Source: Patescibacteria group bacterium (GTDB lineage: Bacteria; Patescibacteriota; Patescibacteriia; JACRDY01). From it: 64,000 nt of DNA. A program made the position numbers and the translations under genes. This document shows positions 1-64,000 of the stretch, one piece after another; positions within the stretch are counted from its first letter, which is position 1, and each line of letters opens with the position of its first letter. The stretch is taken from the NCBI GenBank assembly GCA_041650515.1, contig JBAZLA010000005.1, forward strand, positions 2,034 through 66,033. Reading direction: 5' to 3'. The notes under the pieces are model-generated. The model saw nothing but the letters and a program-made list of their open reading frames with translations. It ran no database searches and had not been told where the DNA came from.

Positions 1-35
1 GGCCACCCTCCGCCAAAAATAATGGTGGTTTTATA

Positions 36-383
36 ATGACCGTGGTGGTATTAATCGTCGCCGCTATTGTTTCGGTTATTATTATTAAAGTGGCCCTAAG
101 TACATTGAGCCATCTCAATAATGCTGATCAATCGTTAAAGGGGGAAGCCGCTAAATACCAAACCCAAGGTTGTCTTCAGGAGGCCTTAATTAGGCTAAAA
201 CGTGATCCTAGCCATTATGTTGGTGGTGTGATTAATCTAGGTGACGGTAGCTGTGATATTACTGTTGTTGGGGAAGGTGATAGCCGAGCTTTGATTGTGG
301 TTGGTAGTTTGAACGGTTACCAACAAAATTTGGCGGTTAATTTAACAATTGATCCATTTGCTGTGACCACTTGGGATAATTAA
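36..383 (+). CDS. membrane-anchored hypothetical protein, possibly pilus-associated (pseudopilin-like)
   Basis: ORF with an N-terminal hydrophobic helix (VVVLIVAAIVSVIIIKVAL), directly upstream of two type IV pilin genes. No catalytic motif recognised. Begins near the window edge. Confidence 0.35.
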   Translation: MTVVVLIVAAIVSVIIIKVALSTLSHLNNADQSLKGEAAKYQTQGCLQEALIRLKRDPSHYVGGVINLGDGSCDITVVGEGDSRALIVVGSLNGYQQNLAVNLTIDPFAVTTWDN

Positions 384-489
384 CCTGTGGATAAGTCGGG
401 TGGTTAGAAATAAAGCTGAAATTTGCTATAATATAGCTAATAAAATATTAATAATTTAAATATTTTTTAATAATAAATAAAGTAAAACT

Positions 490-960
490 ATGAAGAAAGG
501 TTTTACCTTAATTGAGTTGCTGATCGTGATTGCGATTATCGCGATTTTGGCCGCGGTGGTTTTTGTGGCCTTAGATCCGTTGACTCGTTTCCGTCAAGCC
601 AGAAATTCTACTCGTTGGTCAGATATAACCGCTGTCTTGGATGCGGTTAAAGTCCATCAAGTAGATAATAGTGGTAGTTATTTAGCCAGTGTTACCGCTC
701 TGACAGCTGGTAATTATTACACCATTGGTACTTGTGCTACTGGTGGTGACGATGGTTGTACCGCCAAGACTACTCAGGCGGCTTGTGTTGATTTGACTGG
801 TTTAGTAACTGCTGGTTATCTAGGCAAAGTGCCGATGGACCCAAGTACTGGCACTGCTGCCGAGACTGATTATTATTTGATGAAATCATCAGCTGGCGCT
901 ATCACCGTTGGTGCCTGCGACCCAGAGGGTTCAGGTGTGGTTATCGAAATTGTTCGATAG
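490..960 (+). CDS. type IV pilin / pseudopilin (prepilin-type N-terminal cleavage-methylation domain)
   Basis: N-terminus MKKGFTLIELLIVIAIIAILAAV matches the class III signal peptide with the G|FTLIELL cleavage-methylation motif. The C-terminal half has paired Cys. 156 aa. Confidence 0.8.
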   Translation: MKKGFTLIELLIVIAIIAILAAVVFVALDPLTRFRQARNSTRWSDITAVLDAVKVHQVDNSGSYLASVTALTAGNYYTIGTCATGGDDGCTAKTTQAACVDLTGLVTAGYLGKVPMDPSTGTAAETDYYLMKSSAGAITVGACDPEGSGVVIEIVR

Positions 961-982
961 GATAGCAAGATAAAGTTACATC

Positions 983-1450
983 ATGAAGAAAGGTTTTACT
1001 TTAGTGGAGATGTTAATAGTGGTTGCGGTTATCGCAATTTTAGTTGCGATAGTTTATGTCGCTCTTAGTCCCTTAGAAAGATTTCGTCATGCCAGGAATT
1101 CCATTCGTGGTTCGGATATAACGGCAATCATGGAAGCCGTCAAGGTTTATCAGGTAGACCATAAGGGTGATCATTTGACTAGGATCGCCGCTTTAGCTCC
1201 GGATAAATTTTATATGATTGGTACAGCCACCAGTGGGTGTACTACTGGTTGTACAGCTAAAGTTACTGAAGCAGCTTGTGTTAATCTGAATGGTCTGGTA
1301 ACTGCCGGTAATTTAGCTAAAATTCCTCGGGACCCCAAGAGTGGTACGTCGACTAGAAGCTTCTATTATCTATCTAAATCTGAAGATGATGTCATCACTA
1401 TTGGTGCTTGTGTCCCGGAGGACGGTGCGACAATCGAAATTATTCGTTAG
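983..1450 (+). CDS. type IV pilin paralog (prepilin-type N-terminal domain)
   Basis: MKKGFTLVEMLIVVAVIAILVAIV N-terminus. Tandem paralog of the upstream pilin with the same Cys spacing (CTTGCTAK...AACV). Confidence 0.8.
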   Translation: MKKGFTLVEMLIVVAVIAILVAIVYVALSPLERFRHARNSIRGSDITAIMEAVKVYQVDHKGDHLTRIAALAPDKFYMIGTATSGCTTGCTAKVTEAACVNLNGLVTAGNLAKIPRDPKSGTSTRSFYYLSKSEDDVITIGACVPEDGATIEIIR

Positions 1451-1472
1451 TCGGAATTTAGTCAATTTAAAA

Positions 1473-1500
1473 GCCCCGCAGCTGCGGGGCTTTTATTTTT
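1473..1500. terminator. rho-independent terminator (bidirectional, between convergent genes)
   Basis: Hairpin gccccgcagctgcggggc followed by ttttatttt. Lies between the pilin stop (1450) and the stop of the minus-strand ORF (1508). Confidence 0.6.
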
Positions 1501-1507
1501 GATGGAA

Positions 1508-2272
1508 TTATTTTACAAAGGCGTATTGGCTCCACCAATCCTTGTTATATTGAAGTTCTTCTGGGGACTGAGTTTCGGCTCGCGGTAGATGGGGAGCGAT
1601 AATGCCGGTATAGGCAGTATAGAACTCAGGGGTTTGGCCAGATTTTCTGATGATAGTAATAACTAAATCGTTAGTCTGTGGTGCAGAGATATCCCCGATA
1701 GTATTAATTGTGACTTGATCTTTAGCCTCGCCCTGACCGCGCATTTTTTGGGTAACTTTGTTGGCAACATCCGGAGTAATTTTTATTACCGATGAAGTGC
1801 CAAAACTTTCCTCAGGTGCTAGACCAAAGCGGGTTTTATCGGCGGCGGTAACGGTAATTTGGATATTAGCTCGAGCTTCGTCAGTAGTTTGATTTTTAAT
1901 CCAAATTATTGTTTGGTTGTTTTCTAAAGCTTCAACTAACTTTTCTTGGCAGAATAAAGACAGAGCTTCAGGGTCATTAATCTTAGGATGAAATTTAGAA
2001 CCGGCAGCTTCAAGCTGAGCAGTAATAAATTTTTCGTCAACAACTATTTCATTACCCTCATCATTAATAGTCTGTCCTAGCAATTTAGCTTTAGCTTCTG
2101 GTGAGATATTAGTTAGGTGGCGAGCAACGTGGAGGGTTGATTCAGTTGGGAGTCTAAGGTTATTAATGTCTCTTTGTTCAACATTGCCAGCGGTTTCACC
2201 ATAAAAGCGGACGCCGTTTTGTTCAACGTAAGGAAATGGTTGTTGGCGGCTAGGATCAGTTCTTTCGCTCAT
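1508..2272 (-). CDS. hypothetical protein (254 aa, no recognised domain)
   Basis: Long ORF with a complex, non-repetitive composition. No signal peptide and no known motif recognised. Confidence 0.5.
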   Translation of the reverse strand: MSERTDPSRQQPFPYVEQNGVRFYGETAGNVEQRDINNLRLPTESTLHVARHLTNISPEAKAKLLGQTINDEGNEIVVDEKFITAQLEAAGSKFHPKINDPEALSLFCQEKLVEALENNQTIIWIKNQTTDEARANIQITVTAADKTRFGLAPEESFGTSSVIKITPDVANKVTQKMRGQGEAKDQVTINTIGDISAPQTNDLVITIIRKSGQTPEFYTAYTGIIAPHLPRAETQSPEELQYNKDWWSQYAFVK

Positions 2273-2301
2273 ATTTTTGATTTATTTAGTTAATATCTCT
2301 A

Positions 2302-2416
2302 TCGGGGATGCGGGATCCTTCGTCCCGACTTTACGTCGGGACTCAGGACAAGCCCGAACCCGCGACCTGTCCGATGGACATCGGACCGCGCTAGCCTCTG
2401 CCGGCTGGCGGATGCG
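2302..2416 (-). pseudogene. degenerate tRNA-like copy (T-arm/acceptor of tRNA-Pro) interrupted by a palindromic repeat unit
   Basis: A 29-bp direct repeat, tgtttaatatctctatcggggatgcggga, is shared with the 3' end of the adjacent tRNA-Pro. The T-stem halves GCGGG...CCCGC are retained, but the T-loop carries an inserted hairpin (gtcccgacgtaaagtcgggac gaaggatc). No acceptor 5' strand or canonical anticodon arm could be found. Confidence 0.4.
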
Positions 2417-2435
2417 TTTGTGTTTAATATCTCTA

Positions 2436-2509
2436 TCGGGGATGCGGGACTTGAACCCGCGACCTCACGCACCCGAAGCGTGCGCGCTAGCCAACTGCGC
2501 TAATCCCCG
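2436..2509 (-). tRNA. tRNA-Pro (anticodon CGG)
   Basis: Manual fold of CGGGGATTAGCGCAGTTGGCTAGCGCGCACGCTTCGGGTGCGTGAGGTCGCGGGTTCAAGTCCCGCATCCCCGA: 7-bp acceptor, D-arm GCGC/GCGC, anticodon stem CACGC/GCGTG with loop TTCGGGT (CGG), T-arm GCGGG-TTCAAGT-CCCGC. Confidence 0.8.
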
Positions 2510-2587
2510 GTAGAAATATCAAGCCAATACTCAGCTATATTACACGATAATTGCGAATTAATAAAGGGGAGGCTATAATAGCCCTAT

Positions 2588-3832
2588 ATGGCTGATTTAT
2601 TTGATAAAAACTATCACCAGCTTTCGCCGTTAGCTGACCGCATGCGTCCCAAAAAATTAGCTGATTTTATGGGTCAAGAGCATTTGGTTGGGCCGGAAAA
2701 ACTGTTGCGCCAAGCGTTAGAAGGGGATCAATTACCGTCAATGATTTTTTGGGGTCCGCCGGGCGTGGGTAAAACCACTTTGGCCCGGATTATCGCCGAG
2801 ATTACTCAGTCGGCTTTTATGCAGTTTAGTGCAGTGACTAGCGGGGTTAAAGAACTGCGCGAAGTGATTAAGAAAGCCAAGGATAGCTTAAAATATCATA
2901 GCCAAAGAACAATCTTATTTATTGACGAAGTCCATCGTTGGAATAAAGCCCAACAGGACGCGCTATTGCCGCATATTGAAGATGGCTCACTAATTTTGAT
3001 TGGCGCCACTACTGAGAATCCTTCGTTTGAGGTTAATTCCGCCCTGCTTTCACGTTGTCGGGTGTTTGTCTTAAATAAATTGTCTGGCCAGAATATTGCT
3101 GATTTGTTAGTTCGGGCAATTAAAGATAAAGAGAACGGCTATGGTAGTTTAAAAATAAAAGTTGATAAAGAAGTTATAAAATACTTAGCGGTGCTCAGCG
3201 ATGGTGACGCGCGGATTGCTTATAACGCTTTGGAGTTTGCGGTGACCGCGGCGCCCAAAGGCAAGGAAATAATTTTAGATCAAGATAAAATTAAGGAAGC
3301 ATTACAAAAGTCGCATTTGCTTTATGACCGCGCCGGAGAAGAACATTTTAATATTATCTCGGCATTGCACAAAAGTTTGCGCGGCTCTGACCCGGATGCA
3401 TCTTTATATTGGTTAGCGCGAATGCTTGAGGCCGGGGAGGATCCGCTTTACGTTGCTAGAAGATTAGTTCGTTTTGCTTCCGAGGATATTGGTCTGGCTG
3501 ACCCGCAGGCCTTAGTTCAAGCCGTTAGCGCTTATCAAGCTAGCCATTTTATTGGTATGCCAGAATGCAATGTGATTCTAGCTCAAGTGGTGGTTTATTT
3601 AGCCAAAGCGCCAAAAGACAATTCTTTGTATGTGGCTTATGGGCAGGTGCAAAAAGATGTTAAAGAAACCGAGGCTGATCCAGTGCCCCTGCATTTACGT
3701 AACGCGCCGACTAACTTGATGAAAGAGCTGGGTTATGGTAAAGGTTATAAATATAATCCCAATTTTGATTATCAGGGCGATATTCAGGATTATTTGCCGC
3801 CGAAATTAAAAGGGCGAAAATATTTGAAGTAG
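2588..3832 (+). CDS. rarA: replication-associated recombination protein A (AAA+ ATPase RarA/MgsA)
   Basis: Walker A WGPPGVGKTTLA, Walker B LFIDEVHRWNKAQQD and the RarA C-terminal helical domain. A good SD (aaggggagg) lies upstream. Confidence 0.9.
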   Translation: MADLFDKNYHQLSPLADRMRPKKLADFMGQEHLVGPEKLLRQALEGDQLPSMIFWGPPGVGKTTLARIIAEITQSAFMQFSAVTSGVKELREVIKKAKDSLKYHSQRTILFIDEVHRWNKAQQDALLPHIEDGSLILIGATTENPSFEVNSALLSRCRVFVLNKLSGQNIADLLVRAIKDKENGYGSLKIKVDKEVIKYLAVLSDGDARIAYNALEFAVTAAPKGKEIILDQDKIKEALQKSHLLYDRAGEEHFNIISALHKSLRGSDPDASLYWLARMLEAGEDPLYVARRLVRFASEDIGLADPQALVQAVSAYQASHFIGMPECNVILAQVVVYLAKAPKDNSLYVAYGQVQKDVKETEADPVPLHLRNAPTNLMKELGYGKGYKYNPNFDYQGDIQDYLPPKLKGRKYLK

Positions 3833-3840
3833 TTTTTTAC

Positions 3841-4043
3841 TGTCATCCTGAGCGGAGCCCCGCCTTTGGCGGGGCGCAGTTGAAGGATCCCTTTTTATGC
3901 CACAAGGATAAATATTTTACTAATGATTATTGGCGGATTAGGCTAATAATATTGAGTATTTTAGTTTATTTGATCAATTAAGTTTGAAATAATTTAATTC
4001 TGAGTGGATGGGAAAGTGATCCTTCACTTCGCTCAGGATGACA
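3841..4043. repeat. MITE-like element with terminal inverted repeats tgtcatcctgagcgg...gaaggatcc / gatccttc...gctcaggatgaca
   Basis: A ~200-bp AT-rich core is flanked by perfect inverted ends (3841-3890 and 4018-4043). The internal motif tttatgccacaagg matches, in inverted orientation, the copy at 28046-28204. Confidence 0.6.
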
Positions 4044-4109
4044 GAATAATAAGAGACAGTGATACCGCCAGGCCTAGATTGGGTCTAGTTGTTTGAATAT
4101 ATTGAAGAA

Positions 4110-4799
4110 TCAAATTATTTCTTTCTTATCTACGAACCGGTATTGGCCGGTTTTTAGGTTTCCTAGAGTTAGCTTGCCCTCTCTAAGTCGCTCTAGAAAA
4201 GTCGCGCGGCAGCTGACTGTTTTAAGCATTTCGCGCACTTGGCGTTTTTGACCCTCATGAATAGTGATTTTAATTTCGTTGTCTTTGACCATCACAATCT
4301 GGCATGGCGCGGTTTTTTTGTTTTCTAAAATTACGCCAGTTTCTAATTTGGTTTTTTTAGCTGACGAGAACTGACCAATAAAGCGGACCAAGTATTCTTT
4401 TTCGTGTTCAAAGCTGGGGTGGGTTAATTCTTGGGTTAGTTCGCCATCGTTAGTCATAATCAGTAAACCGCAGGAGTCTTTATCTAGTCGGCCGACTGGC
4501 CAGACTTTTTTTCTTAGTTCAGCCGGCAGTAATTCATAAATAGTTTTTTCGGCGTGGCGATCAAACCGGGTGGTGGTATAGCCAGTCGGTTTATTTAGAA
4601 CTAGATAAATATTTTTTTCTTTTGGTTCAATCGGTTTACCATTAACCAACACTTGGTCTTTATCTGGATCGATGCTGGTGCCGATTTTAGCGACTTGACC
4701 GTTGACCTGGACGCGGCCATTAGCAATAAAAACTTCGGCCGCTCGGCGTGAGCAAAACCCCGCTTGAGAAAGGAATTTTTGAAGGCGGATCTTAGCCAT
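4110..4799 (-). CDS. rRNA pseudouridine synthase (RsuA/RluB family, S4 domain + PseudoU_synth_2)
   Basis: S4 RNA-binding N-terminus (RLQKFLSQAGFCSRRAAEVFIANGRVQVNG) and the catalytic motif GRLDKDSCGLLIMTNDGEL. Confidence 0.85.
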   Translation of the reverse strand: MAKIRLQKFLSQAGFCSRRAAEVFIANGRVQVNGQVAKIGTSIDPDKDQVLVNGKPIEPKEKNIYLVLNKPTGYTTTRFDRHAEKTIYELLPAELRKKVWPVGRLDKDSCGLLIMTNDGELTQELTHPSFEHEKEYLVRFIGQFSSAKKTKLETGVILENKKTAPCQIVMVKDNEIKITIHEGQKRQVREMLKTVSCRATFLERLREGKLTLGNLKTGQYRFVDKKEII

Positions 4800-4855
4800 G
4801 GATTTATTATAACACAGAGTTTTAAAACAGTTGATTTATGTTATAATTAAAGGGT

Positions 4856-6499
4856 ATGCCAAAGTGTAAACATTGTCATCAAGACTTTACCATTGATCAG
4901 CAAGAGCAGCAGTTTTATCAAGAGATAAAAGTACCGACGCCGACCTTTTGTCCGGACTGTCGCCAACAGCGGCGTTTGGCTTGGACTAACGAGCTAACAT
5001 TATATAACCGGAAGTGCGATCTGACTGGCAAAAATGTTATCTCGATGTTCAATCCTGATGTGCCCTTTCCGGTTTATGATTTTCATGAGTGGTGGGGCGA
5101 CAAGTGGGACGCTGGTAAATATGGCGCTGACTATAATCCAGAGCAATCTTTTTTTGACCAATTTATTGCGCTAAAAAATCGCGTGCCCCACCCATCGCTG
5201 GAGGCTAATATCACTCTACAGAATAGCGACTATACTAACTACTGCGGTTATGCGGTTAATTGTTTTTTGATCTTTGATTCGGCTTATACTGAGAATTGTT
5301 ATTATGGTTATACACTAATCCGCTGCAAAGAGGCGGTGGACTGCATGAAGAGCCATGGCTGTGAATACTGTTATTATTGCTCCGATTGTACCAGCTGTTT
5401 CAAACTCAAGTATAGCCAGGACTGCAATAAATGCTCCGAAAGTTATTTCCTTAAATATTGTTCCGGTTGTAACAGTTGTTTTGGTTGTATCAATCTGCGA
5501 AACAAAAGTTATTGTTGGTTAAATAAACAGCTGACGCCGGAAGAATATAATAAGCGATTGGCAATGGTTGATTTTGGCAGTCGGGAAGTAGTGGCTAAAG
5601 TCAAAAGCAAGTTTGATGAATTTTGTCTACGTTATCCGCACATCGCCATTCACGGCATCAAAAACGAGGATTGCAGTGGCGATTATTTGAATAGCACCTT
5701 TCAGACTGTTGCTTCTTATGATTGCCGCGATGTTCAAAATTGCCGCTACTCTTATTCTATCAGTTTGGGCGGCAAGGATGTCTATGATGTGTTTCAATTC
5801 GGCGGCGAGAGCCAGATCTTGTATGAAAGCGTGGTTTCCGGCTATAAAAATTATAACTGCAAATTTTGCTATCAAAGCTATACCAGCGGCCAAAATCTGG
5901 AATATTGCTTCAATTGCCTTGGTTCTAAAAATTGTTTTGGCTGTGTTGGTCTGCGCAAAAGGGAATTTTGTATCCTTAATAAACAATATAGCGAGGCTGA
6001 GTATAACCGGTTAAAAGAAGAGATAATTGTCAAAATGACGGCCACTGGCGAGTACGGCGAGTTTTTACCGGCTTCAATGTCACACCATGGCTATAACGAA
6101 ACCAGCGCCATGTTTTATTATCCTTTAACTAAAGAGCAGGCAACAGCTCAAGGATTTTGGTGGTATGACAAAAAAGTAACTGCGCCGGCGGTTAGTAAAA
6201 TAGTGCCGGATAATATTAAGGAAGTTCCTGACGCAATCACTAGCGATGTTTTTGTTTGTAGTTGTGGCAAGTCTTACCGGGTTACCACCCAGGAGTTAAA
6301 ATTTTATCGTGCTTTTAGTATCCCAGTGCCCGAAAAGTGCTATATTTGTCGTCATGTTGACCGGCTGTTCCAACGTAATCCGCAGCATCTTTGGGAACGT
6401 AGCTGTAGTAAGTGCGGTCGGGCGATGCAGACAACTTATGCTCCAGAGCGGCCGGAAATCGTCTATTGTAAAAAGTGTTTTCAAGATGATGTTTATTGA
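4856..6499 (+). CDS. large cysteine-rich protein, paralog 1 (twin terminal zinc-ribbon-like motifs, C-x2-C repeat core); function unknown
   Basis: 547 aa with >40 Cys. N-terminal CKHC..FY..VP.P.FCPDCRQQRR and C-terminal CSCGK..FYRAF.IPVPEKCYICRH motifs. Internal repeats NCFGC(I/V)(N/G)LR...C(W/I)LNKQ. Paralogous to 6897-8579 and 43278-44951. Confidence 0.7.
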   Translation: MPKCKHCHQDFTIDQQEQQFYQEIKVPTPTFCPDCRQQRRLAWTNELTLYNRKCDLTGKNVISMFNPDVPFPVYDFHEWWGDKWDAGKYGADYNPEQSFFDQFIALKNRVPHPSLEANITLQNSDYTNYCGYAVNCFLIFDSAYTENCYYGYTLIRCKEAVDCMKSHGCEYCYYCSDCTSCFKLKYSQDCNKCSESYFLKYCSGCNSCFGCINLRNKSYCWLNKQLTPEEYNKRLAMVDFGSREVVAKVKSKFDEFCLRYPHIAIHGIKNEDCSGDYLNSTFQTVASYDCRDVQNCRYSYSISLGGKDVYDVFQFGGESQILYESVVSGYKNYNCKFCYQSYTSGQNLEYCFNCLGSKNCFGCVGLRKREFCILNKQYSEAEYNRLKEEIIVKMTATGEYGEFLPASMSHHGYNETSAMFYYPLTKEQATAQGFWWYDKKVTAPAVSKIVPDNIKEVPDAITSDVFVCSCGKSYRVTTQELKFYRAFSIPVPEKCYICRHVDRLFQRNPQHLWERSCSKCGRAMQTTYAPERPEIVYCKKCFQDDVY

Positions 6500-6533
6500 C
6501 CTAAGTTAGCGGTCGTGGTTAACTATAATTAGT

Positions 6534-6860
6534 ATGAGAAATAGCCGAGAAATGGGTTTGGGCCCTGAGATAGTCAAAGGGCCAGAAACCCGCGAAAATA
6601 AGCAATTTGAGGCCTTAAAACAAGAGATTTTAGGGGAGATTAAGGCTGGTCAAATTAAGAATTTAGAAGGCATTGATCGTTATACTCGGGACTATTGGGC
6701 TAGGACGCCGGATAGTGGTAATCTGCCCGAGCTTTTGGAACGCGCTTGGCGCGATAAAGAGATTGGTTTAGCTTTGGGTCGCAAGAACGAAGCGGAGGTT
6801 GATTGGCTACCGCCAGCAACCAGAGTTGAAGTGGATAAGGGTTTGTCAGTGGCAGCGTAG
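6534..6860 (+). CDS. hypothetical protein (108 aa) between the two Cys-rich paralogs
   Basis: ORF with a charged, non-repetitive sequence, locally GC-richer than its flanks. No known motif. Confidence 0.4.
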   Translation: MRNSREMGLGPEIVKGPETRENKQFEALKQEILGEIKAGQIKNLEGIDRYTRDYWARTPDSGNLPELLERAWRDKEIGLALGRKNEAEVDWLPPATRVEVDKGLSVAA

Positions 6861-6896
6861 ATAATTTTAGATTTTTGACTTTAGAACATAGTTTTT

Positions 6897-8579
6897 ATGC
6901 CTCAATGTAAAAATTGCGGCCAGGAATTTATTATCACCGAACAAGATCGGTCTTTTTATAATCGGATTAATGTACCGGAACCGCAAATTTGTTGGGCTTG
7001 CCGGCGGCAACGGCGGCTAGCTTGGCGCAACGAGCGGGTGTTGTATCGGCGCAAGTGTGATTTGTGTCAAACAGAGATGGTTTCGCTGTATCCAGAAAAC
7101 AATCCCACGCCGATTTATTGTCATGAATGTTGGTGGAGTGATAAATGGGGTGGCGCTGATTATGCTCAAGATTTTGATTTTTCCCAACCGTTTTTTGAGC
7201 AGTTTAGCCAGTTAATCAAAAATGTGCCGCGCTTAACTATTATTAATAGCAAAGGTATCAATAGTGATTTTTGTAATTATTCTTACGCCAACAAGAATTG
7301 TTACCTAACTATTGGCTGTCATTATGAAGAAGATTGTTTTTATAATGATCACAGTACCAAGAACCATTCTTGTTTAGAATTAGCTCGTTCGATAAACTGT
7401 GAGTTGTCTTGCAATTGTGTTGATAGCGCAAAATGTTATCAATGTAGCTACTTAGATTTTTGTAAGGAATGTAATAACTGTCATTTTTGCTACAACTGTT
7501 CTGGTTGCCATGATTGTTTTTTGTCTAGCGACCAGTTAAACCAAAAATACGTTTTTAAAAATAAACAATTAACTCCTCATAATTATCAGCAAACAGTCGG
7601 TGATTATTTGAGTGGTAGTTACCAACAGTTTGAACGAGCTCAGCAAGAGTATTTAGAAATTGTTAAAAATACGATTAAAAAATATACCCACCAAGTTTAT
7701 TGTGTTGATTGTGTTGGCGACGATTTGGTTAATTGCAAAAATTTGCGTTATTGTTTTGATGCCACTGGTTGTGCTGATTGCGCTTATGGCGTGCAAATGG
7801 ATGAGCAATATGATTCACGGGATAACGATTATATGGGTTATGATCGGTCAGAAGTTTGTTTGGAGACGATTGGCTGTTCGGGGGTTTTTAATTGCTATTT
7901 TTGTGATTCTTGTTGGCATGATCATCATTTGCAATACTCTAATCTAGCTTTTGGCTCTAATGACTGTTTTGGTTGTGTGGGGATAAAAAACCAGAAATAT
8001 TGTATTTTAAATAAACAATATTCCGAAGATGAATACAAAAAATTATTATCCAAAGTTATTGATCATCTTAAGAAAACAGGGGAGTATGGCTGGTTTTTCC
8101 CCCTTGGTCTTTCACCCTATGGTTATAATGCCACGGTTAATATGGAACCGTATAACCAACCCCTAAACAAAGTGGAGGTCTCTGAGCTTGGTAGCTGGTG
8201 GCAAGAGAATACACCGGGTACTTTTGGCAAGGAAACCATCAACCAATTGCCTGATAATATTGGCGAAGTCGGTGATAATATTATTAAAGAGATTTTAGCC
8301 TGCGCTAATTGTCATAAAAATTTTAAAATCATTACCCAAGAATTGGAGCTTTATAAAAAATTAAATCTACCCTTGCCGCGACTTTGTCCGGATTGCCGTT
8401 ATTTTGCTAGGATCAAGCGGCGGCAGCCACGTCAGTTGTATTTGCGTCAGTGTATGTGTTCTAAAAATCATCAGTGGCATCAGGGGAAAAGTTGTCCTAA
8501 TAAATTTGAAACGGTCTACTCGCCAACTGGCGCGGAGCAACTTTATTGCGCTGAATGTTATCGACAGGAAACCTATTAA
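6897..8579 (+). CDS. large cysteine-rich protein, paralog 2; function unknown
   Basis: 560 aa with the same architecture as 4856-6499: MPQCKNCGQEF...CWACRRQRRLAWRNE at the N-terminus and CANCHKNFKIITQELELYKKLNLPLPRLCPDCRY at the C-terminus, plus the conserved TGEYGWFFP...SPYGYNAT block. Confidence 0.7.
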   Translation: MPQCKNCGQEFIITEQDRSFYNRINVPEPQICWACRRQRRLAWRNERVLYRRKCDLCQTEMVSLYPENNPTPIYCHECWWSDKWGGADYAQDFDFSQPFFEQFSQLIKNVPRLTIINSKGINSDFCNYSYANKNCYLTIGCHYEEDCFYNDHSTKNHSCLELARSINCELSCNCVDSAKCYQCSYLDFCKECNNCHFCYNCSGCHDCFLSSDQLNQKYVFKNKQLTPHNYQQTVGDYLSGSYQQFERAQQEYLEIVKNTIKKYTHQVYCVDCVGDDLVNCKNLRYCFDATGCADCAYGVQMDEQYDSRDNDYMGYDRSEVCLETIGCSGVFNCYFCDSCWHDHHLQYSNLAFGSNDCFGCVGIKNQKYCILNKQYSEDEYKKLLSKVIDHLKKTGEYGWFFPLGLSPYGYNATVNMEPYNQPLNKVEVSELGSWWQENTPGTFGKETINQLPDNIGEVGDNIIKEILACANCHKNFKIITQELELYKKLNLPLPRLCPDCRYFARIKRRQPRQLYLRQCMCSKNHQWHQGKSCPNKFETVYSPTGAEQLYCAECYRQETY

Positions 8580-8586
8580 ATCCTAT

Positions 8587-8687
8587 GTCATTGCGAGCGG
8601 AGCGAAGCAATCTCCCGAATATATTGAAGAGATTGTTTCGTCGCCTCGCCTCCGCCAACTGGCGAAGGCGAGGCTCCTCACAATGAC
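8587..8687. repeat. palindromic repeat unit (gtcattgcgagcggagcgaagcaatc ... caatgac type)
   Basis: Inverted ends gtcattgcgag / ctcacaatgac, plus nested hairpins (agcaatctc..gagattgtt; gcctcgcc..ggcgaggc). Same family as 31144-31217 and 28205-28260. Confidence 0.55.
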
Positions 8688-8766
8688 GTGAAAATAAATA
8701 GCTGTCTAATTGACGGCTATTTTTAGTTGTGCTAATTTTGGATATCAACCAAGGAGGGATTATTAG

Positions 8767-9039
8767 ATGGCCAAGAAGCAATATGGCAAAAGAACGGCCA
8801 TAGGTTTTGCCCTGGCATTGGTGATCATCGCGCTGGTCTGGATCATTGCTGGGGCCCTGCTTAACGCCGTAGCAGTTGATTCGGCAACCAGGCAGCCTAA
8901 TATCGGGCTGATTCTGGTGATCGTTTCGGCCGCGGCACTACTTACTGCCGGCATCCTGCGACTGCGGGACTGTTTGCAGACCCGGCCGCGGTTCAAAGTC
9001 AAGCACGACCGTCACAATAAGCGGTCTAAACTCGTCTAA
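8767..9039 (+). CDS. small membrane protein (90 aa, two predicted TM helices)
   Basis: SD aaggaggg 8 nt upstream, hydrophobic helices, GC-richer than the surroundings, followed by a strong terminator. Confidence 0.45.
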   Translation: MAKKQYGKRTAIGFALALVIIALVWIIAGALLNAVAVDSATRQPNIGLILVIVSAAALLTAGILRLRDCLQTRPRFKVKHDRHNKRSKLV

Positions 9040-9041
9040 AT

Positions 9042-9066
9042 CTCCCTTCCGAGGGAGTTTTTTTTA
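9042..9066 (+). terminator. rho-independent terminator
   Basis: Hairpin ctccct-tccg-agggag followed by a T8 run. Confidence 0.6.
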
Positions 9067-9086
9067 TGCTAAAATAAGAGGGATTT

Positions 9087-9650
9087 ATGAGTCAACGCGT
9101 CTTTATCGCTTTAAACTTACCCGCGACGGTTAAAAATGAGCTGGGCGGTGTAATTTTACAGTTGCAAAAGCAGCTGTCTGGTCAGCCAATTAAGTGGGTC
9201 GACCCGCCGATTTTACACCTGACTTTGCACTTTTTAGGTGAAATAGACGATCAAACTTTAGCCGAAGTTGCCAAATTATTGACAGTAGAAATAGCTAAAT
9301 ACCCCGTGCTTAGTTTAGCGCTGGGTAAACTTGGTTGTTTTACTTTGCCTAATGGTTCACCTCGAGTAATCTGGGTAGAATTAAACGAGGTTGGTGGTGA
9401 AAGTTTGCGTCAGCTGCAGAGCGCTCTTAAAAAAGGGTTAGAAGATTTAGGATTAGAAACCGATCACCGGTCTTGGCAGACTCATATTACTCTGGGGCGG
9501 GTTAAAGATGAGACTAGATTTTCTTTACCGTCAGTAAAAATTGCACCACTTAATTTTTTGGTTGAAACGATTGATCTGATGAAAAGCGAACTGCAGCCAG
9601 GTGGTCCGATCTATACGTCGCTAGAGAAATTTAATTTAAAAAAAGAATGA
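9087..9650 (+). CDS. thpR: RNA 2',3'-cyclic phosphodiesterase (2H phosphoesterase, ThpR/LigT family)
   Basis: Two H-x-T/S-x motifs: HLTLHFLG and HITLGR. ~187 aa, typical ThpR size. Confidence 0.8.
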   Translation: MSQRVFIALNLPATVKNELGGVILQLQKQLSGQPIKWVDPPILHLTLHFLGEIDDQTLAEVAKLLTVEIAKYPVLSLALGKLGCFTLPNGSPRVIWVELNEVGGESLRQLQSALKKGLEDLGLETDHRSWQTHITLGRVKDETRFSLPSVKIAPLNFLVETIDLMKSELQPGGPIYTSLEKFNLKKE

Positions 9651-10849
9651 AGATTAGTATTTTAGGTGTTAACATCGATAGCTTAAGCTGGTCCGAGGTC
9701 TTAGCCCGGGTTCAAAGTTTTTTGGTTTCGCCAGGCCGATATACTATTGTAACGCCCAATCCGGAATTTATTGTTTTGGCGCAGCGTGACGAAAAATTCA
9801 AACATGTTTTAAATTCAGCCAGTCTGGCTGTGCCCGATGGTGTTGGTTTGGTGCTGGCGTCTTATTTACTGGGTAATAGAATCAATCGGCGCATCGCTGG
9901 TGTTGACCTGGTAGAAAAAATTTGTCAGTTGGCAGCATATAATAATAAGTCGATTTATTTCTTGGGCGGACAAGCTGGAGTCGGAGAAAAAGCGGCGACA
10001 GTATTGCAGCAAAAATTTCCTAAATTAAAGATTGCTGGTGTTAATTCAAATTTAATTATTCCAGCTCAGGGTCAGGCCGCTGATTATCAAAATCAAGCGG
10101 TTATTGATCGGGTCAATCAAGCGCAGCCTGATATTTTGCTGGTAGCTTTAGGCCAGGGCAAACAGGAAAAATGGATCTATCATAATTTAAGTAAGTTGCC
10201 GTCGGTTAAAATTGCCATGGGCGTGGGCGGCAGTTTAGATTTTATTTCTGGCATTGTCAAACGAGCGCCAGTACTTTGGCGACGATTGGGTCTTGAATGG
10301 CTTTGGCGGCTATTTACTCAGCCATGGCGTCTGGGCCGGATTTGGCGGGCCACAGTTTATTTTAGTTATTTAGTAATCAGATTTAGATTCCAGCAGCCGT
10401 GGCGGCGACGTAATGTTTGCGGTTTTATTTATAATAACGAGGGCAAAGTTTTTGTCGCCGAGCGAGTTGGTTCGCAAGATCATTGGCAATTACCCCAAGG
10501 GGGAGTAGACAAAGGTGAGACACCACAGCAAGCGATTATCAGAGAGTTAGCCGAGGAGCTAGGTACAGATAAATTTGAAATTAAACGGCGGTGTCATTTG
10601 ACGGTTTGTTATAATTTTTCTGATGCTAAACTTTTTAGCTCCGTTTATGGTCCTTATCCCGGTCAAAAACAGTCAATTTTTATCCTAAAATTCGTTGGTG
10701 AAAATGTAGATTTTCATTTAGATAAAGATGTTTTTACCGCTTGGCAGTGGGTGGCGCCGGAGCAACTATTAGATAAGTTACATTATTATCGTCGTCCAGT
10801 CGCTGATATTGCTTTAACTGAGCTTAGGGAGCTAAATAAATCCTTGTAA
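9647..10849 (+). CDS. fusion protein: WecB/TagA/CpsF-family glycosyltransferase (N-terminal ~240 aa) + NUDIX hydrolase (C-terminal ~150 aa)
   Basis: The TagA-like region (VPDGVGLV, EWLWRLFTQPWRLGRIWRATVYF) runs in-frame into a Nudix box, GGVDKGETPQQAIIRELAEELG. Confidence 0.75.
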   Translation: MKISILGVNIDSLSWSEVLARVQSFLVSPGRYTIVTPNPEFIVLAQRDEKFKHVLNSASLAVPDGVGLVLASYLLGNRINRRIAGVDLVEKICQLAAYNNKSIYFLGGQAGVGEKAATVLQQKFPKLKIAGVNSNLIIPAQGQAADYQNQAVIDRVNQAQPDILLVALGQGKQEKWIYHNLSKLPSVKIAMGVGGSLDFISGIVKRAPVLWRRLGLEWLWRLFTQPWRLGRIWRATVYFSYLVIRFRFQQPWRRRNVCGFIYNNEGKVFVAERVGSQDHWQLPQGGVDKGETPQQAIIRELAEELGTDKFEIKRRCHLTVCYNFSDAKLFSSVYGPYPGQKQSIFILKFVGENVDFHLDKDVFTAWQWVAPEQLLDKLHYYRRPVADIALTELRELNKSL

Positions 10850-10884
10850 ATTTCTCCAATTCAAGGTAAAGTTTAAGTAAATTT

Positions 10885-12354
10885 ATGGCTAAAAATACTA
10901 AAGTGCGCGTTCGTTTTGCGCCTAGTCCGACTGGCTATCTCCATATTGGCGGGTTACGGACCGCTTTGTATAATTATTTATTTGCCAAGAATAATGGTGG
11001 TGATTTTGTTTTGCGGATTGAAGATACTGATCAAGATCGCTCAGTGGTCGGCGCAGTAGAAAATTTACTTAATACTTTAAAATGGGCGGGTTTGGATTAT
11101 GATGAAGGGCCAAGTATCGGCGGTCAGTATGGGCCCTATGTTCAATCGGAGCGGTTAGGTTTGTACCGTCAGTATGCTGATGAGTTAGTACAAAGAGGCC
11201 AGGCTTATTATTGTTTTTGTTCATCCGAGCGTTTGACCGAGCTGCGCGACGGTTTGACTGCCCAGAAACAACCGCCGATGTATGATCGACATTGTCTGAA
11301 TTTAGATCCAGCCGAAGTTAAAGAGCGGATTAAAAAGGGTGAACCACATGTTATTCGATTAAAGATTCCTGAGGGTAAAACCAAATTTAAAGATTTGATC
11401 AAAGGTGAGGTGGAAATTGATAATAAAACGATTGACGACCAAGTTTTGTTAAAGTCTGATGGTTTTCCGACTTATCATTTGGCAGTGGTTGTTGATGACC
11501 ATTTAATGAAGATTACGCACGTGCTGCGTGGTGACGAATGGCTACCGAGCACGCCCAAGCATGTTTTGCTCTACCAAGCTTTTGGCTGGAGTGCACCAGA
11601 GTTTGCTCATCTGCCCACCATTGTTAATAAAGACAAAACTAAATTATCCAAGCGCCAGGGCGATGTGGCGGTGGAGGATTATATTAAACAAGGTTATCTG
11701 CCCCAAGCAATAATTAATTTTATTGTTTTACTTGGTTGGAATCCCGGGCAGGGGAGTGAGGAGGAGGTTTTTAGTCTGGACCAGTTAATTAAAAAGTTTT
11801 CATTTGACCACGTGCATAAGAGTAACGCGGTTTTTGATCGTGATAAATTAGATTGGTTTAATGGTGTTTATATCCGTCAGCTAACTCCAGATGAACTTTT
11901 GGACTATGCCTTGTCTTATTTTAATTCAACTGATTTGGGCGACAAGTTTGATGCTGAATATATTAAAAAGGTAATCAGTCTCGAACAGAGTCGAATTAAA
12001 AAATTAGTCGAGTTGCCGCTTTTGACCAAATTTTTCTTTGAAGACAACCTGGATTATCCGGCTCAGATTTTGGTTTGGAAAAAATCAGACAAGAATAAGG
12101 CCCAAGAAGTTTTGGCCAAATTATTTACAACTTTAGAACAAATTGAGGCTCAAGATTGGCAACCGGCCAAACTGGAGGCGGTGGTTGTTGATTGGATTAA
12201 AAATAACAGTTTAACTAACGGCGAGGTGATGTGGCCGTTGCGGGTAGCTCTAACCGGTCAAGAAGCTTCACCTGGACCGTTTGAGGTAGCAGCAGTTTTA
12301 GGTCCAAAGCGCAGCCTAAATCGGATCCAAAAAGCAATAGATAAACTTAAATAA
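10885..12354 (+). CDS. gltX: glutamate--tRNA ligase
   Basis: Class I motifs PSPTGYLHIGG (HIGH) and KLSKR (KMSKS), ~489 aa. Confidence 0.9.
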   Translation: MAKNTKVRVRFAPSPTGYLHIGGLRTALYNYLFAKNNGGDFVLRIEDTDQDRSVVGAVENLLNTLKWAGLDYDEGPSIGGQYGPYVQSERLGLYRQYADELVQRGQAYYCFCSSERLTELRDGLTAQKQPPMYDRHCLNLDPAEVKERIKKGEPHVIRLKIPEGKTKFKDLIKGEVEIDNKTIDDQVLLKSDGFPTYHLAVVVDDHLMKITHVLRGDEWLPSTPKHVLLYQAFGWSAPEFAHLPTIVNKDKTKLSKRQGDVAVEDYIKQGYLPQAIINFIVLLGWNPGQGSEEEVFSLDQLIKKFSFDHVHKSNAVFDRDKLDWFNGVYIRQLTPDELLDYALSYFNSTDLGDKFDAEYIKKVISLEQSRIKKLVELPLLTKFFFEDNLDYPAQILVWKKSDKNKAQEVLAKLFTTLEQIEAQDWQPAKLEAVVVDWIKNNSLTNGEVMWPLRVALTGQEASPGPFEVAAVLGPKRSLNRIQKAIDKLK

Positions 12355-12409
12355 ATCGTTGGGCGTTCTTTATTGTCTTGGGCTGGTAATTTTGCTATAA
12401 TACAGTTAG

Positions 12410-13645
12410 ATGAAAAAACAAAAATCAAAAACTAATAAAATATTAGCAATATTTGGGGTAATTGTAGTTACCTTATTTTTGTTTAATTTTAAATCAATTT
12501 TTAGCCAGGCTAGAACCAGCGATCAATTGATTTTGGAATTGCAGCAGGATGTTGAACTGAAAAAATTAGAAATTGATAAACTGGAAAAGAGGATTAAGGT
12601 TTACGAAGATAATTTGGAAGCCAAGCGGAAAGAAAAAATTAGCCTAACTAATGAGCTGGAAATTTTATCAGAAAAAATAAATCAGTTGGAGCTAGAGTTA
12701 GAGCGAAACCAATTACAGATAGATTCGGTTAATCTAGAGATTCAGTCAGTTTTACTCAAAATTTCTGATCAAGAAGGTAAGATTGCAGAGAAGAAAAACC
12801 AAATTGCCGAATTAATTCAGCTGATTAGTTATAATGATGATCAAAATTATCTAGAAATTTTGGCCAGTCATCAGACTTTTTCTGATTTTTTTGATCAGGT
12901 CTATTATACTCAAAAAATTGAAAGTAATCTTAAAAACTCTTTAGATGGAATTAAGATTCTGAAGGCTGATCTGGAAGAAGAAAAGACCGAGTTGGATACC
13001 CGGAGCCAAGAATTAGCTGGCCTTAAAGAAGAGTTAGAAAAAAATAAAGCTAAATTGGATGAGCAAGAAGGAGCAAAAACTTATTATTTAGTTAAAGCCA
13101 AACAATCGGAAAAACAATTTCAGTCACTTATTTCGCAAGCGCAGCAAGAGCAGCAGGCGATTAATAACGAGATTGTTGGTTTAGAAAGAACCTTGCGTAA
13201 ACAATTAGCTGAGGCTGATAAAGCACTGCCGAGTACGGGCAGTTTGGTTTGGCCGGTGCCCAAGAATGTAGTTACCTCTTATTTCCACGATCCTGATTAT
13301 CCTTTTCGTTATATTTTTGAGCACCCAGCAATCGATATCCGCGCCGCTCAGGGAACGCCGGTCAAAGCGGCTGATAGCGGCTATGTTGGTAAAGTCCAAA
13401 ATGGTGGCAAAACCGGTTATAGTTATATCATGATCATTCATGATAAGGGTTTATCAACGGTTTATGGTCATGTGAGTAAAATTTATGTTAAAGAAGACAG
13501 TTATGTATCTCAGGGTGATATTATCGGTTTAAGTGGGGGAACGCCGGGTACATCTGGCGCTGGTCGTTTATGCACTGGTCCGCATATGCATTTTGAGGTG
13601 CGGCTAGATGGTATTCCTGTCAATCCTTTGGATTATTTGCCCTAA
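12410..13645 (+). CDS. M23 family metallopeptidase with N-terminal TM anchor and long coiled-coil (EnvC-like)
   Basis: N-terminal TM helix, ~250-aa heptad-rich coiled coil and a C-terminal LytM/M23 domain (HPAIDI..., GHVS..., HMHFEV). Confidence 0.8.
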   Translation: MKKQKSKTNKILAIFGVIVVTLFLFNFKSIFSQARTSDQLILELQQDVELKKLEIDKLEKRIKVYEDNLEAKRKEKISLTNELEILSEKINQLELELERNQLQIDSVNLEIQSVLLKISDQEGKIAEKKNQIAELIQLISYNDDQNYLEILASHQTFSDFFDQVYYTQKIESNLKNSLDGIKILKADLEEEKTELDTRSQELAGLKEELEKNKAKLDEQEGAKTYYLVKAKQSEKQFQSLISQAQQEQQAINNEIVGLERTLRKQLAEADKALPSTGSLVWPVPKNVVTSYFHDPDYPFRYIFEHPAIDIRAAQGTPVKAADSGYVGKVQNGGKTGYSYIMIIHDKGLSTVYGHVSKIYVKEDSYVSQGDIIGLSGGTPGTSGAGRLCTGPHMHFEVRLDGIPVNPLDYLP

Positions 13646-13663
13646 GTTGTGGATAACCCCCTT

Positions 13664-13687
13664 GCTGGGGGTTTTTCGATGTGCTAT
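13664..13687 (+). terminator. rho-independent terminator
   Basis: Hairpin ccccc-ttgct-ggggg followed by ttttt, just after the M23 peptidase stop. Confidence 0.5.
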
Positions 13688-13720
13688 TATTTAGATAATT
13701 AGACAATTATCTAATCATCT

Positions 13721-13990
13721 ATGTCCGGATTTAATAAAACTTTTTATGCTCTGTCTGATGAAACTAGACGAAAGATTCTAGAGATGTTGCGTAAAAAAGA
13801 TTTAACTCCCACCGAGATAGGGGAGAAGTTTGCTATTACTGCGCCGTCCCTTTCGTATCATCTTAATGCCCTAAAAGAGGCGGATCTAGTTTCGTCGAGA
13901 AGGGAAGGACAAAATATTTATTATTCTTTAAACCTGTCGGTTTTTGAAGAGCTGGTCGATTTGTTTTATAAATTTACTAAGAAGAAATAA
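13721..13990 (+). CDS. ArsR/SmtB-family transcriptional regulator
   Basis: Winged HTH, LSDETRRKILEMLRKKDLTPTEIGEKFAITAPSLSYHLNALKEADLV. 89 aa. Confidence 0.8.
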   Translation: MSGFNKTFYALSDETRRKILEMLRKKDLTPTEIGEKFAITAPSLSYHLNALKEADLVSSRREGQNIYYSLNLSVFEELVDLFYKFTKKK

Positions 13991-13995
13991 CCATT

Positions 13996-14658
13996 ATGCG
14001 TAACCCAATCCAACTTTCGATTAAATCCGAATTACCAATGATTATTTTAATTTTAATTTCGGTGATGGCTAGTTTTTGGTTTTATCAAAATATGCCCGAG
14101 ATGGTGCCGACTCATTGGGGTTTTAATGGTCAGGCCGATGGTTGGAGCTCGAGTGGTTTTGCCGCTTTCTTTTTCCCAGTGCTGATTTTAGGTATCTATT
14201 TATTGATGATTACTTTACCTAGCTTAGATCCGCGGCAGGAGCGTTATGCGGAATTTATTAAACCATTTTGGGTAATTCGATTCTTATTGGTGACTTTTTT
14301 AGTTTTGGTTTACTTTGCGGCCTCGTTAGTCGGAGTAGGGTATGATCTATCTATTTCTAAAATCGTTTCGGTTGGTGTCGGTCTATTATTCGTCATTTTA
14401 GGTAACTATTTGGGTAAAATTAAGCCTAATTGGTTTGTCGGTATTCGAACGCCGTGGACACTAAGTAATGAAGAAGTTTGGAATAAGATGCACCGTTTGG
14501 GCGGAAAATTATTTATTATTTTAGGTTTATTTTTTATCTTTAGCTTTTTGATTCCGATAAGTTGGATTTTCCCGCTAATGATCGGCTTAGTATTACTGGT
14601 TAGCCTAGGATCAATGGTTTATAGCTATATTTTGTATCGTAAATTACCTCGTCAATAA
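13996..14658 (+). CDS. SdpI/YhfL-family membrane protein (DUF1648 + SdpI domains)
   Basis: Multi-TM protein with P.HWGFNGQADGW (DUF1648) and an SdpI-like C-terminus (NWFVGIRTPWTLSNEEVWNKMHR). Partnered with the upstream ArsR gene, as in sdpR-sdpI. Confidence 0.65.
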   Translation: MRNPIQLSIKSELPMIILILISVMASFWFYQNMPEMVPTHWGFNGQADGWSSSGFAAFFFPVLILGIYLLMITLPSLDPRQERYAEFIKPFWVIRFLLVTFLVLVYFAASLVGVGYDLSISKIVSVGVGLLFVILGNYLGKIKPNWFVGIRTPWTLSNEEVWNKMHRLGGKLFIILGLFFIFSFLIPISWIFPLMIGLVLLVSLGSMVYSYILYRKLPRQ

Positions 14659-14941
14659 AAAATATTTTGATTGTTGGAGCCCAACATTGTATAGTCTGGG
14701 ATAGTTTTGGTTTGTTGGAAAAAAAAGGAGGGCCATTATGGTCGGTGGACTGATGATCCACTACCAGCAGGTAGGACATTTTGGGCCGTAGGCGATCTAC
14801 TTACTGCGGTTTTTTTGTTCTGGCTGCTGTTGATAACTAGGTTGTTGATTTTTTGGTTCGAGGTGAGATAATTATAAGTACTTAGCTTAAGCTAAGTTTT
14901 CTCTGAAATAGGGAAATAACTAAAAAATAAGTACCAAAGTT

Positions 14942-15061
14942 ATGTATTTTCTCGATGACGACGATTTAACTTCTGATGATGATTTGGGTGAAGAAAACGC
15001 TGATGCTGGTGAGGATATGGATGCTGATGAAGAAGCCGAGCCCAGTGAAGAAGAAATCTAA
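14942..15061 (+). CDS. possible small extremely acidic protein (39 aa)
   Basis: ATG-initiated ORF MYFLDDDDLTSDDDLGEENADAGEDMDADEEAEPSEEEI, immediately followed by a strong terminator. Below the ORF-track size cut-off. No SD. Confidence 0.25.
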   Translation: MYFLDDDDLTSDDDLGEENADAGEDMDADEEAEPSEEEI

Positions 15062-15066
15062 ACTTA

Positions 15067-15092
15067 AGCCCCCATTTGGGGGCTTTTTGTTT
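15067..15092 (+). terminator. rho-independent terminator
   Basis: Hairpin gcccccatttgggggc followed by tttttgtttttt. Confidence 0.6.
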
Positions 15093-15123
15093 TTTATTTG
15101 TATTTAAGATATACTAATTAAAT

Positions 15124-15519
15124 ATGACTAAAAAGGCTAAGGAGCTAGTTATTTTAGTTAGCATTGTTACTATAATTTTGGTTGTTATTGGTTTTCTGAA
15201 ATTTGTTTATTTTTCTCCTAATCCAGAAAATAAACTGAGCTGTAAATTTCCCGTGAGAGTTGCCAGCGATTTATTAGAACCGGACGTTAATAAAGGGGCG
15301 ATAGTGATGGTTGATAAATGCTATAGCAAAACTGACTTGCAGTTTGGTAATGTGGTGGTTTTTAAGGACCAAGATGGGACAATGTTAATGCGTTATTTTT
15401 TAAAATTTAATGAGGCGGGTGACAAAATAGATTTAGTCAGAAGGTTAACTGATTCAATGGTCGAGAGAACGATTGGTGAAGATCAAATTAGCGGCGTAAT
15501 TAGTTTAATTAATAAATAA
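15124..15519 (+). CDS. membrane-anchored hypothetical protein (possibly degenerate S26/S24 peptidase-like fold)
   Basis: N-terminal TM helix. The segment VASDLLEPDV...GAIVMVDK...GNVVVFKD resembles the signal-peptidase I beta-core, but the catalytic Ser/Lys were not confidently identified. Confidence 0.45.
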   Translation: MTKKAKELVILVSIVTIILVVIGFLKFVYFSPNPENKLSCKFPVRVASDLLEPDVNKGAIVMVDKCYSKTDLQFGNVVVFKDQDGTMLMRYFLKFNEAGDKIDLVRRLTDSMVERTIGEDQISGVISLINK

Positions 15520-15526
15520 GATCCAT

Positions 15527-15802
15527 ATGAGCAGTAAAAAAATTTTTACCGAAGAGCAAGCTAAAGCAATAGGGGAGAAGCTAGGCATTAAATGGGATAA
15601 GTTTGATATCGAGCAATTTCGTCGGGGTATGGATGTGGAGCTCGAACACGGTTTAGTGGACCCAGCGACCAATGTAACTAATGATGATCCGCTAACAACC
15701 GGCAAGATTGCCCTAGCCCATCTTAACGAATTTGCTGATTATTACACCCGCTTAGACCAGATGGAAAAAGAGGCTGATGAATTTTGGGGGAGGGAGGAAT
15801 AA
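15527..15802 (+). CDS. hypothetical protein (91 aa)
   Basis: ORF with an acidic C-terminus. No motif recognised. Confidence 0.45.
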   Translation: MSSKKIFTEEQAKAIGEKLGIKWDKFDIEQFRRGMDVELEHGLVDPATNVTNDDPLTTGKIALAHLNEFADYYTRLDQMEKEADEFWGREE

Positions 15803-15840
15803 TTACTAATTAAAAATTAATAATTACGAATTAATAATTA
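15801..15840. repeat. AATTAC(G/T)AATTA heptad-type tandem motif
   Basis: aattactaattaaaaattaataattacgaattaataatta. The same motif recurs at 26598, 28836 and 44950. Confidence 0.4.
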
Positions 15841-15844
15841 AAGA

Positions 15845-15866
15845 GCCGGGTTACCCCCGGTCTTTT
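15845..15866. terminator. rho-independent terminator
   Basis: Hairpin ccggg-ttac-cccgg followed by tcttttt. Confidence 0.45.
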
Positions 15867-16089
15867 TATTTGTTATTTGATTATTTGAAGAAGGAGAGTT
15901 GTATTATTAGGGGAGAATATTTAGAGGTTTGGGTTTAGCTCTATGGTAGTGTCGCACAATATATCTTATGCGTCGCTTGAATAGGGCTTTTAAGCTCAAA
16001 CTGGTCTAGAGATTATAAAAACCCCTGTCCTGGGGCTGATTATAATTTTAATGGATTTAATTACTAATTATTAATTAAAAAAATAATAA

Positions 16090-17004
16090 TTATTTAAAGT
16101 ATACCCTATTTTCAAATCTTAGATCAATATAATTAATTTTTTTGTCTTTAACTTTTTGTTTGATTACTAAGTCTAAATTAGCCAATTGGCGGTCCAAGTC
16201 GTTTTGGAGGTCAAAATAGACATCAAACCCCCGGCTAGTGACCACTCGGACTTCAGTGCCTTGAGGTTCAGGTATTTGATAGGCCCTAGCTTCTAAATTA
16301 ACACTAGCTATTTTTTCTTTAAGTTGATAAATAAATTGGATAATCGCTGGGCTAACTATTGCTTGGCCAACTTTTACTTTGGTATTTGATAAATCATAAA
16401 CTATTGGTAGATTAGTATCTAGCACCGATAAATCAGTCATGGCTTCGCCAGTGGTGTCTGGTTGATTGGTGGCCGCGCCTTCAACCAAAGTGATATTAGC
16501 AACAATGACTTCTTTGACCGCTAAGCCATTAGAGTCTAAATAATAGTATTGATCCCCGCTAACCCAAGTAATTTGGCTCTCCTTTTCGGTAATAACAATT
16601 TTTAAGGTTTTTAGGGGTCTTTTTTTGATTTGGGCATCAGTAACCACATAGCGGTTTTTAATCTCATCTTGGGCCGTTTTTGAGTTAAAAAACCATAGAT
16701 TAGACTGGCTAAAGAGACCGAAGCGGCGCTGGCTAAGCTGGTCTTGAATAATCTGCTTAACTTGCTCAGCGCTAAGGCTTTTAATCCCCTCAGTTTGAAT
16801 GTTTTGAATCGTAAAAATGCCTGACCAACAGATTAGGTAAAGTAAGAAAAAGAAGCCCGCAATCCCTAAGGTTAGGTAGATTTTAAAACTGCGGCGTTGC
16901 CAGAAAAACTGTCGACGTTTAAACATCCCACCAGCGCCAGCGCCGCGGCGGAAAAGTGATCGACCCGAAGGTCTTTTGTAGCTTCTTTTTCTGGACCAGA
17001 ACAT
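16090..17004 (-). CDS. ftsQ: cell division protein FtsQ/DivIB (POTRA domain)
   Basis: N-terminal basic tail, single TM helix and POTRA-like region. Lies immediately downstream of ddl, the conserved dcw order. Confidence 0.7.
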   Translation of the reverse strand: MFWSRKRSYKRPSGRSLFRRGAGAGGMFKRRQFFWQRRSFKIYLTLGIAGFFFLLYLICWSGIFTIQNIQTEGIKSLSAEQVKQIIQDQLSQRRFGLFSQSNLWFFNSKTAQDEIKNRYVVTDAQIKKRPLKTLKIVITEKESQITWVSGDQYYYLDSNGLAVKEVIVANITLVEGAATNQPDTTGEAMTDLSVLDTNLPIVYDLSNTKVKVGQAIVSPAIIQFIYQLKEKIASVNLEARAYQIPEPQGTEVRVVTSRGFDVYFDLQNDLDRQLANLDLVIKQKVKDKKINYIDLRFENRVYFK

Positions 17005-17040
17005 ATTGATTAAAACTAGCTAGGCGTCGTAAAATAGTAG

Positions 17041-19443
17041 TTAATATTTTTTATTTTGGATTAATTTTTCTAGAAGTTCTCTGGGGAAAATTGGTGGAGT
17101 CTCGGCTAGAGCTTGTTGATACAGGACTGTTGAGGGGGTTAAACCTGGCAAGGTGTTGACCTCAATAATTAATAAATCGCCGGTTTGAATATTAACAAAG
17201 GCATCGATTCGGGCATAGCCACGCAGGCCAATTTTTTTGGCTACTAGTTGGATCGATTTTTTTATTTTTGATAATACTGCGGGTTTAATAATATCTTTTG
17301 GCGGCGGGGTGATATTAATTCCAGTGCCGCCTTGGAATTTTTCTTCCACAGTTAGCACCTCCCCTTCTACCACCGTGATACTGGGGTTAAAAGCTTTAAG
17401 CGTGTTGTGATCCTCCACGACGCCAACGGTTATTTCGACCCAGCCGGTACGATGGCCGTGTTTTAATTGATTATTGTGCGCTCGCAGGATGTCAGTATAT
17501 ACAAACTGCTCTAGCAGTAATTCGGTGGGCGGGCTTGGCGGCATTTCGATAATACTTAGCTGGTTTTGAAATGTTTGTTTGGGTATACAGCCATCGCCGG
17601 TGGCGATAATTTTTAGATATTTTGCCAAATCGTTGGCGGAATAAAGATGAGCAATCCCCGTGCTGCAGCCATCGCCGCGCGGTTTGATGATTAATGTTTT
17701 GGCGGTCAGCTCTTTTTGGGCTTTGGTCCAGAGCTGTTCAATTTGTTTTTGGTTAAATTTTATGGCGGTTTTGGTTTTGATTATTTTTCCAGGAACAGAT
17801 TTAACCCCGGGTATTTTTAATTGGTTAATAAAATTGGCCGTTGCCCGTTTATCCATACACAGGCGCGAAGCTTGTTCCTCTGGGCCGTTAAACCGTACTC
17901 CCCTCTTAGTTAGTATTTTTTGGAGGTTGCCGTTTTCACCATCACCACCGTGCAGAGCAATAAAAATGAAATCAGACTCTTTAATCAGTTGATTAAAGTT
18001 TAGTTTCTCCGGCGCAAAAAAATCTTTCTTGTCTTTAATCTCCGTTAAACCAAGGTGTAGCCTGGCTCTTTCCTCGAACGAAGTTAGTCTTTTGGCGGCC
18101 GCTTGATAATGGCGGCAATTTTGGGTGATTTCTTCAACTGTGTGATTAAGACAGAGATGATAGGGCAAGCGCCAGATTAAGCCTTGGGGGTCTAATAAAT
18201 AAGGTTTGGGTTGATATTTAGTTGACCGGCGAAGCTTAAGCCAGACATTAGTGCCGCTCATCAGTGAAACTTGTCTTTCCGAGTCAGCGCCGCCCATCAG
18301 AACACTGACCGGCTGACGACGTGTGGTAATGGTTTTTTGAGCAACCGGAAACGGTATATTATAACGGTTACAAGTTCGTTTGATGATATATTGTAAAACG
18401 TCACTATGCGTTAGGCCGATCCGACTGGCTTGTTGAAAAAGAAAACTATTTTGCTCCATGCCGCTGATCATATTAAAGTCGCAGAACCAGATTTGGCCGT
18501 TGGGTAGTACCCAGCCATCGAACCGGCCAAAATCGCGCATTTTGAATAGTGAAAAAAGTTGTTCACCTTGAGCTTGGATTTTTTCAATTATTTTGTCGTT
18601 AAATCTTGGCGGGCAATGCCAGGTTACTTGGTGGGTGGGTAGATATTTTTTGCGAAAATCAAAAATCTGGTGTTCGGTGTAATCGGTTTCGATCTCGGTT
18701 GGCGGCAGGGCCACGGGTAACCCCAGGTGATTTTCTAAAATAATCATGGTAAATTCTGTGCCTTTGGCAAACGGTTCAATAACCACCCGGTTGGTAGTCC
18801 GCTGGGAAAAAAGTAGTTTAGCTTTAGCTAGAGCCTGGTTCGGAGTGGCCACGGAAAAAACACCAATACTCGAGCCACCAATAGCGGGTTTAACGATCGC
18901 TCGTTTAATTTGATAATTTTTGAAGAATTTTTTCACTATTTGACGGTGGTCGGAATGATTAATTCTGAGCACCGCTGACGGTAGGGTAAAAAATCCTTGT
19001 TGTTTAATAAACTCGTTAGCGATAAATTTATCAAAAGCCTGGCGGCAAGTCGGAGCGCTTGAGCCGACAAAAGGTAAATGGTGCTTTGCCAAAAAACTCT
19101 GGATCTGGCCGTCCTCGCCAAACTGGCCATGCATGGCTGGAAAAGTGATATCTATTTTTTTGAGTAAACTAACTAACCCTTTGGCGGTCAGTGGTTGAGC
19201 GGTTTGTTTGAGTTTAAAATCAAAATCAGATGGCGTGTTGCTATATAATTGAGCTTTGGAAATCTGGTAAGGGTTTTTTTGAGTATCAAAATAAATCGGT
19301 ATAATTTCTATCTGGGCCGATTGTAAGTGATCCATCAGCGACCGGGAAGAATTTAGCGAAATCCCCCGCTCGGCCGAGGGACCGCCGCAGAGAACAGCTA
19401 CTTTTAGTTTGGCTGTTGTTTTTTTTGAGTTAATATTTGACAT
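17041..19443 (-). CDS. ddl: tandem-duplicated D-alanine--D-alanine ligase (two complete ATP-grasp Ddl modules fused, 800 aa)
   Basis: Two Ddl N-terminal signatures (KVAVLCGGPSAERGISLNS and VSVLMGGADSERQVSLMSG). The C-terminal Ddl motif ARIDAFV...IIEVNTLPGLT is complete, and the first half has a diverged ATP-grasp C-terminal region. Confidence 0.8.
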   Translation of the reverse strand: MSNINSKKTTAKLKVAVLCGGPSAERGISLNSSRSLMDHLQSAQIEIIPIYFDTQKNPYQISKAQLYSNTPSDFDFKLKQTAQPLTAKGLVSLLKKIDITFPAMHGQFGEDGQIQSFLAKHHLPFVGSSAPTCRQAFDKFIANEFIKQQGFFTLPSAVLRINHSDHRQIVKKFFKNYQIKRAIVKPAIGGSSIGVFSVATPNQALAKAKLLFSQRTTNRVVIEPFAKGTEFTMIILENHLGLPVALPPTEIETDYTEHQIFDFRKKYLPTHQVTWHCPPRFNDKIIEKIQAQGEQLFSLFKMRDFGRFDGWVLPNGQIWFCDFNMISGMEQNSFLFQQASRIGLTHSDVLQYIIKRTCNRYNIPFPVAQKTITTRRQPVSVLMGGADSERQVSLMSGTNVWLKLRRSTKYQPKPYLLDPQGLIWRLPYHLCLNHTVEEITQNCRHYQAAAKRLTSFEERARLHLGLTEIKDKKDFFAPEKLNFNQLIKESDFIFIALHGGDGENGNLQKILTKRGVRFNGPEEQASRLCMDKRATANFINQLKIPGVKSVPGKIIKTKTAIKFNQKQIEQLWTKAQKELTAKTLIIKPRGDGCSTGIAHLYSANDLAKYLKIIATGDGCIPKQTFQNQLSIIEMPPSPPTELLLEQFVYTDILRAHNNQLKHGHRTGWVEITVGVVEDHNTLKAFNPSITVVEGEVLTVEEKFQGGTGINITPPPKDIIKPAVLSKIKKSIQLVAKKIGLRGYARIDAFVNIQTGDLLIIEVNTLPGLTPSTVLYQQALAETPPIFPRELLEKLIQNKKY

Positions 19444-19488
19444 AAATTAAATTTTATTATAGAGTATAGAATCTCAGGAGGTGTAATT

Positions 19489-19701
19489 TTGAGCAAAAGA
19501 GCGGAAAAATTGATAATGGCGATGCTTTACGCCATTATCGCGTTCGCGGCCTTTCAAAGTCGCGAATGGTTGTGGTGCGGTCTGTCGGCCACGGCGCTGA
19601 CTGGAATTATCCTCTGGTTCAACTACGGCCATCCGTGGCTGACCAGGCGGCTGGCTAATCGGCCAAAGAAACCGACGACGCCGCTCTCCCCCTTCCTCTA
19701 A
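19489..19701 (+). CDS. small membrane protein (70 aa), TTG start
   Basis: SD aggagg 7 nt upstream of TTG. Two hydrophobic helices. Locally GC-rich. Confidence 0.4.
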   Translation: MSKRAEKLIMAMLYAIIAFAAFQSREWLWCGLSATALTGIILWFNYGHPWLTRRLANRPKKPTTPLSPFL

Positions 19702-19809
19702 TCGACAATTGAGTGAAGGGTTTTTTTTATTTAAATTTACTTGACACTAAACTGGTTATAGGATAACTTTAGGGTTATCAATCATTTTTCGTACGGGAGG
19801 GTTCTGATA

Positions 19810-20034
19810 ATGCTGAGTCAATTTTTCTGGGTCGTGTTTTTCGCCGTGGTATATGTCTGTGGGGTTTTATACCCCCGACGAATATTATCGCTTAAGCGGT
19901 TCGCCGAGCCAGCGTCGGCGCGTCGACCCAGCTTTCGGGATGTGATTGGCGCGTTGATCAGCCTCGTCGGTGTAATGGGTCTTAGCTGGTCACTCAACCG
20001 GTTACTTGAACCATTTCACCAGTATCTTCACTAA
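19810..20034 (+). CDS. small membrane protein (74 aa)
   Basis: SD gggagg, hydrophobic N-terminus (FFWVVFFAVVYVCGVLY), followed by a terminator. Locally GC-rich. Confidence 0.4.
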   Translation: MLSQFFWVVFFAVVYVCGVLYPRRILSLKRFAEPASARRPSFRDVIGALISLVGVMGLSWSLNRLLEPFHQYLH

Positions 20035-20037
20035 TCT

Positions 20038-20066
20038 CCTCGTCTCTTGAGGAGTTTTTTTATAAA
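20038..20066 (+). terminator. rho-independent terminator
   Basis: Hairpin ctcctc-gtctctt-gaggag followed by a T9 run. Confidence 0.55.
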
Positions 20067-20100
20067 TAATATTAATTATTAGATATTGGATATTGGTGGA

Positions 20101-21231
20101 TTAAACCATTATTCGTGGTAGTACGGGGTTAATCCGGGTGACCACTTCGTAATTAATCGTGCCAATTTTTCCGGCCAAGTCTTCAGCGGTGATTCTAGCT
20201 TTACCTTGTTGGCCGATTAGCACCACTTCGTCGTTGATTTTAACGTTCTTGACTTTGGTGGCATCAATTATAATTAAATTCATACAAACGCGGCCGCGGA
20301 TTGGACATTTTTGTCCGTGGATTAAGACTTCGCCTTTGTTTGATAAATGGCGGTCATAACCATCCCAGTAGCCAACAGGCAGAACCGCAATTTTAGTTGT
20401 TTTAGTAGTTTTATAAGTGCAGCCATAGCCAATGCTTTGGCCTGGGTTTAGACATTTTACCGCAATTACGCGGGTTTTCCAAGTTAGGGCTGGCTGGAGA
20501 TTAAAACTAGGGTAGATTTTACTCGTCAGGCGTTTAGCTAGTTTAGATGGCCACAGACCATAAAGGCTAATACCCAGGCGAATTAGATTATATTGGCTTT
20601 CGGGGCGGACGAGCGCCGCGGCGCTGCAAGCAAAATGTTTAAGTGGGATATTAATGCCAAGTTTGTTCAGTTTAGCCACAAAATCATTAAAACGCTGGAT
20701 TTGCTGATCAGTAAATTTTTGGTTTTCCTCGGAGGCGGCAAAATGCGAAAACAGTCCTTCAAGTCTCAAATTTTTAAGTTTGGTAGTAATTTGGGTGATC
20801 AATTTTAAAGCTTCGGTTTCCCCTACCCCGAGCCTTGAAGTGCCGGTGTCTAACTTAAGGTGAACCCTGGCAATTCTATGTAATTTTTTCGCCGCTAAAT
20901 TAATTTGTTTTATTTGATCTGAATTATAAACCACCAAACTGATATTATTTTTGGCTGCCAGATCAATTTGATCAAAATAAAAAGATAGCACCAAAATGGG
21001 CTTGGTAATTTTAGCGCGACGCAGCTCCAGTGCTTCATCAAGGCTAACCACACAAAACCAGTCGGTTTGCTGCTGAATCACTTGGCTAACGCCGATTATC
21101 CCATGGCCGTAGGCGTTGCTTTTGACTGTCGCGCCGATTTGCGTCCCCGGCGACAGAATCCGACGGAATTGGTTTAGATTATGTTTTAGGTTTTGGGTAT
21201 TAATTTCGACCCAGGAATTGATCGTAAGCAT
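20101..21231 (-). CDS. alr: alanine racemase
   Basis: PLP-binding motif ATVKSNAYGHG and the Alr C-terminal beta domain. The ORF is open to 21264, but the first 11 codons (MRRTRDDNKTN) derive from a repeat element, so the start was placed at the MLTINSW Met. Confidence 0.85.
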   Translation of the reverse strand: MLTINSWVEINTQNLKHNLNQFRRILSPGTQIGATVKSNAYGHGIIGVSQVIQQQTDWFCVVSLDEALELRRAKITKPILVLSFYFDQIDLAAKNNISLVVYNSDQIKQINLAAKKLHRIARVHLKLDTGTSRLGVGETEALKLITQITTKLKNLRLEGLFSHFAASEENQKFTDQQIQRFNDFVAKLNKLGINIPLKHFACSAAALVRPESQYNLIRLGISLYGLWPSKLAKRLTSKIYPSFNLQPALTWKTRVIAVKCLNPGQSIGYGCTYKTTKTTKIAVLPVGYWDGYDRHLSNKGEVLIHGQKCPIRGRVCMNLIIIDATKVKNVKINDEVVLIGQQGKARITAEDLAGKIGTINYEVVTRINPVLPRIMV

Positions 21232-21242
21232 GTTTGTTTTAT

Positions 21243-21350
21243 TGTCATCCCTCGTCCGCCGCAAGCGGACGAAGGATTGGCCTGTTTCTATTAATGATCC
21301 GATCCTTTGCGGAGTTTACCCTGAGCGCAGCGAAGGGCTCGGGATGACAG
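21243..21350. repeat. palindromic repeat unit (tgtcatccctcgtccgccgcaagcggacgaaggat ... ctcgggatgacag)
   Basis: Inverted termini tgtcatcc / ggatgaca, with the internal conserved core gcggagtttaccctgagcgcagcgaagg shared with copies at 22843 and 28205. Confidence 0.55.
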
Positions 21351-21376
21351 TAGTAGGGTTTATTTGCGGTCAAAAT

Positions 21377-21907
21377 CTACTTAATAATCGTGACGCTAGC
21401 TGGCAACTTTTCTTGAATAATACCCAAATCGAGTGTGGAATAATTATTGCCGGAGATATTTAATGTCTTCAGATTTTGGAGATTGCCTAATTCATAAGGC
21501 AGGCCGGTTAGCTGGTTATTAGATAGATCAAGTATCTGGAGGTTTTTTAGTTGGCCGATTTCCGCCGGCACGCCAGTCATTTGGTTATTACTGGCTTTAA
21601 GCACCTTTAGACTTTGCAGCTGTCGGATTTCCGCCTGGATCGCGCCGGTCAGCAAATTATTGGATAGATTAAGTTCGACCAAGTTTTTTTGCTTAAAAAC
21701 GTATTCAGGCACTTTAGTCAGCTGCTGATTACTTAGATCGAGCTTGTCGCTAGCCGTTGTTATGGGTGTGTTATTTACCGGTAGCGGAGTATTGTTGTTT
21801 TGCAACGCCGGGTTGGTATCGGCGGTGTTTAGCGCTGGCTGGCCGGTTAAGGCGCAACCGGTTAATAGCAGGCCAAGGCCGATAGCTATAAAAAATATCT
21901 TCTTCAT
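21377..21907 (-). CDS. leucine-rich-repeat lipoprotein
   Basis: Lipoprotein signal MKKIFFIAIGLGLLLTGC, followed by ~6 LRRs (LxxLxLSNNQLTGLP). Confidence 0.75.
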   Translation of the reverse strand: MKKIFFIAIGLGLLLTGCALTGQPALNTADTNPALQNNNTPLPVNNTPITTASDKLDLSNQQLTKVPEYVFKQKNLVELNLSNNLLTGAIQAEIRQLQSLKVLKASNNQMTGVPAEIGQLKNLQILDLSNNQLTGLPYELGNLQNLKTLNISGNNYSTLDLGIIQEKLPASVTIIK

Positions 21908-21972
21908 ATATTTGGGGTTAGATTAATTAGAGCTTCTCCTTATATTCTACCGCTTTTAAGTCATTTACGCCA

Positions 21973-22335
21973 CTATCTCTTTTTGAGCCAGCCAACAAGA
22001 AACAGGGTGCCAATAAAAAAGGTCGGAACGGCGATAATAAAAGAATATGATAACAAATACCACTCGAATTCTGGATTTCTTAAAATTAACCCGAGGTATA
22101 AAAATCCGGCTAGAATAAAGATAATTCCACCAACGATTTCGCGCTTCCAGGCTAGCCAAAGAACAATCGCTAGGATAACCGCCGGGATATTGTGAATCAG
22201 TAAAGCTACCACAGTCCCCCCAAATCCGTAGTGACCCTCGAACACGTCCAAGGAGAATAAAGTCAAAAAAATAATGAATAGAATAGACATTATTCTGGGA
22301 GTCCAATAGATAAATTTATTAACTTTTTTTTCCAC
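21973..22335 (-). CDS. integral membrane protein (120 aa, 4 TM)
   Basis: Hydrophobic helices. Chosen over the overlapping alternative frame 21965-22306. Confidence 0.45.
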   Translation of the reverse strand: MEKKVNKFIYWTPRIMSILFIIFLTLFSLDVFEGHYGFGGTVVALLIHNIPAVILAIVLWLAWKREIVGGIIFILAGFLYLGLILRNPEFEWYLLSYSFIIAVPTFFIGTLFLVGWLKKR

Positions 22336-22341
22336 AATGTT

Positions 22342-22830
22342 TTAAGCTATTTGGGCAAACAACACTACGTAGTTTTTGCCATAGGCTTTGGCGCATTTAG
22401 GGCAAGTGGTGTAGGAAAAATATAATTTTTTAATTTTTTGATTTTTACTCTCCACGTACTGGTGCATTTCCTCAGCCCACTTGCCGGCATTTTGGTATGG
22501 GCCTTCAAAAACTTTGGTCAGAAAAGTGCCAGAAAGCGTGGCCATCTTGACGCCAGGAACAGCTTTAGTCACATCAATATAAATATCCGAACCCCACGGC
22601 GATTCATCAAATAACATTAATTGGTGGGCTGATTTAGCTCCAGCTTTTTCAATTAGGGCCATATTTTTAACTATCTTTTTACCCATATTGAGCGGAATAT
22701 GCAGAAAATTCGTGACATGGTCTTTAACAAAAACTTTGTCTTCCCACATGATTTCTTTATCCTGCCACGGCTCGGGATTAAACGGCTCGCAGCAGCCGGT
22801 GGGTTTGATTGGTTGTGTTTGTTCGGTCAT
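22342..22830 (-). CDS. hypothetical protein (162 aa; N-terminal GCCEPF motif, C-terminal CPKC)
   Basis: ORF with complex composition. No family recognised. Confidence 0.45.
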   Translation of the reverse strand: MTEQTQPIKPTGCCEPFNPEPWQDKEIMWEDKVFVKDHVTNFLHIPLNMGKKIVKNMALIEKAGAKSAHQLMLFDESPWGSDIYIDVTKAVPGVKMATLSGTFLTKVFEGPYQNAGKWAEEMHQYVESKNQKIKKLYFSYTTCPKCAKAYGKNYVVLFAQIA

Positions 22831-22842
22831 ATGTTTTTAAGA

Positions 22843-22982
22843 TGTCATCCTGAGTCACGCGTAGCGGGACGAAGGATCAGCCTGTTTCTGCTAACGAGCC
22901 GATTCTTCGCTCCGCTCAGAATGACATATTGGGAATGCTTCGCGGAGTTTATCCTGAACGAAGTGAAGGACTTAGGATGACA
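22843..22982. repeat. composite palindromic repeat (two nested units of the tgtcatcctgag...gaaggatc family)
   Basis: tgtcatcctgagtcacgcgtagcgggacgaaggatc, then gcctgtttctgctaacgagccgattcttcgctccgctcagaatgaca, then gcggagtttatcctgaacgaagtgaaggacttaggatgacag. Confidence 0.55.
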
Positions 22983-22992
22983 GAGTAATTAG

Positions 22993-23460
22993 TTACTCCC
23001 ACTTTACTGGCTGGTAGGCGTGGGGGTAAAGGTCTTTAAGAATAAATTTTTGCCATTTGGGGAAAATCCAGCCATTGGGTTTTTGAATATACTGCAAACA
23101 AATAACTGTCGTCTGGGGCGTGCCAAACTCCCACAGCAAAGCCCGGCAAGTGCCGCAAGGTGTGGAGCTATCCTTTTGGACTTTGGGCACGGGATCAGCC
23201 ACGACCACGGTTTTGACTTTAGCCTGATACGACTCAGCTAAAACCATATTAGCTATAGCGTGTCGCTCGCCACAAACGCTAGCGTGGCTGATACTATCCA
23301 CTTCTAAACACCCGCCATCATGGATTTTTCCGCTGTCCGATACCACAAAAGCATACAGTGTATCAATCCCGCTTCTGGCATGGCGAATCTTATTGTATTT
23401 AACCACTTGCTTTTTGGCGTGGTTAAGAAGTTTTTGTTCGGATGGGGTAAGGTGGAGCAT
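22993..23460 (-). CDS. cdd: cytidine/deoxycytidylate deaminase family protein
   Basis: Zinc ligand motifs CGERHAI (H/C-A-E type) and TPCGTCRALL (PCxxCR). 155 aa. Confidence 0.65.
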   Translation of the reverse strand: MLHLTPSEQKLLNHAKKQVVKYNKIRHARSGIDTLYAFVVSDSGKIHDGGCLEVDSISHASVCGERHAIANMVLAESYQAKVKTVVVADPVPKVQKDSSTPCGTCRALLWEFGTPQTTVICLQYIQKPNGWIFPKWQKFILKDLYPHAYQPVKWE

Positions 23461-23607
23461 AAATTCATTTATCGTTTAGATTTTATAATCATTCTAAAGG
23501 GTCGCTAAAAATTATTTCATATAACGTCTGCACGTCATGTGAACTTACGGCTCTGAAGGGCGAACCGCCTATACGCTGTTAGGCGATGTTTAAAGTTTTT
23601 TTATTTT

Positions 23608-24825
23608 TTACCGTTTAATTTTACGGACAATTATTACAATTATAAATACTGCAAGGACACTTAGTAAACCATATAAAACCAAGAATCCGTTTGATGTAAA
23701 ATCCGTCGTTTCTTTAGTGTCGCTAGAAACGAAAGCAGCCCAATCGGCGGTCACTTTTGTCGTGTCAAATGTTTCAACACTGCCGAGCCCAACGCTAGAT
23801 GCCGAAACCATGCTTCCAGCGACAACACTAATTTTTTTGTTGTCGGATTTTGAGGTAAACGAAACTTCTCCTTCGATCACTTGAAGTATTGATTTTTCTT
23901 CTTTCTCTTCTAATATAAGTGTTGTCCCGCTAATCTCCACTACCGCCTGGTCCATATCAATTTCCAGCGACTCATCTTGTATCTTCTTCTCAACAATAAT
24001 TTTCATGCTCCCGTAAAGAATTTGAGAATGACCCTTTTTTTCGCTGGGCTTATTTATAATTATTTCCGTATTCGGCTTTAGGAAAAAAGTAACCCCGTCG
24101 GGGAGAATAATCACTACTGAGCTGTTTGTTTCTGTGCTTATGTGCGTGCCAAAGGGAATGGCCTCGCCCGGCTCAAGACTATGCCACCCTCTTTTATCGA
24201 TGTCAGGACGGATTTTAACTTGACCTAATAAATCTGAGAAACGTGCGCCGGAATCATTAATAAAGCCTTCCAATACAACTTCCGGAAAATCAATAGTCGT
24301 AGTACCTGGCGTAGTTGGAATAACGGAATTATAAACTGTTAATATGCTTTTGCCTTGTAAGTTGGTGATTTTTCCCTTCATTATTCGCCTGGTCCCGTCC
24401 GATGGGTCGATTGCAAAAGTAGCGAAACCATCGAACGTTCCATCCCAGGTTAAAGTAATCGGGCTTGCTGGGGTCTCCGCATTACCGGGACAGGTGCCGT
24501 CCATTAAAGCGTTCATTGTGCCTTTCATATTTCCTGTTTTTGTATCTCGGTCACCAGCAAGATCAAAACTCATGGTGCCGGTACAACGGGTCTCAAAAAA
24601 AGGAAAATCAAAGTCTTCTTTCAGATGAGCAGAAACCTTATTTCTGTTCACTACAAGATCAAAACCGTTCGTAAAAAAACTACTGCTGGCATCTTCAGAG
24701 GCTGGAAATTTTTCACTCTTAAGGACGAAATAATCCTCTGAATATTGTTCTTCGGCTAATGTTGTTTGAGAAAAAATAACTGATAAAAGAATAATTGTGA
24801 GAATCAAATGGAAGTGTTTTTTCAC
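23608..24825 (-). CDS. secreted protein with C-terminal membrane anchor (405 aa)
   Basis: Signal peptide MKKHFHLILTIILLSVIFSQTTLA and a C-terminal TM helix plus KIKR stop-transfer. No catalytic motif. Confidence 0.55.
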   Translation of the reverse strand: MKKHFHLILTIILLSVIFSQTTLAEEQYSEDYFVLKSEKFPASEDASSSFFTNGFDLVVNRNKVSAHLKEDFDFPFFETRCTGTMSFDLAGDRDTKTGNMKGTMNALMDGTCPGNAETPASPITLTWDGTFDGFATFAIDPSDGTRRIMKGKITNLQGKSILTVYNSVIPTTPGTTTIDFPEVVLEGFINDSGARFSDLLGQVKIRPDIDKRGWHSLEPGEAIPFGTHISTETNSSVVIILPDGVTFFLKPNTEIIINKPSEKKGHSQILYGSMKIIVEKKIQDESLEIDMDQAVVEISGTTLILEEKEEKSILQVIEGEVSFTSKSDNKKISVVAGSMVSASSVGLGSVETFDTTKVTADWAAFVSSDTKETTDFTSNGFLVLYGLLSVLAVFIIVIIVRKIKR

Positions 24826-25003
24826 AGTTTTGCAAAAATAGTTAATAAGTTATTTTTAATGATTATATATCAAAAGTGCTTTAAAAAATACTTTCAATTT
24901 CAGCTAACGTTTCGGTATATCCGTAGTCCTAATTATCATATGATATAATCGCGCGGAGCGCTATCATGGGATAGGGAGGATTAGGATGAGCGAGCTAATA
25001 AAA

Positions 25004-25219
25004 TTATTTAAGTCCAAATCTCATTAGGCAATCTTCATAGTAGTTGTTAATAAATTCTTGCCTTTTTGTTTCATCAAATTCTACCACTGCCCTAGTGTCT
25101 AGGCGGGCTTCTGCCGAGCACTGCCCTTTTATTTTTTCAGGACGATATTCATACCAATAAAAAGCAGATCCAATAATTACAATTACTAAGATGATTAAAA
25201 TAATTATAGATTTTTTCAT
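25004..25219 (-). CDS. small membrane protein (71 aa; ORF open to 25288 with TTG)
   Basis: Start placed at the ATG MKKSIIILIILVIVIIG, which is followed by a TM helix. Confidence 0.35.
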   Translation of the reverse strand: MKKSIIILIILVIVIIGSAFYWYEYRPEKIKGQCSAEARLDTRAVVEFDETKRQEFINNYYEDCLMRFGLK

Positions 25220-25333
25220 ATTTAATTTTATTAGTTCGCGAATCGGATATGCCGTGTTAGGCGTAGTATGACTTTTAGTAATAAACAATTGTCAACAACA
25301 AATTTTAATTGTCAACTTAATTGTAAACAAACA

Positions 25334-26587
25334 TTATTTCCCCTCAATCCTCTTCACTCCCCCCAGATACTTCCTCAGCGCTTTCGGGATCTCCACTGAC
25401 CCGTCTTTTTGCTGAAATTGCTCCAGAATCGCTGGCACCAAGCGGCTAGTAGCTAGGCCGGAGGCGTTGAGGGTGTGGAGAAAATCGTTCTTACCTTCTT
25501 TAGTTTTGTAGCGGATATTGCCGCGGCGGGCTTGGTAGTCCAGGGCGTTGGAGGCGCTACTAACTTCTTTATAAATATTCATGCTGGGAATCCAGACTTC
25601 GATATCCAATGTTTTACTCATGGCCGCACTAGCGTCTTCGGCCGCGAGCAAAACAGTTTGAAAATGCAAACCCAGGCCGTCAACTAGTTTTTCGGCGTTT
25701 TTAACTAGTTCATCGAGCGCTCCCCACGACTCCCCTGCTTTAGTAAACTGAAACATTTCAATTTTATTAAATTGGTGGCCGCGGATCATCCCCCGCTCTT
25801 CTTTGCGGTACGAGCCAGCTTCGCGGCGAAAACAAGCCGAGTAAGCGTAGTATTTGAGCGGTAAATCTTTTTCAGCCAAAATTTCATCGCGATGATAATT
25901 ACCTAGCATCATTTCGGACGTAGCGTTAAGACACAGGCCGTCCTCAACCCAGTACAAATCGTCGCGGAATTTGGGCAGATGGCCAGAAGTGTAGGCCGAT
26001 TCTTTAGTCAAAAGATAAGGCGGCCAGATAAAGGTGTAGCCATTAGCGCGATGAAAATCAACAAAATAGTTTAACAGTGCCCACTCCAGTTCGGCGCCCA
26101 AGCCCTTATAAAGCCAAAAACCCGCGCCGGACATTTTGGCCGCGCGTTCGTAGTCAATCACGCCCAGGCTGGTGGCGAGTTCAACGTGGTCTTTGGGCGT
26201 AAATTTAAACTCGGGTTTCTGCCCAAAAGTGCGAATCACCTTATTATTTTCTTTACCGCCAGCAACTACGTCGTCAGCCGGTACATTAGGCAGTTCGGCC
26301 ATTGCTTCGTTGTAAGCGGTTTCCACTACTCGCAATTGTTCATCGAGCGTTTTAATTTCCTCACCCAGAGTTTTCATCTCGGCAATTGTTTCTGGCGTGG
26401 GTTTGGTTTTGGACTGTTTATTGCGCTCGGCTTTTAGCCCTTCGGCTTTTTGGAGTAAAGTGCGGCGCTCATCATAGAGTTTGGTAATCTTAACTAGCGC
26501 GGTGTCGAGCTTGGCCGGTGCCATTCTTTTGAGCAAGGCGGTTTTTAAATTGTCTTGGTCATTTAAAATGCGATTGATGTCGAGCAT
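25334..26587 (-). CDS. serS: serine--tRNA ligase
   Basis: N-terminal coiled-coil arm and class II core motifs. 417 aa. Confidence 0.9.
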   Translation of the reverse strand: MLDINRILNDQDNLKTALLKRMAPAKLDTALVKITKLYDERRTLLQKAEGLKAERNKQSKTKPTPETIAEMKTLGEEIKTLDEQLRVVETAYNEAMAELPNVPADDVVAGGKENNKVIRTFGQKPEFKFTPKDHVELATSLGVIDYERAAKMSGAGFWLYKGLGAELEWALLNYFVDFHRANGYTFIWPPYLLTKESAYTSGHLPKFRDDLYWVEDGLCLNATSEMMLGNYHRDEILAEKDLPLKYYAYSACFRREAGSYRKEERGMIRGHQFNKIEMFQFTKAGESWGALDELVKNAEKLVDGLGLHFQTVLLAAEDASAAMSKTLDIEVWIPSMNIYKEVSSASNALDYQARRGNIRYKTKEGKNDFLHTLNASGLATSRLVPAILEQFQQKDGSVEIPKALRKYLGGVKRIEGK

Positions 26588-26597
26588 AAATTTAGAA

Positions 26598-26623
26598 TAA
26601 TTACTAATTACGAATTACGAATT
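26598..26623. repeat. AATTACGAATTACG heptad-type tandem motif immediately upstream of the serS start
   Basis: aattactaattacgaattacgaattgg, 10-35 nt upstream of the serS ATG on the coding strand (GTAATTCGTAATTCGTAATT). Confidence 0.4.
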
Positions 26624-27232
26624 GGTTAGATATTTCGCTTCGAGGAGCTCCTTGGCGGCGCGGAAAGCTTTACCACGGTGATTAACTGCCAGTTTGCGTT
26701 TTTCATCCAGCTCAGCGTTAGTCAAAGTGTAATCATAATCTCGGCAGAGAAAAATCGGCGCGTAGCCAAAACCGCCAGTGCCCCGCGGTTCGTAGCCGAT
26801 CCGGCCGTACCAGCGGCCAGAAACAGTGGTTTGCCAGTTAGTCTGGGGGTCATAAATAGCCACCACGCCTTCATAGTAGCAATCGCGTTTTTCTTCTGGC
26901 ACGCTCTGCATTTCAGCTAAAATTTTTATATTATTGGCTTCATCGCCGTGGCCGGTATAGCGGGCCGAATGAACTCCGGGTCGACCGTCTAGAGCTTCAA
27001 CGAATAAACCGCTATCATCAGCCAGAGTAATTAGCCCTGAAGCTTGGCCGTTGGTTTTGGCTTTGAGTAAGGCGTTACCTTCTAGGGTGTCGGCGTCTTC
27101 GACAATTTCTAAATTTTTGGTTTGGGGTAGGTCTTTTTTGAAAAGCAGTTCAAAACTATAGTCGGTAAATATCTGTTTTATCTCGGCGATTTTACCGGGG
27201 TTGTCAGTAGCGATTAGTATTTTAATTGGCAT
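26615..27232 (-). CDS. rdgB: non-canonical purine NTP pyrophosphatase (RdgB/HAM1 family)
   Basis: IATDNPGKIAEIKQIF N-terminus and a HAM1 fold of 205 aa. Confidence 0.85.
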   Translation of the reverse strand: MPIKILIATDNPGKIAEIKQIFTDYSFELLFKKDLPQTKNLEIVEDADTLEGNALLKAKTNGQASGLITLADDSGLFVEALDGRPGVHSARYTGHGDEANNIKILAEMQSVPEEKRDCYYEGVVAIYDPQTNWQTTVSGRWYGRIGYEPRGTGGFGYAPIFLCRDYDYTLTNAELDEKRKLAVNHRGKAFRAAKELLEAKYLTNS

Positions 27233-27603
27233 TAGTAGTAGTTATTTAGATAATAGTTAATAGTATAAGAGGCTACGACATACAGAATCATTATTACTAC
27301 CAAACCTAGTAGACCAATTTTAATAATTTTTTTAGCCTTTTTGGCTTGGTCTGGATTTTTTCTTTTAGTTAGCCAATAAATAGAACTAATTAACGTAATA
27401 ATTAAAAAAAATATTATCAGCCCCCCAAAAATACGGTTAGCAATAATGGCAATATTAGACCTCATATCTTCGCCGCAAAAATCGCAGCTGGGTACATTTT
27501 CCAACCCCAAATCTATATCGGTAGCGCTGGCATCAAAAATTGATATCCAACCAGACAAAATAACTAAGAAGATAATTGATCCGACCCAGTATAATTTTTT
27601 CAT
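27232..27603 (-). CDS. membrane protein (124 aa from internal Met; ORF open to 27714)
   Basis: Two TM helices. The longer start would overlap the upstream nucleotidyltransferase gene by 92 nt, so MKKLYWV was chosen. Confidence 0.35.
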   Translation of the reverse strand: MKKLYWVGSIIFLVILSGWISIFDASATDIDLGLENVPSCDFCGEDMRSNIAIIANRIFGGLIIFFLIITLISSIYWLTKRKNPDQAKKAKKIIKIGLLGLVVIMILYVVASYTINYYLNNYY

Positions 27604-27622
27604 AGATTTAAATAAAATTAAT

Positions 27623-28033
27623 CTATTTTTCATTTTGTTTAATGATCGAACTTTTGTATTTTTCCGGCTGGAACGGAGCAAGGCGGTAGATCTGGGCGTT
27701 AACGTGAAGTTCAATCAGTTTTTGTCTAAGGATTTCAATCTCCATTTTTTGGTCATAGCCCAGGCAGACCACGTCGGGTTTTAGTTCCTTAATAATTTTA
27801 AATCGGTTTTGTTTGTAGCCGAGTACAGCCTTATCAACATTTTTAGCTTTTTGAACTATTTTGCGGCGGGCGTTTTCACTAAACGCTGGCGGCGCGCCTT
27901 TGTATTTTTTGACATTAATATCGCGAGCCACGACGACAATTAGATAGTCGCCGTACTTTTTAGCCTGAGCAAAAAAATCCAGGTGTCCCGGATGGAGATT
28001 GTCGAAAGTGCCAAAGACCATGACTTTACGCAT
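27623..28033 (-). CDS. cytidylyltransferase-like nucleotidyltransferase (HxGH family, ~137 aa)
   Basis: FGTFDNLHPGH motif. The ORF track extends to 28084, but the extra codons (MERRGILRSAQDDKINL) are encoded by the terminal inverted repeat of the adjacent MITE-like element. Confidence 0.7.
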   Translation of the reverse strand: MRKVMVFGTFDNLHPGHLDFFAQAKKYGDYLIVVVARDINVKKYKGAPPAFSENARRKIVQKAKNVDKAVLGYKQNRFKIIKELKPDVVCLGYDQKMEIEILRQKLIELHVNAQIYRLAPFQPEKYKSSIIKQNEK

Positions 28034-28045
28034 AAGGTTTATCTT

Positions 28046-28260
28046 GTCATCCTGAGCGGAGCGAAGGATCCCTCTCCTCTCCACGTCCAGGAAAATTACT
28101 CAAATAAATCTTTTAGGTTTGTTAGCTAGTAATCTTTAATATGATATTCAACCTTGTGGCATAAAGAGGGATCCTTCGTTCCGCTACGCGGGACTCAGGA
28201 TGACAAATTGGATGGGCAAAGCGGAGTTTATCCTGAGTCCTTCGCTGCGCTCGCAATGAC
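28046..28260. repeat. MITE-like element (tgtcatcctgagcggagcgaaggatccc ... ggactcaggatgaca) plus an adjacent gcggagtttatcctga...gcaatgac unit
   Basis: Inverted termini at 28046-28073 and 28180-28204 bracket an AT-rich core containing ccttgtggcataaa, the inverse of the motif in copy 3841-4043. The second unit is at 28205-28260. Confidence 0.6.
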
Positions 28261-28267
28261 GATGGAA

Positions 28268-28828
28268 TTAGATTCCTACCTCCGCGGCTATCCCTTTCAT
28301 CGCGTTTAAACTAATTTCAATAAACTGATCCAAGGGAATGCCAGCGGTTTCACACTCTTTAATCACCTCGCGGTTGACCTTAGCGGCAAAAGATTTATCT
28401 TTCATTTTCTTTTTAATCGAGCTAACTTCAACTGCTTCCAGTTTCTTTTCTGGCCGGACCAGAGCCGAGGCATAGATCAGGCCGGTGATGGTTTCGGCCG
28501 CGGCCAAAAGATGTTGGCGTTTAGTTTCCCGCTGTTTATCCATTAGGCTGGGCACAAAACCATAAACATGAGCGACAATATCAGTAATAAACTCATCATC
28601 ATAACCAGCGGCTTTTAAAATCTCTTGGCATTTGAGGCCGTGAGTAACTTCACCATATTCCCAATCAACATCATGCAATAAACCTAAATTGCCCCAATAT
28701 TCTTCATTTTCACCCAGGTGTTTAGCTAGGGCTTGCATAATCACTTCGCTCTCCCGGCTGTGATTGAGATTAGCTGGGTCCTTTAGATGTTGGGCTAATA
28801 GATTGTAGGCCTGCTCGCGGGTAGGCAT
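28268..28828 (-). CDS. HD-domain hydrolase
   Basis: H...HD motif (LLHDVDW) in 186 aa. Confidence 0.65.
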   Translation of the reverse strand: MPTREQAYNLLAQHLKDPANLNHSRESEVIMQALAKHLGENEEYWGNLGLLHDVDWEYGEVTHGLKCQEILKAAGYDDEFITDIVAHVYGFVPSLMDKQRETKRQHLLAAAETITGLIYASALVRPEKKLEAVEVSSIKKKMKDKSFAAKVNREVIKECETAGIPLDQFIEISLNAMKGIAAEVGI

Positions 28829-28835
28829 ATATTAG

Positions 28836-28870
28836 TTAATTACGAATTATGAATTACAAATTACGAATTA
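28836..28870. repeat. AATTACGAATTA heptad-type tandem motif immediately upstream of HD-hydrolase start
   Basis: ttaattacgaattatgaattacaaattacgaatta. On the coding strand this gives four TAATTCG/GTAATTC units ending 8 nt before the ATG. Confidence 0.4.
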
Positions 28871-29524
28871 AATATGGTGGGTTACTTCTTTCTCCAATTG
28901 TTTAATAAAATTGGTCATTAATTTGGCCAGCGGTCGGGCAATTTTTTTAGCCGTTGGTGTAGCTACATTATCCAGACAGCTAGCTTGAAAATTTAATTCA
29001 TCGACTAAGTATTGACCAACACCTTGACCCTTAGCAAAACGTTTGTTAAAACCCAGGCTATCTAACTTCCAAGTTGGGCCTTTGATATTGTGGGGATCGT
29101 ATTTTAGCCAAGTTGTGCAAGTGTCACAGGCGCGAATAATCCCAATTGTGCCTAATAAATCTAGAATATCAGCATCTTTTAAAATCGCAGTCAGTCCTTG
29201 GCCTTTACCGCCGGTATTGTGCTCGGCAATTGCTTGTTCAACTTTTTTGGTTTTATCCTCGGATAATATTTTTAATCTTCTTAGATATTGACCAGCAATT
29301 TTGGCGCCTGCCCGCCCGTGTTCTCGCTGATTAGTAACGAACGGTCGGCCGATATCGTGCATCAAAGCGGCGATTTCCACCATTTTTAGATCTGGATATT
29401 TTTCTTTTTTGGCAATTAAGACGGCCCATTGGCGCACGCGATCAACATGATCATAGTCGTGAGTCGTTTGGCTTTTGCTTATTTTTTGAACGTACTGCTC
29501 AATTTTTTTGATTTGATTTTTCAT
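28868..29524 (-). CDS. HD-domain phosphohydrolase
   Basis: HDYDHVDRV ... ALMHDIGR motifs. 218 aa. Confidence 0.75.
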   Translation of the reverse strand: MKNQIKKIEQYVQKISKSQTTHDYDHVDRVRQWAVLIAKKEKYPDLKMVEIAALMHDIGRPFVTNQREHGRAGAKIAGQYLRRLKILSEDKTKKVEQAIAEHNTGGKGQGLTAILKDADILDLLGTIGIIRACDTCTTWLKYDPHNIKGPTWKLDSLGFNKRFAKGQGVGQYLVDELNFQASCLDNVATPTAKKIARPLAKLMTNFIKQLEKEVTHHI

Positions 29525-31074
29525 TTTGTCGCTTCAGCTAAACGCTTTGCCACCAAGTCATAATCAAGTGAAGCCAAAAGCCAGCCGGCTTGGGGGCCAG
29601 AATCTTTACCTAAGAAAATCTGGTAAATGGCACTAAAAAATTCTTTGGGGTCAGCGGCTTGATTGGTTTTAATTTGGTGCAAAGCGCTATGTAAATTTTC
29701 GCCAGTCCATTTTTTTTGGGTTTGAAAAGTTTTTAATAGTTCGGCTAATAATTCCTTTTGTTTGATCGCTAAATTTAGAGTTGGCAGTTTTTCCAAGACG
29801 TTAAATTTATAATTATCCGGGGCATAAGTACTAAGCCATTTTTTGGCATAGTCAGCGCGGGTTTGGATTTCAGCCTTTTCTGAAGCGGTTAATTTACTCC
29901 CCTTTTCGGTTTGGGCATAATCATAGATATCGGCCCGAGGCATTTGTAATAAATAAGCGATTTTGGAAAAACGCAAACGATAGACCGGCGGCGGTTGGGT
30001 GGTTAATTTGGCATATTCATAGGCCTGACCAAAATCCGATTCGGGGTCAGCAAAATAAGCGTCAATACAGCGGTCTAATTCGTCATAGAGCCGGGGTACG
30101 GCTTCGCCTTCCAGGGTAAATTCGATGCGCGTTTTAGCTTTAGTCCGCATCATTAGAAAGCGTACTAGTTCGGCCGGTAATAGTTCGACAATGTCGCTAG
30201 CGGAAATTCCCACACCTTTGGATGAACTCATTTTTTTGCCGCCATCAATCATTAGCCATTCGTAAATATGGCCAAAAGCGGGCTGAATTTTAAAAACTTT
30301 TTGAGCAATTTCTCGTGCCACATAAAAACTGCCGCCCTTAGTATAGTGGTCAAGGCCAGCTAGCTCTACTTTAGTTCTGCGAAAAAGCCAACGGGCAACA
30401 ATAGCTAGCTTGTAAGGTAGTTTGGCATTGCCATCAAAAGGTGAAATTTGGCCCTGATAGCCACAGCCAGCGGCCCACTCCACCATTTTTGGTTCGCAAG
30501 TAAAAGTAACAAGTTTACCGTCCCAAGCCGTGACTTTGGTGGTTAGTTTGCCGCACTTAGGACAGACAACGTTCAAAGCGTGCCAATTAGCGTCTTTGAC
30601 TGAGCCCGAGATTTCTTTATAAATTTTTCTGATTTCGGCGGCATTATCTAAAGTTATTTTGATCGCGTCATTGTATTCGCCTTTTTTATAGCTTTCGGAA
30701 TCCCAGACAATTTTGGGTTGGGCACCTAGCTGGTTAAAAACTCTCAAAAAGTCTTGAGCATAATAATCAGCGTAACTTTTATAGCCTGGCTCGGGCGAGG
30801 GAATATTACAAAGTGGCAGACCCATATATTGGCGATAGACTTTTTCGTCTAAGTAAGCCGGTAGGCCGTCCATCGGATCAAAATCGTCAAAACCATAAAG
30901 ATATTCGGTTTTGGCTTTAGCCTTTTTTAAACCGAGGTAAATGGCATCATGAATCAAAACCCCGCGGAGCGAGCCAACATGGACTTTACCTGATGGAGTT
31001 TTATAATCGGTGACCAAATAGCTTTTGGCTTCTTGCTCGAGGATTTTTTGTACTTCTTCGTTAACCCAAAACAT
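29521..31074 (-). CDS. lysS: lysine--tRNA ligase, class I (archaeal-type LysK)
   Basis: Class I signature PSGKVHVGSLRG (HIGH-like) and KMSSSKG (KMSKS). ~517 aa, typical of class I LysRS. No class II motifs. Confidence 0.8.
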   Translation of the reverse strand: MFWVNEEVQKILEQEAKSYLVTDYKTPSGKVHVGSLRGVLIHDAIYLGLKKAKAKTEYLYGFDDFDPMDGLPAYLDEKVYRQYMGLPLCNIPSPEPGYKSYADYYAQDFLRVFNQLGAQPKIVWDSESYKKGEYNDAIKITLDNAAEIRKIYKEISGSVKDANWHALNVVCPKCGKLTTKVTAWDGKLVTFTCEPKMVEWAAGCGYQGQISPFDGNAKLPYKLAIVARWLFRRTKVELAGLDHYTKGGSFYVAREIAQKVFKIQPAFGHIYEWLMIDGGKKMSSSKGVGISASDIVELLPAELVRFLMMRTKAKTRIEFTLEGEAVPRLYDELDRCIDAYFADPESDFGQAYEYAKLTTQPPPVYRLRFSKIAYLLQMPRADIYDYAQTEKGSKLTASEKAEIQTRADYAKKWLSTYAPDNYKFNVLEKLPTLNLAIKQKELLAELLKTFQTQKKWTGENLHSALHQIKTNQAADPKEFFSAIYQIFLGKDSGPQAGWLLASLDYDLVAKRLAEATK

Positions 31075-31143
31075 ATTTTAAGTTAGGTTAGACTGGTATT
31101 TATTTTAGCTTAAAATGGCCGAATAATCAAATGGAGATTGCAC

Positions 31144-31217
31144 GTCATTGCGAGGAGCGAAGCGACGAAGCAATCCCCTGAATAATCCGGGAGATTGCTT
31201 CGCTTCGCTCGCAATGA
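31144..31217. repeat. near-perfect 74-bp palindrome (gtcattgcgaggagcgaagcgacgaagcaatc ... gattgcttcgcttcgctcgcaatgac)
   Basis: The two halves are reverse complements with a 12-nt centre. Same family as 8587-8687. Confidence 0.6.
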
Positions 31218-31266
31218 CAGGGATAACAAAAGCGGCCTGGAGGCCGCTTATAGAATGGAGATAGCT

Positions 31267-31725
31267 TTATTTTACTTCCAAAATTTTATATTCAATCGGG
31301 CCGCGAGGGGTATTAACTTCAACTTTATCCCCGGCTGTAGCACCGAGAAGAGCTTGGCCAATTGGCGATTCGTTAGAGATCAGGCCCTTGAGTGGTTCGG
31401 CTTCATTAAAACTAACAATTGTAAATTCTTTATTAGCTTGTCCAGCGGTTTGGACCTTGACCTTAGAACCCAGGGTGATCGTGCTGCCACCAGTACTCTT
31501 AGCTGTTACCACCGAATCTTTGATCGCTTGTTCAAGCTCCATAATTTTGCCTTCGTTAAAAGCTTGGTCTTCTTTAGCTTCTTGGTATTCAAAATTTTCG
31601 GACAAGTCGCCTAGCGTTTTGGCCCGTTCGATTTTGGCCGCAATTTTTTTGCGGGCTTCAATTTTTTCAGCCAGCTCCTTTTTTAGTTTATCTAGGCCGT
31701 CTGAAGTTATAATAATTTGGTTCAT
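31267..31725 (-). CDS. greA: transcription elongation factor GreA
   Basis: N-terminal coiled-coil with the acidic tip (DLSENFEYQEAKE) and a C-terminal FKBP-like domain. 152 aa. Confidence 0.9.
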   Translation of the reverse strand: MNQIIITSDGLDKLKKELAEKIEARKKIAAKIERAKTLGDLSENFEYQEAKEDQAFNEGKIMELEQAIKDSVVTAKSTGGSTITLGSKVKVQTAGQANKEFTIVSFNEAEPLKGLISNESPIGQALLGATAGDKVEVNTPRGPIEYKILEVK

Positions 31726-31805
31726 AACAATTTGGGTGACAAAAAAATCCCGCCTTGGGTTATAGCTTTATCATAACCCTTTGGTAATTTCTGTCAAGAG
31801 AGTTT

Positions 31806-33209
31806 TTAGAAATTTAATTTATTTTGAAAATATTGGCTTAATTCAGAGATTTTTATCCGGTCTTGTTTCATGGTGTCGCGGTCGCGCACGGTTACGGCTT
31901 GGTCTTCTAAAGTGGCAAAATCAACAGTAATACAATAGGGTGTGCCAATCTCGTCTTGCCGTCGGTAGCGTTTACCGATCGAACCAGTATCATCATATTG
32001 GCACATCCATTTGGCTTTTACTAAATCAAGTACTATCTGGGAAGTTTTTTGTAGCTCAATTTTTTTAGATAAGGGTAAAACGGCGATTTTAATTGGGGCT
32101 AAGCGAGGGTGGAGTCGCAGAACAACCTCAGTTTCGTGTTTAGTATCCTCTTCACCGCTACGGGTTTGCACTTCGGTATAGGCGTCGGTCAGAAAGGCCA
32201 AAGTGGCTCGATCAGCGCCGTCAGAAGTCTCAATGATGTAGGGATAAAATTTTTCTTTAGTCTCTTCATCCACTACAGACAGTTCTTGACCCGAGAATTT
32301 ACTATGACGAGATAAATCCCAATCGCCACGATTATGCACGCCCGCTAATTCACTCCATTCCCCTGCTTTAGAAAAAGGAAATTTTAATTCAATATCCCAA
32401 GCATCTTTGGCGTAATGAGCCCGTTCATCAGTCTCGTGCTGGCGCCAGTGAATATTTTCTTTTCTTAAACCTAAGTCTAGATACCATTGCATACGTTTTT
32501 CTCGCCACTGTTCGAACCATTTAGGTGCCTCTTCGGGCTTACAAAACCATTGCATTTCCATCTGCTCAAACTCGCGCATCCGGAAAGTAAAATTACCCGG
32601 GGTGATTTCATTACGGAAAGCTTTGCCAATCTGAGCAATACCAAAAGGCAGTTTGCGACGTTGGCTATCTATGATATTTAAAAAGTTAACATAAATACCC
32701 TGACAGGTTTCGCCGCGCAGGTAGGCTAGAGCCGAACTATCTTCGAGCGGTCCGATATAAGTTTTCATTAACAAATTGAAAGTTCGAGGCTCGGTTAGAT
32801 CACCGCCACAGTCGGGGCATTTAATATTTTTGAGATCAATAGGCACATCGCGGCGGCCATCAAGATCGGGCTTAATCCCTCGGCTAGTTTCTAAGAGATG
32901 ATCAGCGCGGAAGCGTTTTTTACATTTTTTGCAGTCGACCAATGGGTCGGTAAAATTTTCCACGTGGCCCGAGGCCTCCCAGATTTTGGGGTGCATCAGG
33001 ATACTAGAATCCAAGCCAAAAATATCTTGGTTAGCTTGCACCATAGCTTGCCACCAAGCTTTCTTGACATTGTTTTTTAATTCCACTCCTAAGGGACCGT
33101 AATCATAGCAACTAGAAAAACCGCCGTAGATTTCGGACGACGGGAAAATAAACCCGCGGCGTTTACAGAGGGAGACGATTTTCTCCATGGTGTTAGTAGC
33201 AGTTGACAT
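31806..33209 (-). CDS. glyQS: glycine--tRNA ligase (alpha2 dimeric, archaeal/eukaryote-type GlyRS)
   Basis: MEKIVSLCKRRGFIFPSSEIYGG N-terminal region and class II motifs. The ORF is open to 33251; the start was placed at Met15 (MSTATNTMEKIV), just after the stop of the upstream gene. Confidence 0.85.
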   Translation of the reverse strand: MSTATNTMEKIVSLCKRRGFIFPSSEIYGGFSSCYDYGPLGVELKNNVKKAWWQAMVQANQDIFGLDSSILMHPKIWEASGHVENFTDPLVDCKKCKKRFRADHLLETSRGIKPDLDGRRDVPIDLKNIKCPDCGGDLTEPRTFNLLMKTYIGPLEDSSALAYLRGETCQGIYVNFLNIIDSQRRKLPFGIAQIGKAFRNEITPGNFTFRMREFEQMEMQWFCKPEEAPKWFEQWREKRMQWYLDLGLRKENIHWRQHETDERAHYAKDAWDIELKFPFSKAGEWSELAGVHNRGDWDLSRHSKFSGQELSVVDEETKEKFYPYIIETSDGADRATLAFLTDAYTEVQTRSGEEDTKHETEVVLRLHPRLAPIKIAVLPLSKKIELQKTSQIVLDLVKAKWMCQYDDTGSIGKRYRRQDEIGTPYCITVDFATLEDQAVTVRDRDTMKQDRIKISELSQYFQNKLNF

Positions 33210-33220
33210 ATTAAATAAGC

Positions 33221-33454
33221 TTATACTTTTTTTTCTTTTTTGTAAAACCATTCATAAATCCCCAGACCCCAATTAAAAGTGTAAATTATGGAGAGTAGCA
33301 GTATCCCCCACTGTTTATGAATAATGGTAGTCATAAACCAGAATGGTTGGGAACAGAGTCCGAGAACAAACCCCCATTTATTTTTTTTAGCCACCAAAAA
33401 GATGGCGCTAGCGCCAAAGACAGCAATACCAATTTGAGTGATGAGATCAAGCAT
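33221..33454 (-). CDS. small membrane protein (77 aa)
   Basis: Two to three TM helices. Faces the glyQS promoter region. Confidence 0.4.
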   Translation of the reverse strand: MLDLITQIGIAVFGASAIFLVAKKNKWGFVLGLCSQPFWFMTTIIHKQWGILLLSIIYTFNWGLGIYEWFYKKEKKV

Positions 33455-33544
33455 ATTAGATAGTACACAGTACTTAATGCATAGCGCACGGAGAAGTAAT
33501 AATTTCTGTCGCGGAATATAAATTACTATGTACTAGGTACTATT

Positions 33545-34096
33545 TTAGACAGTCATGATTTCTTTTTCTTTTTCTTCGCTTAAGGTTTTAATCTGATCGT
33601 TAAACTGGGTGGTTAGTTCGTCGAGTTTTTTCTGGAGGTTGTATCGGTCATCCTCGGTAATTTCTTTATTTTTTTCTTGTTTTAAAATTTCGTCGCGAGC
33701 CCTATCGCGTAAGCTGCGAATATTAATCCGAGCGGCTTCGGTTTTTTCTTTAGCCACCTTAATTAGTTTGAGGCGGCTTTCTTCGGTTAGTGGTGCTAAC
33801 ACCAAGCGGATCAATTTGCCTTCATTAATCACGCTAAAGCCAAGATTAGCCATGCCTAGGCCTTTTTCGACTTCTTTGATAATACTTTTATCCCACGGAT
33901 CAACAGTTAAGGTTTTGGCATCAGTGCCGGCAATACTAGCGACTTGTTTGAGCGGCATTTTGGCGCCATAGGATTCGACTAAAACATTTTCGATCATCGC
34001 TGGATTAGCGCGGCCAGTCCGTAGGCTCTTAAGATCTTCGGTATAATGATGGATCGCTTTGGTAAACTCGGGCTTTTGGTCATCAACGATTGACAT
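33545..34096 (-). CDS. frr: ribosome recycling factor
   Basis: 183 aa. Characteristic RRF sequence (TEDLKSLRTGRANPAMIENV...). Confidence 0.9.
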   Translation of the reverse strand: MSIVDDQKPEFTKAIHHYTEDLKSLRTGRANPAMIENVLVESYGAKMPLKQVASIAGTDAKTLTVDPWDKSIIKEVEKGLGMANLGFSVINEGKLIRLVLAPLTEESRLKLIKVAKEKTEAARINIRSLRDRARDEILKQEKNKEITEDDRYNLQKKLDELTTQFNDQIKTLSEEKEKEIMTV

Positions 34097-34130
34097 ATTT
34101 ATATCTGTTATTTGTTATCGGCAGACTTAG

Positions 34131-35219
34131 TTATTTTTGTTTTACTCCCATATAGACGATTTTAGGATTTTTAGGGTCGATAATTAGCCCAGAGCAAGCG
34201 CGACTAGTTGGTAAATTTTGGCTGATCCAGCTGGTACCGCCGTCTAGGCTGCGAACAAAAATAGTGTCGGTACAATAGTAAAGGCCGTCACTATTCTCTG
34301 GATCGATGGCCACGGCCAAAATTTTGTCTTTACCAGTGGAGGAGAGGAGCTCGATATTTTGCCAGGTTTGACCGCCGTCAGTGGTTCTCAGTAAGCCCCA
34401 ATTAGAAACCAGGATGAATGAATTTCTTTTGGTAGTATCTTGAACCAGATCTTTAAAATCCATTGCGCCGGGTAAATCTTTAAGCGCGCCTTGATCATTA
34501 ATCTCAACCCAACTGTTTCCAGCATCAGTGGTTTTGTATAGCCCCGCGTTTTTGGTCGCAAAATAAACCCGTCGCGTGTCTTGGCTGTCAATCAAGATTC
34601 TGATTACTTCTTGACCCCAATCTCGGCTGACTCGTTTGATTGTCTGCCAGCTAATGCCGGCGTCGGTACTTTTCATAATGTCACCGACCTGGGTGCCGGC
34701 GTAGACTATATTGGGATTGTAAAAATCAACCGCCACTGAATAGACATTATTTTCGGCTCGATCGGTAATATAGATTTGTTTCCAGGTGCGACCACAATTA
34801 GTGCTTTTAAAAATACGGTTAGTGGCGGCGACATAGAGATGGCAGCTGTCTTTGGCATCGATTGCCACATCATTGATCACGCTCATCTCGTTTAATCTCT
34901 CGCGAGGTCGTAGCCAACTGTCGGCGCCGTCATAGGAGAAAAAAAGATTTTGGCCGTTACTGGCTAGATAGATTGTTGAAGAATCTTGGGGGTCGAGTAG
35001 CAATTTGTTAACGTTGACGGTGTTAATCGCTGCCGGCGTGCCGGTGGTGGTCGGAACCAACACTTTACTAACCAAGGTTTCGCCTTTATCAGTGGATTTA
35101 TAAACTCCCCCGTCGTTAGCGATTGGTTGCTCTGAGCCAGGTAGGCCAATAACAGTACAGCCGCTAATAACTAAGGCTAAAATTACTAGTAAAAAACCCA
35201 CTAAAAATTTTCGTCGCAT
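34131..35219 (-). CDS. BNR/Asp-box repeat lipoprotein (beta-propeller, sialidase-like fold without obvious catalytic residues)
   Basis: Lipobox LVISGC. Six or more S/T-x-D-x-G-x-T/S-W Asp-box repeats (STDKGETL, STNCGRTW, STDAGISW, TTDAGNSW, TTDGGQTW, LDGGTSW). Confidence 0.7.
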   Translation of the reverse strand: MRRKFLVGFLLVILALVISGCTVIGLPGSEQPIANDGGVYKSTDKGETLVSKVLVPTTTGTPAAINTVNVNKLLLDPQDSSTIYLASNGQNLFFSYDGADSWLRPRERLNEMSVINDVAIDAKDSCHLYVAATNRIFKSTNCGRTWKQIYITDRAENNVYSVAVDFYNPNIVYAGTQVGDIMKSTDAGISWQTIKRVSRDWGQEVIRILIDSQDTRRVYFATKNAGLYKTTDAGNSWVEINDQGALKDLPGAMDFKDLVQDTTKRNSFILVSNWGLLRTTDGGQTWQNIELLSSTGKDKILAVAIDPENSDGLYYCTDTIFVRSLDGGTSWISQNLPTSRACSGLIIDPKNPKIVYMGVKQK

Positions 35220-35223
35220 AAGT

Positions 35224-36270
35224 TTAAAAATTTAGAATTAATGCCTCGAGGGCTAATTGAGGGTTGATGTTATTTTTTAGTAATACTTTAGTTTCGGCGA
35301 TGGCCTCTAGCCAACTGGCGATTACCTGGTTTTCTTGTTTGATAATAGCATTTTTTTTGATTTTGTCTAAGAGCCAAAAGTTGGTTAAGCCGGTTGGTAT
35401 CCCCTCCTGGTGATAGTTCTTGACCAGTAAAATGTCTCGCAGCGCGGTGGACCAAATGTTGAGTATTTGGTTTAGCTGTTGGCTTCTGGCAGTTGAATCT
35501 TTATTTTTTTCGGTTAGTTTTTGAACAATTTTTAATTTGGTCGTTAAATTATTATTTAATAGTTCGAAAAATTGTTCCAACGTTTTTTGATAATCAGCAT
35601 AAAGATCAGGCTGTTGGTAAAATTTGATTGCTTGGCCGGGTCGGCCGGCGGCTAGGTATGATAGCTCATCGGCTAGCTGACGGTTGCTACCTAGCTCAAG
35701 CAGATAAGAATAAATATCATTGCGGCTGACTAATTCAAATTTGATTTTTTGACAGCGGGAGGCAATAGTTTGTGGCAATGATTCTAATTTTTCCGCCAAG
35801 AGGATAATGATTACTTTGTCAGCCGGTTCTTCCAAAATTTTTAGTAAAGCGTTAGCGGCTTCGATATTTAGCAAATCGGCTGGATCAACAATCCCAATTT
35901 TGTAGGAATCTAGGAATGAACCTTTTTGCAGCCGGCTGCGAAGCTCGCGGATCTGGTCAACACTAATATTTTTTTTGAGCTTTTTGGTTTTGGTGTCTCG
36001 CTCTTGGCAAAGCCAGATAACGTCAGGGTGGATATTTTTGGTTAGCTGTTGGCAGTTGAGACAGTTATTACAGGGTTGACCCGATTCAGGATTTTGACAG
36101 AACAAAGCCGCGATAAAGTTTTGAACAATTTTTCCCTTACCAATGTTGGTTGGGCCATAGAATAAATAAGCGTGAGAAGTAGTTTGTGATTTTAGGCTTT
36201 TTTTCAAAAAATCAACCACGTTTTGATGGCCGACAATTCCCCAGTTTTGGCTAAAATTTGGCTTACTCAT
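35224..36270 (-). CDS. holB: DNA polymerase III delta' subunit
   Basis: AAA+ clamp-loader N-domain (HAYLFYGPTNIGK) and a zinc module (CQNPESGQPCNNCLNC). Confidence 0.8.
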   Translation of the reverse strand: MSKPNFSQNWGIVGHQNVVDFLKKSLKSQTTSHAYLFYGPTNIGKGKIVQNFIAALFCQNPESGQPCNNCLNCQQLTKNIHPDVIWLCQERDTKTKKLKKNISVDQIRELRSRLQKGSFLDSYKIGIVDPADLLNIEAANALLKILEEPADKVIIILLAEKLESLPQTIASRCQKIKFELVSRNDIYSYLLELGSNRQLADELSYLAAGRPGQAIKFYQQPDLYADYQKTLEQFFELLNNNLTTKLKIVQKLTEKNKDSTARSQQLNQILNIWSTALRDILLVKNYHQEGIPTGLTNFWLLDKIKKNAIIKQENQVIASWLEAIAETKVLLKNNINPQLALEALILNF

Positions 36271-36339
36271 AACCCAATTTTAGCAGGAAAATTTAGCTTT
36301 AACAAGCAAATATTGACAAATATCTGATTCTAGTATATC

Positions 36340-36573
36340 CTTATGTTCATCTTTGGCATTTTCAGGAGGGCTCGTGGCTAAAGTCAAACATTTCGTTAGT
36401 GGTCATTTGTCACGGTTGGATCGGCATCACCGGATGCTGCGCGATTTGCACATGGTAAGTTGCAGCCGAGGGGAGAGCACTCCCCTAACTGATCTCGCCG
36501 TGATGCACGGTCTGCGCTTCGCACTCTCCGCCCTCGGGCGAGTCTAGTCCGTTTTCCCAGCGGACTTTTTTTA
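36340..36573 (+). other. GC-rich, hairpin-dense non-coding segment (candidate structured RNA / long 5' leader) ending in an intrinsic terminator
   Basis: ~230 nt, visibly more G+C-rich than the flanks. Multiple local hairpins (gcatc-accg-gatgc; gggga-gagcac-tcccc; ccgtg-atg-cacgg; cgcc-ctcg-ggcg). It ends with agtccgttttcccagcggact followed by a T7 run. No convincing ORF on either strand. Confidence 0.25.
36546..36573 (+). terminator. rho-independent terminator / attenuator
   Basis: Hairpin agtccg-ttttccca-gcggact followed by ttttttt. Confidence 0.55.
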
Positions 36574-36673
36574 TTGCTATTTTTATTAAATTTGAGGTAA
36601 GATATTGACATTTTTGTTAAAAAATGCTATTTTTTTAAATTACATTTTGACAACCTACAAGCAGGAGGAGTAA

Positions 36674-37147
36674 GTGTCTCGCGATGATAAGAGTCGCCGA
36701 CCTGGCATTATCGCCGCGATACTCACGCTGGATGCTAGGCGATCACTCCTTGATTCAGTCTCGCCGCGGTACCCAGTGGTGTACGCACACCACCTCACTT
36801 TGGCTTTTCGGCCGGCTGAAGCAACGTACGAAAAATACGCTGCGTTTCTAGGTAAGCCCTGCCTCATTCGGGTGATGGAAGAGGTTTGGGATGGCCAAGG
36901 CCAAGCCGTCAGAGTGAGTATTGAGACAGCGGGGGCAGAGAGTAATTGTCCCCACATCACAGTGAGTTGTGTCGATAGCGTAGCGCCTAAATATAGCCAG
37001 AAGCTCCTGGCAAATGCTGCAGCTTCGTCGCGGCCACTGAGTCTCCAGTTAGGGGCGGTAATTTGTTTTATGACGTTTAGAGAGTGGGATAAGAGATTCT
37101 CGCCTCAACCGTCAAAGACGTCGCCACCATCGCCACCTAAAACTTGA
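36674..37147 (+). CDS. 2H-phosphoesterase-like protein (two H-x-T-x motifs), GTG start
   Basis: SD aggagg 6 nt upstream of GTG. Motifs AHHLTLAF and CPHITVSC with spacing typical of the LigT/2H family. GC-rich gene in an AT-rich genome. Pro/Ser-rich C-terminal tail. Confidence 0.5.
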   Translation: MSRDDKSRRPGIIAAILTLDARRSLLDSVSPRYPVVYAHHLTLAFRPAEATYEKYAAFLGKPCLIRVMEEVWDGQGQAVRVSIETAGAESNCPHITVSCVDSVAPKYSQKLLANAAASSRPLSLQLGAVICFMTFREWDKRFSPQPSKTSPPSPPKT

Positions 37148-37167
37148 AAGCAAGGTAGGTGGTTTTT

Positions 37168-38295
37168 TTATTTATTTAAAATTTGAGATAAAATTTCCCA
37201 GGTTTTTTGAGCCGTCTGCTGCCAGCTAAAATAAGTGACGTGTTCTAATCCCCTTTTAGCTAATGAATCTTCGAATTCGGGATCTTTAGCTAGTTTAAGA
37301 ATTTGGCGACCGATTTCTTCGGGTTTTTCTGGATCAACTAAAACCGCCGCGGCGTTAGCCACTTCCGGCATTGCTGAGCGGTTACTGGTAATCACCGGGC
37401 AGCCACAGGCCATAGCTTCGATGATTGGGATGCCAAAACCTTCATAGAATGACGGGAAGAGAAAACATTCAGCCGCGTTAAAGATATAAGGCAGGTCGGC
37501 TTGGGCTACCCAGCCCGGGCGGATGATTTTGTTTTGGTATGGCGAAGCGGTAATCTCTTTCTCAATTTTGGGATAGCCATGGCCCTCGGGGCCGATTAAT
37601 AACAGTTGATATTTGATATTTGGTATCTGGGAATTTAAATAATTAAAAGCTTGAATAATACCAATAGTGTTCTTTTTAAGTTCTAGTCGGCCAACTGAAA
37701 GTAAAAATGGTTTTTTAATTTGATATTTAGCCAGGATTTGGTTTATTTGTTCCGAGTCGTTGATTATCCGGTACTCTTGATTATCATAACCCAAGGGTAT
37801 AGCAGTAATTTTGTCAGCGGGAAACTGGTAAAATTTTTGTAGATCATCTTTAGTGGCTGATGAAGGCACAAATACTTTTTTGGCGTGTTTTTTAGCTAGG
37901 TTAACAGCAAAATTTTGGTACCAGCTTTCAGTGCCGCTATAAGCACCTGGAAAATGTTTATAGGCGATATCGGGCAGAGTGGTGGCAACTTTTTGGCCGT
38001 GGATTAAGGGGATGACATGTGCTGGGATAAAGAGCAGGTCAACTGGGTGAAGTAGGATTTCCCAGGACAATCGCAAATGTGTCCATAAAATCTGCGGTGG
38101 CCAATTAAGAACTTTTGATCGCCAATTGGGTGGTAAATCAGCTAGTTTCCCGGTTAGCTTTTCTTGGGAATATAAAACTACCTCCACTTCGGGAGGAATA
38201 ATTTTTTTAAATTTTTGAATAATATGATAAGCGTACCACTCGACGCCGGTTTTTTGGTCGCGATTAGCTCGCGAAGCATCGATACCCAATTTCAT
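37168..38295 (-). CDS. glycosyltransferase family 4 (GT-B, GT1/GT4 clan)
   Basis: C-terminal E-x7-E region (FPSFYEGFGIPIIEAMACGCPVITS). Confidence 0.8.
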   Translation of the reverse strand: MKLGIDASRANRDQKTGVEWYAYHIIQKFKKIIPPEVEVVLYSQEKLTGKLADLPPNWRSKVLNWPPQILWTHLRLSWEILLHPVDLLFIPAHVIPLIHGQKVATTLPDIAYKHFPGAYSGTESWYQNFAVNLAKKHAKKVFVPSSATKDDLQKFYQFPADKITAIPLGYDNQEYRIINDSEQINQILAKYQIKKPFLLSVGRLELKKNTIGIIQAFNYLNSQIPNIKYQLLLIGPEGHGYPKIEKEITASPYQNKIIRPGWVAQADLPYIFNAAECFLFPSFYEGFGIPIIEAMACGCPVITSNRSAMPEVANAAAVLVDPEKPEEIGRQILKLAKDPEFEDSLAKRGLEHVTYFSWQQTAQKTWEILSQILNK

Positions 38296-38358
38296 AAATA
38301 GTTGCCAGTGGCAAGTAGCAAGCGTACTTTCAAACTCGCTACTCGTAACTTGTTACTG

Positions 38359-39366
38359 TTATTTAGTGGCTAAGATACTGCGTTTGTAGCTTTCTAGATT
38401 ATCTAAAGCAATACCGGTACCACGGACAACGCAAAGTAGTGGATCGTCGGCAACATAGGCCGCCACGCCAGTGGCTCGGGAAACCAGCTGGTCGATATTG
38501 CGGAGCAGGCTCGAGCCGCCGCTCATAATAATACCTTTATCAATAACATCAGCCGAGAGTTCTGGTGGGGTTTTGTGTAGCACTTCTTTGACAGCGGCGA
38601 TAATACCTTCTAGCTCACCCTGGATAGCATCGGTTACATCGTCAGAAGTAACGGTAATCGTTTTGGGCAAACCACTAACGATATCTCGGCCGCGGATTTC
38701 CATCGAGAGGCGGTCTTCCATATAGAGCGCCGAGCCGATTTCGATTTTTATTTCTTCAGCTGTTCGCTCGCCAATCGCTAGGCCATATTTTTTTCTAATA
38801 TACTCAGTAATTGCTAAATCAAACTTATTACCGCCGATCCGAACCGAGGTTGAAGCAACAATACCGCCCAAAGAGATGACCGCCATTTCGGCAGTACCAC
38901 CGCCGATATCAATAACCATATGACCAGAGGCTGAGCCAATTGGGATATTAGCACCAATCGCTGCCACGATTGGTTCTTTAATAATATAAGCAGCGCGAGC
39001 GCCAGCGGCAATCGTGGCGTCGATCACAGCGCGTTTTTCAGTTGAAGTGATACCGGCTGGTACGGCAACCATTACTTCAGGGCGAAATAGATGAACACCG
39101 CCGAGAGCTTTATTAATAAAATAGCGAAGCATGGCTTCGGTAGTTTTATAATCAGCGATTACGCCGTCTTTGAGCGGACGTTTAGCAACAATAGTATCGG
39201 GGGTACGGCCGATCATTTCTTTCGCTTCTTTACCAACAGCGAGGATTTTTTTGTCGATTGTTGAGACAGCAACCACTGATGGTTCGTTAATAATCACTCC
39301 CCGTTTCGGGATATGAACTAAGACATTAGTGGTGCCCAGATCGATACCGATTTTCTTAATAAACAT
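38359..39366 (-). CDS. mreB: rod shape-determining protein MreB (actin homolog)
   Basis: IGIDLGTTNVLV phosphate-1 motif and an actin fold of 335 aa. Confidence 0.9.
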   Translation of the reverse strand: MFIKKIGIDLGTTNVLVHIPKRGVIINEPSVVAVSTIDKKILAVGKEAKEMIGRTPDTIVAKRPLKDGVIADYKTTEAMLRYFINKALGGVHLFRPEVMVAVPAGITSTEKRAVIDATIAAGARAAYIIKEPIVAAIGANIPIGSASGHMVIDIGGGTAEMAVISLGGIVASTSVRIGGNKFDLAITEYIRKKYGLAIGERTAEEIKIEIGSALYMEDRLSMEIRGRDIVSGLPKTITVTSDDVTDAIQGELEGIIAAVKEVLHKTPPELSADVIDKGIIMSGGSSLLRNIDQLVSRATGVAAYVADDPLLCVVRGTGIALDNLESYKRSILATK

Positions 39367-39386
39367 AAACTATTTTTTGGCTAAAT

Positions 39387-41243
39387 TTAGGGATAAATTT
39401 CGATTTGGCGATCAATTAATAAGTCAGTTTGGTAAGCTTTTTCTGAGTTATCCAATTTTACTCTAATATTTAGTTTGTGTCCAATTGTGCCTGCCTGCTT
39501 TTGGACTAAAAGACTATATATTCCTTGGTTAGCTAAATCCACTAATTTTGTTGGCAATAAATACTCTAAATTAACTGTTTTAGTCTTACCTGGTTCGACA
39601 GTAATCAAGCCACCAAAGACTGTTTTATCTAGCTCATCGTAGTGGTCTAGATCTTGGAGGTCAGAGCTGAGTAGTTGGCTGCCGAGTGGTGTGTAGATGC
39701 GGGTATAAGTTTTTAGTTGGGAAGTGCGGTAATCCCGAGTGCCATGGTGGGTATAAGTTATCGTCAGTTTGGTTTTTAATTGGTCATTTATTTTTTCAAC
39801 TTGGTAATCAATCGCTCGATCCACCACACGGTCAGTTTTTAAGCTTGCCATATTAGAGTCGATAATCATCAAATAATCCTCAGTGGTGACCTTGGCTATT
39901 TCCCCGCCCCAGCCGTTGACCAGATAAAAGTTTTCAATAAATTTATTAGTGTCATAGAGGAGAATATGTTTTTCTTGTAAGTTGGAATCAATGGTTTCCA
40001 AAATAAGCGGCCATTGTCTAGCGGGCAATTCTTTAACTTTACTGATTAGCTGGTTGGCTAGTTCGCTGACTATTCCTTTGCGGGCAAAAACCGGCGTTGT
40101 TTTTTGGGCATAGCCAATTTCTACTTCGTATTGTAATTGATCAAGTAGATTATCTGGCGTAAAAGTCAGACCTTGAACGTTTAAATCGCCGATGTTACTC
40201 AAGATATCCGAAATAAACTGGGGGTCAATAGCAATGACGCCATCGATTGATTCTTGGCCGCCTTCTTGCTGATAAAACCAGATAATTTTTTCAGCGGTTA
40301 TTGGAAAATCCGGTGACCAGTTAGCGTCGCGGAGATACCAGTTCTTATTTAAATATTTTTTAATTGGCATCGGCGGTTCTACCCTAAGATATCCTTCAGT
40401 CGGGCCATCAAGAGCATAAATATCGTCGGTCCAAAATTCTTTAATTTCGCCGTTTTTGATTTTGAGAATGCCGTAAGTCCCAATAAAACCGCCGGTTGGT
40501 CTTAGCTCGGTATTATTTTGGAGAATAAATAGATAAGTCTTTTCCTGGGCGTAACCAGCTAAATAAGGGAAAATTTGGCTTAATGGTATGCCTTGATCGG
40601 TAATTTTATTGAGCAGTGGCAAGTATACTTTAATCAGTTCGGTTGCCTCTTGGAGCGGTCCGATCAAACCGGTTGGTGGTATTTTTTCTAGAGAAAGGGT
40701 GGCTAGATCAATCTCGGCCTGGGCGCCCTGTAAAAGCGGCGGGGCTTCAAAAAAACGTTTGAGGAAATATTCTTTTTGTTCTGGTGTTAGATCATTAATT
40801 GATGCGCCTTGATCTTGTAATGGCCGCCAAACATCTGCGGCGAAATTGGTAATTTCTTCTAGCGAGGTTGAGAGATTGCCGCCAATCGACAATAGATAGT
40901 CAGCTGCCTCAATCTGCTGGCCAATCTTAGGTAGCCATTTAATCTCTAATAGCTGGTTGGTAAATTGTTTAGCCAGGCTAAAATTATTTTTAGCGGCATT
41001 TAAATTAGCCGCGGTTTGAGTCAAATCTCCGGCCCGAAAGTTGTTTTGCGCCAATTCTAAATTTTGCTTTGCTTCCAGGGTCAGTTGATAGACATTATAG
41101 CCAGCCACAGCATATTTTATTCCCCAGATTAGACCGAGAAAAAATAAAAAGATTATTAGGTAGATACCAATCTTGAGCCAGCTAATTTTTTGATGTTCGG
41201 TTTTGTTAAACATGCAGTATTTATTAACGTGGTAGTTTGGCAC
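39387..41243 (-). CDS. DUF4012-domain membrane-anchored protein
   Basis: N-terminal TM helix, then a ~580-aa extracytoplasmic region with a TELRPTGGFIGTYG motif. Recalled from memory as DUF4012; not checked against a database. Confidence 0.55.
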   Translation of the reverse strand: MPNYHVNKYCMFNKTEHQKISWLKIGIYLIIFLFFLGLIWGIKYAVAGYNVYQLTLEAKQNLELAQNNFRAGDLTQTAANLNAAKNNFSLAKQFTNQLLEIKWLPKIGQQIEAADYLLSIGGNLSTSLEEITNFAADVWRPLQDQGASINDLTPEQKEYFLKRFFEAPPLLQGAQAEIDLATLSLEKIPPTGLIGPLQEATELIKVYLPLLNKITDQGIPLSQIFPYLAGYAQEKTYLFILQNNTELRPTGGFIGTYGILKIKNGEIKEFWTDDIYALDGPTEGYLRVEPPMPIKKYLNKNWYLRDANWSPDFPITAEKIIWFYQQEGGQESIDGVIAIDPQFISDILSNIGDLNVQGLTFTPDNLLDQLQYEVEIGYAQKTTPVFARKGIVSELANQLISKVKELPARQWPLILETIDSNLQEKHILLYDTNKFIENFYLVNGWGGEIAKVTTEDYLMIIDSNMASLKTDRVVDRAIDYQVEKINDQLKTKLTITYTHHGTRDYRTSQLKTYTRIYTPLGSQLLSSDLQDLDHYDELDKTVFGGLITVEPGKTKTVNLEYLLPTKLVDLANQGIYSLLVQKQAGTIGHKLNIRVKLDNSEKAYQTDLLIDRQIEIYP

Positions 41244-42024
41244 CTAGGTATTTGGCAAAATATTTTAGCCAGCTTTTAATATGTTCGCGACTAGTTTTAT
41301 TAATAAAACCCCAAATCCAGGATGTTTCGGCGGATGATCGTTGGTGGTAGTGGACTACTTCAGCATCGGCGAAATAGACCACCCGGTAGTCGTTTTCCCA
41401 AAAACGGCGGCAGTAGTCAACATCCTCGAAATACATAAAAAATCTTTCGTCAAAGAGACCAATTTTGTCCATCGCTGCTTTGCGAATAAACAAACAACCA
41501 CCCAGGAGCCAATCCACTTCCCTATTTTCTTTATGGTCCCAGTCCATCATCAAATATTTATAAACTAGATTGCGAGCGAACGGCAGTTTACCTAAGAAAG
41601 TGCGACGATAAAAGGGCATCATAAAAGTTGGGAAACGATAGCAGGAATATTGCATCGTGCCGTCAGGATTAATCAGTTTTGGTCCAACAATCCCCACTTC
41701 GGGCCGGCCATCCATGTAAACAATTATTTTATCTATTTCATTAGTTAAAATAGCAATATCTGGGTTGAGTGTTAGAATATAGCGGCCGGTAGCTTTTTTT
41801 AATGCTAAATTATTGCCACCGGCGTAGCCTAGGTTTTTTGGTGATTGAATAAATTTAATTTCTGGAAAGTCCTTTTTTATCATTTCGCCGCAACTGTCGC
41901 TAGGGTTATTATCAGTAACGATGACTTCGTAGTCTAATTTTAGATTCAAAAGTCGGATGCCCTTGAGGCACTGGCGGAGTAAACCCTTACTTTTATAATT
42001 TAAGATGACGATTGAGAGGTCCAT
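41224..42024 (-). CDS. glycosyltransferase family 2
   Basis: LSIVILNYKS..., DNNPSD (DxD-like) and GT-A fold motifs. Confidence 0.8.
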   Translation of the reverse strand: MDLSIVILNYKSKGLLRQCLKGIRLLNLKLDYEVIVTDNNPSDSCGEMIKKDFPEIKFIQSPKNLGYAGGNNLALKKATGRYILTLNPDIAILTNEIDKIIVYMDGRPEVGIVGPKLINPDGTMQYSCYRFPTFMMPFYRRTFLGKLPFARNLVYKYLMMDWDHKENREVDWLLGGCLFIRKAAMDKIGLFDERFFMYFEDVDYCRRFWENDYRVVYFADAEVVHYHQRSSAETSWIWGFINKTSREHIKSWLKYFAKYLGAKLPR

Positions 42025-42079
42025 AATAATAGTTGAAAGTTGTCGACTTTACGAATTTTATAACTTTATAACTTGTTAC

Positions 42080-43132
42080 TTACTTAAACCATTGTCTTAT
42101 TGCTTGGTTATTAATTTGACGCATTTTTTTGACTTGTTTTCGTTTAACTAGAGTTTGAGGTATAAATTTTAGACCCTTGATTAACATTTTTAGAGTGGCG
42201 GTTTCTAATATTAACACATAACCAATTTTTTTCAATTCATAGCCTAATATCCAAGGTAAATTGATAAAAAAATTACTCAATGATTCGTTTTTTAATAAAG
42301 TTAACCAATGGTTGCGATATGATAGTCGGTTAACAAATTTAGATTTGCGTCGTCGTTCTTTAATAGTTTTAAAATTATTGGCTCGGGCGCTGCCAAAACC
42401 ACTACGGTAGTGGTAGGCTTCAGCCGTCGGGACATATAATGCCGGATAGCCGGCTAACTGCAATCGCCAGGCTAAATCAACGTCATCCTTATACATAAAG
42501 AAATTTTCATCCAGATATTCATAATATTCCGCATCTTGACTCAGTTGAGATGATTTTTGGGGCCGCGCGATTTTGATTTTAGTTGCGGCTAGGGCCGTTC
42601 GACGATAAAGAACTAGATTACCCGAAATGCCAAAAACCGATTCGGTCTTAGAGTATTGACCCTTATCTTGTTCGCCTGCTCCTCGATCATAGAAACGGCG
42701 TGATTTAGTAGCAGCGATTCCTGCCGAGTCAATAATCTCTGGCTTGAGCGAGATATTATGGTCTTCTTGGAGACTAATTTTAAAGGTTTTACCGCCAAAA
42801 CTGCCAGCTTGGGGGTTTTGGTCGGCGATTTTAACTAGATTTTCCAAAAATGGCGTCGCTAGGACAACATCTTGGTTACAAAGCAAAATATATTCACTGT
42901 CCCAAAATTTGATTGCTTGATTATTAGATTTACAAAAACCTAAGTTTTTAAAATTTTGTAGGATGGTCACTTCCGGATAATTGGCTTTGATAAATTCTGT
43001 CGTTCCATCGTCTGAGGCATTATCCACGATTAGAACTTTAAAATCTTTAAAGGTTTGACTAAAGATTGATTTTAAACAGTCCTCAATATAACGACGGCCG
43101 TTCCAAGTGATGATGTTGATGGATACTTTCAT
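42080..43132 (-). CDS. glycosyltransferase family 2
   Basis: VSINIITWNGRRYIEDCLKSI...VDNASDDGT GT-A signature. Confidence 0.8.
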   Translation of the reverse strand: MKVSINIITWNGRRYIEDCLKSIFSQTFKDFKVLIVDNASDDGTTEFIKANYPEVTILQNFKNLGFCKSNNQAIKFWDSEYILLCNQDVVLATPFLENLVKIADQNPQAGSFGGKTFKISLQEDHNISLKPEIIDSAGIAATKSRRFYDRGAGEQDKGQYSKTESVFGISGNLVLYRRTALAATKIKIARPQKSSQLSQDAEYYEYLDENFFMYKDDVDLAWRLQLAGYPALYVPTAEAYHYRSGFGSARANNFKTIKERRRKSKFVNRLSYRNHWLTLLKNESLSNFFINLPWILGYELKKIGYVLILETATLKMLIKGLKFIPQTLVKRKQVKKMRQINNQAIRQWFK

Positions 43133-43277
43133 AGGGAGGATAGAAAATTATTGATTGCAGTTTTGACAGGTAGACATATTTAGATAGTATGCGGGGCGCG
43201 GTATGCAGTATGCAGGAATTAAATGCCACAACTAATGGGAATTAAACCCTGCATACTACATACTATGACCTGCATAC

Positions 43278-44942
43278 TTAATAAATCTCCTTCTGGTAAC
43301 ACTCCTCGCAGTAGACTTTCTCCTCGCGGTCCGGAGCATAGGTGGTTTCGAATTTATTCTTGCAGCCAGGGTTCATGCAGGTGCGGTTATAAAGCCTACG
43401 TGGGTTGCGGAGCTTCATCCTCGCCAGACGTCGACATTCAAAACATTTTTTTGGCAAAGGATAATTGTTCTTCTTATAAAAATCTAGCTCTTGCGCGATG
43501 ATTTTATAATTTTTGTGGCAATTCTCGCAGGCTAAAATTTCTTGGGTAATATCTGCCAAAATTTCTTTAATGTCGTCTGATAGTTGCTCCAGTCTGATTG
43601 TCTCTTTACCGTAAGTCCCTGGCAAATTATCTTGCCACGACCAACCTTTAGCTAAGGTTTGTTCTTTAGTTAATGGGAACCATAGTTGCGCTATGGTTTC
43701 ATTATAACCAAAGGGACTATGATTAATGGGGAAAAATTCACCATATTCGCCAGTGCTTTTCATTTTATCAATTATTTTGTCTCTTAATTGTTTATATTCC
43801 TGTTCTTTATATTTTTTATTCAAAATACAGAATTCTCTTTTCCGCAAACCAACGGAACCAAAACTGTCCTTAGTACTATAGCATTCAATACAATAATTTA
43901 GATTAGCAACTTTTCTGATACAATTGTAACTAAATAATACTCTATTAGTATCCTCACCGATCATTGCTCCTTCGTAGACCAATTCTGCATTCAAACCAAA
44001 CTGGTAAACGTCGAAACAATCTTTAGATTTGTATGACAATTGGCTGCAATATCCGGAGCTCTCTATTTCGCTACAATCAAAACATGACTGGACGTTAAAA
44101 CTATTATATAAATAATTGCCTGAAGAATTTTGGACTTTATTGCTTTGAGCATAACGCCAGATATGGTTTTTTTGTAATTTTAAATATTTATCCCAAATTT
44201 CTTTAATCTGCCGGTGTGAACCAATATTAGTCTCTTTCAATTTTTCTTGGTAATCTTTCTCGCTTAATTGTTTATTTAGAAAACAATAATTCTTCTGTCG
44301 CAAGCCAACACATAGAAAGCAGTCGTTGCAACCGGCGCAATCTCGTAAAAAGTAACTATTGGCACACTTAATACAGTCTTGACTCCAAGCTAAATGATAA
44401 CAGTCATGAATATCAACACATTCATAACAAAGTTCAGAGTCAAAACAATTATAAATATCCATCGAGTCTTTTGATTTTTTTACTCCATAACCATAATAGC
44501 AATCTTCGTTATAATCGGCGTGAAAAAGCATATAACAGTTTTTATCCAAACCGGCGTGGTGAGTGTAATCACTATTGATGCTTCTACTATCACCACTGAC
44601 ACATTGGTGCGGCACGATTAGATCCAATTCGTGAATTTGCCCTAGAATGGAGCGAGAAAAATCTATTTCTTTACCGTAATTCAATGGTTCCCAACTATCC
44701 TCCCACCAACATTGCAAGCAATAAACCTTACGGGGGTTATTCGAAGAAAATTCACTAATAATACTCTTGCTGCATAAATCACATTTACGGGGATACAAAA
44801 TACCTTCATTGCACCAAGCCATGCGGCGCATTTCGCGGCACGGCGGACACCAAGTTGGCTCGGGCACATCTATCCGTTGATAAAATTCCTTATCCTGTGG
44901 ATAGATGGTAAACTCTTTTTGGCAGTTTTTACAATTAGGCAT
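43278..44942 (-). CDS. large cysteine-rich protein, paralog 3; function unknown
   Basis: Same twin zinc-ribbon + Cys-repeat architecture (MPNCKNCQKEF...CPPCREMRRMAW at the N-terminus; CENCHKNYKIIAQELDFYKKNNYPLPKKCFECRR at the C-terminus; TGEYGEFFP...SPFGYNET block). The ORF is open to 44951 (MIIMPNC); the start was placed at MPNC by analogy with the paralogs. Confidence 0.7.
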   Translation of the reverse strand: MPNCKNCQKEFTIYPQDKEFYQRIDVPEPTWCPPCREMRRMAWCNEGILYPRKCDLCSKSIISEFSSNNPRKVYCLQCWWEDSWEPLNYGKEIDFSRSILGQIHELDLIVPHQCVSGDSRSINSDYTHHAGLDKNCYMLFHADYNEDCYYGYGVKKSKDSMDIYNCFDSELCYECVDIHDCYHLAWSQDCIKCANSYFLRDCAGCNDCFLCVGLRQKNYCFLNKQLSEKDYQEKLKETNIGSHRQIKEIWDKYLKLQKNHIWRYAQSNKVQNSSGNYLYNSFNVQSCFDCSEIESSGYCSQLSYKSKDCFDVYQFGLNAELVYEGAMIGEDTNRVLFSYNCIRKVANLNYCIECYSTKDSFGSVGLRKREFCILNKKYKEQEYKQLRDKIIDKMKSTGEYGEFFPINHSPFGYNETIAQLWFPLTKEQTLAKGWSWQDNLPGTYGKETIRLEQLSDDIKEILADITQEILACENCHKNYKIIAQELDFYKKNNYPLPKKCFECRRLARMKLRNPRRLYNRTCMNPGCKNKFETTYAPDREEKVYCEECYQKEIY

Positions 44943-44949
44943 AATAATC

Positions 44950-44995
44950 AATTACGAATTACGAATTAATAACTAGATGAGCTAAATTCGTAATT
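44950..44995. repeat. AATTACGAATTACGAATTAAT tandem motif with downstream inverted copy (aattcgtaatt)
   Basis: Immediately upstream of the paralog-3 start. The inverted copy at 44985-44995 could form a stem-loop. Confidence 0.4.
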
Positions 44996-46505
44996 ATTCT
45001 TTGCTCCCCTCTTTTGGCGTGACCCAAAATCCGAGCCTAAATTTGCCGCCCAGCATTAGCCGGGTTTGGGCTTCGGTTGCTGGTATTGAGCCAAATACAA
45101 CCAGGGTTACTGGCAGCAGGATCCATTGGAGTAGCATGACCAAAATTTTGTGTTTAGCAATTTTATGAGGGCGGGCTGGCAATAAAGCCAGGCTCAGAAT
45201 AGCCGAAACTAAGATACCAAACATGGCGATCATCATTAAAATCTCCAGAACAAAAGGGGCATTTTGAGTGATCACCGTTGCTTTATCCGAACCTTTAGCC
45301 AGCCAAAGTGGCAATCGACCGAGAATAAAAATTAATATTGGTACGGTTGCCCAAGAGTACATTCCTTCGCCCAAATTCCAAATATAGTGAACCCGTTTTC
45401 TAAAAGGAATTAGTTTCCTTTTTTGGCGAAAATGCCACATCATATAGGGCATGTGTTCAACGCCCCAGGCCCAGCGGCGCTGTTGTTTATAAAGACTCTT
45501 AACGCCTTGCCACCAACTGTGGCCGCCAACAGTATTCATTGAGACCGGGACAAATATAGGTGTCACTGAGTATTTACCATTATAGTGGATAAAACCCTGT
45601 AGAAAGATTCTTGAGTCTTCGGTCACAATGTCTTTTTCCCAAAAACCAACATCCACCAGCATCTGCCAGCTCATCGAATGAGAAGAAAAGGTAAAAAGTC
45701 GTTCGGGTCGCATCAGATCAGTCATCAGCCAAAAAGTGGTGCCAAAGGCCGCCACCCGGATTACTGGGTCAGACTCCCACATGTTGTTATTATATAGGGC
45801 AATTGGTTGGTAGCTGGTTTTGGTCGGCTCGGGATGAGTGAGATATTTATAAGCCACGCAGGCAAAATATTGCGGATGGACACAGGTATCAATATCAAAA
45901 GAAGAAACAATAATATTTTCGTAGGGTATCTTTAGCTCCTCGTCGATTATTTTTTTAATCTGCCAACCAGCATAATTAATATTGGCGCCTTTGCCTGGAA
46001 TTTCGTCGGGCAAGTTTTGAGGGTGGGTAGTGACCAGTAGTTTTAGAAAACGGTGGCCATATTTTTCTTGAATCACGGCGGCTTTTTGTAAAAAGTCTTC
46101 TTTACCAGCACGCTCTTCGCCGGCTAATACCACGATAAATTTATCCAGCGGGTAGATATTTTGCGTTAAACCATCAAAGGTATTTTCCATTACTACTAAT
46201 GATTCTTTAACCATCGGCAAAAAAACAACATGATAGATTTTTCCCCAATCAGGTAGGGTTTTAACTTGTTGAAGCCAGTCGATCTTGATATCCTGACGGA
46301 ACTGTCGCCACGATAAAGCAATATAAAAGATAAAATAAGAAACACGAAAAACCCAGTATAAATCAAAAACGATGATAAAATAGATAACCCAAAGTGGCCG
46401 AACAAAAGAAAAAATGATTGCCAAAACAAAAGTCGCCCAAGTTAGGGTGGCCGGAACAGTCTCTAAAAAACGATAATATTTCCCCTTTTTGTCGGTTAGC
46501 TGCAT
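44994..46505 (-). CDS. membrane-embedded processive family-2 glycosyltransferase (cellulose/chitin-synthase-like, QxxRW)
   Basis: N- and C-terminal TM bundles flank a GT-A domain with D,D,D and QQRRWAWG motifs. Confidence 0.7.
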   Translation of the reverse strand: MQLTDKKGKYYRFLETVPATLTWATFVLAIIFSFVRPLWVIYFIIVFDLYWVFRVSYFIFYIALSWRQFRQDIKIDWLQQVKTLPDWGKIYHVVFLPMVKESLVVMENTFDGLTQNIYPLDKFIVVLAGEERAGKEDFLQKAAVIQEKYGHRFLKLLVTTHPQNLPDEIPGKGANINYAGWQIKKIIDEELKIPYENIIVSSFDIDTCVHPQYFACVAYKYLTHPEPTKTSYQPIALYNNNMWESDPVIRVAAFGTTFWLMTDLMRPERLFTFSSHSMSWQMLVDVGFWEKDIVTEDSRIFLQGFIHYNGKYSVTPIFVPVSMNTVGGHSWWQGVKSLYKQQRRWAWGVEHMPYMMWHFRQKRKLIPFRKRVHYIWNLGEGMYSWATVPILIFILGRLPLWLAKGSDKATVITQNAPFVLEILMMIAMFGILVSAILSLALLPARPHKIAKHKILVMLLQWILLPVTLVVFGSIPATEAQTRLMLGGKFRLGFWVTPKEGSKE

Positions 46506-46518
46506 GATAGTTATAGTA

Positions 46519-46794
46519 CTAAAATCTTATTTCAAAATTATTAAATTCGCCAGTACCCTCTTCCCAGTCACTCTGGACACTATCGATTGTGGCCAAGCGC
46601 GGGCCAATCTGGCAGTATGCCAATAGTTGGTTTAATTTTTCCTTCGGTCCCTCAGCTAATATTCTAACTGTGCCGTCGTCTTCGTTTTTAGCCCAGCCTA
46701 CTAGCCCTAGTCTAATCGCTTCTGTTTTAGCATTATAGCGGAAGGAAACTCTTTGAACTTGGCCAAAAATTGTTAGTTTGAGGCGTTTATTCAT
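46519..46794 (-). CDS. acyP: acylphosphatase
   Basis: 91 aa with the GQVQRVSFR motif (V-x-G-x-V-Q-G-V-x-F-R type). Confidence 0.8.
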   Translation of the reverse strand: MNKRLKLTIFGQVQRVSFRYNAKTEAIRLGLVGWAKNEDDGTVRILAEGPKEKLNQLLAYCQIGPRLATIDSVQSDWEEGTGEFNNFEIRF

Positions 46795-46849
46795 ACTGGC
46801 TATTATACTCTAAATGAAGCAAAAATCAATTAGTTAACGTTCTATTTTT

Positions 46850-47890
46850 TTGATTGCTATGTTAAAGTGTAGGTGTATGAAAGAAGCCGCATTTTATTCT
46901 TCAAAAGATAGTAGCAAGATCCAGTGCCAACTCTGCAATCATTATTGTTTAATTGGGCCAGATAAAACCGGAATTTGTAGGACTAGACAGAACAAGAGTG
47001 GTGTTTTATATTCTTTGATTTATGATAAAGTTTTTCACGGTCAGGTTGATCCGATTGAGAAAAAGCCGTTGTTTCATTTTCTACCCGGTAGCTATACCTA
47101 TGGCGTTTCAACCGTTGGTTGTAATTTTCGTTGTCAGCAGTGTTTGAATTGGTCTTTGTCCCAAGCTGATGGTCGGTCGGTAGCTATTTTGCCTGATGTT
47201 AGGCCAGAGGTTATTGTTCGTCAAGCTCAATTGGCAAATTGTCAGTCCATCTCTTTTACCTATAACGAACCGACTTTAAATACTGAATATAATTATGAGG
47301 TGATGCAATTAGCTCATCAGCAGGGATTAAAAAATGTTTGGGTTAGCAATGGTTATATGACGGCTGAAGTTTTAAAATATTTAGCGCCAGCTTTGGATGC
47401 TGTTAATATTGATCTCAAGGCTTTTACTCAAAAATATTATAAGACCGTCTGTCAGGCTAGGTTGCAGCCAATATTAGAGAATTTAAAATTGATTAAAAAA
47501 CTAAATATTTGGCTAGAGGTTACTACCCTGATAATTCCCACTCTTAATGATTCTGTTGCCGAGTTGAAAGCAATCGCCAAGTTTATCTTTAAAGAACTGG
47601 GTACCGATACGCCCTGGCACGTTTCCAAATTTTCACCTAAAATCTCTTGGCGTCTTCAACATTTATCACCAACATCAGAAGCTAAGATAAAAGAAGCCTA
47701 CCAGATTGGTAAGCAGGCGGGTTTAAAATATGTTTATGGTGGTAATGTCCAGAACACTCAATTGGAAAATACCTATTGCTCAGTTTGCAATCAATTGACG
47801 ATTAAGCGGGGTTTTTATAATCTAGAGCGGCAAGATATTAATGGTTGTTGCCCTAAATGTGGTAGCGGTTTAGACTTGATATTAGGCTAG
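46850..47890 (+). CDS. amrS: AmmeMemoRadiSam system radical SAM enzyme
   Basis: N-terminal Cys-rich lead-in (CQLCNHYC), radical SAM cluster motif CNFRCQQC and an AmrS-like C-terminus. The real start is probably Met10 (MKEAAFY, 46877). Confidence 0.85.
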   Translation: MIAMLKCRCMKEAAFYSSKDSSKIQCQLCNHYCLIGPDKTGICRTRQNKSGVLYSLIYDKVFHGQVDPIEKKPLFHFLPGSYTYGVSTVGCNFRCQQCLNWSLSQADGRSVAILPDVRPEVIVRQAQLANCQSISFTYNEPTLNTEYNYEVMQLAHQQGLKNVWVSNGYMTAEVLKYLAPALDAVNIDLKAFTQKYYKTVCQARLQPILENLKLIKKLNIWLEVTTLIIPTLNDSVAELKAIAKFIFKELGTDTPWHVSKFSPKISWRLQHLSPTSEAKIKEAYQIGKQAGLKYVYGGNVQNTQLENTYCSVCNQLTIKRGFYNLERQDINGCCPKCGSGLDLILG

Positions 47891-47940
47891 AAATACCTAA
47901 AGATTTTTGCTATAATACAAGAAAGGAAATAAGTATATTT

Positions 47941-49338
47941 ATGTTGAATAAAAAACAAAAAATAAAAAGCGCCATTTTTGCCTTATTTAGCCTATTGTTA
48001 GTGGCGGCGCCAGTTGTGGCGGCTGATTTTAACCCCAATTACCTCATTTCCGACGAAGAATTGCGAGACAAAGACGCTATGACCGACATAACGATCCAAA
48101 AATTTTTAGACGGCCAATCGGGCACCTTAGACACTTATACCTGTCTAGCTCAAGGCAAAGATCAAAATGATAATCCAATCACCGAACGGCAGGTTACTGC
48201 CGCTCAGGCTTTTTACGAGATTGCTCAAAGGTGGAATATTTCTCCTCGGTTTTTGTTAGTTTTAGTACAAAAAGAACAAAGCTTGATCACTGATAATACG
48301 CCAAAGCAGTCTCAATACGATTGGGCAACCGGCTATGCTGTTTGTGATGGTTGTTCAACTAGTGATCCGGCTATTCAGCGTTGGCGGGGTTTTTATAAAC
48401 AAGTTAATAGCGCCGCAGCTCAGTTTGATTACTATCTACAGAATCCCAGTGGTTTCCGTTTTAAAAAGGGTTTAACCTATACTATTGATGGTAAAAGCGT
48501 TACGCCAGCTAATGATACTACCGCTGCGATGTATAATTATACGCCTCATTTACACGGCAATCAGAATTTTAATGAGATTTGGACGAATTGGTTTACCAAG
48601 CGTTACCCCGACGGTTCTCTACTCCAGGTAAAGGGCGAGGCTGATGTTTGGTATATCCAGTATGACACTCGACGAATTATTAAGTCCAAAGCTGTGCTTT
48701 TGAGTCGATTTAATATAGAACAAATTATCCAAGTTAGTAAATCTGATTTAGAGGCTTACCCGACAGGTTGGCCAATCAGTTTAGCCAACTATTCTTTAGT
48801 TCGCTCACCTCATGGTTCTATCTACTTGATTGTTGATGATGAAAGACGATTAATCACTTCTGACGCAGTTTTTAAAAAGATTGGTTGGAATCCTGAGGAG
48901 GTAATGGATGTGGCTGACGTTGATCTAAATAATTATTTTGAAGGCTTGCCAATTACCGAAAATAGCGTTTATCCGCAAGGGGCTTTGTTAAAGAATAAAG
49001 CAACTGATAATATTTATTTTGTCAAAGATGGTGTTCGCTATCCGATTTTAGCCCAGGAAGTTATCGCCATTAATTATCCCGGTCGTAAGGTAGTCACTAT
49101 TAGCCCAGAAGAGCTAGAAGATTATCAGCTAGGACCGCAGATAAAGATTAAAGATGGGGTGTTATTAAAAACAGAAACCATGTCCCAAGTTTACGTCGTC
49201 TCTGGTGGTAAAATTCGTTGGATCGCCGATGAAAAAACTTTTAATGATCTTGGTTATAGATGGTCAAATATTATTACCATTCCAGACACCGTTTTTGTTC
49301 TATTAGAGCAAGGTGAGATGCTAATGTTTGCTGATTAA
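47941..49338 (+). CDS. secreted protein with N-terminal globular domain and four ~45-aa C-terminal repeats (putative cell-wall binding/hydrolase)
   Basis: Signal peptide MLNKKQKIKSAIFALFSLLLVAAPVVAA. Four repeats of the pattern x-Y-x-V-x-x-G-x-R-x-I...LGY/GW (VWYIQYDTRRIIK..., SIYLIVDDERRLIT..., NIYFVKDGVRYPIL..., QVYVVSGGKIRWIA...). Confidence 0.6.
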   Translation: MLNKKQKIKSAIFALFSLLLVAAPVVAADFNPNYLISDEELRDKDAMTDITIQKFLDGQSGTLDTYTCLAQGKDQNDNPITERQVTAAQAFYEIAQRWNISPRFLLVLVQKEQSLITDNTPKQSQYDWATGYAVCDGCSTSDPAIQRWRGFYKQVNSAAAQFDYYLQNPSGFRFKKGLTYTIDGKSVTPANDTTAAMYNYTPHLHGNQNFNEIWTNWFTKRYPDGSLLQVKGEADVWYIQYDTRRIIKSKAVLLSRFNIEQIIQVSKSDLEAYPTGWPISLANYSLVRSPHGSIYLIVDDERRLITSDAVFKKIGWNPEEVMDVADVDLNNYFEGLPITENSVYPQGALLKNKATDNIYFVKDGVRYPILAQEVIAINYPGRKVVTISPEELEDYQLGPQIKIKDGVLLKTETMSQVYVVSGGKIRWIADEKTFNDLGYRWSNIITIPDTVFVLLEQGEMLMFAD

Positions 49339-50149
49339 TAAATTATTTTGTTATATGTCTTTAGTTTTTGCTGGTATTTGTCCCCACCCGCCTTTACTTA
49401 TACCCAATATTGGTAAGGACAATCTCGATAAAATTAATAATACTGTTGGAGCCTTAAAACAGCTTGAGCAGATTTTATACGCCAGTAAACCAGAAACACT
49501 GATTGTTATTTCGCCACATGGAGTGGTCCTTTATGATTCTTTTTTGATTAATCTCGCCGACTCGTATCAGAGTGATTTTGAGCAGTTTGGTGATTTTGGC
49601 ACTAAGCTAAAGTTTAAGTGTGATTTTAGTTTTATTGAGAGTCTTCGTTGTGAATCCGATAACCACCAGATTCCTCTCAATATTACCTCCGAACCGAAGT
49701 TAGATCATGGTGCGACTGTTCCGCTTTATTATTTAACCCAGCATTTACCAGAAATTAAGATTGTGCCCGTTAGTTATTCTTTATTGGATTATCAAACTCA
49801 TCTTAAATTCGGTGAAGCTTTAAAAGACCAAATCTTTAATAGCAATAAACGGGTGGCGATTGTAGCTTCGGGTGATCTTTCTCATCGTTTGACTAAAGAC
49901 GCGCCGGCTGGTTATACGCCAGCGGGTAAAGAATTTGATGAAAAATTAATTAATTCATTAAAAAATCGGGATTTAGATGGTTTATTAAAAATTGATAGCA
50001 AATTGATCGAAGCGGCTGGTGAGTGTGGTTTGCGCTCGATTCTGATTTTATTAGGCGTTATTAAAAAAATGAATTATCAAACAGAGGTTTTAAGCTACGA
50101 AGGGCCGTTTGGTGTTGGTTATTTGGTTGCTAATTTCAAATTTAAATAA
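49328..50149 (+). CDS. amrB: AmmeMemoRadiSam system protein B (MEMO1 family)
   Basis: Memo-like fold motifs (HGVVLYDSF, SGDLSHRL). Probable start at the internal Met at 49355. Confidence 0.8.
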   Translation: MLINKLFCYMSLVFAGICPHPPLLIPNIGKDNLDKINNTVGALKQLEQILYASKPETLIVISPHGVVLYDSFLINLADSYQSDFEQFGDFGTKLKFKCDFSFIESLRCESDNHQIPLNITSEPKLDHGATVPLYYLTQHLPEIKIVPVSYSLLDYQTHLKFGEALKDQIFNSNKRVAIVASGDLSHRLTKDAPAGYTPAGKEFDEKLINSLKNRDLDGLLKIDSKLIEAAGECGLRSILILLGVIKKMNYQTEVLSYEGPFGVGYLVANFKFK

Positions 50150-50150
50150 T

Positions 50151-50678
50151 ATGAATCCCTATTCTCGGCTAGCACGTCAAGCAGTCGAGGAACATTTTGA
50201 TACTGGCAAAACTCTAAAACCACCGGCCGATTTGCCGATGGAATTACTGGAGAAAAAAGCCGGAGTATTTGTAACTATTTATAATCAAAAGGAATTACGT
50301 GGTTGTATCGGCACATTTTTACCAACGCAGAAAAATATCGCCCAAGAGATTATTGCTAATAGTATTTCCGCTGCCACAGTTGACTATCGTTTTCAGCCGA
50401 TTAGTCTAGAGGAGTTACCGCAACTTAGTTATGAGATTAGTATTTTAACTGAGCCAGAGTTGGTTCAATCATTAAAAGATCTAGATCCTAAAAAATATGG
50501 CGTCATAGTCCGTTCGCGTCATCGTCGTAGTGGTTTATTATTGCCTGATCTTGATGGTGTCGATACAATCGAGCAGCAATTATCAATTGCCGCGAGCAAA
50601 GGTGGAATAGATTCAGATTCTGATCCAATTGAGATTTATCGATTTATGACTATTAAATATCGCAATAAAGATAAATAG
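50151..50678 (+). CDS. amrA: AmmeMemoRadiSam system protein A (AMMECR1 domain)
   Basis: AMMECR1 signature GVFVTIY...LRGCIGTF. The start was placed at the ATG 1 nt after the amrB stop. Confidence 0.8.
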   Translation: MNPYSRLARQAVEEHFDTGKTLKPPADLPMELLEKKAGVFVTIYNQKELRGCIGTFLPTQKNIAQEIIANSISAATVDYRFQPISLEELPQLSYEISILTEPELVQSLKDLDPKKYGVIVRSRHRRSGLLLPDLDGVDTIEQQLSIAASKGGIDSDSDPIEIYRFMTIKYRNKDK

Positions 50679-50679
50679 T

Positions 50680-52578
50680 ATGCTAGCGGATATTATTCCG
50701 GCAATCCGTTTACCCCGTAATTTAACCACCTTTACTTATAAAGTTAAACCTGAGCAGGAAAAACAAATCAAAGTTGGACAGATAGTCCAAATTTATTTTC
50801 GTCAAAAAAAAGTTCAAGGTTTAGTTATTAAGGTTAGACAAGATGCTAGTCAGCGATTGAGTTTTCCACTTAAGCCGATTGAAGCTATTGTCGATTTTAA
50901 TCCCCTCTTTACCACTAGCCAATTTGAGTTAAGCCAATGGCTCAGCAACAATTATTTTGTTGCCCCAAGTTTGGTGATTAAATCAATGTTGCCACAAATT
51001 CCGCGACATAAAACGGCTGTTAACCGTTTGCCAGCTATTGGTTTAATTAGTTTTACTGCTCAAACCGTTCCCCTACCCAACTTAAATCAGAAGGTATTAT
51101 TAAAATATTTTACTGATGCCTATAAAAATAATTTTATTTACTCATTGATTGTTCAGACAATTAAAAACAATAAACAGGTGCTGATATTGGTGCCCCAAGT
51201 TGATGATTTGATCGGAGTTGGTGGTTATTTAGATAACAATTTAAGAAATCTGGCAGTGTTTTTGACTAATAATTTGAACAAAAACACATATTATCAAGCT
51301 TGGCAAAAAATTATTAGTGGTCAGGCTAAGATCATTATTGGCACTCGTTCAGCCGTTTTTTCCCCGTTGGTTAATTTAGGATTAATAGTTTTAGAAAATG
51401 AGCATGATTCGAGTTATAAACAGTGGGATCAAAATCCGCGGTACGATGCGCGAGAAGTTAGCTTGGAGTTAGCTAGGTTGGTTAGAGCTAAGATAGTTTT
51501 TGCTAGTTACGCGCCACGAGTAGAGACATATTATTTAGCCAAAAATAAAAATGATTTTGGGTATATTGAGGAAAAAAACAATTCGCGCCAAGTTATTCCG
51601 ATTGACCTAGCAATGGAAATAAAATCTGGCAATTATTCTTTATTATCAGAACAATTAACTCAAAAGATTATTGAGGCTAAAGTAAATAAACAAAAAGTGG
51701 TCTTATACCTTAATCGTCGAGGGGTAGCTAGTTTTGTTGTTTGTGGTGATTGCCAATATGTTTTTACTTGTCATAATTGTCAGACTGCCTTGCCCTATCA
51801 CCGTGATGGTAAATTAGTTTGTCATCACTGTGGGTTTGATAAAAATTTGCCAGCCAGTTGTCCTAATTGCCAGGGTCAAAATTTTAAGTTTCCAGGTAGA
51901 GGGACACAAAAGCTAGAAAACCAATTGCAAACAATTTGGCCGGGTTGCCGGATATTAAGATTAGATGGCGATGTTGATTTAAAAAAAATCGATCAACAAA
52001 AGATTGATTTAGCTGATATTTATTTAGGAACCGAGATGGTTTTTAAAAAAGTTAATTGGCAATCTGTCGGAGTAGTCGCTATTTTATTTATGGATAATAT
52101 TTTTTATGTTCCAGAGTTTAGAAGTGCTGAGAAAATTTGGCAGATATTAAATTTGTTATTGACTAAATCTATTTTTAGCTTGACTAGTAAAATTTATTTT
52201 CAAACTTTCAAAATAGACCATCCGATTATCCGCAATTTTATTGCTGGCCAAAGTGACTTATTCTATCAGCGGGAAATAGCTGAACGTCAGTTGGGTGGCT
52301 ATCCGCCGTTTGGTTATTTAGCTAAATTAATTTATCGGCACTCTAGCCGATCAATCGCCGAAAATAGAGCTAACTCTTTATATCAAGAGTTGACTAAAAT
52401 AGCCGAAAAAGATAAAATGCTACTTCAGATTAGTCCCCCAGCTTTGGCTTATACTCAGAAGATTCGTGGTCGTTTTGAATATAAAATAATTCTTCGATCT
52501 AGTGTGGTAATGAATAATATTTTAAAGAATATACCCGATGATTGGCTGATAGACGTTCAACCCGAGAGTTTATTATAA
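50680..52578 (+). CDS. priA: primosomal protein N' (PriA) homolog with degenerate Walker A
   Basis: PriA 3'BD N-terminus, helicase motifs IIGTRSAVF and VLENEHDSSYKQ (DExH), and the Cys-rich Zn module CGDCQYVFTCHNCQTALPYHRDGKLVCHHCG...CPNCQG. The expected GxGKT P-loop is absent (IYSLIVQTIKNNKQ in its place). Confidence 0.75.
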   Translation: MLADIIPAIRLPRNLTTFTYKVKPEQEKQIKVGQIVQIYFRQKKVQGLVIKVRQDASQRLSFPLKPIEAIVDFNPLFTTSQFELSQWLSNNYFVAPSLVIKSMLPQIPRHKTAVNRLPAIGLISFTAQTVPLPNLNQKVLLKYFTDAYKNNFIYSLIVQTIKNNKQVLILVPQVDDLIGVGGYLDNNLRNLAVFLTNNLNKNTYYQAWQKIISGQAKIIIGTRSAVFSPLVNLGLIVLENEHDSSYKQWDQNPRYDAREVSLELARLVRAKIVFASYAPRVETYYLAKNKNDFGYIEEKNNSRQVIPIDLAMEIKSGNYSLLSEQLTQKIIEAKVNKQKVVLYLNRRGVASFVVCGDCQYVFTCHNCQTALPYHRDGKLVCHHCGFDKNLPASCPNCQGQNFKFPGRGTQKLENQLQTIWPGCRILRLDGDVDLKKIDQQKIDLADIYLGTEMVFKKVNWQSVGVVAILFMDNIFYVPEFRSAEKIWQILNLLLTKSIFSLTSKIYFQTFKIDHPIIRNFIAGQSDLFYQREIAERQLGGYPPFGYLAKLIYRHSSRSIAENRANSLYQELTKIAEKDKMLLQISPPALAYTQKIRGRFEYKIILRSSVVMNNILKNIPDDWLIDVQPESLL

Positions 52579-52592
52579 TTTTTATTTTAGAT

Positions 52593-53066
52593 ATGTTAAA
52601 AATTTTAGTTGATCCTAACCCCAAACTGAGAAAAAAGTCTAAGCGGGTGACTAAGAACGAGCTAGGTAGCGCCAGTTTCCAGGATTTTATCCGCCAACTG
52701 TCGACAACAATGCAAGAAGCCGACGGTATTGGTATTGCTGCTCCGCAAGTCGGTCAGAATATTAGGTTGATTGTTATTAATACTGATCAGGGTCCCCAGC
52801 CGATGATCAATCCGGTAGTATTGTGGAAATCGTTAACTAAAGAGTTAGGTGAAGAAGGGTGTTTATCTGTGCCTGGTATTTTTGGTTTAGTTAAGAGAGC
52901 AAAAATTATTCTTTTGACCTATGTAGATTGGGCTGGCAAACGTCATCAGATTAGGGCTAAAGGGTTATTTGCTCGCGTTATACAGCATGAGGTTGATCAT
53001 TTAGATGGTATTCTTTTTATTGATAAAGCTGAAAAAGTAATTAGTAATAAAGATTTAAAGCCATAA
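52593..53066 (+). CDS. def: peptide deformylase
   Basis: Motifs GIGIAAPQVG, EGCLSVPG and HEVDHLDG. The ORF is open from 52542; the start was placed at MLKILVD. Confidence 0.9.
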   Translation: MLKILVDPNPKLRKKSKRVTKNELGSASFQDFIRQLSTTMQEADGIGIAAPQVGQNIRLIVINTDQGPQPMINPVVLWKSLTKELGEEGCLSVPGIFGLVKRAKIILLTYVDWAGKRHQIRAKGLFARVIQHEVDHLDGILFIDKAEKVISNKDLKP

Positions 53067-53068
53067 TT

Positions 53069-53953
53069 ATGGATTGGCAGAAAGCTAAAATTATTTTTCT
53101 AGGAACCCCCAATTTTGGGGTGCCAATTTTATTTAATTTGATAAAGAGCCATTATAATATTATCGCAGTTATTAGTCAGCCAGATCGACCGGTTGGCCGT
53201 CAGCAAATAATCGAAGTGACGCCAGTCAAAAAAGTAGCCCTAGAGAATAAAATATTAGTTGAACAATTTGAAAGTTTGCGTACGGCGAACGCTGTTAATT
53301 TTATTAAGAAGAATGAGCCTGATTTACTAGTGGTAGTGGCCTATGGCCAGATTATCCCCCAGACGATACTAGATATACCCAAATATGGTTGTTTAAATAT
53401 CCACCCATCATTATTACCTAAATATCGTGGTGCTTCCCCAGTGGCTGCGGCCATTTTAAACGGTGATCAAGAAACCGGCGTGACTATTATAAAACTAGAC
53501 GACAAAATTGATCATGGGTCAATTGTCAGCCAAAGTGTGTTTACTATCCTAGAAGATGACAATACTGAGAGTTTGGAAAATAGTTTAGCTTGTGAAGGTG
53601 CGGAATTATTAGCTAAAGTTTTACCTGATTATTTAGCCGATAAAATTATTGCTCAACCACAGGATGATTCTTTGGCTACTTATACTAAAATCTTAACCAA
53701 AAATGATGGCCAGATTGATTGGCAAAAAACCCCCTTGGAGATTGATTGCCAAATTAGAGCTTTATACCCTTGGCCAGGCACCTGGACAACTCATCACGGG
53801 AAGAATATCAAAATAATCCGCGCCCACATTGAGGCCCAGAAATTGAAAATTGATCTAATGCAACCGGCAGGTAAATTGCCGATGAGTTATAAGGAATTTG
53901 TTAATGGCTACGGTCAGTTAGAATCGGATAAAGTACTTAACAATAGCAAATAG
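53069..53953 (+). CDS. fmt: methionyl-tRNA formyltransferase
   Basis: N-terminal formyltransferase domain (IIFLGTPNFGVPIL, HPSLLPKYRGASP) and a C-terminal tRNA-binding domain. Confidence 0.9.
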   Translation: MDWQKAKIIFLGTPNFGVPILFNLIKSHYNIIAVISQPDRPVGRQQIIEVTPVKKVALENKILVEQFESLRTANAVNFIKKNEPDLLVVVAYGQIIPQTILDIPKYGCLNIHPSLLPKYRGASPVAAAILNGDQETGVTIIKLDDKIDHGSIVSQSVFTILEDDNTESLENSLACEGAELLAKVLPDYLADKIIAQPQDDSLATYTKILTKNDGQIDWQKTPLEIDCQIRALYPWPGTWTTHHGKNIKIIRAHIEAQKLKIDLMQPAGKLPMSYKEFVNGYGQLESDKVLNNSK

Positions 53954-55344
53954 CCGATGCCCAACGGATGGTTGAGATAGGGCGAGAAAATATTAGTGAC
54001 TATAATACCAATTAGGCCGACTAACAAACCCACGGCCATTTTTTGTTGACTTAATCTTTTAATAATTTGCCAAATCAGTAGTAAGTAGGTTACTAATCCA
54101 GCCAGGCCGATTTTAAGTAGAATATCTAGATAACCCCATTCAAATGCATAAGTGGTATAGCGTCCATCTGGCGCTTTTTCTAATATTCGAGGGTCACGAG
54201 AAAAATAAGTTACGGTGGTCCCAAAACCGGAGCCGATGATTGGGTGTTTCATTATGGCTAAACCGAGCGGTTTTAATTGATTAAAACGACTAACGCCAGC
54301 TGCTTCAGTTAGATCAGTCAAACGTCTAGATAGCAAATCGCCGGTTCCCTGGCCGGCTAAAACAATAATTAAACCAAATTCACAAATAGTGATCATAGCC
54401 AGAATGCCCAGCCAGGTGGCAATTTTGCGCCAGTTGATTTGGTATTTAAATAGTATCCAGACGATTAGTGCTATTAAAGAGATTATTAAACCCAGCCAAA
54501 AACTTCTGGAAAGCGAAAGATAAACCGTAAGAAGTGAGATGGTAATTAGTAGCCAGGTAATTTTTTTATTTTTTGATGTTTGGTTATCCCCGAGTACAAT
54601 ATTACTGGCTAAAATTAAAAAACCAATCAGACTATAAATTTGGCTTTGTAAAAAAATTCGCCAAAGATTATTACCACTATAGGTGATTTCACCCCAGCGT
54701 AAATCTCTAATAAATTTATAAAGATGACCAGCTAACCAATTAATGTTCTGAGTAAAAATTATGAAAGAGAAAAAAGTTATTAAAAAATTTATGGTTATCC
54801 CAGCACCCAGTAGCACTAAAATCTTGGGAGTTTTGTCTTTACCTAAAAAATCATAGAAAGGTAAAATATAAAAAAAGTAGATCCAAGCGTTGCTATCAAA
54901 AAATATATTGGCGAAGGTATTTTGGCGGACAAAACCCCAGATTACTCCCCAGAGTATAAATATTCCCAGGATAAGATAATATTTTTTTAAACTTTTTTCT
55001 CTAATCCGTAGCAAGGGTTGTAGTTTTTTTGTTCTAATTAAATTAATAATCAATTTAGCCAACCAGACTGACATAATTATCAAAAAAATGCTGATTCTAA
55101 TCGGAATTTGTAGGCCGTCAAGATTAAAAGCTAGAATTTGGCCAAAAGAGCCAATAAACAATTCACCCAGGACGATATAAAGTCCGTATTCTAAATTATA
55201 AATCGCGAGGAGTAATATGGCTAAATTAACGGCTAACCAAACTGGGTTATTTAGGCTGTTTTGCCAGAAAGTAAGAATCGACAACCCAGTAATTATGGTT
55301 AATCCTAGTAAACTTTGAAAATAAAATTTTTTATCAAAATTCAT
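53914..55344 (-). CDS. O-antigen ligase / polymerase-like polytopic membrane protein (Wzy_C family)
   Basis: ~12 TM helices with a periplasmic loop carrying the LSLSRSFWLGLI motif typical of the O-antigen ligase family. Confidence 0.6.
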   Translation of the reverse strand: MNFDKKFYFQSLLGLTIITGLSILTFWQNSLNNPVWLAVNLAILLLAIYNLEYGLYIVLGELFIGSFGQILAFNLDGLQIPIRISIFLIIMSVWLAKLIINLIRTKKLQPLLRIREKSLKKYYLILGIFILWGVIWGFVRQNTFANIFFDSNAWIYFFYILPFYDFLGKDKTPKILVLLGAGITINFLITFFSFIIFTQNINWLAGHLYKFIRDLRWGEITYSGNNLWRIFLQSQIYSLIGFLILASNIVLGDNQTSKNKKITWLLITISLLTVYLSLSRSFWLGLIISLIALIVWILFKYQINWRKIATWLGILAMITICEFGLIIVLAGQGTGDLLSRRLTDLTEAAGVSRFNQLKPLGLAIMKHPIIGSGFGTTVTYFSRDPRILEKAPDGRYTTYAFEWGYLDILLKIGLAGLVTYLLLIWQIIKRLSQQKMAVGLLVGLIGIIVTNIFSPYLNHPLGIGYLLLLSTLSDSN

Positions 55345-56208
55345 TTATAAATCTTTATTCTTTTTTTTAATTTTAAATAATTGGACTAACCAAGCTAGAA
55401 CTAGACTCAAGCCAGCGCCGGGTAGTAAAATTAAATAAGCGCCAATCCCCTGTTGTTTTTTAAAGTAGTATAATAGACTTTTAACAAACATTTTTTGTTT
55501 AGTCAGGGGTAGATATTTGTCAGCCGTGTAACCTTTTAGATGAATTATCTGAGCAATCGGAGTATAAATAATTTGCCAACCAGCATTTTTAGTACGCTGA
55601 CAATAGTCAACGTCATCAAACCAAAAAAAAGTATTTTGATCTAATCCGCCGATTTGGTTGACCACCGCTCGTCTGATCAACATAAAAGCGCCCATGATTT
55701 GGTCGACTTCTGCCTCGTGGTTATAGTCAAAGTCTGAATAAAGATAATGCTTAATTGCATTAGGGAAAAAATTGGGTAATTTAGTCAAAATAACCATTTG
55801 ATCCCAGAGTCGCGGGTTACGACGAACCGAGGGTTGTAAAGTCTGGTCGATATTTAAGAGTTTACACCCAGCCAGGCCAGCCTGAGGGTGTACGCGCATA
55901 TAACTAATCATTGTTGGTAGGCAATTAGGCAAAACTTCTGTGTCAGAATTTAGAAGTAGGATAAAATCACCAGTTGATATTTTGATCCCTTGATTATTGG
56001 CAAAAGCGTAACCAGTATTAATATTGTTGGTGATTATTTTAACCTGCGAGAATCGGTTTTTAGTCATCTGGATACTATCGTCAGTTGAAGCATTGTCAAT
56101 CACAATAATCTCAAAATCAAGATTAGCAGTATTATTATAAATCGAAGCTAGACATTTTTTCAATAACTCGCAAGTATTACGGTTAACAATAATGATTGAT
56201 AAATCCAT
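55345..56208 (-). CDS. glycosyltransferase family 2
   Basis: LSIIIVNRNT...VIDNASTDDS GT-A signature. Confidence 0.8.
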   Translation of the reverse strand: MDLSIIIVNRNTCELLKKCLASIYNNTANLDFEIIVIDNASTDDSIQMTKNRFSQVKIITNNINTGYAFANNQGIKISTGDFILLLNSDTEVLPNCLPTMISYMRVHPQAGLAGCKLLNIDQTLQPSVRRNPRLWDQMVILTKLPNFFPNAIKHYLYSDFDYNHEAEVDQIMGAFMLIRRAVVNQIGGLDQNTFFWFDDVDYCQRTKNAGWQIIYTPIAQIIHLKGYTADKYLPLTKQKMFVKSLLYYFKKQQGIGAYLILLPGAGLSLVLAWLVQLFKIKKKNKDL

Positions 56209-56212
56209 AGAA

Positions 56213-56911
56213 TTAGCTATATTTTCCCTGTCGGTCGTTTATTCTAACTTTTAAAACTTCAACCAATGTTTTGAAGTAGTCTTTAGCTTTAACTTTAGTG
56301 TCAGGATCATTGAGCCAACGGACGCCGACTTCTTTTATTTTATAACCTTTCTTTTCGGCCAAATAAAGAAGCTCAAAGTCAAAACCCCAGCGATCAATAG
56401 TCTGTTGATTAAAAATATCCAAAACGTCACGTTTAAATATTTTAAAACCACATTGAGTGTCTTTTATCCCTAGCCCTAAGATCAGTTGAATTAGTTTGTT
56501 ACCTAAGATACCCAGATTCCGTTTGTACCATGGTTGTTTAATCACAACGTTGGAATCAGGCAAAGCGCGGGAACCAATAACGATATCAAATTCATTGAGA
56601 TATTTTTTCAATTTATTAAATTCTTCGATTGGTGTAGATAAATCAGCGTCGGTAAATAAAATGATTTCACCGCTAGCGGCTTGGCAACCAATTTTTACCG
56701 TATAACCCTTGCCTTTATTGTGGTTATTAGTTAAGAGTTTAATTTCTGCACGATTAATTAAAATTTTTAAAGTTTGGTCAGTGCTACCATCATCAACGAC
56801 GATAATTTCGTAATCTAAATTTTGATTAGCAAAAAAAGTAGCTATTCTATCTAGAGTTTGGTTGATAACCGTGGATTCGTTGTAGCAAGGGATAACTACT
56901 GATATTTGCAT
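56213..56911 (-). CDS. polyprenol-phosphate sugar synthase-like GT2 (DPM1/ArnC-like)
   Basis: ISVVIPCYNES...VVDDGSTDQT, ~230 aa soluble GT2. Confidence 0.8.
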   Translation of the reverse strand: MQISVVIPCYNESTVINQTLDRIATFFANQNLDYEIIVVDDGSTDQTLKILINRAEIKLLTNNHNKGKGYTVKIGCQAASGEIILFTDADLSTPIEEFNKLKKYLNEFDIVIGSRALPDSNVVIKQPWYKRNLGILGNKLIQLILGLGIKDTQCGFKIFKRDVLDIFNQQTIDRWGFDFELLYLAEKKGYKIKEVGVRWLNDPDTKVKAKDYFKTLVEVLKVRINDRQGKYS

Positions 56912-57087
56912 AGGCGTGGTGGTTGACTATATTTTAGCTAATTTTAATTAAAAAATAAAGGCCCAGAGTGAGGCCCCTATTTTTCTGCTCCAACCTGGAT
57001 TACATTTTTTTCTTGTATTTGACTAGAAAAATTAGCGCCGCTACTGAGACTACTAGCAAAATAAGGAAAAAAACAGTTTGCATAGTT

Positions 57088-58290
57088 TTATCTTAGTTGA
57101 TCAAATAAATATTTTAACATCAACTCCGCTCGGCTGAACCAACTATCATCGGCGATTACTTCGCGGCGGGTTTGGCGTAGTTGATCATTGTCTTCGCGCA
57201 AGGCTAGTTGGATCTTACTATTGAAGTCTTCAGGATTATTAGCTAGATATAAAATGTTGCCAAAAGTGCTAATTCCAGCGACTGAGGTGGTAATAGTTGG
57301 TATGCCAACAGCTGAATACTCGTAGAGTTTTAATGGGTTCATTGATTTGGTGAACTCGTTAATTTTGTGTGGGATAATGCCGGCGTTAAACGTATGCAAA
57401 TAGTGAGGTAATTTTTGATATGAGATAAACGGAATCAGATAAATATTTTTGTAGTTTTGTAGCTTTTTTTTGATAATCTTATTGTAATTTTTCCAAACCT
57501 GGGTGCCAATTAGGACTATTGATTTGTCAGGATTTTTTTGGGCAACATATTCTATCAATTCTAAATCCAAACGACCCTGGACCACCCCATGGTAGCCAAT
57601 GATTGGTCGAGGTATATTCTTGAGTTCAGCTGGTTCTTGATAGTCTTTTTTAGGTAGCATAAAATGTTCAGGATTAATACCGTTGGGTATCCAATAACAA
57701 TTTTTACGTTCTTCAAATAATTGATGTTTTAAATAGTCAGAAACAGTGAATATTATGTCGGCGTCCTGGCGGATGATTTGGTAGCCAATCCTTAGCTCAT
57801 CTTTGTATTTTTGAAAAGCTGGGTGCTCTGACCAATTGTCAACGGCATCAAAAACAAAAGCTCGGCGTTCTATATTTTTTTTGCAAACATCTTCTAAAAT
57901 GCAAGTAAATAGTGGGTTATATGACCAGAAAACAATATTATCCAGATTTAAAATCTTAATGATTTTTTTTAGTTCTTTAGTGACGGTTTGGTGAGAATAA
58001 ATTGAATCAATAGTTGAATAAATATAGAGTTTACTATTAACTCGATGGCAGGAGCTAGTTAAGTCGCCATAAACGATCTCAATATCATCCATCTCTCCCC
58101 ACATTATATTTTCCCAATAAATTTTGGCAACTTTTCTCCAGTTGAACGGTAAAAAATCGATCGAGATAATTTTGTCTATCCGTTCATCTTTTTGTAGCTC
58201 GTTTAAAATATGATAATTACGATTAACTTGCCCCTTTTGCCAGTCCGTGTAGTGGGACATGGAAAACATAATAATATTGATTTTTTCCAT
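57088..58290 (-). CDS. glycosyltransferase (GT-B, GT4-like C-terminal domain)
   Basis: C-terminal LKLYEYSAVGIPTITT resembles the GT1/GT4 E-x7-E region. N-terminal domain divergent. Confidence 0.55.
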   Translation of the reverse strand: MEKINIIMFSMSHYTDWQKGQVNRNYHILNELQKDERIDKIISIDFLPFNWRKVAKIYWENIMWGEMDDIEIVYGDLTSSCHRVNSKLYIYSTIDSIYSHQTVTKELKKIIKILNLDNIVFWSYNPLFTCILEDVCKKNIERRAFVFDAVDNWSEHPAFQKYKDELRIGYQIIRQDADIIFTVSDYLKHQLFEERKNCYWIPNGINPEHFMLPKKDYQEPAELKNIPRPIIGYHGVVQGRLDLELIEYVAQKNPDKSIVLIGTQVWKNYNKIIKKKLQNYKNIYLIPFISYQKLPHYLHTFNAGIIPHKINEFTKSMNPLKLYEYSAVGIPTITTSVAGISTFGNILYLANNPEDFNSKIQLALREDNDQLRQTRREVIADDSWFSRAELMLKYLFDQLR

Positions 58291-58292
58291 AG

Positions 58293-59414
58293 TTATTCGC
58301 TTAGTAGTTTTTCTAATTTTTTAGCCTCTATCTCCCAACTAAAATTTTTTGCCCACCGTCTGCCCTGCTCACCTATTTTTTCAGTTAGATCATTATTAGT
58401 TAGTAGACTAACGACTTGTTCGCTGATTTTTGTAATATCGGTTGGATTAATTTGAAAGCCAGTTTGACCATTAACAACTGCTTCAGCTTCTCCACCCTGA
58501 TCGCCACTAATTGTCGGCTTGCCAAAGCTATTAGCTTCTAAATAAACCAGACCGAATCCCTCAACGTCATAGTTATTAATATTACGCGAGGGCATAATGA
58601 ATAGATCGGCAATTTGATAATACGCGGGTAATTCTTGGTCGGTTATAAAGCCAGTAAAGAGCACATTTTCTTCTAAATCAAGCTGTTTTGTTAATTCTAG
58701 CAAATTTTCTTTGTTCTGGCCATCACCAACAATTAAGTAAGCCGTCTCTGGTACGGTGGCTAAGATTTTGGGCAGGGCTCGGATTACTTGATCATGGCCT
58801 TTTCGTTTGACCAGCCGGCCAACTGTTAAAATTATTTTTTTGTTTTCTAGATTGTATTTTTGTTTGATCTTTTGGCAGTCGTGTTGTGATGGTAGTTGGT
58901 GAAAGGCTGGACAAGGATAGATTTTAGTTATTTTGTTTTCGGGGACGCCTAATTCTAGGATCAGATTTTTAGTAAAATTACTGTTGACGGTAACTTGGTT
59001 AGCATTATTAAGAATTCTTTTACCTAATAATTTTTTGCGAGTATTTGAGTATAAAATAAGAGCTACATCCATGCCGTGGCTGTTAACGATATAAGGTAAT
59101 TTTAATAGTCGGCTGACTAGATAGACTGCGGTGCCAACCGGCAAGGGTTGGGCGACCCAGATAATTTCAATTTTTTCTGTTTTAATAATTTTGTAGATAT
59201 GCCAGAGCATTGGTAACCATTTAGGCCAAAACGCCCAAAATAAACTTCGTCGATAGATTTTACAACTAGATATATCGTCGTGGTAATTTTTTATTTTTGG
59301 CGCCAAAACTACTAAACTCTCCCTTGGTAAATTAGCGGCTAAATTAGCTAAATAGCGTGCCACACCGCCACTTTGGGGTAAAAAATCAATTGTTACTAGT
59401 AGGGTTTTTTTCAT
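58293..59414 (-). CDS. glycosyltransferase family 4
   Basis: VEGFGLVYLEANSFGKPTISGDQGG E-x7-E motif. Confidence 0.85.
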   Translation of the reverse strand: MKKTLLVTIDFLPQSGGVARYLANLAANLPRESLVVLAPKIKNYHDDISSCKIYRRSLFWAFWPKWLPMLWHIYKIIKTEKIEIIWVAQPLPVGTAVYLVSRLLKLPYIVNSHGMDVALILYSNTRKKLLGKRILNNANQVTVNSNFTKNLILELGVPENKITKIYPCPAFHQLPSQHDCQKIKQKYNLENKKIILTVGRLVKRKGHDQVIRALPKILATVPETAYLIVGDGQNKENLLELTKQLDLEENVLFTGFITDQELPAYYQIADLFIMPSRNINNYDVEGFGLVYLEANSFGKPTISGDQGGEAEAVVNGQTGFQINPTDITKISEQVVSLLTNNDLTEKIGEQGRRWAKNFSWEIEAKKLEKLLSE

Positions 59415-60868
59415 TGTTCTTTATTAACAAAGGAGTAATAAAGTTTTTTGACTTCTTCTTGATCGAAACCTTTTAATATATATAAGATTATAAAGTAAAT
59501 AATTCCGCCAATAGGAACTAATAAAATAAAATTAATTGCTGGTAACAGTAGCCAGATAGATATCGACATTACTGCTGTTGCTAGTATTATTTTTATTAGA
59601 TCTCGAAGTAACCCCTTTTTATTATAACTAATGACTTGGTTGGTATAATAAAAACCCAAAATGATCATTATTAAAGCTGAAACAATAGCCGCAATAGAAG
59701 CGCCAATGTAGGCGCGTTGGCCGAATAAAGGGATTAAAGTTAAATTTAGGGCAATATTTACTGCCATAGTTATACCCATATTGATAGTGTTGGTGATTTG
59801 ACGGTTGCAAGCATTAAGCAGTGAACTGAGTGGCGTGCCAACAAAATTAAAGATCAATCCAAAAATTAAAATCTGCAGCGCCACGGCGGTGGGTGCGAAT
59901 TCAACGCCGTACATCTTAATAATAATTGGTTGGGCTAAGATAACTACGCCAAAAGTTATTGGTAAAGCAATAAGTGTTAGATAATAAATTGATCGCTCAA
60001 AAGTTTTGGCTAATAATTCTTTATTAGTTACAAAGTAGTTAGACATGGCCGGAAAGATCGCCGCCGCGAAGGCCATAGGGATAAATTGTAGAGCAAAAGT
60101 AATTTTAAAACCAGCTGAATACCAACCAACCGCTTTATCACCAGCTAAAGTAGATAGCAAAACGGTATCAATATAGCCATAAACGCGAGAAAAGATTCCG
60201 GCGATGGCAAAAGGCGCGGCAATTTTAAATAAAAAAGATAGTGTTTGTTTATCAAAAGTTAGGCTAATTTTGATTTGGAATTTAGCCCTTAAGATGAAGT
60301 AAGAATAAAATAGATTAAAGACACTCCCGGCCAAGATTGCTAAGATTAGATAATAAATCGGTAGTTTTAGAAATAATATTAATAGACCGCTACAAAAGAT
60401 GATCGCTTGGCCGATCATCATGCCGATTGATTCATATTTAAGATTTTGTTTTGCCCGGATTAAGGCATAAAAGCTTAAATAAAATGAATCAAAAACCATA
60501 ATCAACCCGGCCAAATAAACCATCTGTCTAACTATTAGCTCTTTATTAATTAAATTAATGCCGATAACGACGGCTAAATAAGTTAGTAGCGAAAGAATAA
60601 CTTTGGTCGAGATAATGTTATTTAGATATTTAGTTGCCTTACTTTGATCTTTGGCAATTTCACGGGTCAAAACCGAAGAAAGCCCTAGATCAATAAAGAT
60701 ACCAAAAATAGTAGTGAATGATAGGGCAAAAATATATTTACCGATATTCTCAACCCCGATTAATCTAGCCAACAAAATAAAGTACAGAAAAGACATAATT
60801 TTCTGTACAACATAAGCGACAATAAGATAAGTGGTATTTTGGGCGATCCGAACCGGTTGGTGATTCAT
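59411..60868 (-). CDS. polysaccharide flippase (Wzx-like, MOP superfamily)
   Basis: ~14 TM helices. The N-terminal region (LIVAYVVQKIMSFLYFILLARLIG) is typical of Wzx/RfbX. Confidence 0.75.
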   Translation of the reverse strand: MNHQPVRIAQNTTYLIVAYVVQKIMSFLYFILLARLIGVENIGKYIFALSFTTIFGIFIDLGLSSVLTREIAKDQSKATKYLNNIISTKVILSLLTYLAVVIGINLINKELIVRQMVYLAGLIMVFDSFYLSFYALIRAKQNLKYESIGMMIGQAIIFCSGLLILFLKLPIYYLILAILAGSVFNLFYSYFILRAKFQIKISLTFDKQTLSFLFKIAAPFAIAGIFSRVYGYIDTVLLSTLAGDKAVGWYSAGFKITFALQFIPMAFAAAIFPAMSNYFVTNKELLAKTFERSIYYLTLIALPITFGVVILAQPIIIKMYGVEFAPTAVALQILIFGLIFNFVGTPLSSLLNACNRQITNTINMGITMAVNIALNLTLIPLFGQRAYIGASIAAIVSALIMIILGFYYTNQVISYNKKGLLRDLIKIILATAVMSISIWLLLPAINFILLVPIGGIIYFIILYILKGFDQEEVKKLYYSFVNKEQ

Positions 60869-60911
60869 AATACGCTTATTATAGCGTAGAATAAAGTAAA
60901 AAAAAAGCTAT

Positions 60912-61868
60912 TTATTCAGCTGCCCGCGGTTGAAGAATCTCTTCCAGACCGGCCTCGGCCTCAGCTAAAATTTTTATGACTCGTTGATAGTCATCAAAGG
61001 CCTCGGTTGATAATTGTTGTTGGTGGTCGTTGATTTTATCGGTTAACGATTCTATCGCTCCGCTTTTTTTCTCACCCTCTAGTTTGTTATGGTTAAGACC
61101 GCTGCGGCGACGAAGGGCTTGGTACTGATCAACCATAGCTAAAACTCGGCTGGCTTTTAAAATATTAGCAGTCCTTTCATCTAATTTAGAATCATTATCC
61201 GACGGTAGATGGGCTGGATTCTTGTTTTCTAAAAGATGATGGCTAGCAGCAATCTGAGTGATTGTCTGGTCAAGCGGTCCAGCTGGATAATTATTTCTTG
61301 TTTTTTCTAAAATGTCATAAGTCCAATCGTCGTGTAACCGCCAGAAGTTTAAAACAGTGCCATCTTGAAGATCATGATTCTGAGTAGCTGAATCGGGGTT
61401 AAGTTTTAATCCCATTTTTTTGAGCGAATCTAGGGACTGCCCCCTTTGTTTTTGTTCGGGGAATACTTTATTGACCAGTGATTCTAGCGGCTGGTCAGAA
61501 GCATTAGGAACATTTTTGGGCCCAAATAATTTGATCACCAGTTGACGTTGTTCTGGTGTTGTTGCTTGGATAGGTCCAGTTTTACCAATATCATGGAGTA
61601 TCGCTGCCCATTTCATCTGCTCTAAACTAACACCAGCCAATCCAAACTCCTCCCATAGTAGGTTAATAATTTTGACAATTTCCAAGGAGTCCTTAAAATG
61701 GGACCTCGGACCATTATCTAGTTCGGTCAGTCGTTCAATTAGCTGGGGATAGCTTTCGAGTTCAGCTAGGTTAATCCCCACTCCCCTAACTTGGTCTTTA
61801 GTTTGCTGTTTTCTGGCTTCTCTTTCGGCTATGTCAGCCAGTTGTTCAGTTTTCCCTTCTTGGTCCAT
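60912..61868 (-). CDS. HD-domain protein
   Basis: AAILHDIGK motif. No other domain recognised. Confidence 0.5.
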   Translation of the reverse strand: MDQEGKTEQLADIAEREARKQQTKDQVRGVGINLAELESYPQLIERLTELDNGPRSHFKDSLEIVKIINLLWEEFGLAGVSLEQMKWAAILHDIGKTGPIQATTPEQRQLVIKLFGPKNVPNASDQPLESLVNKVFPEQKQRGQSLDSLKKMGLKLNPDSATQNHDLQDGTVLNFWRLHDDWTYDILEKTRNNYPAGPLDQTITQIAASHHLLENKNPAHLPSDNDSKLDERTANILKASRVLAMVDQYQALRRRSGLNHNKLEGEKKSGAIESLTDKINDHQQQLSTEAFDDYQRVIKILAEAEAGLEEILQPRAAE

Positions 61869-62001
61869 AGTAATAAATTTTTATCACAAAAAGAGTTAAA
61901 AATCAAGTGGGGATATTCCTAACCAAAAACCGCCCTGAAAACGTTTAGACCAGTTGGCGCTAAACCTTAGGCGGTCCCTGGAGAAGTTCATCTAAATTTA
62001 G

Positions 62002-62172
62002 CTATTTCTTGCCTAAAATGCGGTACATACCAGTGCCACAAACCGGGCAGGAGCCTTTCATGGCTAGACGGACGACTCCGCCTTTGCCTTTCATCTCGAC
62101 TTGCTCAGGGTTGTTCATTTCTTGTTTCGCTTTGCATTTGACACAGTAGCCGATAACTTTTTCTTCTGGCAT
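62002..62172 (-). CDS. small zinc-ribbon protein (DUF5679-like, 56 aa) not in ORF track
   Basis: MPEEKVIGYCVKCKAKQEMNNPEQVEMKGKGGVVRLAMKGSCPVCGTGMYRILGKK with two C-x2-C pairs. Below the 60-aa cut-off. Recalled from memory as the DUF5679 pattern; not database-checked. Confidence 0.55.
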   Translation of the reverse strand: MPEEKVIGYCVKCKAKQEMNNPEQVEMKGKGGVVRLAMKGSCPVCGTGMYRILGKK

Positions 62173-62242
62173 AAGAGTTATTTAATAATTATTATTTAAA
62201 TCCCTCTAATTATAGCAGATTTTACCTATATTAAGCAAGAGG

Positions 62243-63133
62243 CTATTGCCTTCTGCCTTCTGGTCTAATCTCGGTCTCTCTTTCTCTAAAATAGGCATCA
62301 GCCCCTCTAAACCCTTCAAGGTTACCAATATCAAATCTTTTACCTTTGATTGGCAGGGCTCTAATCTCGGGATTGATTGAACAAAGGTATTCATTAAACT
62401 GACCAGGGGCATCAAGTTTTGTCAGTTGTCCTTTATTCTCAGCTAGATATTTAGGTAAATCATGTTTGATAGTTTGTTCTGAATATAAATAGATTGCCGG
62501 GGAGGCCCAATAAGTGCTTTCTGGATCTAAATCCCGGCGTTTTTCTTCAAATCGGTTGATCTGACCATTAGAATCAAACTCGACATGGGCCCGTCGGTGC
62601 ATTATAGCGCCAGCCTCTTGATAAACCGGCAAAATATTATTATCAGCGCCGGTTTGACGGGCAGCAATTAGATCTTTAAGTTTAAACTCATCAAAAAGCG
62701 TATCAGAGCTTAAAACTAATGTTTCGGCCTCGATACCACCTTCGGCGACTGCCAAACCTAAGTCGGCAACCGCTCCTTGGCGCTGGCTAGGCGACTCAAC
62801 ACCATTATTGATGATATTATTTTGGTTTAGACCAATATCTTGCCTAATTGCCCACTGACAGAAGGTTTCATGGTATTTGCTATTAACCACCAGATAAACA
62901 TCACTTTTTATGTCTAGATCGGGTATTTCTTTAAGTTGATCAACTAAGCGGCTAGCTATTTCTCGGCCGTTGATTTCTAAAAGGGCCTTAGGTTTAATCT
63001 CGCCGTTTGGTAAAAAAAGTTTTTCTTTCTCCCCTGGTTCAAGAGCGTTATCATTTCTAGCATCGTTAGTTAGTCGTTCACCAAAACCAGCGGCGAGGAT
63101 TACTACTTTGAGCTTCTTTTTAGTATTGGTCAT
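62243..63133 (-). CDS. sugar-1-phosphate nucleotidylyltransferase-like protein (NTP_transferase fold)
   Basis: VVILAAGFGERL glycine-rich loop. Confidence 0.7.
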   Translation of the reverse strand: MTNTKKKLKVVILAAGFGERLTNDARNDNALEPGEKEKLFLPNGEIKPKALLEINGREIASRLVDQLKEIPDLDIKSDVYLVVNSKYHETFCQWAIRQDIGLNQNNIINNGVESPSQRQGAVADLGLAVAEGGIEAETLVLSSDTLFDEFKLKDLIAARQTGADNNILPVYQEAGAIMHRRAHVEFDSNGQINRFEEKRRDLDPESTYWASPAIYLYSEQTIKHDLPKYLAENKGQLTKLDAPGQFNEYLCSINPEIRALPIKGKRFDIGNLEGFRGADAYFRERETEIRPEGRRQ

Positions 63134-63172
63134 AGTTAATTATTATACTAACTCTTTCGTTTTTGGCAAGGG

Positions 63173-64000
63173 TTATTTATAGGTTGTTACTGGCGTGCCA
63201 ATATCAACCCAGTCATAAATCCATTTGGCATCTGGAGTATACATATTAACACAGCCGTGACTCATTGGATGGCCAAAATTATGGTGCCAATAAGTGCCAT
63301 GGATGGTGTAGGGGCCTTTAAAGGAAGCAACCCAGGGTACGTTTGGTAGGTTATAGTTAGCGGTATTATTAGGTCCATAATACATCCCCATATTGACTAA
63401 GGGACGTTTACGATAAACTGAGAATTGGCCAAGTGGCGTTGGGCTACCAGATAAGCCAGAAGAAATTTTAAAATCACGAATCAAAAAGCCATCATCATAG
63501 GCATATAAAGTTTGAGTTTTACCAGCATCAACTTTGATATATTTACCACTTTCTTTTTCTTGAGCAATTTTGGCTGGCGCAGTGATGATTTCCAAAGCCG
63601 GATCTTTGTCGAGTTGGCCAACGGCAATTTTTACGCCGCCATTAAAATCACTATCATAGGCAAAAAATTCTTTGATTAGTTTTCCATAACCATCCAAGAT
63701 TTTGACATGCGCGCCACCGGTAAAACCGGCGCCGGCCACGATTTCATCCCGGCCGTCATTATTTAAATCTGCTGAGGCTAAATTAACTCCGCCGTGGAAG
63801 TTTTGATCAAAAACGTTGGAGCTGCCTATTAGTGAGCCATCTTGGCGATAAAGATACACTTCCGGGGATAAATTATAACCGCCATTAATAAGCAATTCCG
63901 CTTGGCCATCGCCGCCTAGATCAGCTGTAGTTATATTAAGATTTAGACTGCCATTAAATTTATCTAAATAAAAATCTTTCTTTAGATCTTCACCCGCTGA
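63173..64000 (-). CDS. L,D-transpeptidase (YkuD domain) with N-terminal FG-GAP-like repeats; 5' end beyond window
   Basis: Catalytic HGT...SHGCVNM motif and FG-GAP-like DLNNDGRDEIVAGAG repeats. The reading frame stays open upstream through position 64000. Confidence 0.75.
   Translation of the reverse strand, partial: SAGEDLKKDFYLDKFNGSLNLNITTADLGGDGQAELLINGGYNLSPEVYLYRQDGSLIGSSNVFDQNFHGGVNLASADLNNDGRDEIVAGAGFTGGAHVKILDGYGKLIKEFFAYDSDFNGGVKIAVGQLDKDPALEIITAPAKIAQEKESGKYIKVDAGKTQTLYAYDDGFLIRDFKISSGLSGSPTPLGQFSVYRKRPLVNMGMYYGPNNTANYNLPNVPWVASFKGPYTIHGTYWHHNFGHPMSHGCVNMYTPDAKWIYDWVDIGTPVTTYK

Follow-up and report, generated by a model that had tools for sequence, protein, structure and literature searches.

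How did a second, broken version of a tRNA come to lie directly beside the tRNA-Pro(CGG) gene of this tiny groundwater bacterium, a member of the Patescibacteria (Candidate Phyla Radiation, CPR), and how did palindromes come to occupy its loops? The window, i.e., the whole 64,000-nucleotide stretch of DNA analyzed here, had been described preliminarily as holding a well-folding tRNA-Pro(CGG), a tRNA-like sequence linked to it by a 29-bp direct repeat, and a hairpin of about 37 nt, belonging to a palindromic repeat family, set into the T loop of that tRNA-like sequence. Three origins had been proposed: a remnant att site, a segmental duplication, or palindromes that target tRNA-like structures. 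Below, we examine the copy itself, its likely origin, its counterparts in related genomes, and the repeat family that occupies its T loop.

The tRNA-Pro(CGG) gene and its degenerate copy

The gene is intact. Rfam family RF00005 matches tRNA-Pro(CGG) at 2436-2509 with 64.5 bits (gathering score 29), and ARAGORN returns the same interval, in keeping with the preliminary description of a well-folded tRNA; CCA is not encoded. It is the sole tRNA that either program finds in the 64-kb window, and neither finds a tmRNA there. The 3' trailer at 2424-2435 pairs imperfectly with the 5' leader at 2510-2522, the two forming inverted repeats.

The degenerate copy (2290-2417) lies on the same strand as the gene and begins 12 nt past its 3' end (Table 1). 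The direct repeat is real but shorter than first given: only 26 bp are exact (2290-2315 and 2424-2449; spacing 134 bp), and the 29-mer matches at 27/29 positions, with 'tag' at 2287-2289 versus 'tgt' at 2421-2423. No shuffle of the window contained two copies of an 18-mer from this repeat. Two further exact blocks, GAACCCGCGACCT (2356-2368 and 2453-2465) and CGCGCTAGCC (2387-2396 and 2483-2492), are collinear with the gene. Copy and gene share three perfect blocks (10/10, 13/13, and 26/26, the last reading TCCCGCATCCCCGA followed by the 12-nt trailer), and the 49 retained nucleotides carry zero point substitutions. All extra sequence in the copy is restricted to the D loop, the anticodon arm, and the T loop. 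The remnant of the D-stem 5' strand was assigned by eye, the aligner having put these bases elsewhere.

Table 1. Features of the tRNA-Pro(CGG) locus and members of the REP-like palindrome family in the window.
Feature	Position	Strand	Evidence
Last T-loop base, T-stem 3' strand, acceptor 3' strand, discriminator, and 12-nt trailer; 26/26 versus gene	2290..2315	(-)	exact repeat
40-nt T-loop insert replacing AAG; holds REP-like GTC(A)TCCTGAG, inner hairpin, CGAAGGATC	2316..2355	(-)	alignment, fold
REP-like member in the T-loop insert	start 2316		
Variable loop, T-stem 5' strand, T-loop TTC (AGGTCGCGGGTTC); 13/13 versus gene	2356..2368	(-)	exact repeat; alignment
18-nt perfect hairpin GTCCGAT GTCC ATCGGAC replacing the 17-nt anticodon arm	2369..2386	(-)	fold
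D-loop 3' part, D-stem 3' strand, G26 (GGCTAGCGCG); 10/10 versus gene	2387..2396	(-)	exact repeat
16-nt degenerate palindrome TCCGCCAGCCGGCAGA in place of D-loop GTT	2397..2412	(-)	sequence
D-stem 5' strand remnant + A14; ACGCA versus gene GCGCA, 4/5	2413..2417	(-)	reading by eye
Duplication junction, 6 nt acacaa, unlike the acceptor 5' strand	2418..2423	(-)	sequence; alignment
12-nt 3' trailer of the real tRNA, tagagatattaa	2424..2435	(-)	within 26-bp direct repeat
tRNA-Pro(CGG), functional	2436..2509	(-)	ARAGORN; Rfam RF00005
REP-like member between convergent rarA and rluB; long inner hairpin nested in clamp	3846..3887	(+)	pattern, fold
REP-like member, minimal form	4020..4038	(-)	pattern
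REP-like member	22848..22876	(+)	pattern, fold
REP-like member, variant TTCTGAG..CGAAGAA	22903..22921	(-)	pattern
REP-like member, degenerate	22952..22970	(+)	pattern
REP-like member, minimal form, 5-nt core	28050..28068	(+)	pattern
REP-like member	28172..28200	(-)	pattern, fold

The three altered sites differ in how convincingly they fold. The T-loop insertion was correctly placed in the preliminary description, but its dimensions have to be revised: within the 40-nt insert (2316-2355), a two-tier hairpin occupies 33 nt (2316-2348), with a DNA fold of -12 kcal/mol and a z-score of -3.9 relative to shuffled sequence. The hairpin in place of the anticodon arm combines a 7-bp stem with a 4-nt loop (DNA fold z -2.8) and is unique in the window. 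The D-loop palindrome folds weakly, no better than shuffled sequence (z -0.5). As a true palindrome it was unconvincing, and we take it only as a relative of the better palindromes found at the D-loop position of tRNA-Pro fragments in two related loci, L171 (TCCGCCAGTTGGCGGA) and L002 (TCCGCCTGCTGGCAGA). Overall, the copy region folds far better than its shuffles (z -4.7), and two of the seven perfect GC-rich hairpins with a stem of at least 8 bp in the 64 kb fall within this 130-nt copy.

The copy is not a tRNA, whether its inserts are present or removed. Infernal with RF00005 (gathering threshold 29 bits) gave no tRNA match on 2290-2423 even at E-values up to 10. ARAGORN with its intron search found none on the native copy, nor on two constructs 'spliced' in silico by removal of the T- and D-loop inserts; at relaxed thresholds, it returned junk calls only. 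An acceptor stem is impossible, as the preliminary description had recognized: nothing upstream complements ATCCCCG, and only six unrelated nucleotides (2418-2423) precede the D-stem remnant. The 7-nt anticodon loop and the 5-bp anticodon stem are also missing. When the window and 11 related loci were searched with Rfam at gathering and E-value thresholds, tRNA was the only family found; sub-threshold matches to mir-2071, sX14, and YrlA were set aside as chance or as overlap with the real tRNA. No promoter was predicted for the copy itself, and no terminator after it.

These results bear on the reading that would make the locus least unusual, namely a functional tRNA interrupted by one or more introns, or else an artifact of assembly. 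The T stem, variable loop, and acceptor 3' strand of the copy are intact, and archaeal tRNAs can have introns in the T loop. Nevertheless, the failure of both programs, including on the insert-free constructs, and the missing 5' acceptor strand and 7-nt anticodon loop refute an intron. Similarly, a separately assembled Logan contig (L001, from SRR8542065) shows no difference from the window along the full length of the copy and on into the real tRNA, although its reads may overlap those of the MAG. Taken together, an interrupted tRNA or a misassembly is scarcely credible.

Duplication versus integration

Subtracting the 53 nt of extra sequence from the 134-bp spacing leaves a repeat period of 81 bp. 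The simplest origin of such a period is a tandem duplication with boundaries near tRNA position 10 and at trailer position +12, and the segmental duplication named among the first proposals is borne out in this form.

The competing origin is an integration scar (attL/attR): an element carrying a tyrosine integrase would have entered at the T loop or 3' end of tRNA-Pro, and its cargo would later have been deleted, leaving ~130 bp. The exact 26-bp direct repeat of the tRNA 3' end favors this possibility, as do the published findings that integration is known to leave tRNA fragments behind (PMC9897764) and that attB sites in T loops are documented (PMC1762012). The genomic context argues in the same direction. 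RarA of the window is 76% identical to that of the Patescibacteria MAG L002, 74% to that of the Falkowbacteria MAG L003, and 84% to that of the JGI contig L171, and synteny with the closest relatives stops exactly at the tRNA-Pro locus; in L002 and L003, gene order is retained on the rarA-rluB side but not on the other side of the tRNA. ORF254, directly downstream of the degenerate copy, has only six homologues, all in a different context (GDH-ORF-LeuRS) that lacks a tRNA; no orthologous locus was gained through them. A replication origin or terminus at the locus was also considered and discarded, the skew showing no inflection there.

However, much speaks against integration. Of the 59 window ORFs that reach 100 aa, 55 were scanned with Pfam; none matched an integrase, a recombinase, a transposase, or a phage gene, and all functions found were housekeeping ones, including rarA, rluB, several aminoacyl-tRNA synthetases, cell-wall and glycosyltransferase genes, priA, and mreB. 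Likewise, no integrase or phage gene lies beside the fragments in L002, and a search of the viral contigs of IMG/VR for a candidate attP gave no match to the tRNA 3' end. The geometry of the copy is equally hard to reconcile with a scar, since its identity to the gene extends into the D arm (tRNA positions 17-26), far 5' of a crossover in the T or anticodon loop, and includes 12 nt of trailer. An attR would keep the T loop intact, whereas the T loop of the copy holds an insert, and the 81-bp period without inserts means that nothing foreign lies between the repeats. A remnant att site is accordingly disfavored, and we consider an integration scar quite improbable.

We propose instead that 2290-2417 is probably a non-functional tandem paralogue (pseudogene) of tRNA-Pro(CGG) that was colonized by palindromes favoring hairpin loops. 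The copy has the same orientation as the gene, is directly adjacent to it, is collinear with it between the D stem and a point 12 nt beyond the 3' end, and has an 81-bp period. A slipped or illegitimate tandem duplication of 81 bp would have yielded a copy lacking a 5' acceptor strand from the outset, and all three arms would have changed afterward: a weak palindrome would have entered the D loop, a perfect hairpin of near-equal length would have replaced the anticodon arm, and a member of the REP-like family (GTCATCCTGAG..CGAAGGATC) would have entered the T loop. Palindromes may preferentially insert, or be copied, into the single-stranded loops of DNA hairpins. Such a structure-directed process is suggested by the recurrence of the phenomenon in relatives, by the different palindrome families of each lineage, and by the nesting within the REP-like family (both described below). 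Selection would purge insertions from the working gene, and only redundant copies would accumulate palindromes. As for the enzyme, a REPIN/RAYT-like or IS200/IS605-like single-strand transposase is our guess. A relic of a neighboring tRNA-Pro(UGG) paralogue, as present in L031 and L100, was considered as a source of the copy and rejected, its blocks and trailer being identical to the CGG gene.

A palindrome-colonized pseudogene does not account equally well for everything. Zero substitutions next to three large changes are odd for neutral decay and call for a very recent duplication with fast palindrome invasion, for gene conversion, or for selection on the retained blocks. The anticodon arm (the T arm in L002 and L176) was swapped for a hairpin of near-equal length, as if secondary structure were being preserved. 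Finally, loop-targeting alone does not explain the restriction to tRNA-Pro that emerges from the comparison below, given that other tRNAs share the same loops.

Fragments at tRNA-Pro loci of related genomes

To place the copy in a wider context, 178 loci were gathered, of which 168, plus the window, were retained after removal of duplicates; ARAGORN found 73 tRNAs among them. A fragment was defined as a blastn match to the adjacent tRNA with an E-value below 0.01 within 500 nt. By this measure, fragments accompany 14 of 24 tRNA-Pro(CGG/UGG) genes versus 1 of 49 other tRNAs (Fisher p = 7e-8), in a census anchored on rarA neighborhoods, where tRNA-Pro in CPR is over-represented relative to other tRNAs. 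All five tRNA-Pro(GGG) genes are free of fragments. So are the other tRNAs of loci in which RarA resembles that of the window as closely as the RarA of the fragment-bearing loci does (L016, L019, L024, L092, L100, L110, and L118). An additional degenerate copy, in L176, was found by eye beyond the blastn count. In the search for relatives by RarA, the metagenome scan reached at best 69% identity, and closer relatives (84-85%) came from a protein search; two of the latter have no tRNA region upstream of rarA, L178 ending 25 nt upstream and L179 providing 169 nt without tRNA-like sequence.

Insertions into the T loop recur. Downstream 3' fragments in four other species carry hairpins there, read from gap-tolerant alignments and directly: 30 nt in L016, 49 nt in L083, and 52 nt in L088, each after TT, and 84 nt in L011 after TTCG, compared with the insertion after TTC in the window. 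The inserted hairpins nearly all start with TCC and end with GGA, and their families differ by lineage (TCCGCC..GGCGGA in L002, L003, L016, L088, and L171; TCCTGAG..CGAAGGA in the window). The proposal that palindromes target tRNA-like structures finds support in an altered form: insertions occupy the D and T loops of the window copy, with its anticodon arm replaced; the independent fragments of these four species have hairpins in the T loop; and the palindromes of the REP-like family nest in themselves.

The copies themselves are diverse. L002 has a full-length tandem copy (copy 3) with a perfect acceptor stem, CCA, the D stem, and a complete CGG anticodon arm, a 29-nt insertion in the D loop, and GTCCGCCGCGGCGGAC in place of the T arm; a terminator follows. 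In L176, a full-length degenerate tandem copy shares the trailer of the gene, has its anticodon arm swapped for unrelated sequence of equal length, and holds a hairpin in place of the T arm. The 17-nt T arm was replaced by a hairpin of 16 or 17 nt in these two loci, with flanks common to the gene. In L171, the closest relative, a 5' half lies upstream, with hairpins inserted at three points: behind the D-stem 5' strand, within the D loop, and within the anticodon loop. A second assembly confirms this upstream part. Two perfect tandem units of 120 bp follow downstream, and each combines a 3' half, which contains a 57-nt nested hairpin, with 25 nt of trailer. Upstream 5' fragments also occur in L011 and L115. 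By comparison, L174 has a clean tRNA-Pro followed by a terminator and no fragment, and may be taken as the 'empty' state. Inverted T-arm pieces in L029, L031, and L100 were considered as acceptor/T minihelices and rejected: the T loop itself is reverse-complemented, which indicates inverted copies at the DNA level. The type of copy (5' half, 3' half, or full length), its position upstream or downstream, and its palindromes all vary among species, with no feature conserved.

Part of this comparison touches on the integration scar again. The specificity for a single isotype is what an integrase family would be expected to show, and the fragments of L088 derive from tRNA-Pro alleles other than its resident gene: one is 27/28 identical to the 5' part of the window tRNA, unlike the resident gene, and another ends like the L002 gene, so that some fragments are old alleles or imports. 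Conversely, the full-length copies of L002 and L176 and the upstream 5' fragments of L011, L115, and L171 are not predicted by an integration that replaces the 3' part.

The same comparison raises an alternative of a different kind, in which the copies would be functional structured RNAs derived from tRNA-Pro, acting as an element for processing or stabilizing the tRNA-Pro transcript, as a leader of the downstream ORF, as a decoy, or as a tRNA mimic outside translation. Replacement affects the loops, and the retained blocks stay 100% identical to the gene; hairpin size is kept when an arm is replaced (an 18-nt hairpin for 17 nt in the window, 16 or 17 nt for the 17-nt T arm of L002 and L176); the region folds far better than its shuffles, and the phenomenon recurs in many lineages. 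Copy 3 of L002, with its acceptor stem, CCA, D stem, CGG anticodon arm, and terminator, fits this alternative as well, and a functional pseudo-tRNA in Bacillus cereus provides a precedent (PMC3399842). On the other hand, the lack of any feature conserved between species, the absence of an acceptor stem and anticodon loop from the window copy, the lack of an Rfam family, of a predicted promoter, and of a terminator after the copy, and the existence of L174 without any copy all weigh against function. The restriction to tRNA-Pro, the zero substitutions, and the same-size arm replacements together keep a functional tRNA-derived RNA alive as a rival, albeit an unlikely one.

More tentatively still than for the window copy, tRNA-Pro(CGG/UGG) in Patescibacteria might be the specific substrate of a recurrent, structure-directed process that produces partial tandem copies, the cloverleaf loops of which are colonized by GC-rich palindromes, nearly all of the TCC..GGA type, nesting in each other. 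We regard this generalization as possible rather than probable; either loop-targeting mobile palindromes or a tRNA-Pro-derived structured RNA family would underlie it. As a separate observation, the full-length L002 copy, with its acceptor stem, CCA, and CGG anticodon arm, and a hairpin that is not a T loop serving as the T arm, fits the structured-RNA option.

A REP-like palindrome family and comparison with known systems

The palindromic repeat family noted preliminarily is real: TCCTTCG..CTCAGGA occurs three times in the window versus 0.01 expected, and a looser pattern retrieves eight members, all intergenic. They share a conserved outer clamp, GTCA-TCCTGAG ... CGAAGGA-TC, around a variable core. 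The longer members (starting at 2316, 3846, 22848, and 28172) enclose a further hairpin within the clamp loop, so palindrome-in-loop nesting is a property of the REP-like family itself. Relative to shuffles, these longer members fold with z-scores of -2.1 to -3.9, and the minimal 19-nt form at 28050-28068 with -0.3. Members in opposite orientation form clusters (3846/4020, 22848/22903/22952, and 28050/28172) with spacers of 27-132 nt that are not conserved; the T-loop copy is a singleton. Two copies, 22848 and 28172, have GTAG in their loop, where the T-loop copy reads GTAAA. No RAYT (Y1 HUH transposase) was found among the 55 ORFs scanned.

Taken alone, the feature in the window, a tRNA pseudogene with repeat insertions, is modestly interesting, and more is gained from the comparison between genomes. 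Within one CPR branch, the tRNA-Pro(CGG/UGG) locus repeatedly yields partial copies whose loops or arms are replaced by palindromes of different families. If insertion is indeed loop-specific, it would show how REP-like elements choose their targets in extremely compact genomes, and would also account for assembly breaks at this locus. In practical terms, such copies cause tRNA genes to be called falsely or missed, and contigs to break, in CPR MAGs.

The combination of isotype-specific, recurrent partial tandem copies with palindrome-filled cloverleaf loops was not found described in the literature searched, nor was REP insertion into the loops of tRNA-like cloverleaves, although each component has known counterparts. 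Like the tRNA fragments left by integrative elements, the copy is a direct repeat of the 3' part by an intact tRNA gene, with one isotype preferred and a break in synteny; it differs in having no integrase or cargo, in its reach into the D arm, in its 81-bp period, and in its interrupted T loop, as well as in the 5' and full-length copies of its relatives. Non-canonical introns of archaeal tRNAs also place extra sequence in the T loop, but the window copy is bacterial, has no bulge-helix-bulge, 5' half, or anticodon loop, and does not become a tRNA when the inserts are removed. Ogata and colleagues are said to have described, in 2000, palindromic elements of Rickettsia inserted in genes. Those elements are ~100-150 bp long and lie in frame in functional genes; they resemble the present case as mobile palindromes in structured or coding genes of a reduced genome, whereas the inserts described here measure 16-40 nt and sit in a dead tRNA copy.

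Closer in kind are the tRNA pseudogenes of animal mitochondria, well known to arise by tandem duplication and random loss (PMC4223735), in which a tandem copy decays beside the functional gene and leaves recognizable blocks. The window copy differs in lying on a bacterial chromosome, where duplication of tRNA genes has been observed (PMC7661048), in decaying through the replacement of its loops by palindromes rather than through point mutation and deletion, and in the recurrent involvement of one isotype. REP and REPIN elements, which are mobilized by RAYT transposases, are likewise well known, and the family in the window resembles them in consisting of short, GC-rich, imperfect palindromes that are multi-copy and intergenic (PMC3337134, PMC3116915, PMC3733652). 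Its three clusters of oppositely oriented members are reminiscent of REPIN doublets (PMC3337134, PMC3116915). REP/REPIN elements bear a GTAG or CGTC tag at one end (PMC3733652); the window family has GTAG in the loop of two copies and combines a conserved outer clamp, containing tandem G-A mismatches, with a variable inner hairpin.

Flanks of the tRNA-Pro gene and neighboring genes in the window

The functional tRNA-Pro(CGG) gene of the window lies beside a degenerate tandem copy of itself, and its leader (2510-2522) is imperfectly complementary to its trailer (2424-2435), at about 10 of 12 positions, a pairing that lengthens the acceptor helix. The trailer that is duplicated in the window belongs to this leader/trailer inverted repeat. 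Synteny breaks at the tRNA. ORF254, the reading frame next to the degenerate copy, is without a Pfam domain and has only six homologues among 5.8 billion proteins; those for which longer contigs exist are flanked by glutamate dehydrogenase and LeuRS, and the arrangement in the window is therefore lineage-specific.

Elsewhere in the window, the 800-aa ORF contains two matched stretches for each of the N and C domains of D-Ala-D-Ala ligase, so that it looks like a double Ddl fused in tandem. The sole Pfam match of the 547-aa protein is a treble-clef zinc-finger domain, and its gene is overlapped by long antisense ORFs.

Features of the window and of loci collected from related genomes (L-numbers)
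Feature	Location	Strand	Context
ORF254	window 1508-2272	-	directly downstream of the degenerate tRNA-Pro copy
547-aa cysteine-rich protein	window 4856-6499	+	
800-aa ORF	window 17041-19443	-	adjoins alanine racemase
Class I (archaeal-type) lysyl-tRNA synthetase	window 29521-31074	-	PF01921
Two perfect 120-bp tandem units	L171:3460-3705	-	behind tRNA-Pro
Functional tRNA-Pro flanked by inverted repeats	L088:3730-3870	-	
Element of another type	L100:2740-2900, 3795-4045, 4122-4480		downstream of tRNA-Arg(TCG), tRNA-Pro(UGG), tRNA-Pro(CGG)

Repeats at the tRNA-Pro loci of relatives

In L171, the locus of the closest relative, each tandem unit combines the 3' half of a tRNA, which holds a nested hairpin of 57 nt, with 25 nt of trailer. 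Such perfect repeats could be a sign of recent amplification, or of assembly collapse or expansion. Several short contigs of relatives (L173, L175, and L178) terminate inside or just short of the tRNA-Pro region upstream of rarA, consistent with short-read assemblies broken by repeats near tRNA-Pro.

At L088, 11-bp perfect inverted repeats, TCCCGCACCTT ... AAGGTGCGGGA, bracket the functional tRNA-Pro and split what appears to be an older tRNA-Pro gene, whose 5' half lies upstream and whose 3' half, carrying a T-loop insertion, lies downstream.

Elements behind the tRNA genes of L100

The L100 elements match no Rfam family. In each, a bidirectional terminator comes first and a conserved module last; between them stand, in this order, the acceptor 3' strand as an inverted copy, a hairpin, and the T arm, likewise inverted. 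The layout of this module is ..CGGAG..hairpin (loop AGTA/AGCA)..AAGCGAGNNNGTGCCCAG. L100 has three copies of the motif AAGCGAGNNNGTGCCCAG, which is absent from every other collected locus, and a further, more diverged module is found behind tRNA-Pro(CGG). The hairpin stem of the module shows covariation between copies, and the inverted acceptor 3' strand of each element is copied from the tRNA that it adjoins.

Follow-up and report, generated by a model that had tools for sequence, protein, structure and literature searches.

The closest described systems are the REP sequences that carry a CGTC or TGTC tag. This superfamily, with the families CGTC-1 to CGTC-4, was described by Di Nocera, De Gregorio and Rocco (2013, BMC Genomics 14:522, PMC3733652) and includes dRS3 of Neisseria (= CGTC-1) as well as RPE-4 and RPE-6 of Rickettsia. 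Its members are palindromes of 20-40 bp with an unpaired CGTC tag, for which TGTC or CCTC often stands. Units of CGTC-1 to CGTC-4 are depicted there with a perfect stem of 8 or 9 bp, a loop of 4 or 5 nt, and a family-specific sequence, and the peptides encoded by these repeats are given as VIPAKAGI, RHSELVSGS, VIAGLDPAI, and VIPWLDHGI (PMC3733652, Additional file 3). CGTC repeats are listed there from five phyla, Patescibacteria not being among those named, and no dedicated transposase is known for them (PMC3733652). GTAG-tagged REPs are described as doublets (REPINs) moved by a single-copy HUH transposase of the Y1 type, RAYT (Nunvar, 2010; Bertels and Rainey, 2011; Ton-Hoang, 2012), and REPIN populations are characterized in this literature as lineage-specific and vertically inherited. 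Unlike the GTAG-tagged REPs, the CGTC/TGTC-tagged palindromic repeats are widespread without a known mobilizing enzyme. Strictly defined, a MITE derives from an IS, its terminal inverted repeats are bound as double-stranded DNA, and it is flanked by target-site duplications.

The DNA analyzed here, denoted as the window, is a stretch of 64 kb from an uncultured Patescibacteria group bacterium with a small genome, and it harbors a dispersed family of palindromic repeats. We lean towards regarding them as small non-coding, non-autonomous elements of the REP/REPIN kind, which probably form a new family in the CGTC/TGTC-tagged REP superfamily and would spread as selfish DNA via folded single-stranded DNA (ssDNA). 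The presumed family is encountered here for the first time, in Patescibacteria.

Hairpin units of the window

Fifteen hairpin units, 886 nt in total, are found at seven sites confined to 2.3-31.3 kb (Table 1), and all seven sites named in the original prediction hold the repeat. The units are 26-58 nt long and share a common design: a (T/C)GTC tag precedes an AT-initial stem arm and GAG, the tip is GC-rich and variable, and CGA(A) leads back into the complementary arm, which is followed by a tail rich in C. The tag is unpaired, and the stem comprises 5 bp, of which the first pairs are A-T and T-A. Above the stem, an internal loop of purines is conserved (GA opposite GA, or GA opposite GAA), succeeded by a G-C pair and the tip, which is either a mini-hairpin GCGNAGC with a GNA triloop or a longer GC-rich hairpin. 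Tip length ranges from 3 to ~45 nt, as hairpins may be inserted, pentamers expanded, or an inverted core nested in the tip.

The motif GTCATYSYGAG (at most one mismatch) matches the window 17 times, compared with 2.93 ± 1.51 times in dinucleotide shuffles, none of 100 shuffles reaching 17; 13 of the 17 matches fall in the reported elements. Strict units number eight in the 64 kb window (~125 per Mb) vs. 33 in 2.33 Mb of related Patescibacteria loci (~14 per Mb), a ~9-fold difference.

Most units form inverted pairs with their tags outward, separated by a spacer of 16-23 nt or an AT-rich core of 100-130 nt, and such a pair is present at each of the six multi-unit sites. That the copies constitute one dispersed palindromic family, as had been proposed, is borne out by their alignment: 3831-4053 and the reverse complement of 28035-28215 show 76% column identity, and 21243-21350 and 22843-22982 have the left unit, the spacer, and the right composite unit in common. 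The alignment of the long copies includes their AT-rich cores, which are homologous in opposite orientation down to the TTTATGCCACAAGG motif, just as predicted. The perfect terminal inverted repeats ascribed to these copies extend over the first 12-14 nt, after which the arms differ by a hairpin-tip insertion. Both proposed repeat types are present; their stems (ATCCT/AGGAT and ATTGC/GCAAT) are compensatory variants within a single family. Likewise, the shared core gcggagtttaYcctga occurs in several copies but represents the tip module of a composite sub-type; outside the window, it is found in 38 IMG/VR stretches, ~1/3 to 1/2 of them in repeat context, while the rest look like chance. Copies truncated on their tag side at the apex of the hairpin are also seen, in polar arrays.

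The copies were said to lie in intergenic gaps throughout, and indeed repeats make up 40-92% of six window spacers. The copy reported at 2317-2355 inside a tRNA-like remnant is a degenerate unit (2313-2350) in a duplicated 3' part of tRNA-Pro, a stretch that neither ARAGORN nor Rfam calls as tRNA.

Table 1. Repeat units, cores, and a neighboring hairpin in the window.
Position	Strand	Feature	Remark
2313-2350	-	degenerate single unit TGTC-CTGAG-TCCCGAC-GTAAA-GTCGGGA-CGAAGGATCC	in former T-loop of tRNA-Pro-like remnant
3841-3889	+	left unit of 203-nt element, stem ATCCT/AGGAT	CCCCGCC-TTTG-GCGGGG hairpin expands tip
3890-4017	+	AT-rich core of 203-nt element	homologous to core of 28045-28205 element, opposite orientation (TTTATGCCACAAGG motif)
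4018-4043	-	right short unit of 203-nt element, TGTCATCCTGAGCGAAGTGAAGGATC	
8586-8612	+	short unit, stem ATTGC/GCAAT; left half of 103-nt dimer	
8631-8688	-	unit, stem ATTGT/ACAAT, 14-bp tip hairpin; right half of 103-nt dimer	
8696-8722		separate terminator-like hairpin	after 8631-8688 unit
21243-21278	+	degenerate left unit, CTCG replacing TGAG, tip hairpin TCCGC-CGCAA-GCGGA	
21296-21350	-	composite unit: tag and stem around inverted core hairpin plus TAAACTCCGC	gcggagtttaccctga module of the original prediction
22843-22878	+	unit, stem ATCCT/AGGAT, tip TCACGC-GTA-GCGGGA	
22901-22926	-	short unit, stem ATTCT/AGAAT	tags-outward dimer with 22843-22878
22936-22982	-	composite unit with TAAACTCCGC module	
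28045-28070	+	short canonical unit TGTCATCCTGAGCGGAGCGAAGGATC	ENA gene call from GTG 28084 runs through unit
28071-28169	+	AT-rich core of 161-nt element	homologous to 3890-4017, reverse orientation
28170-28205	-	unit, tip TCCCGC-GTA-GCGGAA; right end of 161-nt element	
28216-28261	-	composite unit (CGTCATTGCGAGCGCAGCGAAGGA...TAAACTCCGC)	third unit of cluster filling HD-domain/cytidylyltransferase spacer
31143-31175	+	unit, stem ATTGC/GCAAT, tip GAGCGAAGCGAC; left half of 77-nt dimer	
31193-31219	-	short unit; right half of 77-nt dimer	

Pairing, covariation, and strand asymmetry

Stem covariation was counted in 200 units chosen without requiring complementarity. In 175 of them, the two arms pair completely at the three variable positions of the stem, and ten complementary stem types occur (CCT/AGG, TCT/AGA, TGC/GCA, CCC/GGG, TCC/GGA, GCT/AGC, CTT/AAG, CTC/GAG, CGA/TCG, and TGT/ACA). 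The 175 complementary units carry the tag TGTCAT (148), CGTCAT (16), or another sequence (11), and in 170 the 3' tail starts with C (CTC 79, CCC 34, CTA 16, CCA 5). Across 30 distinct 28-mers, 96.7% of the cells pair, four of the seven pairs change on both sides, and none of 500 shuffles equals the observed covariation score or percentage paired. Pair 5-25 is A-T in 24 of these 28-mers, with three G-C double changes in addition, whereas pair 6-24 is T-A and the tag positions G2, T3, and C4 are invariant in all 30. The covariation shows only that pairing was selected or copied, and it is compatible with ssDNA or RNA alike.

The purine-purine mismatches and the GNA loop are present only on the tag strand. 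This strand is predicted to outfold its complement in 81-83 of 91 distinct hairpins, which is partly a result of selecting units with GAG...CGA. Tags point outward in 64 of 93 adjacent unit pairs, with a modal spacer of 16-23 nt, and the inverted dimers are predicted to fold, as DNA, with z-scores of -6.4 to -9.9. A single-stranded form is suggested by the covarying stems together with purine mismatches that are conserved on one strand. It is supposed that the elements spread as selfish DNA via an ssDNA intermediate, with the tag strand folded, and that a trans-acting enzyme would recognize the folded hairpin plus the 5' tag. By analogy, such recognition may parallel that of GTAG-tagged REPs by HUH Y1 enzymes (RAYT, TnpA of IS200/IS605), though the putative mobilizing enzyme need not be of the Y1 type and may come from phages or from other mobile elements.

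The repeats had been described as MITE-like. As classical MITEs they would be deletion derivatives of a DDE-transposase IS and be mobilized by a parent IS elsewhere in the genome, with the tag-outward units (TGTCAT...ATGACA, with TG...CA ends) serving as double-stranded terminal inverted repeats. The inverted ends of the dimers do start with TGT and finish with ACA, the AT-rich core is conserved between the 161- and 203-nt elements, and a window without transposase fits a non-autonomous element. Each inverted repeat, however, is a hairpin with compensatory changes, for which there would be no selection if the repeats were bound as double-stranded DNA; units often stand alone, are expanded in the loop, or are nested; and the unit is found across phyla without a recurrent neighbor gene. 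The search for target-site duplications, suggested together with the prediction, revealed no direct repeat of at least 4 nt flanking any of 32 distinct dimers, with counts for 2-3 nt at chance level. Classical MITEs are therefore considered unlikely. What remains of the description is a non-autonomous family of spacer elements, as far as the window shows; duplications are missing at the dimers, the ends are covarying hairpins, units occur singly or nested, and no IS with unit-type ends was found in any fetched sequence.

Some other candidates for the structure were rejected by reading of the sequence: a hammerhead, as the core is devoid of the CUGANGA...GAAA spacing, a k-turn, as there is no 3-nt bulge, and an integron attC site, as R-box sequences are absent. 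ATGACA was likewise rejected as an outward -35-like promoter hexamer because the predicted -10 boxes fall within the downstream coding sequences.

Probable insertion into spacers, and distribution

The junction between the HD-domain and cytidylyltransferase genes measures 0-3 nt in five related loci (L066, L075, L079, L091, and L139) and 234 nt in the window, 216 nt of which are repeat. Similarly, the GreA/lysS spacer of L066 is devoid of the 77-nt dimer. The window thereby provides clean interspecies pairs of filled and empty spacers, and the absence of the repeats from orthologous spacers of related genomes, a comparison proposed with the original prediction, favors insertion over conserved regulatory palindromes. 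This is a comparison between species, since even the nearest relatives share no more than 70-81% identity in SerRS (scans for closer ones gave best identities of 78% and 81%; GTDB and JGI), and no strain-level insertion polymorphism, transposition event, or high-identity empty site was seen among them. Logan contigs match the window at 100% identity and thus stem from the same population; some of them end inside repeats.

Among 80 related GTDB loci, the family is patchy, and units resembling CGTC-1, CGTC-2, and CGTC-4 are also present in related Patescibacteria loci. An exact 25-mer occurs in 64 IMG/VR stretches (GC 43-70%) and a 26-mer stem variant in at least 120, while a reversed-sequence control gave no IMG/VR match; cultured phages (INPHARED) yielded chance-level matches only. 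Plasmids gave no match at E <= 0.01, but among the matches at E <= 10, related copies were verified by reading the sequence on plasmids of Planktothrix, Granulicella, and Phocaeicola, i.e. in cyanobacterial, acidobacterial, and Bacteroidota hosts; weaker BLAST matches to plasmids exist elsewhere, e.g. in Hymenobacter. The gene contexts of the copies are unrelated, and one copy lies inside the MmeI gene of Planktothrix. Literature searches with sequence strings of 11 to 18 nt returned unrelated primers only, and the RepRanger paper mentions neither the motif nor Patescibacteria.

Alternatively, the repeats might be structured elements under selection for a host function, e.g. hairpins stabilizing or processing mRNA, attenuators or terminators, or sites for nucleoid or RNA-binding proteins. 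REPs of other bacteria are reported to have such secondary roles (PMC3733652, abstract), the hairpins are predicted to be strong, and several copies are located within what are probably operons, or have a stop codon on one side and a terminator-like hairpin on the other (8586-8688 before 8696-8722). Against a host function stand the repeat-free orthologous spacers of the relatives, the patchy distribution, and the unrelated gene contexts, coding sequence included. In addition, 35 units lie on the coding strand relative to the flanking genes and 35 on the other, so no bias in transcription orientation is apparent. The 31143-31219 dimer is positioned downstream of the terminator-like hairpin of GreA (31249-31230, minus strand) and upstream of a promoter-like site preceding lysS, and is thus probably poorly transcribed. 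The units have neither a T-run nor an Rfam match: Rfam reported only tRNA-Pro for the whole window at gathering thresholds, with permissive scans of 20-32 kb and 2250-2560 at chance level, and a scan for intrinsic terminators flagged the neighboring hairpins 31249-31230 and 8696-8722 instead of the units, the sole match within an element (3863-3886) being weak with three GC pairs. A host function as the reason for the repeats is hence judged quite unlikely, and any effects on the host (long hairpins in intercistronic RNA, assembly breaks, recombination substrates) are secondary.

REP or dRS3 sequences are known as insertion sites of IS110/IS1111-type elements and of filamentous phages. The repeats might accordingly be recombination or integration targets of other mobile elements, multiplying passively by duplication and gene conversion. 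The identity of CGTC-1 with dRS3 of Neisseria, as given in PMC3733652, would fit this by analogy, as would a variable gene block (21265-25333) with one element at its border and another inside, and the unit in the duplicated tRNA 3' end. The window, however, encodes no integrase or IS110-like gene and contains no interrupted unit, and passive spread leaves near-identical 25-mers in genomes of 43-70% GC unexplained, which makes this possibility very unlikely.

Search for a mobilizing enzyme and comparison with known systems

A mobilizing enzyme was sought near the units and in related loci. The predicted absence of a transposase from the window holds for open reading frames (ORFs) of at least 80 aa with a Pfam match. 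A Y1 profile derived from the alignment of RAYT and TIRYT proteins in PMC3733652, complemented by jackhmmer seeded with the IS200 of locus L088, detected no Y1 protein in 3.35 Mb of related or matching loci except this IS200, which carries its own hairpins unrelated to the repeat units. Since the profile is weak (the true IS200 scored only 18.5 bits), distant HUH proteins could have escaped. When the ORFs within 2 kb of units were clustered, families recurred only within groups of contigs that overlap. None of ten ORFs bracketed by units has a transposase domain; six encode tRNA synthetases, a phage portal protein, or an Ig-like domain protein, and four are without a Pfam match.

A further-reaching and doubtful proposal is that the GAG-GNA-CGA(A) units are the folded ssDNA substrate of a not-yet-recognized DNA-processing system, which would move orphan CGTC/TGTC repeats within and between genomes of many phyla, partly on phages. 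The purine internal loop with the GNA triloop, and apex-truncated polar arrays, would be the footprint of such a system. If this were true, the copy-rich small genomes of Patescibacteria would offer a short list of candidate enzymes. A practical lead for finding the enzyme is to compare small genomes for a correlation between the number of copies and the genes present. By themselves, the repeat findings leave current understanding unchanged. On the practical side, short-read assemblies break at the repeats, as seen from the Logan contigs that end inside them, and gene callers are misled, one gene start in the window having been put within a unit (ENA call in Table 1).

With IS-derived MITEs, the elements share a size of 77-216 nt, inverted ends, a non-coding nature, the location in spacers, and, in the two long copies, an AT-rich core; they differ by the lack of target-site duplications, by ends that are self-folding covarying hairpins, and by having no recognizable parent IS. 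As in the REPIN/RAYT system, they are intergenic, without target duplication, and have a conserved tetranucleotide at the 5' foot of the hairpin; two inverted units plus spacer are predicted to fold as one long hairpin, and recognition is likely single-stranded. Unlike in that system, the tag is TGTC or CGTC instead of GT[AG]G, and the unit sequence is common to several phyla. The window showed no RAYT or REPtron, nor did the 3.35 Mb of loci when scanned with the weak Y1 profile.

As judged from the text and the Additional file 3 peptides of PMC3733652, the units are set apart from CGTC-1 to CGTC-4 by their inner sequence GAG-CGNAG-CGA(A), which would translate to VILSEAKD, by incompletely complementary arms with a conserved purine internal loop, and by a variable tip length. 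As the repeat-encoded peptides listed for the four CGTC families do not match, the repeats are filed as a probable new family. With the CGTC/TGTC superfamily they share an unpaired 5' tag CGTC or TGTC, the first stem pairs A-T and T-A, and a total size of 25-40 nt, as well as an unpaired C-initial 3' tail, which is mostly CTC or CCC here vs. CCA in the superfamily. Both are short dispersed palindromes, mostly in pairs of opposite orientation and mainly intergenic with occasional in-frame intragenic copies, which occur in several phyla and are not flanked by a dedicated transposase, for the units here as far as the window and the fetched loci show. The window thus adds one more family to this superfamily, a very widespread one whose conserved non-Watson-Crick core is distinctive, and the superfamily is thereby evidenced both in virus-classified contigs and in the reduced genomes of Patescibacteria.

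The repeat family and its host

The original prediction of a dispersed repeat family in this DNA was correct, and the repeat was present at each of the seven sites it listed (7/7). The motif GTCATYSYGAG (at most one mismatch) occurs 17 times in the window, compared with 2.9 ± 1.5 times in shuffled sequences, none of which reached 17 (0/100); 13 of the 17 matches lie within the reported elements. The 15 units resolved at the 7 sites amount to 886 nt (1.4% of the window) and, by arithmetic from the coordinates, account for 40-92% of six intergenic spacers. All are confined to 2.3-31.3 kb, with none in 32-64 kb of the window or in the 9 kb past its end (comparison locus L154:1-9133). The unit-free 32-64 kb is partly of lower GC content (35-38%).

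Read from the tag, a unit consists of (T/C)GTC, a left arm of AT and three variable bases, GAG, and the tip, followed by CGA or CGAA, a right arm (three bases complementary to the variable ones, then AT), and a tail of C plus two bases. The minimal tip is CGNAG, yielding the unit core GAGCGNAGCGA, whose fold closes the three-base loop G-N-A with a G-C and a C-G pair. GCGNAGC is a classical, very stable DNA mini-hairpin with a sheared G.A closure, and tandem 5'-GA/3'-AG mismatches are a stable motif in DNA and RNA alike. Longer tips are GC-rich hairpins, often with GNA-like closing loops, pentamer expansions (repeats of GAGCG), or a core copy in inverted orientation followed by TAAACTCCGC. The internal core gcggagtttaYcctga, described earlier as shared by several copies, represents this composite tip; about one-third to one-half of 38 IMG/VR stretches with the 16-mer show the composite in repeat context, and the remainder look like chance.

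Two further details of the first description had to be revised. The supposed two types are stem variants (ATCCT/AGGAT and ATTGC/GCAAT) of a single, otherwise identical family, and the terminal repeats of the long elements, taken to be perfect, are so over 12-14 nt only, because the arms bear different hairpin tips. The AT-rich cores of these elements (3841-4043 and 28045-28205) are homologous and oppositely oriented, and 21243-21350 is homologous to 22843-22982. The repeats also affect annotation and assembly. The ENA call of the cytidylyltransferase-like gene (27623-28084) starts at GTG 28084 and translates through the unit at 28045-28070, whereas ATG 28033 is the start in the homologues and in the Logan call; the ENA ORF is 17 codons too long owing to the repeat. 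Three short-read contigs of Logan run SRR8542065 (L149, L151, L153) start or stop within repeats (window 31193, 31170, and 8588), and the family fragments short-read assemblies. A second, AT-rich repeat of the AATTACGAATTACGAATTA type (families D1, D3, D5), unrelated to the hairpin family, resides in short spacers right at gene boundaries (see table).

The window corresponds, in reverse complement, to 62771-126770 of ENA ERZ27247363 k141_529379, a metagenome contig of 127.9 kb, and matches contigs of the same Logan run at 99.99-100% identity. The closest relatives of its seryl-tRNA synthetase are Patescibacteria (CPR) labelled Buchanan-, Falkow-, and Magasanikbacteria, with maximum identities of 78% (GTDB) and 81% (JGI metagenomes); the host is therefore an undescribed CPR bacterium. 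Gene content is housekeeping and densely packed, and no transposase or integrase occurs among the ORFs of at least 80 aa with a Pfam hit. The window also encodes tandem D-Ala-D-Ala ligase modules and three diverged paralogues, the third of which is tied to the other two solely by DNA repeats (D2, I1, I4).

Positions of features in the window and in fetched comparison loci (L-numbers)
Feature	Position	Description
AT-rich repeat, AATTACGAATTACGAATTA type	15791-15839, 16058-16081, 26589-26623, 28828-28871, 44933-44972	
Tandem ligase ORF	17041-19443	800 aa, two complete D-Ala-D-Ala ligase modules
Paralogues of a ~550-aa protein	4856-6499, 6897-8579	treble-clef zinc-finger domain (zf_Tbcl) at start
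Third paralogue	43278-44951	no Pfam hit at E <= 1e-5
Block between alr and serS	21265-25333	five genes: LRR protein, DUF7670, hydrolase, deaminase-like, FecR-like
tRNA-like remnant	2286-2425 (minus strand)	adjoins tRNA-Pro(cgg)
tRNA-Pro(cgg)	2436-2509 (minus strand)	intact
Direct repeats	2292-2316 / 2426-2450	24/25 nt identical, 134 nt apart
GTAG-tagged doublet	L065:9325-9400	GTAGAGACGCAATGCTTTGCGTCTC...
AT-rich inverted repeat	L065:7570-7710	140 nt
Truncated-copy arrays	L030:12013-12077; L068:875-1020 and 17400-17462 (minus strand); L063:4560-4600; L145:1440-1530	

Filled and empty spacers and spread across phyla

Evidence for insertion comes from comparison with related loci, among which L065 (the closest GTDB relative) and L066 are syntenic with the window. 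At the junction of the HD-domain and cytidylyltransferase-like genes, the ORFs overlap or lie 1-3 nt apart in five loci (L066, L075, L079, L091, L139), compared with 234 nt in the window, 216 nt of which are a three-unit cluster. Like the window, L066 has a promoter-like box and a terminator-like hairpin in its GreA/lysS spacer, but it lacks the 77-nt dimer that lies between the two in the window. Both comparisons are interspecies, at 70-78% protein identity. About 8 of 80 related GTDB loci contain the motif, which is missing from the two closest. L065 is devoid of this family and carries other palindromic families in equivalent spacers (see table); from one related genome to another, the palindromic family at this kind of site differs. 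Conservation at orthologous positions, taken in the original prediction to speak against mobility, was looked for and not seen among species compared at 70-78% protein identity.

The genes alr and serS, adjacent in L066, L069, L079, L134, and L139, are separated in the window by a five-gene block with one repeat element at its edge and one inside. The tRNA-like remnant, for which neither ARAGORN nor Rfam gave a tRNA call, and the neighboring tRNA-Pro(cgg) have in common AGGTCGCGGGTTC and their final 26 nt, downstream flank included; a repeat unit sits at the former T-loop. Integration or excision at the 3' end of the tRNA could have left the remnant as a scar.

Outside the related loci, the exact 25-mer GTCATCCTGAGCGNAGCGAAGGATC was found in 64 IMG/VR stretches with a GC content of 43 to 70%, often as dimers, and a 26-mer with the ATTGC stem in at least 120; the reversed-letter control matched no IMG/VR stretch, and cultured-phage records gave no match above chance. 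Related copies were read directly on plasmids of Planktothrix agardhii, Granulicella tundricola, and Phocaeicola massiliensis, and weaker BLAST matches concern other plasmids, e.g. of Hymenobacter. Counting the window copies, at least four phyla therefore harbor the family: Patescibacteria, Cyanobacteriota, Acidobacteriota, and Bacteroidota. On the Planktothrix plasmid (NZ_LR882964.1, L145:1501-1661), two dimers lie within an annotated MmeI-type restriction-modification gene, thus intragenic copies exist.

Folding, arrangement, and a candidate mode of spread

Units collected without demanding complementarity (n=200) were fully complementary at the three variable stem positions in 175 cases, with 10 different complementary stem types. 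In a formal count on 30 distinct 28-mers, 96.7% of cells were paired and four of seven pairs showed both-sided changes, among them the first stem pair (A-T to G-C); none of 500 shuffles reached the covariation score, and slid controls were all at most 51% paired. Within-strand pairing is therefore maintained, a property not required by recognition of double-stranded DNA. The purine-purine mismatches and the GNA loop are found on the tag strand only. Predictions with RNA and with DNA parameters make this strand the more stable of the two in 81-83 of 91 hairpins, a result that partly follows from the family definition.

Adjacent units are mostly oppositely oriented with tags outward (64/93 pairs; modal spacer 16-23 nt). 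The predicted fold of the window dimers is a single long hairpin, with DNA folding z-scores of -6.4 to -9.9 for two simple and -2.6 to -3.8 for composite dimers. Direct repeats of at least 4 nt flank none of 32 distinct dimers. T precedes GTCAT in 87% of units, and the eight positions before it are rich in pyrimidines; since at three tags in the window a gene directed away from the tag has its start codon 11-12 nt from it, the pyrimidine bias may in part represent the complement of ribosome-binding regions. In the fetched loci, truncated copies adjoin 58 of 599 full superfamily units on the tag side and only 17 units on the tail side. Each retains the tag and left arm, stops at the hairpin apex, and gives way to 8-12 pyrimidine-rich bases. 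One or more occur per unit, at a period of ~20-27 nt (see table); no such arrays were seen in the window. This polarity hints at a process starting at the tag or stalling at the hairpin.

The arrangement shows no link to transcription: single units between co-directional ORFs carry the tag equally on the coding and the other strand (35 each), and no T-runs follow units, separate terminator-like hairpins adjoining two elements. No protein family recurs beside units. Ten ORFs are bracketed by units, six encoding tRNA synthetases, a phage portal protein (on an IMG/VR contig), or an Ig-like domain protein and four lacking a Pfam hit; a transposase domain is found in none. A Y1-transposase profile and an iterated search of 3.35 Mb retrieved a single IS200 (~L088:1-560, a comparison locus). 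A repeat dimer (761-838) is situated ~290 nt from its transposase gene (L088:1-600; Pfam Y1_Tnp, E = 2.6e-32). The hairpins of this IS200, CCGAGCCCTCACGGACTCGG and CCGAGGCCTGACGGCCTCGG, are of a different kind and unrelated to the family.

Each unit is thus a hairpin that folds on itself, shows covariation, and bears a conserved 5' tag; the units form inverted doublets, lie in spacers as if inserted, and have their sequence in common across phyla, with no target duplication, no linked transposase, and no transcription bias. By analogy with RAYT and the TnpA of IS200/IS605, the elements would spread through single-stranded DNA, the folded tag strand being recognized together with its tag by a trans-acting enzyme. 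The reading as a whole is moderately probable, the single-strand, HUH-like step alone clearly less so.

Relation to known repeat classes

The label "MITE-like" was fair as a first description and names the wrong class, strict membership failing because target duplications are lacking. The elements work like REPINs, but differ from REPIN/RAYT systems in their tag, and no RAYT was found in the window or in the 3.35 Mb searched. Di Nocera et al. (2013; PMC3733652) divide REPs into GTAG-tagged and CGTC-tagged superfamilies. The latter is described there with a tag that is often TGTC, stems opening "almost invariably" with complementary A and T, a 3-nt tail, mostly dimers, occasional intragenic location, and as one that "apparently lacks a dedicated transposase"; the present family shares all these features.

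Related Patescibacteria loci also harbor CGTC-1-, CGTC-2-, and CGTC-4-like units and a GAC...GGA family. Patescibacteria are absent from the five phyla that this account lists for CGTC repeats in 2013, and the superfamily has no earlier report from them in the papers searched. The peptides given there for in-gene copies of the four families are VIPAKAGI, RHSELVSGS, VIAGLDPAI, and VIPWLDHGI, whereas the window unit would translate as VILSEAKD, and the pairing between its arms is incomplete. The repeats are therefore filed as a further family, and, set apart from CGTC-1 to CGTC-4 by peptides and published description, they probably add a new member to a superfamily that is known but mechanistically unsolved.

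What the first reader, a model, noticed from the sequence alone, without database searches (positions are those of the whole stretch)
4856..8579. Tandem pair of ~550-aa cysteine-rich paralogs with twin terminal zinc-ribbon-like motifs: an unrecognised protein family
Two long ORFs of 547 and 560 aa are separated only by a 108-aa orphan ORF. They are clear paralogs of each other and of a third copy at 43278-44951. Each begins with MP.CK.C..(E/D)F.I...(D/E)..FY.(R/E)I.VP.P..C..CR..RR.AW.NE..LY.RKCDLC. Each ends with a second copy of the same module, for example CANCHKNFKIITQELELYKKLNLPLPRLCPDCRYFARIKRRQPRQLYLRQC. So two C-x2-C ... FY ... P.P ... C-x2-C-R modules bracket a ~400-aa core. The core holds more than 40 Cys as reiterated C-x2-C pairs and near-repeats such as NCFGC(V/I)(G/N)LR...(Y/F)C(I/W)LNKQ(L/Y)(T/S)..EY. 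It also has an invariant TGEYGEF(F/L)P...SP(Y/F)GYNET block. There is no signal peptide or TM helix, so the proteins are probably cytoplasmic metal (Zn or Fe-S) binders. I could not match the spacing to DnaJ CR domains, ferredoxins, rubredoxins or known zinc-finger repeats. Three divergent copies in 64 kb of an apparently streamlined genome argues for a dedicated, non-housekeeping role.
Basis: seen in the sequence. Interest (0 to 1): 0.8.

Follow-up and report, generated by a model that had tools for sequence, protein, structure and literature searches.

The report
Zinc-finger-capped solenoid gene family in Patescibacteria
The two genes, plus a third copy in the window, are intact members of a very large, uncharacterised cysteine-rich protein family of ultra-small Patescibacteria; in related lineages the family forms long gene arrays built into the Hsp70 chaperone operon next to two motor ATPases that had been counted as orphan secretion-coupling proteins.

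Summary
ProtA (4856-6499), ProtB (6897-8579) and ProtC (43281-44942, minus strand) are full-length paralogs, 35-42% identical.

Architecture: an N-terminal pair of treble-clef zinc fingers, an internally duplicated beta-solenoid with a cysteine ladder, a conserved mid block with no known relatives, and a C-terminal copy of the finger pair. Pfam recognises only the fingers (zf_Tbcl, zf_Tbcl_2). The core has no Pfam, NCBIfam or PDB relative.

The family is large: 3,450 clusters at 50% identity and at least 581 loci in species-representative genomes, almost all Patescibacteria. It forms old same-strand arrays of up to ten genes.

The terminal Cys sets are gained and lost as units, as real Zn sites would be. 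The core Cys recur every third residue, vary independently and swap with Ser/Val/Leu, so they are probably stacking residues rather than cluster ligands.

In other lineages the arrays are operonic with TrmB-like regulators and with paired soluble VirD4-like ATPases. One ATPase carries the same finger. The recurring order is GrpE-FAM-DnaK-ATPase(zf)-FAM-ATPase-DnaJ, where FAM is a family gene.

My best reading (inferred) is non-enzymatic docking or adaptor proteins, or clients, of an Hsp70 plus ATPase protein-handling machine. The window itself carries none of these partners.

The parts
4856..6499 (+). ProtA, family member (547 aa, 41 Cys). NCBI MFA5076498.1, 'zinc-ribbon domain containing protein'.
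   Evidence: ORF; alignment; Pfam zf_Tbcl 29.8 bits, above the gathering threshold; AF2 pLDDT 88.4, pTM 0.88; name.
4856..5011 (+). ProtA ZnR-a(N): treble-clef finger (C4, C7, C32, C35) followed by an Arg-rich helix (CRQQRR).
   Evidence: PF13451 hit on residues 3-40. These four Cys are kept in 96-99% of 199 paralogs.
5012..5140 (+). ProtA ZnR-b(N): degenerate second finger. Only C54 is kept; the positions equivalent to C57, C75 and C78 are T, D and E.
   Evidence: Alignment. The same three Cys are lost together in 55% of paralogs, phi ~1.0. The fold is still predicted at pLDDT >=90.
5141..5575 (+). ProtA beta-solenoid repeat A (Cys ladder with period 3, ending CSGCNSCFGCINLRNKSYCWLNKQLTPEEY).
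   Evidence: hhalign core A vs core B, probability 99.8%; AF2 strands 128-197 at pLDDT 86-98; Cys periodicity.
5576..6040 (+). ProtA beta-solenoid repeat B, the most variable part of the family.
   Evidence: ProtC's repeat B is modelled at pLDDT 85-98.
6041..6238 (+). ProtA conserved mid block (TGEYGEFLP...GYNET...PLTKEQ), with no known relatives.
   Evidence: Among the most conserved segments of the family. No PDB or Pfam match, even as a profile.
6239..6496 (+). ProtA C-terminal finger pair, ZnR-a(C) plus ZnR-b(C). The latter is zf_Tbcl_2-like and LIM-like.
   Evidence: hhalign N1~C1 and N2~C2; PF23477 23.2 bits and TIGR04272 21.3 bits, both below cut-off; profile match to LIM finger 2 of CRP1, E=2.4e-5.
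6534..6860 (+). 108-aa orphan ORF between ProtA and ProtB (NCBI WC480_03745, hypothetical). It is not part of the family and may not be part of the system.
   Evidence: ORF. No family hit. No homolog in the 83 loci clustered. One relative at >=90% identity in the 15-billion-protein collection.
6897..8579 (+). ProtB, family member (560 aa, 48 Cys), with all four finger sites intact. Sub-parts: ZnR-a(N) 6897-7052, ZnR-b(N) 7053-7181, solenoid A 7182-7613, solenoid B 7614-8072, mid block 8073-8282, ZnR-a(C) 8283-8432, ZnR-b(C) 8433-8576.
   Evidence: A terminator-like hairpin lies at 8696-8722.
43281..44942 (-). ProtC, the most conserved subtype of the family (554 aa from the ATG, 39 Cys). It is solitary, inside a same-strand run of glycosyltransferase genes. 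Sub-parts (nt): ZnR-a(N) 44787-44942, ZnR-b(N) 44658-44786, solenoid A 44223-44657, solenoid B 43758-44222, mid block 43548-43757, ZnR-a(C) 43398-43547, ZnR-b(C) 43281-43397.
   Evidence: 100% = WC480_03940; 57-63% identity to orthologs in Falkowbacteria, Peregrinibacteria and Gracilibacteria; ~50% in Bdellovibrionota/Oligoflexia MAGs; AF2 pLDDT 86.6, pTM 0.88.

Best explanation
SHOWN. ProtA, ProtB and ProtC are soluble members of a very large protein family that is found almost only in Patescibacteria. Each protein has five parts:
- an N-terminal pair of Cys4 treble-clef fingers (zf_Tbcl plus a zf_Tbcl_2/LIM-like finger);
- two tandem ~150-aa beta-solenoid repeats whose inward-facing positions (every third residue) are mostly Cys;
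- a ~70-aa conserved block with no known relatives;
- a C-terminal copy of the finger pair.

The family forms old, same-strand arrays of divergent paralogs. In many lineages these arrays are operonic with two partner types. One is a divergently transcribed TrmB-like regulator. The other is a pair of soluble VirD4/TraD-like hexameric-type ATPases, the longer of which carries the same zf_Tbcl_2 finger. In Paceibacteria-type genomes the whole set is interleaved with the Hsp70 genes in the order GrpE - FAM - (PaaX-like regulator) - DnaK - ATPase(zf) - FAM - ATPase - DnaJ.

INFERRED. The proteins are non-enzymatic, modular binding proteins. The conserved finger caps and the mid block dock them to the conserved machinery: the ATPase that shares the finger, and possibly DnaK/DnaJ. 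The variable solenoid faces give each paralog a different binding specificity. On this reading they act as adaptors or holdases for, or as the diversified clients of, an Hsp70 plus VirD4-like-ATPase protein-handling machine. My data do not resolve whether that machine refolds or disaggregates proteins or feeds them to export.

For the three window copies this rests on homology only, because no partner gene lies within the 64 kb.
For: Architecture:
- hhalign probabilities 99.2, 97.5 and 99.8%.
- two AF2 models, pLDDT 86.6 and 88.4, pTM 0.88. Each solenoid half is confidently modelled in one of them.

Family size and taxonomy:
- 3,767 hits.
- >=581 loci in GTDB species representatives, nearly all Patescibacteria.
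- the core-only profile finds 3,450 clusters at 50% identity, 1,553 of them at E<=1e-30, all with a uniform ~550-595-aa layout.

Metal sites against ladder:
-.

Arrays:
- up to >=10 genes in a row.
- 62 of 63 multi-copy loci have all copies on one strand.

Age of the arrays:
- 90% of members have their closest relative in another genome (median 55% identity) rather than next door (43%). No within-array pair exceeds 70%.

Partners:
- 30 T4CP-like ORFs in 22 of 79 loci. Twenty lie within 300 bp of a family gene, all on the same strand. About 1.8 would be expected from the published ~1.96 per genome (PMC12102498), Poisson P~1e-16.
- 30 TrmB-like ORFs in 24 of 79 loci; of the 23 within 300 bp of a family gene, 21 are divergently transcribed.
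- (reverse test): of 66 eligible metagenome loci seeded with the ATPase, 51 contain family genes. The cassette ATPase(zf)-(FAM)n-ATPase appears in 14 of the 80 loci.

Shared finger:
- zf_Tbcl_2 in the long ATPase at E=1e-14. All of the top 120 homologs carry PF10412 plus PF23477.
- the finger resembles LIM finger 2, a protein-docking module (E=2.4e-5).

Hsp70 operon:
- Hsp70-system genes lie in the same-strand run in 22 of 80 ATPase-seeded loci, 6 of 79 family-seeded loci and L166.

Conserved machinery, variable payload:
- between genome pairs DnaK is 82.5% identical, the short ATPase 83.7% and the long ATPase ~70%. The family genes at the syntenic position are only 38-42% identical, with r=0.07 against ATPase divergence.
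- the fingers and mid block are the most conserved parts and the solenoid coils the most variable.
Against: - No biochemical or expression data exist. The function is inferred from gene order alone.
- The window and its closest relatives (L168 Falkowbacteria, L169, L084) show tandem copies with no ATPase, TrmB-like or Hsp70 gene nearby.
- The ProtC-type copies in Gracilibacteria, another Patescibacteria MAG and a Bdellovibrionota MAG are solitary. The family therefore clearly functions without adjacent partners.
- ATPase-adjacent members are not a distinct subfamily.
- Only 6 of 79 family-seeded loci contain Hsp70 genes, although that set is biased toward Peribacteria/Peregrinibacteria.
- Co-location in a highly expressed operon does not prove physical interaction.
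- The LIM similarity covers one finger only, and Cys-rich composition can inflate scores.
- I could not read AF2 coordinates, so contacts between fingers and solenoid were not examined. No multimer prediction was possible.
Confidence: 0.45

Rival explanations
1. Secreted cargo. The family is the diversified substrate repertoire of the Patescibacterial type IV secretion system. The VirD4-like ATPases act as true coupling proteins. DnaK/DnaJ/GrpE keep the Zn-finger solenoids competent for translocation. The variable solenoid binds host-cell targets.
For: - No Sec signal or TM helix.
- Operonic with VirD4/TraD-like ATPases.
- T4CPs without a TMD are a recognised class in monoderm systems, for example TraJ/TraI of pIP501 (PMC7431656).
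- The Patescibacterial T4SS is essential for epibiotic growth and its substrates are unknown (PMC12857230; PMC12102498).
- A variable payload sits between conserved machinery genes.
- There are Arg-rich C-terminal helices.
- A VirB2-like pilin gene lies ~7 kb from the tandem pair on the other contig of this MAG.
- The family occurs mainly in episymbiotic CPR, with a few copies in predatory-lineage MAGs.
Against: - The ATPases score far below every curated T4CP cut-off.
- They lack a TMD.
- They sit in the dnaK operon, not by virB4. Only 148 of 5,713 Patescibacterial T4CP homologs are near virB4, and the t4cp was dispensable in Southlakia.
- The proteins end in a tightly folded Cys4 finger rather than a disordered signal.
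- The paralog subfamilies are old and stable, not rapidly turning over.
Confidence: 0.17
2. Redox or metal protein. The many thiols bind Zn, Fe-S or other metals, or they act as an Hsp33-like oxidation-sensitive switch or sacrificial thiol buffer that hands clients to DnaK/DnaJ/GrpE.
For: - 7-8.6% Cys and 14-19 CxxC motifs per protein.
- Four Cys4 sites behave as true metal sites.
- A CxxCxxCxxC run (C202-C211) and C363/C372 are 82-97% conserved.
- The family lies in the Hsp70 operon.
- A CutA1 gene sits inside one array.
- From my own knowledge, not tested here: the Hsp33 zinc centre releases Zn on oxidation, and Hsp33 passes clients to the DnaK system.
Against: - Most core Cys columns are only 25-80% occupied, vary independently (phi <=0.4) and are replaced by Ser/Val/Leu/Ile/Ala.
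- Core Cys counts range from 12 to 35 per paralog.
- There is no ferredoxin, rubredoxin, DnaJ-CR or Hsp33 match.
- Two of the four finger sites are dispensable in 33-55% of paralogs.
- A storage or buffer role does not explain up to ten old, divergent paralogs.
Confidence: 0.13
3. Nucleic-acid-handling protein. The Arg-rich treble-clef fingers bind DNA or RNA, and the family works with the VirD4/CedD-like ATPases as DNA translocases, for example in DNA uptake or transfer.
For: - Invariant or near-invariant Arg residues follow the second knuckle of both ZnR-a fingers (R36, R39, R40; R504, R508, R512, R515).
- The partner ATPases hit TrwB 'DNA-binding' and CedD DNA-translocase models.
- Small zinc-ribbon phage proteins match the finger fold.
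- The window copies neighbour RNA and DNA enzymes: RarA, a pseudouridine synthase and LigT.
Against: - The proteins are near neutral or slightly acidic overall (median pI 6.3, net charge -5).
- The only significant similarity to a solved structure is to LIM, a protein-binding finger.
- No recognised DNA- or RNA-binding domain is present.
- Embedding in the dnaK operon points to protein rather than DNA substrates.
Confidence: 0.1
4. Structural polymer or defence sensor. Either the solenoids assemble head-to-tail through their homologous end caps into a heteromeric cytoskeletal or envelope structure, or they are variable sensors of an ATPase-based anti-phage system.
For: - Homologous modules sit at both ends.
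- There are weak fold hits to bactofilin and curli.
- Old, stably maintained paralog sets are typical of subunits of a complex.
- The ATPases weakly resemble mad8 and HerA defence components.
Against: - PADLOC finds nothing for the family.
- No nuclease or other effector domain is present.
- The arrays lie among housekeeping genes, not in defence islands or mobile elements.
- There is no evidence of polymerisation.
- pTM 0.88 suggests a compact monomer.
Confidence: 0.07

Closest known systems
Pfam PF13451 zf_Tbcl, PF23477 zf_Tbcl_2 and NCBIfam TIGR04272 CxxC-x17-CxxC ('probable treble clef') domain proteins
   Same: The N-terminal finger matches zf_Tbcl above the gathering threshold in ProtA and ProtB. 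The last ~35 residues match zf_Tbcl_2 and TIGR04272. This is the basis of NCBI's label 'zinc-ribbon domain containing protein'.
   Different: Those entries describe only ~40-residue fingers of unknown function. They cover under 25% of the protein and say nothing about the duplicated solenoid, the mid block, the mirrored two-finger caps, the arrays or the partners. The window copies are below cut-off for zf_Tbcl_2 and TIGR04272.
LIM-domain scaffold proteins (CRP1/CSRP, PDB 1b8t and 1ctl)
   Same: The terminal ZnR-b finger (W..C..C.K.I.TTY.PDRPE.VYCE.CY) aligns with LIM finger 2 (W..C..C.K.LE.T...D.DGEIYC..CY) at E=2.4e-5 and 1.6e-4. LIM fingers are protein-protein docking modules, which suits a cap shared between the family and its ATPase.
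   Different: Only one finger matches. The LIM double-finger unit and its His/Asp ligands are absent. Pfam LIM hits only 3 of 85 members, weakly. LIM proteins are eukaryotic.
Beta-solenoid proteins: insect antifreeze beta-helices (1m8n), left-handed beta-helix acyltransferases and gamma-carbonic anhydrases, curli CsgA, bactofilin
Type IV coupling proteins and their adaptor complexes (TrwB/VirD4; TMD-less TraJ-TraI of pIP501; Legionella DotL with DotN, IcmS/W and LvgA)
   Same: The partner ATPases hit TrwB_AAD_bind, T4SS-DNA_transf and TraG-D_C, and the TraD/VirD4/CedD NCBIfam models. TMD-less T4CPs are a recognised class (PMC7431656). From my own knowledge: DotL recruits substrates through adaptors, one of which (DotN) binds Zn. 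That is an analogy for a Zn-finger adaptor family.
   Different: Scores are far below all curated cut-offs (about 40-57 bits against 250-650). There is no TMD. The genes lie in the dnaK operon rather than by virB4 or a relaxase. They come as a long and short pair, and the short one is as conserved as DnaK. No homology links the family to any known adaptor or effector.
Zinc-dependent partners of Hsp70: DnaJ cysteine-rich domain, Hsp33 zinc centre, Hep1/Zim17 zinc ribbon (from my own knowledge)
   Same: These are Cys4-zinc proteins that work with DnaK/Hsp70. Here the family genes are interleaved with grpE, dnaK and dnaJ.
   Different: There is no sequence match to DnaJ_CXXCXGXG, Hsp33 or zf-DNL in any Pfam scan. 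The architecture and size are entirely different. The link rests on gene order only.
Cysteine-rich multigene families of parasites, for example Giardia variant-specific surface proteins (from my own knowledge)
   Same: A large family of CxxC-rich paralogs with conserved ends and a variable middle, in a host-dependent organism with a reduced genome.
   Different: VSPs are secreted, membrane-anchored and expressed one at a time. This family has no signal peptide or anchor, its paralog subfamilies are old and stable, and there is no sequence similarity.

Membership tests
PF13451 zf_Tbcl (probable treble clef domain) | HMM score at or above the gathering threshold (24 bits), with two CxxC knuckles. 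| tested here: met
   ProtA 29.8 bits and ProtB 25.2 bits, on residues 3-40. ProtC scores 22-22.9 bits, just below the threshold, but it has the same four Cys. 35 of 85 family members hit at E<0.01.
PF23477 zf_Tbcl_2 / TIGR04272 CxxC-x17-CxxC | HMM score at or above the cut-off (27 and 36 bits) on a CxxC-x17-CxxC finger. | tested here: inconclusive
   The window copies are below cut-off: ProtA 23.2 and 21.3 bits, ProtC 17.6 bits, ProtB no hit. At family level 48 of 85 members hit, best E=1.8e-9. The paralog on L084 scores 31.6 bits, above the threshold. The partner ATPases score 49-54 bits.
LIM domain (PF00412) | Two contiguous zinc fingers (C2HC plus C4, C2HD or C3H) forming one ~55-residue unit. 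| tested here: not met
   Only finger 2 aligns. Pfam LIM hits 3 of 85 members at E>=0.002.
DnaJ cysteine-rich domain (PF00684, CxxCxGxG x4) | Four CxxCxGxG repeats, with an HMM match. | tested here: not met
   No hit at E<=1 for any window copy, or at E<=0.01 for 85 members. No CxxCxGxG motif is visible in the sequences.
Ferredoxin-type or other Fe-S proteins | A conserved, obligate Cys ligand set (for example CxxCxxCxxxCP), with an HMM match. | tested here: not met
   No Fer4 or rubredoxin hit. Core Cys are not co-conserved (phi <=0.4) and are replaced by Ser/Val/Leu. Cofactor content cannot be tested with these tools.
Left-handed beta-helix (hexapeptide-repeat) transferases and gamma-carbonic anhydrases | A hexapeptide-repeat HMM match and a significant structural superposition. 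| tested here: not met
Type IV coupling protein (applies to the partner ATPases, not to the window genes) | VirD4/TraD nucleotide-binding domain with Walker A. | tested here: met
   PF10412, PF02534 and PF12696 score above their gathering thresholds. A Walker A GxxxxGK[ST] motif is present.
Type IV coupling protein (partner ATPases) | An N-terminal transmembrane anchor, a gene next to a T4SS or relaxase, and a score above the curated family cut-off. | tested here: not met
   Most have no TM segment. The neighbours are family genes, DnaK and DnaJ. NCBIfam scores are 40-57 bits against cut-offs of 250-650.
Known anti-phage defence systems (PADLOC) | An HMM match to a defence-system component. 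| tested here: not met
   No hit for ProtA, ProtB or ProtC. The ATPases give only generic mad8 and HerA similarity.
Secreted or surface Cys-rich repeat proteins | A signal peptide or membrane anchor. | tested here: not met
   The protein starts directly with the zinc finger (MPxCKxC). Maximum hydropathy is 0.7-0.9 in the window copies, with a family median of 0.9.

The most novel reading that the evidence does not exclude
Patescibacteria have a previously unrecognised protein-handling machine. In it the housekeeping Hsp70 system (GrpE, DnaK, DnaJ) is genetically fused with two VirD4/FtsK-HerA-type ring ATPases and a diversified repertoire of zinc-finger-capped solenoid proteins.

The solenoid proteins would be either the specificity adaptors or the cargo. 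In the boldest version they are the missing substrates of the essential Patescibacterial type IV secretion system, unfolded by Hsp70 and delivered to host cells. The alternative is a new kind of ClpB-independent disaggregase or holdase network.

The ~2 'orphan T4CPs' per Patescibacterial genome would then be this long and short ATPase pair.
Probability: 0.25. Interest if true: 0.9.

Novelty: categorically new. Interest (0 to 1): 0.78.

Why it matters
**Scale.** Patescibacteria have genomes of roughly 1 Mb, yet some devote about 2% of a genome to one array of these genes. L085 has at least 10 copies on an 845-kb scaffold. The family comprises thousands of sequence clusters, and nothing is known about it.

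**An open question becomes testable.** The work links three unexplained things:
- a major 'dark matter' protein family;
- the ~5,700 VirD4-like ATPases of Patescibacteria, 97% of which are not next to virB4 and whose role the field calls open (PMC12102498);
- the universal Hsp70 chaperone operon.

If the link is functional, it identifies either a new chaperone/ATPase system or candidate cargo for the type IV secretion system that these epibionts need to live on their hosts. Either possibility can be tested with recombinant proteins, or in the genetically tractable Saccharibacteria if they carry homologs, which I did not check.

**Structure.** A cytoplasmic beta-solenoid with a cysteine ladder every third residue, capped at both ends by homologous zinc-finger pairs, has no solved counterpart.

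**Caveat.** This is new at the level of family and system. The building blocks (treble-clef fingers, a beta-solenoid) are known fold types, and the sequences are already deposited as hypothetical proteins.

Tried and rejected
- **Whole-protein and per-module searches.** I searched Pfam, NCBIfam, PHROGs, PADLOC and PDB sequences. Only the fingers gave hits. The core and mid block gave nothing.
- **Weak phrog_15341 hit to the core** (E=3e-5, unknown function). I followed it with tblastn against 50,697 phage records and found no match.
- **Fe-S or multi-Zn core.** Rejected on Cys covariation, periodicity and substitution pattern.
- **Recent, arms-race-style tandem duplication.** Rejected: no within-array pair exceeds 70% identity, and 90% of members have their closest relative in another genome.
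- **A specific ATPase-adjacent subfamily.** Rejected: only 1 of 17 nearest relatives is also ATPase-adjacent.
- **DNA mimicry by a strongly acidic solenoid.** Not supported: median pI is 6.3.
- **Conserved partners inside the window.** There are none. No T4CP-like, TrmB-like, DnaK, DnaJ or GrpE gene was found.
- **The 108-aa ORF as a conserved partner.** Rejected: it has no homolog in the 83 loci clustered.
- **T4SS pilin near the L084 pair.** It is separated by polA and other genes, so I treat the linkage as weak.
- **DnaK cluster.** I first dismissed the DnaK cluster in 9 loci as chance synteny. Searches showed that this was wrong.
- **Literature.** Seven full-text searches, one of them for background, found no description of the family or of a dnaK-T4CP linkage.

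Full report

Yes. The third copy most likely starts at the ATG at 44942 (MPNCK, 554 aa, ProtC).

The three long proteins align over their full length at 35-42% identity, with BLAST E-values of 1e-143 to 1e-159. They carry 41, 48 and 39 Cys (7.0-8.6%). There is no signal peptide or TM segment.

NCBI annotates ProtA and ProtB as 'zinc-ribbon domain containing protein' and ProtC as hypothetical. The source is a 'Patescibacteria group bacterium' MAG, locus-tag prefix WC480, on a 127,914-bp contig.

**2. Anatomy**

Profile-profile comparisons on an 85-sequence alignment give a symmetric architecture.

| Module | ProtC residues | Homologous to | hhalign result |
|---|---|---|---|
| ZnR-a(N) | 1-52 | ZnR-a(C), 466-515 | probability 99.2%, E=3e-19 |
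| ZnR-b(N) | 53-95 | ZnR-b(C), 516-554 | probability 97.5% |
| Solenoid repeat A | 96-240 | Solenoid repeat B, 241-395 | probability 99.8%, E=2e-30 |
| Mid block | 396-465 | none | no internal counterpart |

Pfam recognises ZnR-a as PF13451 zf_Tbcl; ProtA and ProtB score above the gathering threshold. It recognises ZnR-b(C) as PF23477 zf_Tbcl_2, below threshold in the window copies. NCBIfam gives TIGR04272 'CxxC-x17-CxxC', also below threshold.

As a profile, the C-terminal finger pair matches the second finger of LIM domains (CRP1 1b8t, E=2.4e-5; 1ctl, E=1.6e-4). The N-terminal pair and the mid block match nothing in PDB or Pfam.

Two AlphaFold2 models are confident and complementary:
- ProtC: pLDDT 86.6, pTM 0.88. 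Repeat B is modelled at 85-98 and repeat A at only 54-63.
- ProtA: pLDDT 88.4, pTM 0.88. Repeat A is modelled at 86-98, and residues 300-360 of repeat B at 61-67.

**3. What the cysteines are doing**

I aligned 199 full-length paralogs from fetched loci.

| Cys set | Retention across paralogs | Co-variation |
|---|---|---|
| C4, C7, C32, C35 | 96-99% | kept in nearly all members |
| C522, C527, C545, C548 | 97-99% | kept in nearly all members |
| ZnR-b(N): C57, C75, C78 | all present or all absent; kept in 45% | phi ~1.0 |
| ZnR-a(C): C475, C500, C503 | kept in 67% | phi 0.68-0.98 |
| Solenoid Cys columns | 25-97% | phi <=0.4 |

ProtA is one of the 55% of paralogs that lack the ZnR-b(N) set. 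All-or-none retention is what genuine Cys4 metal sites should show.

The solenoid Cys behave differently. They recur with a strict period of three residues (autocorrelation peaks at lags 3, 6, 9 and 12). They are replaced by Ser, Val, Leu, Ile or Ala. Their number ranges from 12 to 35 per protein.

I therefore read them as an inward-pointing stacking ladder of a tight solenoid, not as obligate Fe-S or multi-Zn ligands. A few are highly conserved (C205, C208, C363, C372) and could form one further site. I could not read model coordinates to check this.

**4. How big and how old is the family?**

- A word-indexed search with ProtC found 3,767 proteins.
- An exhaustive HMM search with a core-only profile (no fingers) against 1.84 billion cluster representatives found 3,450 hits at E<=1e-3 and 1,553 at E<=1e-30. 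Nearly all are 550-595 aa with the core in the same place.

Among the 79 best loci, the organisms are Peregrinibacteria, Peribacteria, Gracilibacteria, Nomurabacteria, Paceibacteria, Staskawicz-, Harrison-, Lipton- and Abawacabacteria, MAGs labelled 'Saccharibacteria', and Minisyncoccia. One search also returned two MAGs labelled Pseudomonadota and Gammaproteobacteria. One search returned Bdellovibrionota/Oligoflexia MAGs, which carry single ProtC-like copies at about 50% identity.

The genes are typically arrayed. I found 243 family ORFs in 83 loci, with up to nine in 14 kb (L036). At least ten lie on an 845-kb scaffold (L085) and at least five in L169. In 62 of 63 multi-copy loci all copies are on the same strand.

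This MAG has at least five copies: three in the window and a tandem pair on another contig.

The arrays are old. 90% of members have their closest relative in another genome (median 55% identity) rather than in their own array (median 43%). No within-array pair exceeds 70%. Conservation is highest in the fingers and in the block GLR..CILNKQYS..EY...TGEYGEFFP...GYNET. It is lowest in the solenoid coils, especially in repeat B.

**5. Genomic partners (the main new result)**

Clustering all non-family ORFs in the family-seeded loci revealed two recurrent neighbours.

*TrmB-family wHTH protein (~255 aa).* It occurs in 24 of 79 loci. Of its 30 ORFs, 23 lie within 300 bp of a family gene, and 21 of those are divergently transcribed. 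Several often occur per array.

*Soluble VirD4/TrwB/TraD-like P-loop ATPase.* It occurs in 22 of 79 loci. Twenty of its 30 ORFs lie within 300 bp of a family gene, all on the same strand, often with gaps of 4-20 bp.

A published census gives 5,713 VirD4-like T4CPs in 2,918 Patescibacterial genomes. Only 148 of them are near virB4, and the authors leave their function open (PMC12102498). Against that background, about 1.8 would be expected in the 0.93 Mb examined (Poisson P~1e-16).

The ATPases fall into three classes.

| Class | Length | Distinguishing feature |
|---|---|---|
| Short | ~495 aa | no finger |
| Long | ~690 aa | C-terminal extension with a strong zf_Tbcl_2 finger, CxxCxKxTxVPFxPxxGRPVYCKxC (E=1e-14) |
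| N-extended | ~750 aa | ~330-aa N-terminal region with no match |

The finger in the long class is the same module that caps the family proteins. In the long class the finger is followed by a disordered linker and a nearly invariant tail, EVPEDVLRKILE (119 of 120).

All three classes score far below the curated NCBIfam cut-offs for TraD, VirD4 and CedD. Most lack a TM anchor. They are T4CP-like, not demonstrably T4CPs. TMD-less T4CPs do exist in monoderm conjugation systems (PMC7431656).

*Reverse test.* I seeded 80 independent metagenome loci with an alignment of the ATPases. Of 66 loci with enough flank, 51 (77%) contain family genes. Thirty have a family gene on the same strand within 400 bp. 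The cassette [long ATPase with finger]-(family gene)1-3-[short ATPase] recurs in 14 of the 80 loci.

*Hsp70 operon.* A Pfam-annotated neighbourhood of one long ATPase (L166) showed this cassette inside the Hsp70 operon. The order is GrpE - FAM - FAM - (PaaX-like wHTH, opposite strand) - DnaK - ATPase(zf) - FAM - FAM - ATPase(short) - DnaJ, directly downstream of a ribosomal-protein/rpoA cluster.

Re-scanning all loci found Hsp70-system genes in the same run in 22 of 80 ATPase-seeded loci and 6 of 79 family-seeded loci. The full pattern appears in L079, L103, L104, L106, L112, L114, L116, L121, L143 and L166 (neighbour statistics).

*Relative rates.* I compared the same genome pairs within the cassette.

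| Gene | Median identity between genomes |
|---|---|
| DnaK | 82.5% |
| Short ATPase | 83.7% |
| Long ATPase | ~68-72% |
| Family gene at the syntenic position | 38-42% |

The divergence of the family genes is uncorrelated with that of the ATPase (r=0.07). Highly conserved machinery therefore flanks a variable family payload. ATPase-adjacent family members are not a distinct subfamily.

**6. What about the window itself?**

None of these partners lies within the 64 kb.
- ProtA is divergently placed from an S4/pseudouridine-synthase gene and lies downstream of RarA/MgsA.
- ProtB is followed by a terminator-like hairpin (8696-8722), a small membrane ORF, LigT and a WecG-NUDIX fusion.
- ProtC sits inside a same-strand run of GT2 glycosyltransferase genes.

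The nearest relatives show the same picture: tandem pairs or arrays among housekeeping genes (a Falkowbacteria pair in L168, the array in L169, and the second contig of this MAG). The functional inference for these three genes is therefore by homology to lineages where the association is explicit.

The 108-aa ORF has no relatives in the 83 loci clustered and only one near-identical relative in the large collection. I do not count it as part of the system.

**7. Most likely mechanism**

*Shown:* the architecture, the metal-site behaviour of the caps, the non-obligate Cys ladder, the array structure and age, and the gene-order links to TrmB-like regulators, to the ATPase pair that shares the finger, and to GrpE/DnaK/DnaJ.

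*Inferred:* the proteins are non-enzymatic modular binders.
- No catalytic signature or cofactor motif is present.
- The best-conserved parts are the caps and the mid block. These are candidate docking surfaces for the conserved machinery. The LIM-like finger shared with the long ATPase is the most concrete clue.
- The solenoid coils diversify, so they are candidate specificity surfaces.

I therefore propose that they act as adaptors or holdases for, or as diversified clients of, an Hsp70 plus VirD4-like-ATPase protein-handling machine (confidence about 0.45). The data do not decide whether the output is refolding, disaggregation or export.

The rivals are T4SS cargo (0.17), a redox or metal function including an Hsp33-like switch (0.13), nucleic-acid handling (0.10), and a structural polymer or defence sensor (0.07). 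Their evidence is set out in the Rival explanations section.

**8. Comparison with what is known, and novelty**

At domain level the caps belong to Pfam's 'probable treble clef' families, which themselves have no known function. Everything else fails membership tests for LIM, DnaJ-CR, ferredoxins, hexapeptide-repeat proteins, defence systems and secreted Cys-rich repeat proteins. The partner ATPases fail the defining T4CP tests other than the NTPase fold.

Seven full-text literature searches, one of them for background, found no description of the family, its arrays or a dnaK/T4CP linkage. The recent Patescibacterial T4SS survey analysed only virB4 neighbourhoods.

I rate this as categorically new at the level of family and system, with two caveats. 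The fold types are familiar, and the sequences are already in public databases as hypothetical proteins.

**9. Limits**

- All functional statements rest on comparative genomics.
- The family-seeded loci are the 80 most ProtC-like of at least 581, and the ATPase-seeded loci are the 80 most similar to one short ATPase. The percentages therefore describe those samples, not all Patescibacteria.
- ORFs in loci were called with a simple ORF finder using table 11. Lineages that recode UGA may be fragmented as a result.
- AF2 coordinates could not be inspected, no multimer modelling was possible, and the afdb50 library was unavailable.

Noticed in passing
window 6534-6860 (+): The 108-aa ORF between ProtA and ProtB (NCBI WC480_03745, hypothetical) is an orphan. 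It has no family-library hit, no homolog in the 83 related loci clustered, and only one relative at >=90% identity in a 15-billion-protein collection. A TATAAT-like hexamer sits 4 nt upstream of its ATG.
   Followed up: partly
L079:2854-4986, L166:10001-12088, and proteins P0272-P0391: The long VirD4-like ATPases end in a nearly invariant tail, EVPEDVLRKILE (119 of 120), after a disordered linker. The family proteins carry a related acidic motif (LPDxIxDVxDDIL) just before their C-terminal fingers. The Pro-containing form occurs there in 28 of 199 members and nowhere else in 107,000 residues. The tail may mimic or compete with this segment.
   Followed up: partly
L031:9375-11615, L010:10869-13124, L157:7074-9359 and others: A third ATPase class (~750 aa, mainly in Peribacteria/Gracilibacteria-type loci) has a ~330-aa N-terminal region with no Pfam or NCBIfam match. 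It usually sits at the downstream end of a family array.
   Followed up: no
window 9647-10849 (+): A single 400-aa ORF fuses a WecG/TagA/CpsF glycosyltransferase domain (residues 58-232, E=2e-57) to a NUDIX hydrolase domain (residues 253-382, E=5e-20).
   Followed up: no
window 41224-46505 (-) and 46850-47890 (+): ProtC is embedded in a same-strand run of GT2 glycosyltransferase genes: a 503-aa membrane GT2-like protein upstream and two GT2 genes downstream. A radical-SAM gene is transcribed divergently from the run. This context is not conserved in the ProtC orthologs examined (L001, L003, L004, L168).
   Followed up: partly
L084:19038-19457 (other contig of the same MAG): A VirB2-like T4SS pilin gene (PF18895, E=1.5e-8) lies ~7 kb from the second tandem pair of family genes. 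It is separated from them by polA and several unannotated ORFs.
   Followed up: partly
window 5240-5518 (ProtA residues 129-221) and homologous regions in ProtB and ProtC: The solenoid core weakly matches phrog_15341, a 276-aa phage protein family of unknown function (E=3e-5 for ProtA). In ProtC the match spans both repeats. tblastn against 50,697 phage genomes found nothing.
   Followed up: partly
L085:4387-4692 and L085:9766-9945: A CutA1 (divalent-cation tolerance) gene and a 59-aa HTH_17 gene are interspersed in the >=10-gene family array of an 845-kb scaffold.
   Followed up: no
L166:7335-7874 (-) and equivalents in about 13 loci: A PaaX-like wHTH gene (179 aa) is transcribed divergently, immediately upstream of dnaK, in the GrpE-FAM-DnaK super-operon. 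A heat-shock regulator such as HrcA might be expected in that position.
   Followed up: no
window 6260-6275 (ProtA residues ~468-470): ProtA's C-terminal ZnR-a finger has a CSC (CxC) first knuckle instead of CxxC. About a third of paralogs replace this finger's Cys altogether (for example HPDERH in place of CPxCRH) while keeping the surrounding FY / PxP / RNPR motifs.
   Followed up: no
window 2436-2509 (-) and 8696-8722 (+): The only tRNA gene in the window is tRNA-Pro(CGG). An 11-bp-stem terminator-like hairpin lies 117 nt downstream of the ProtB stop codon, which suggests that ProtA, ORF108 and ProtB may be one transcription unit.
   Followed up: no
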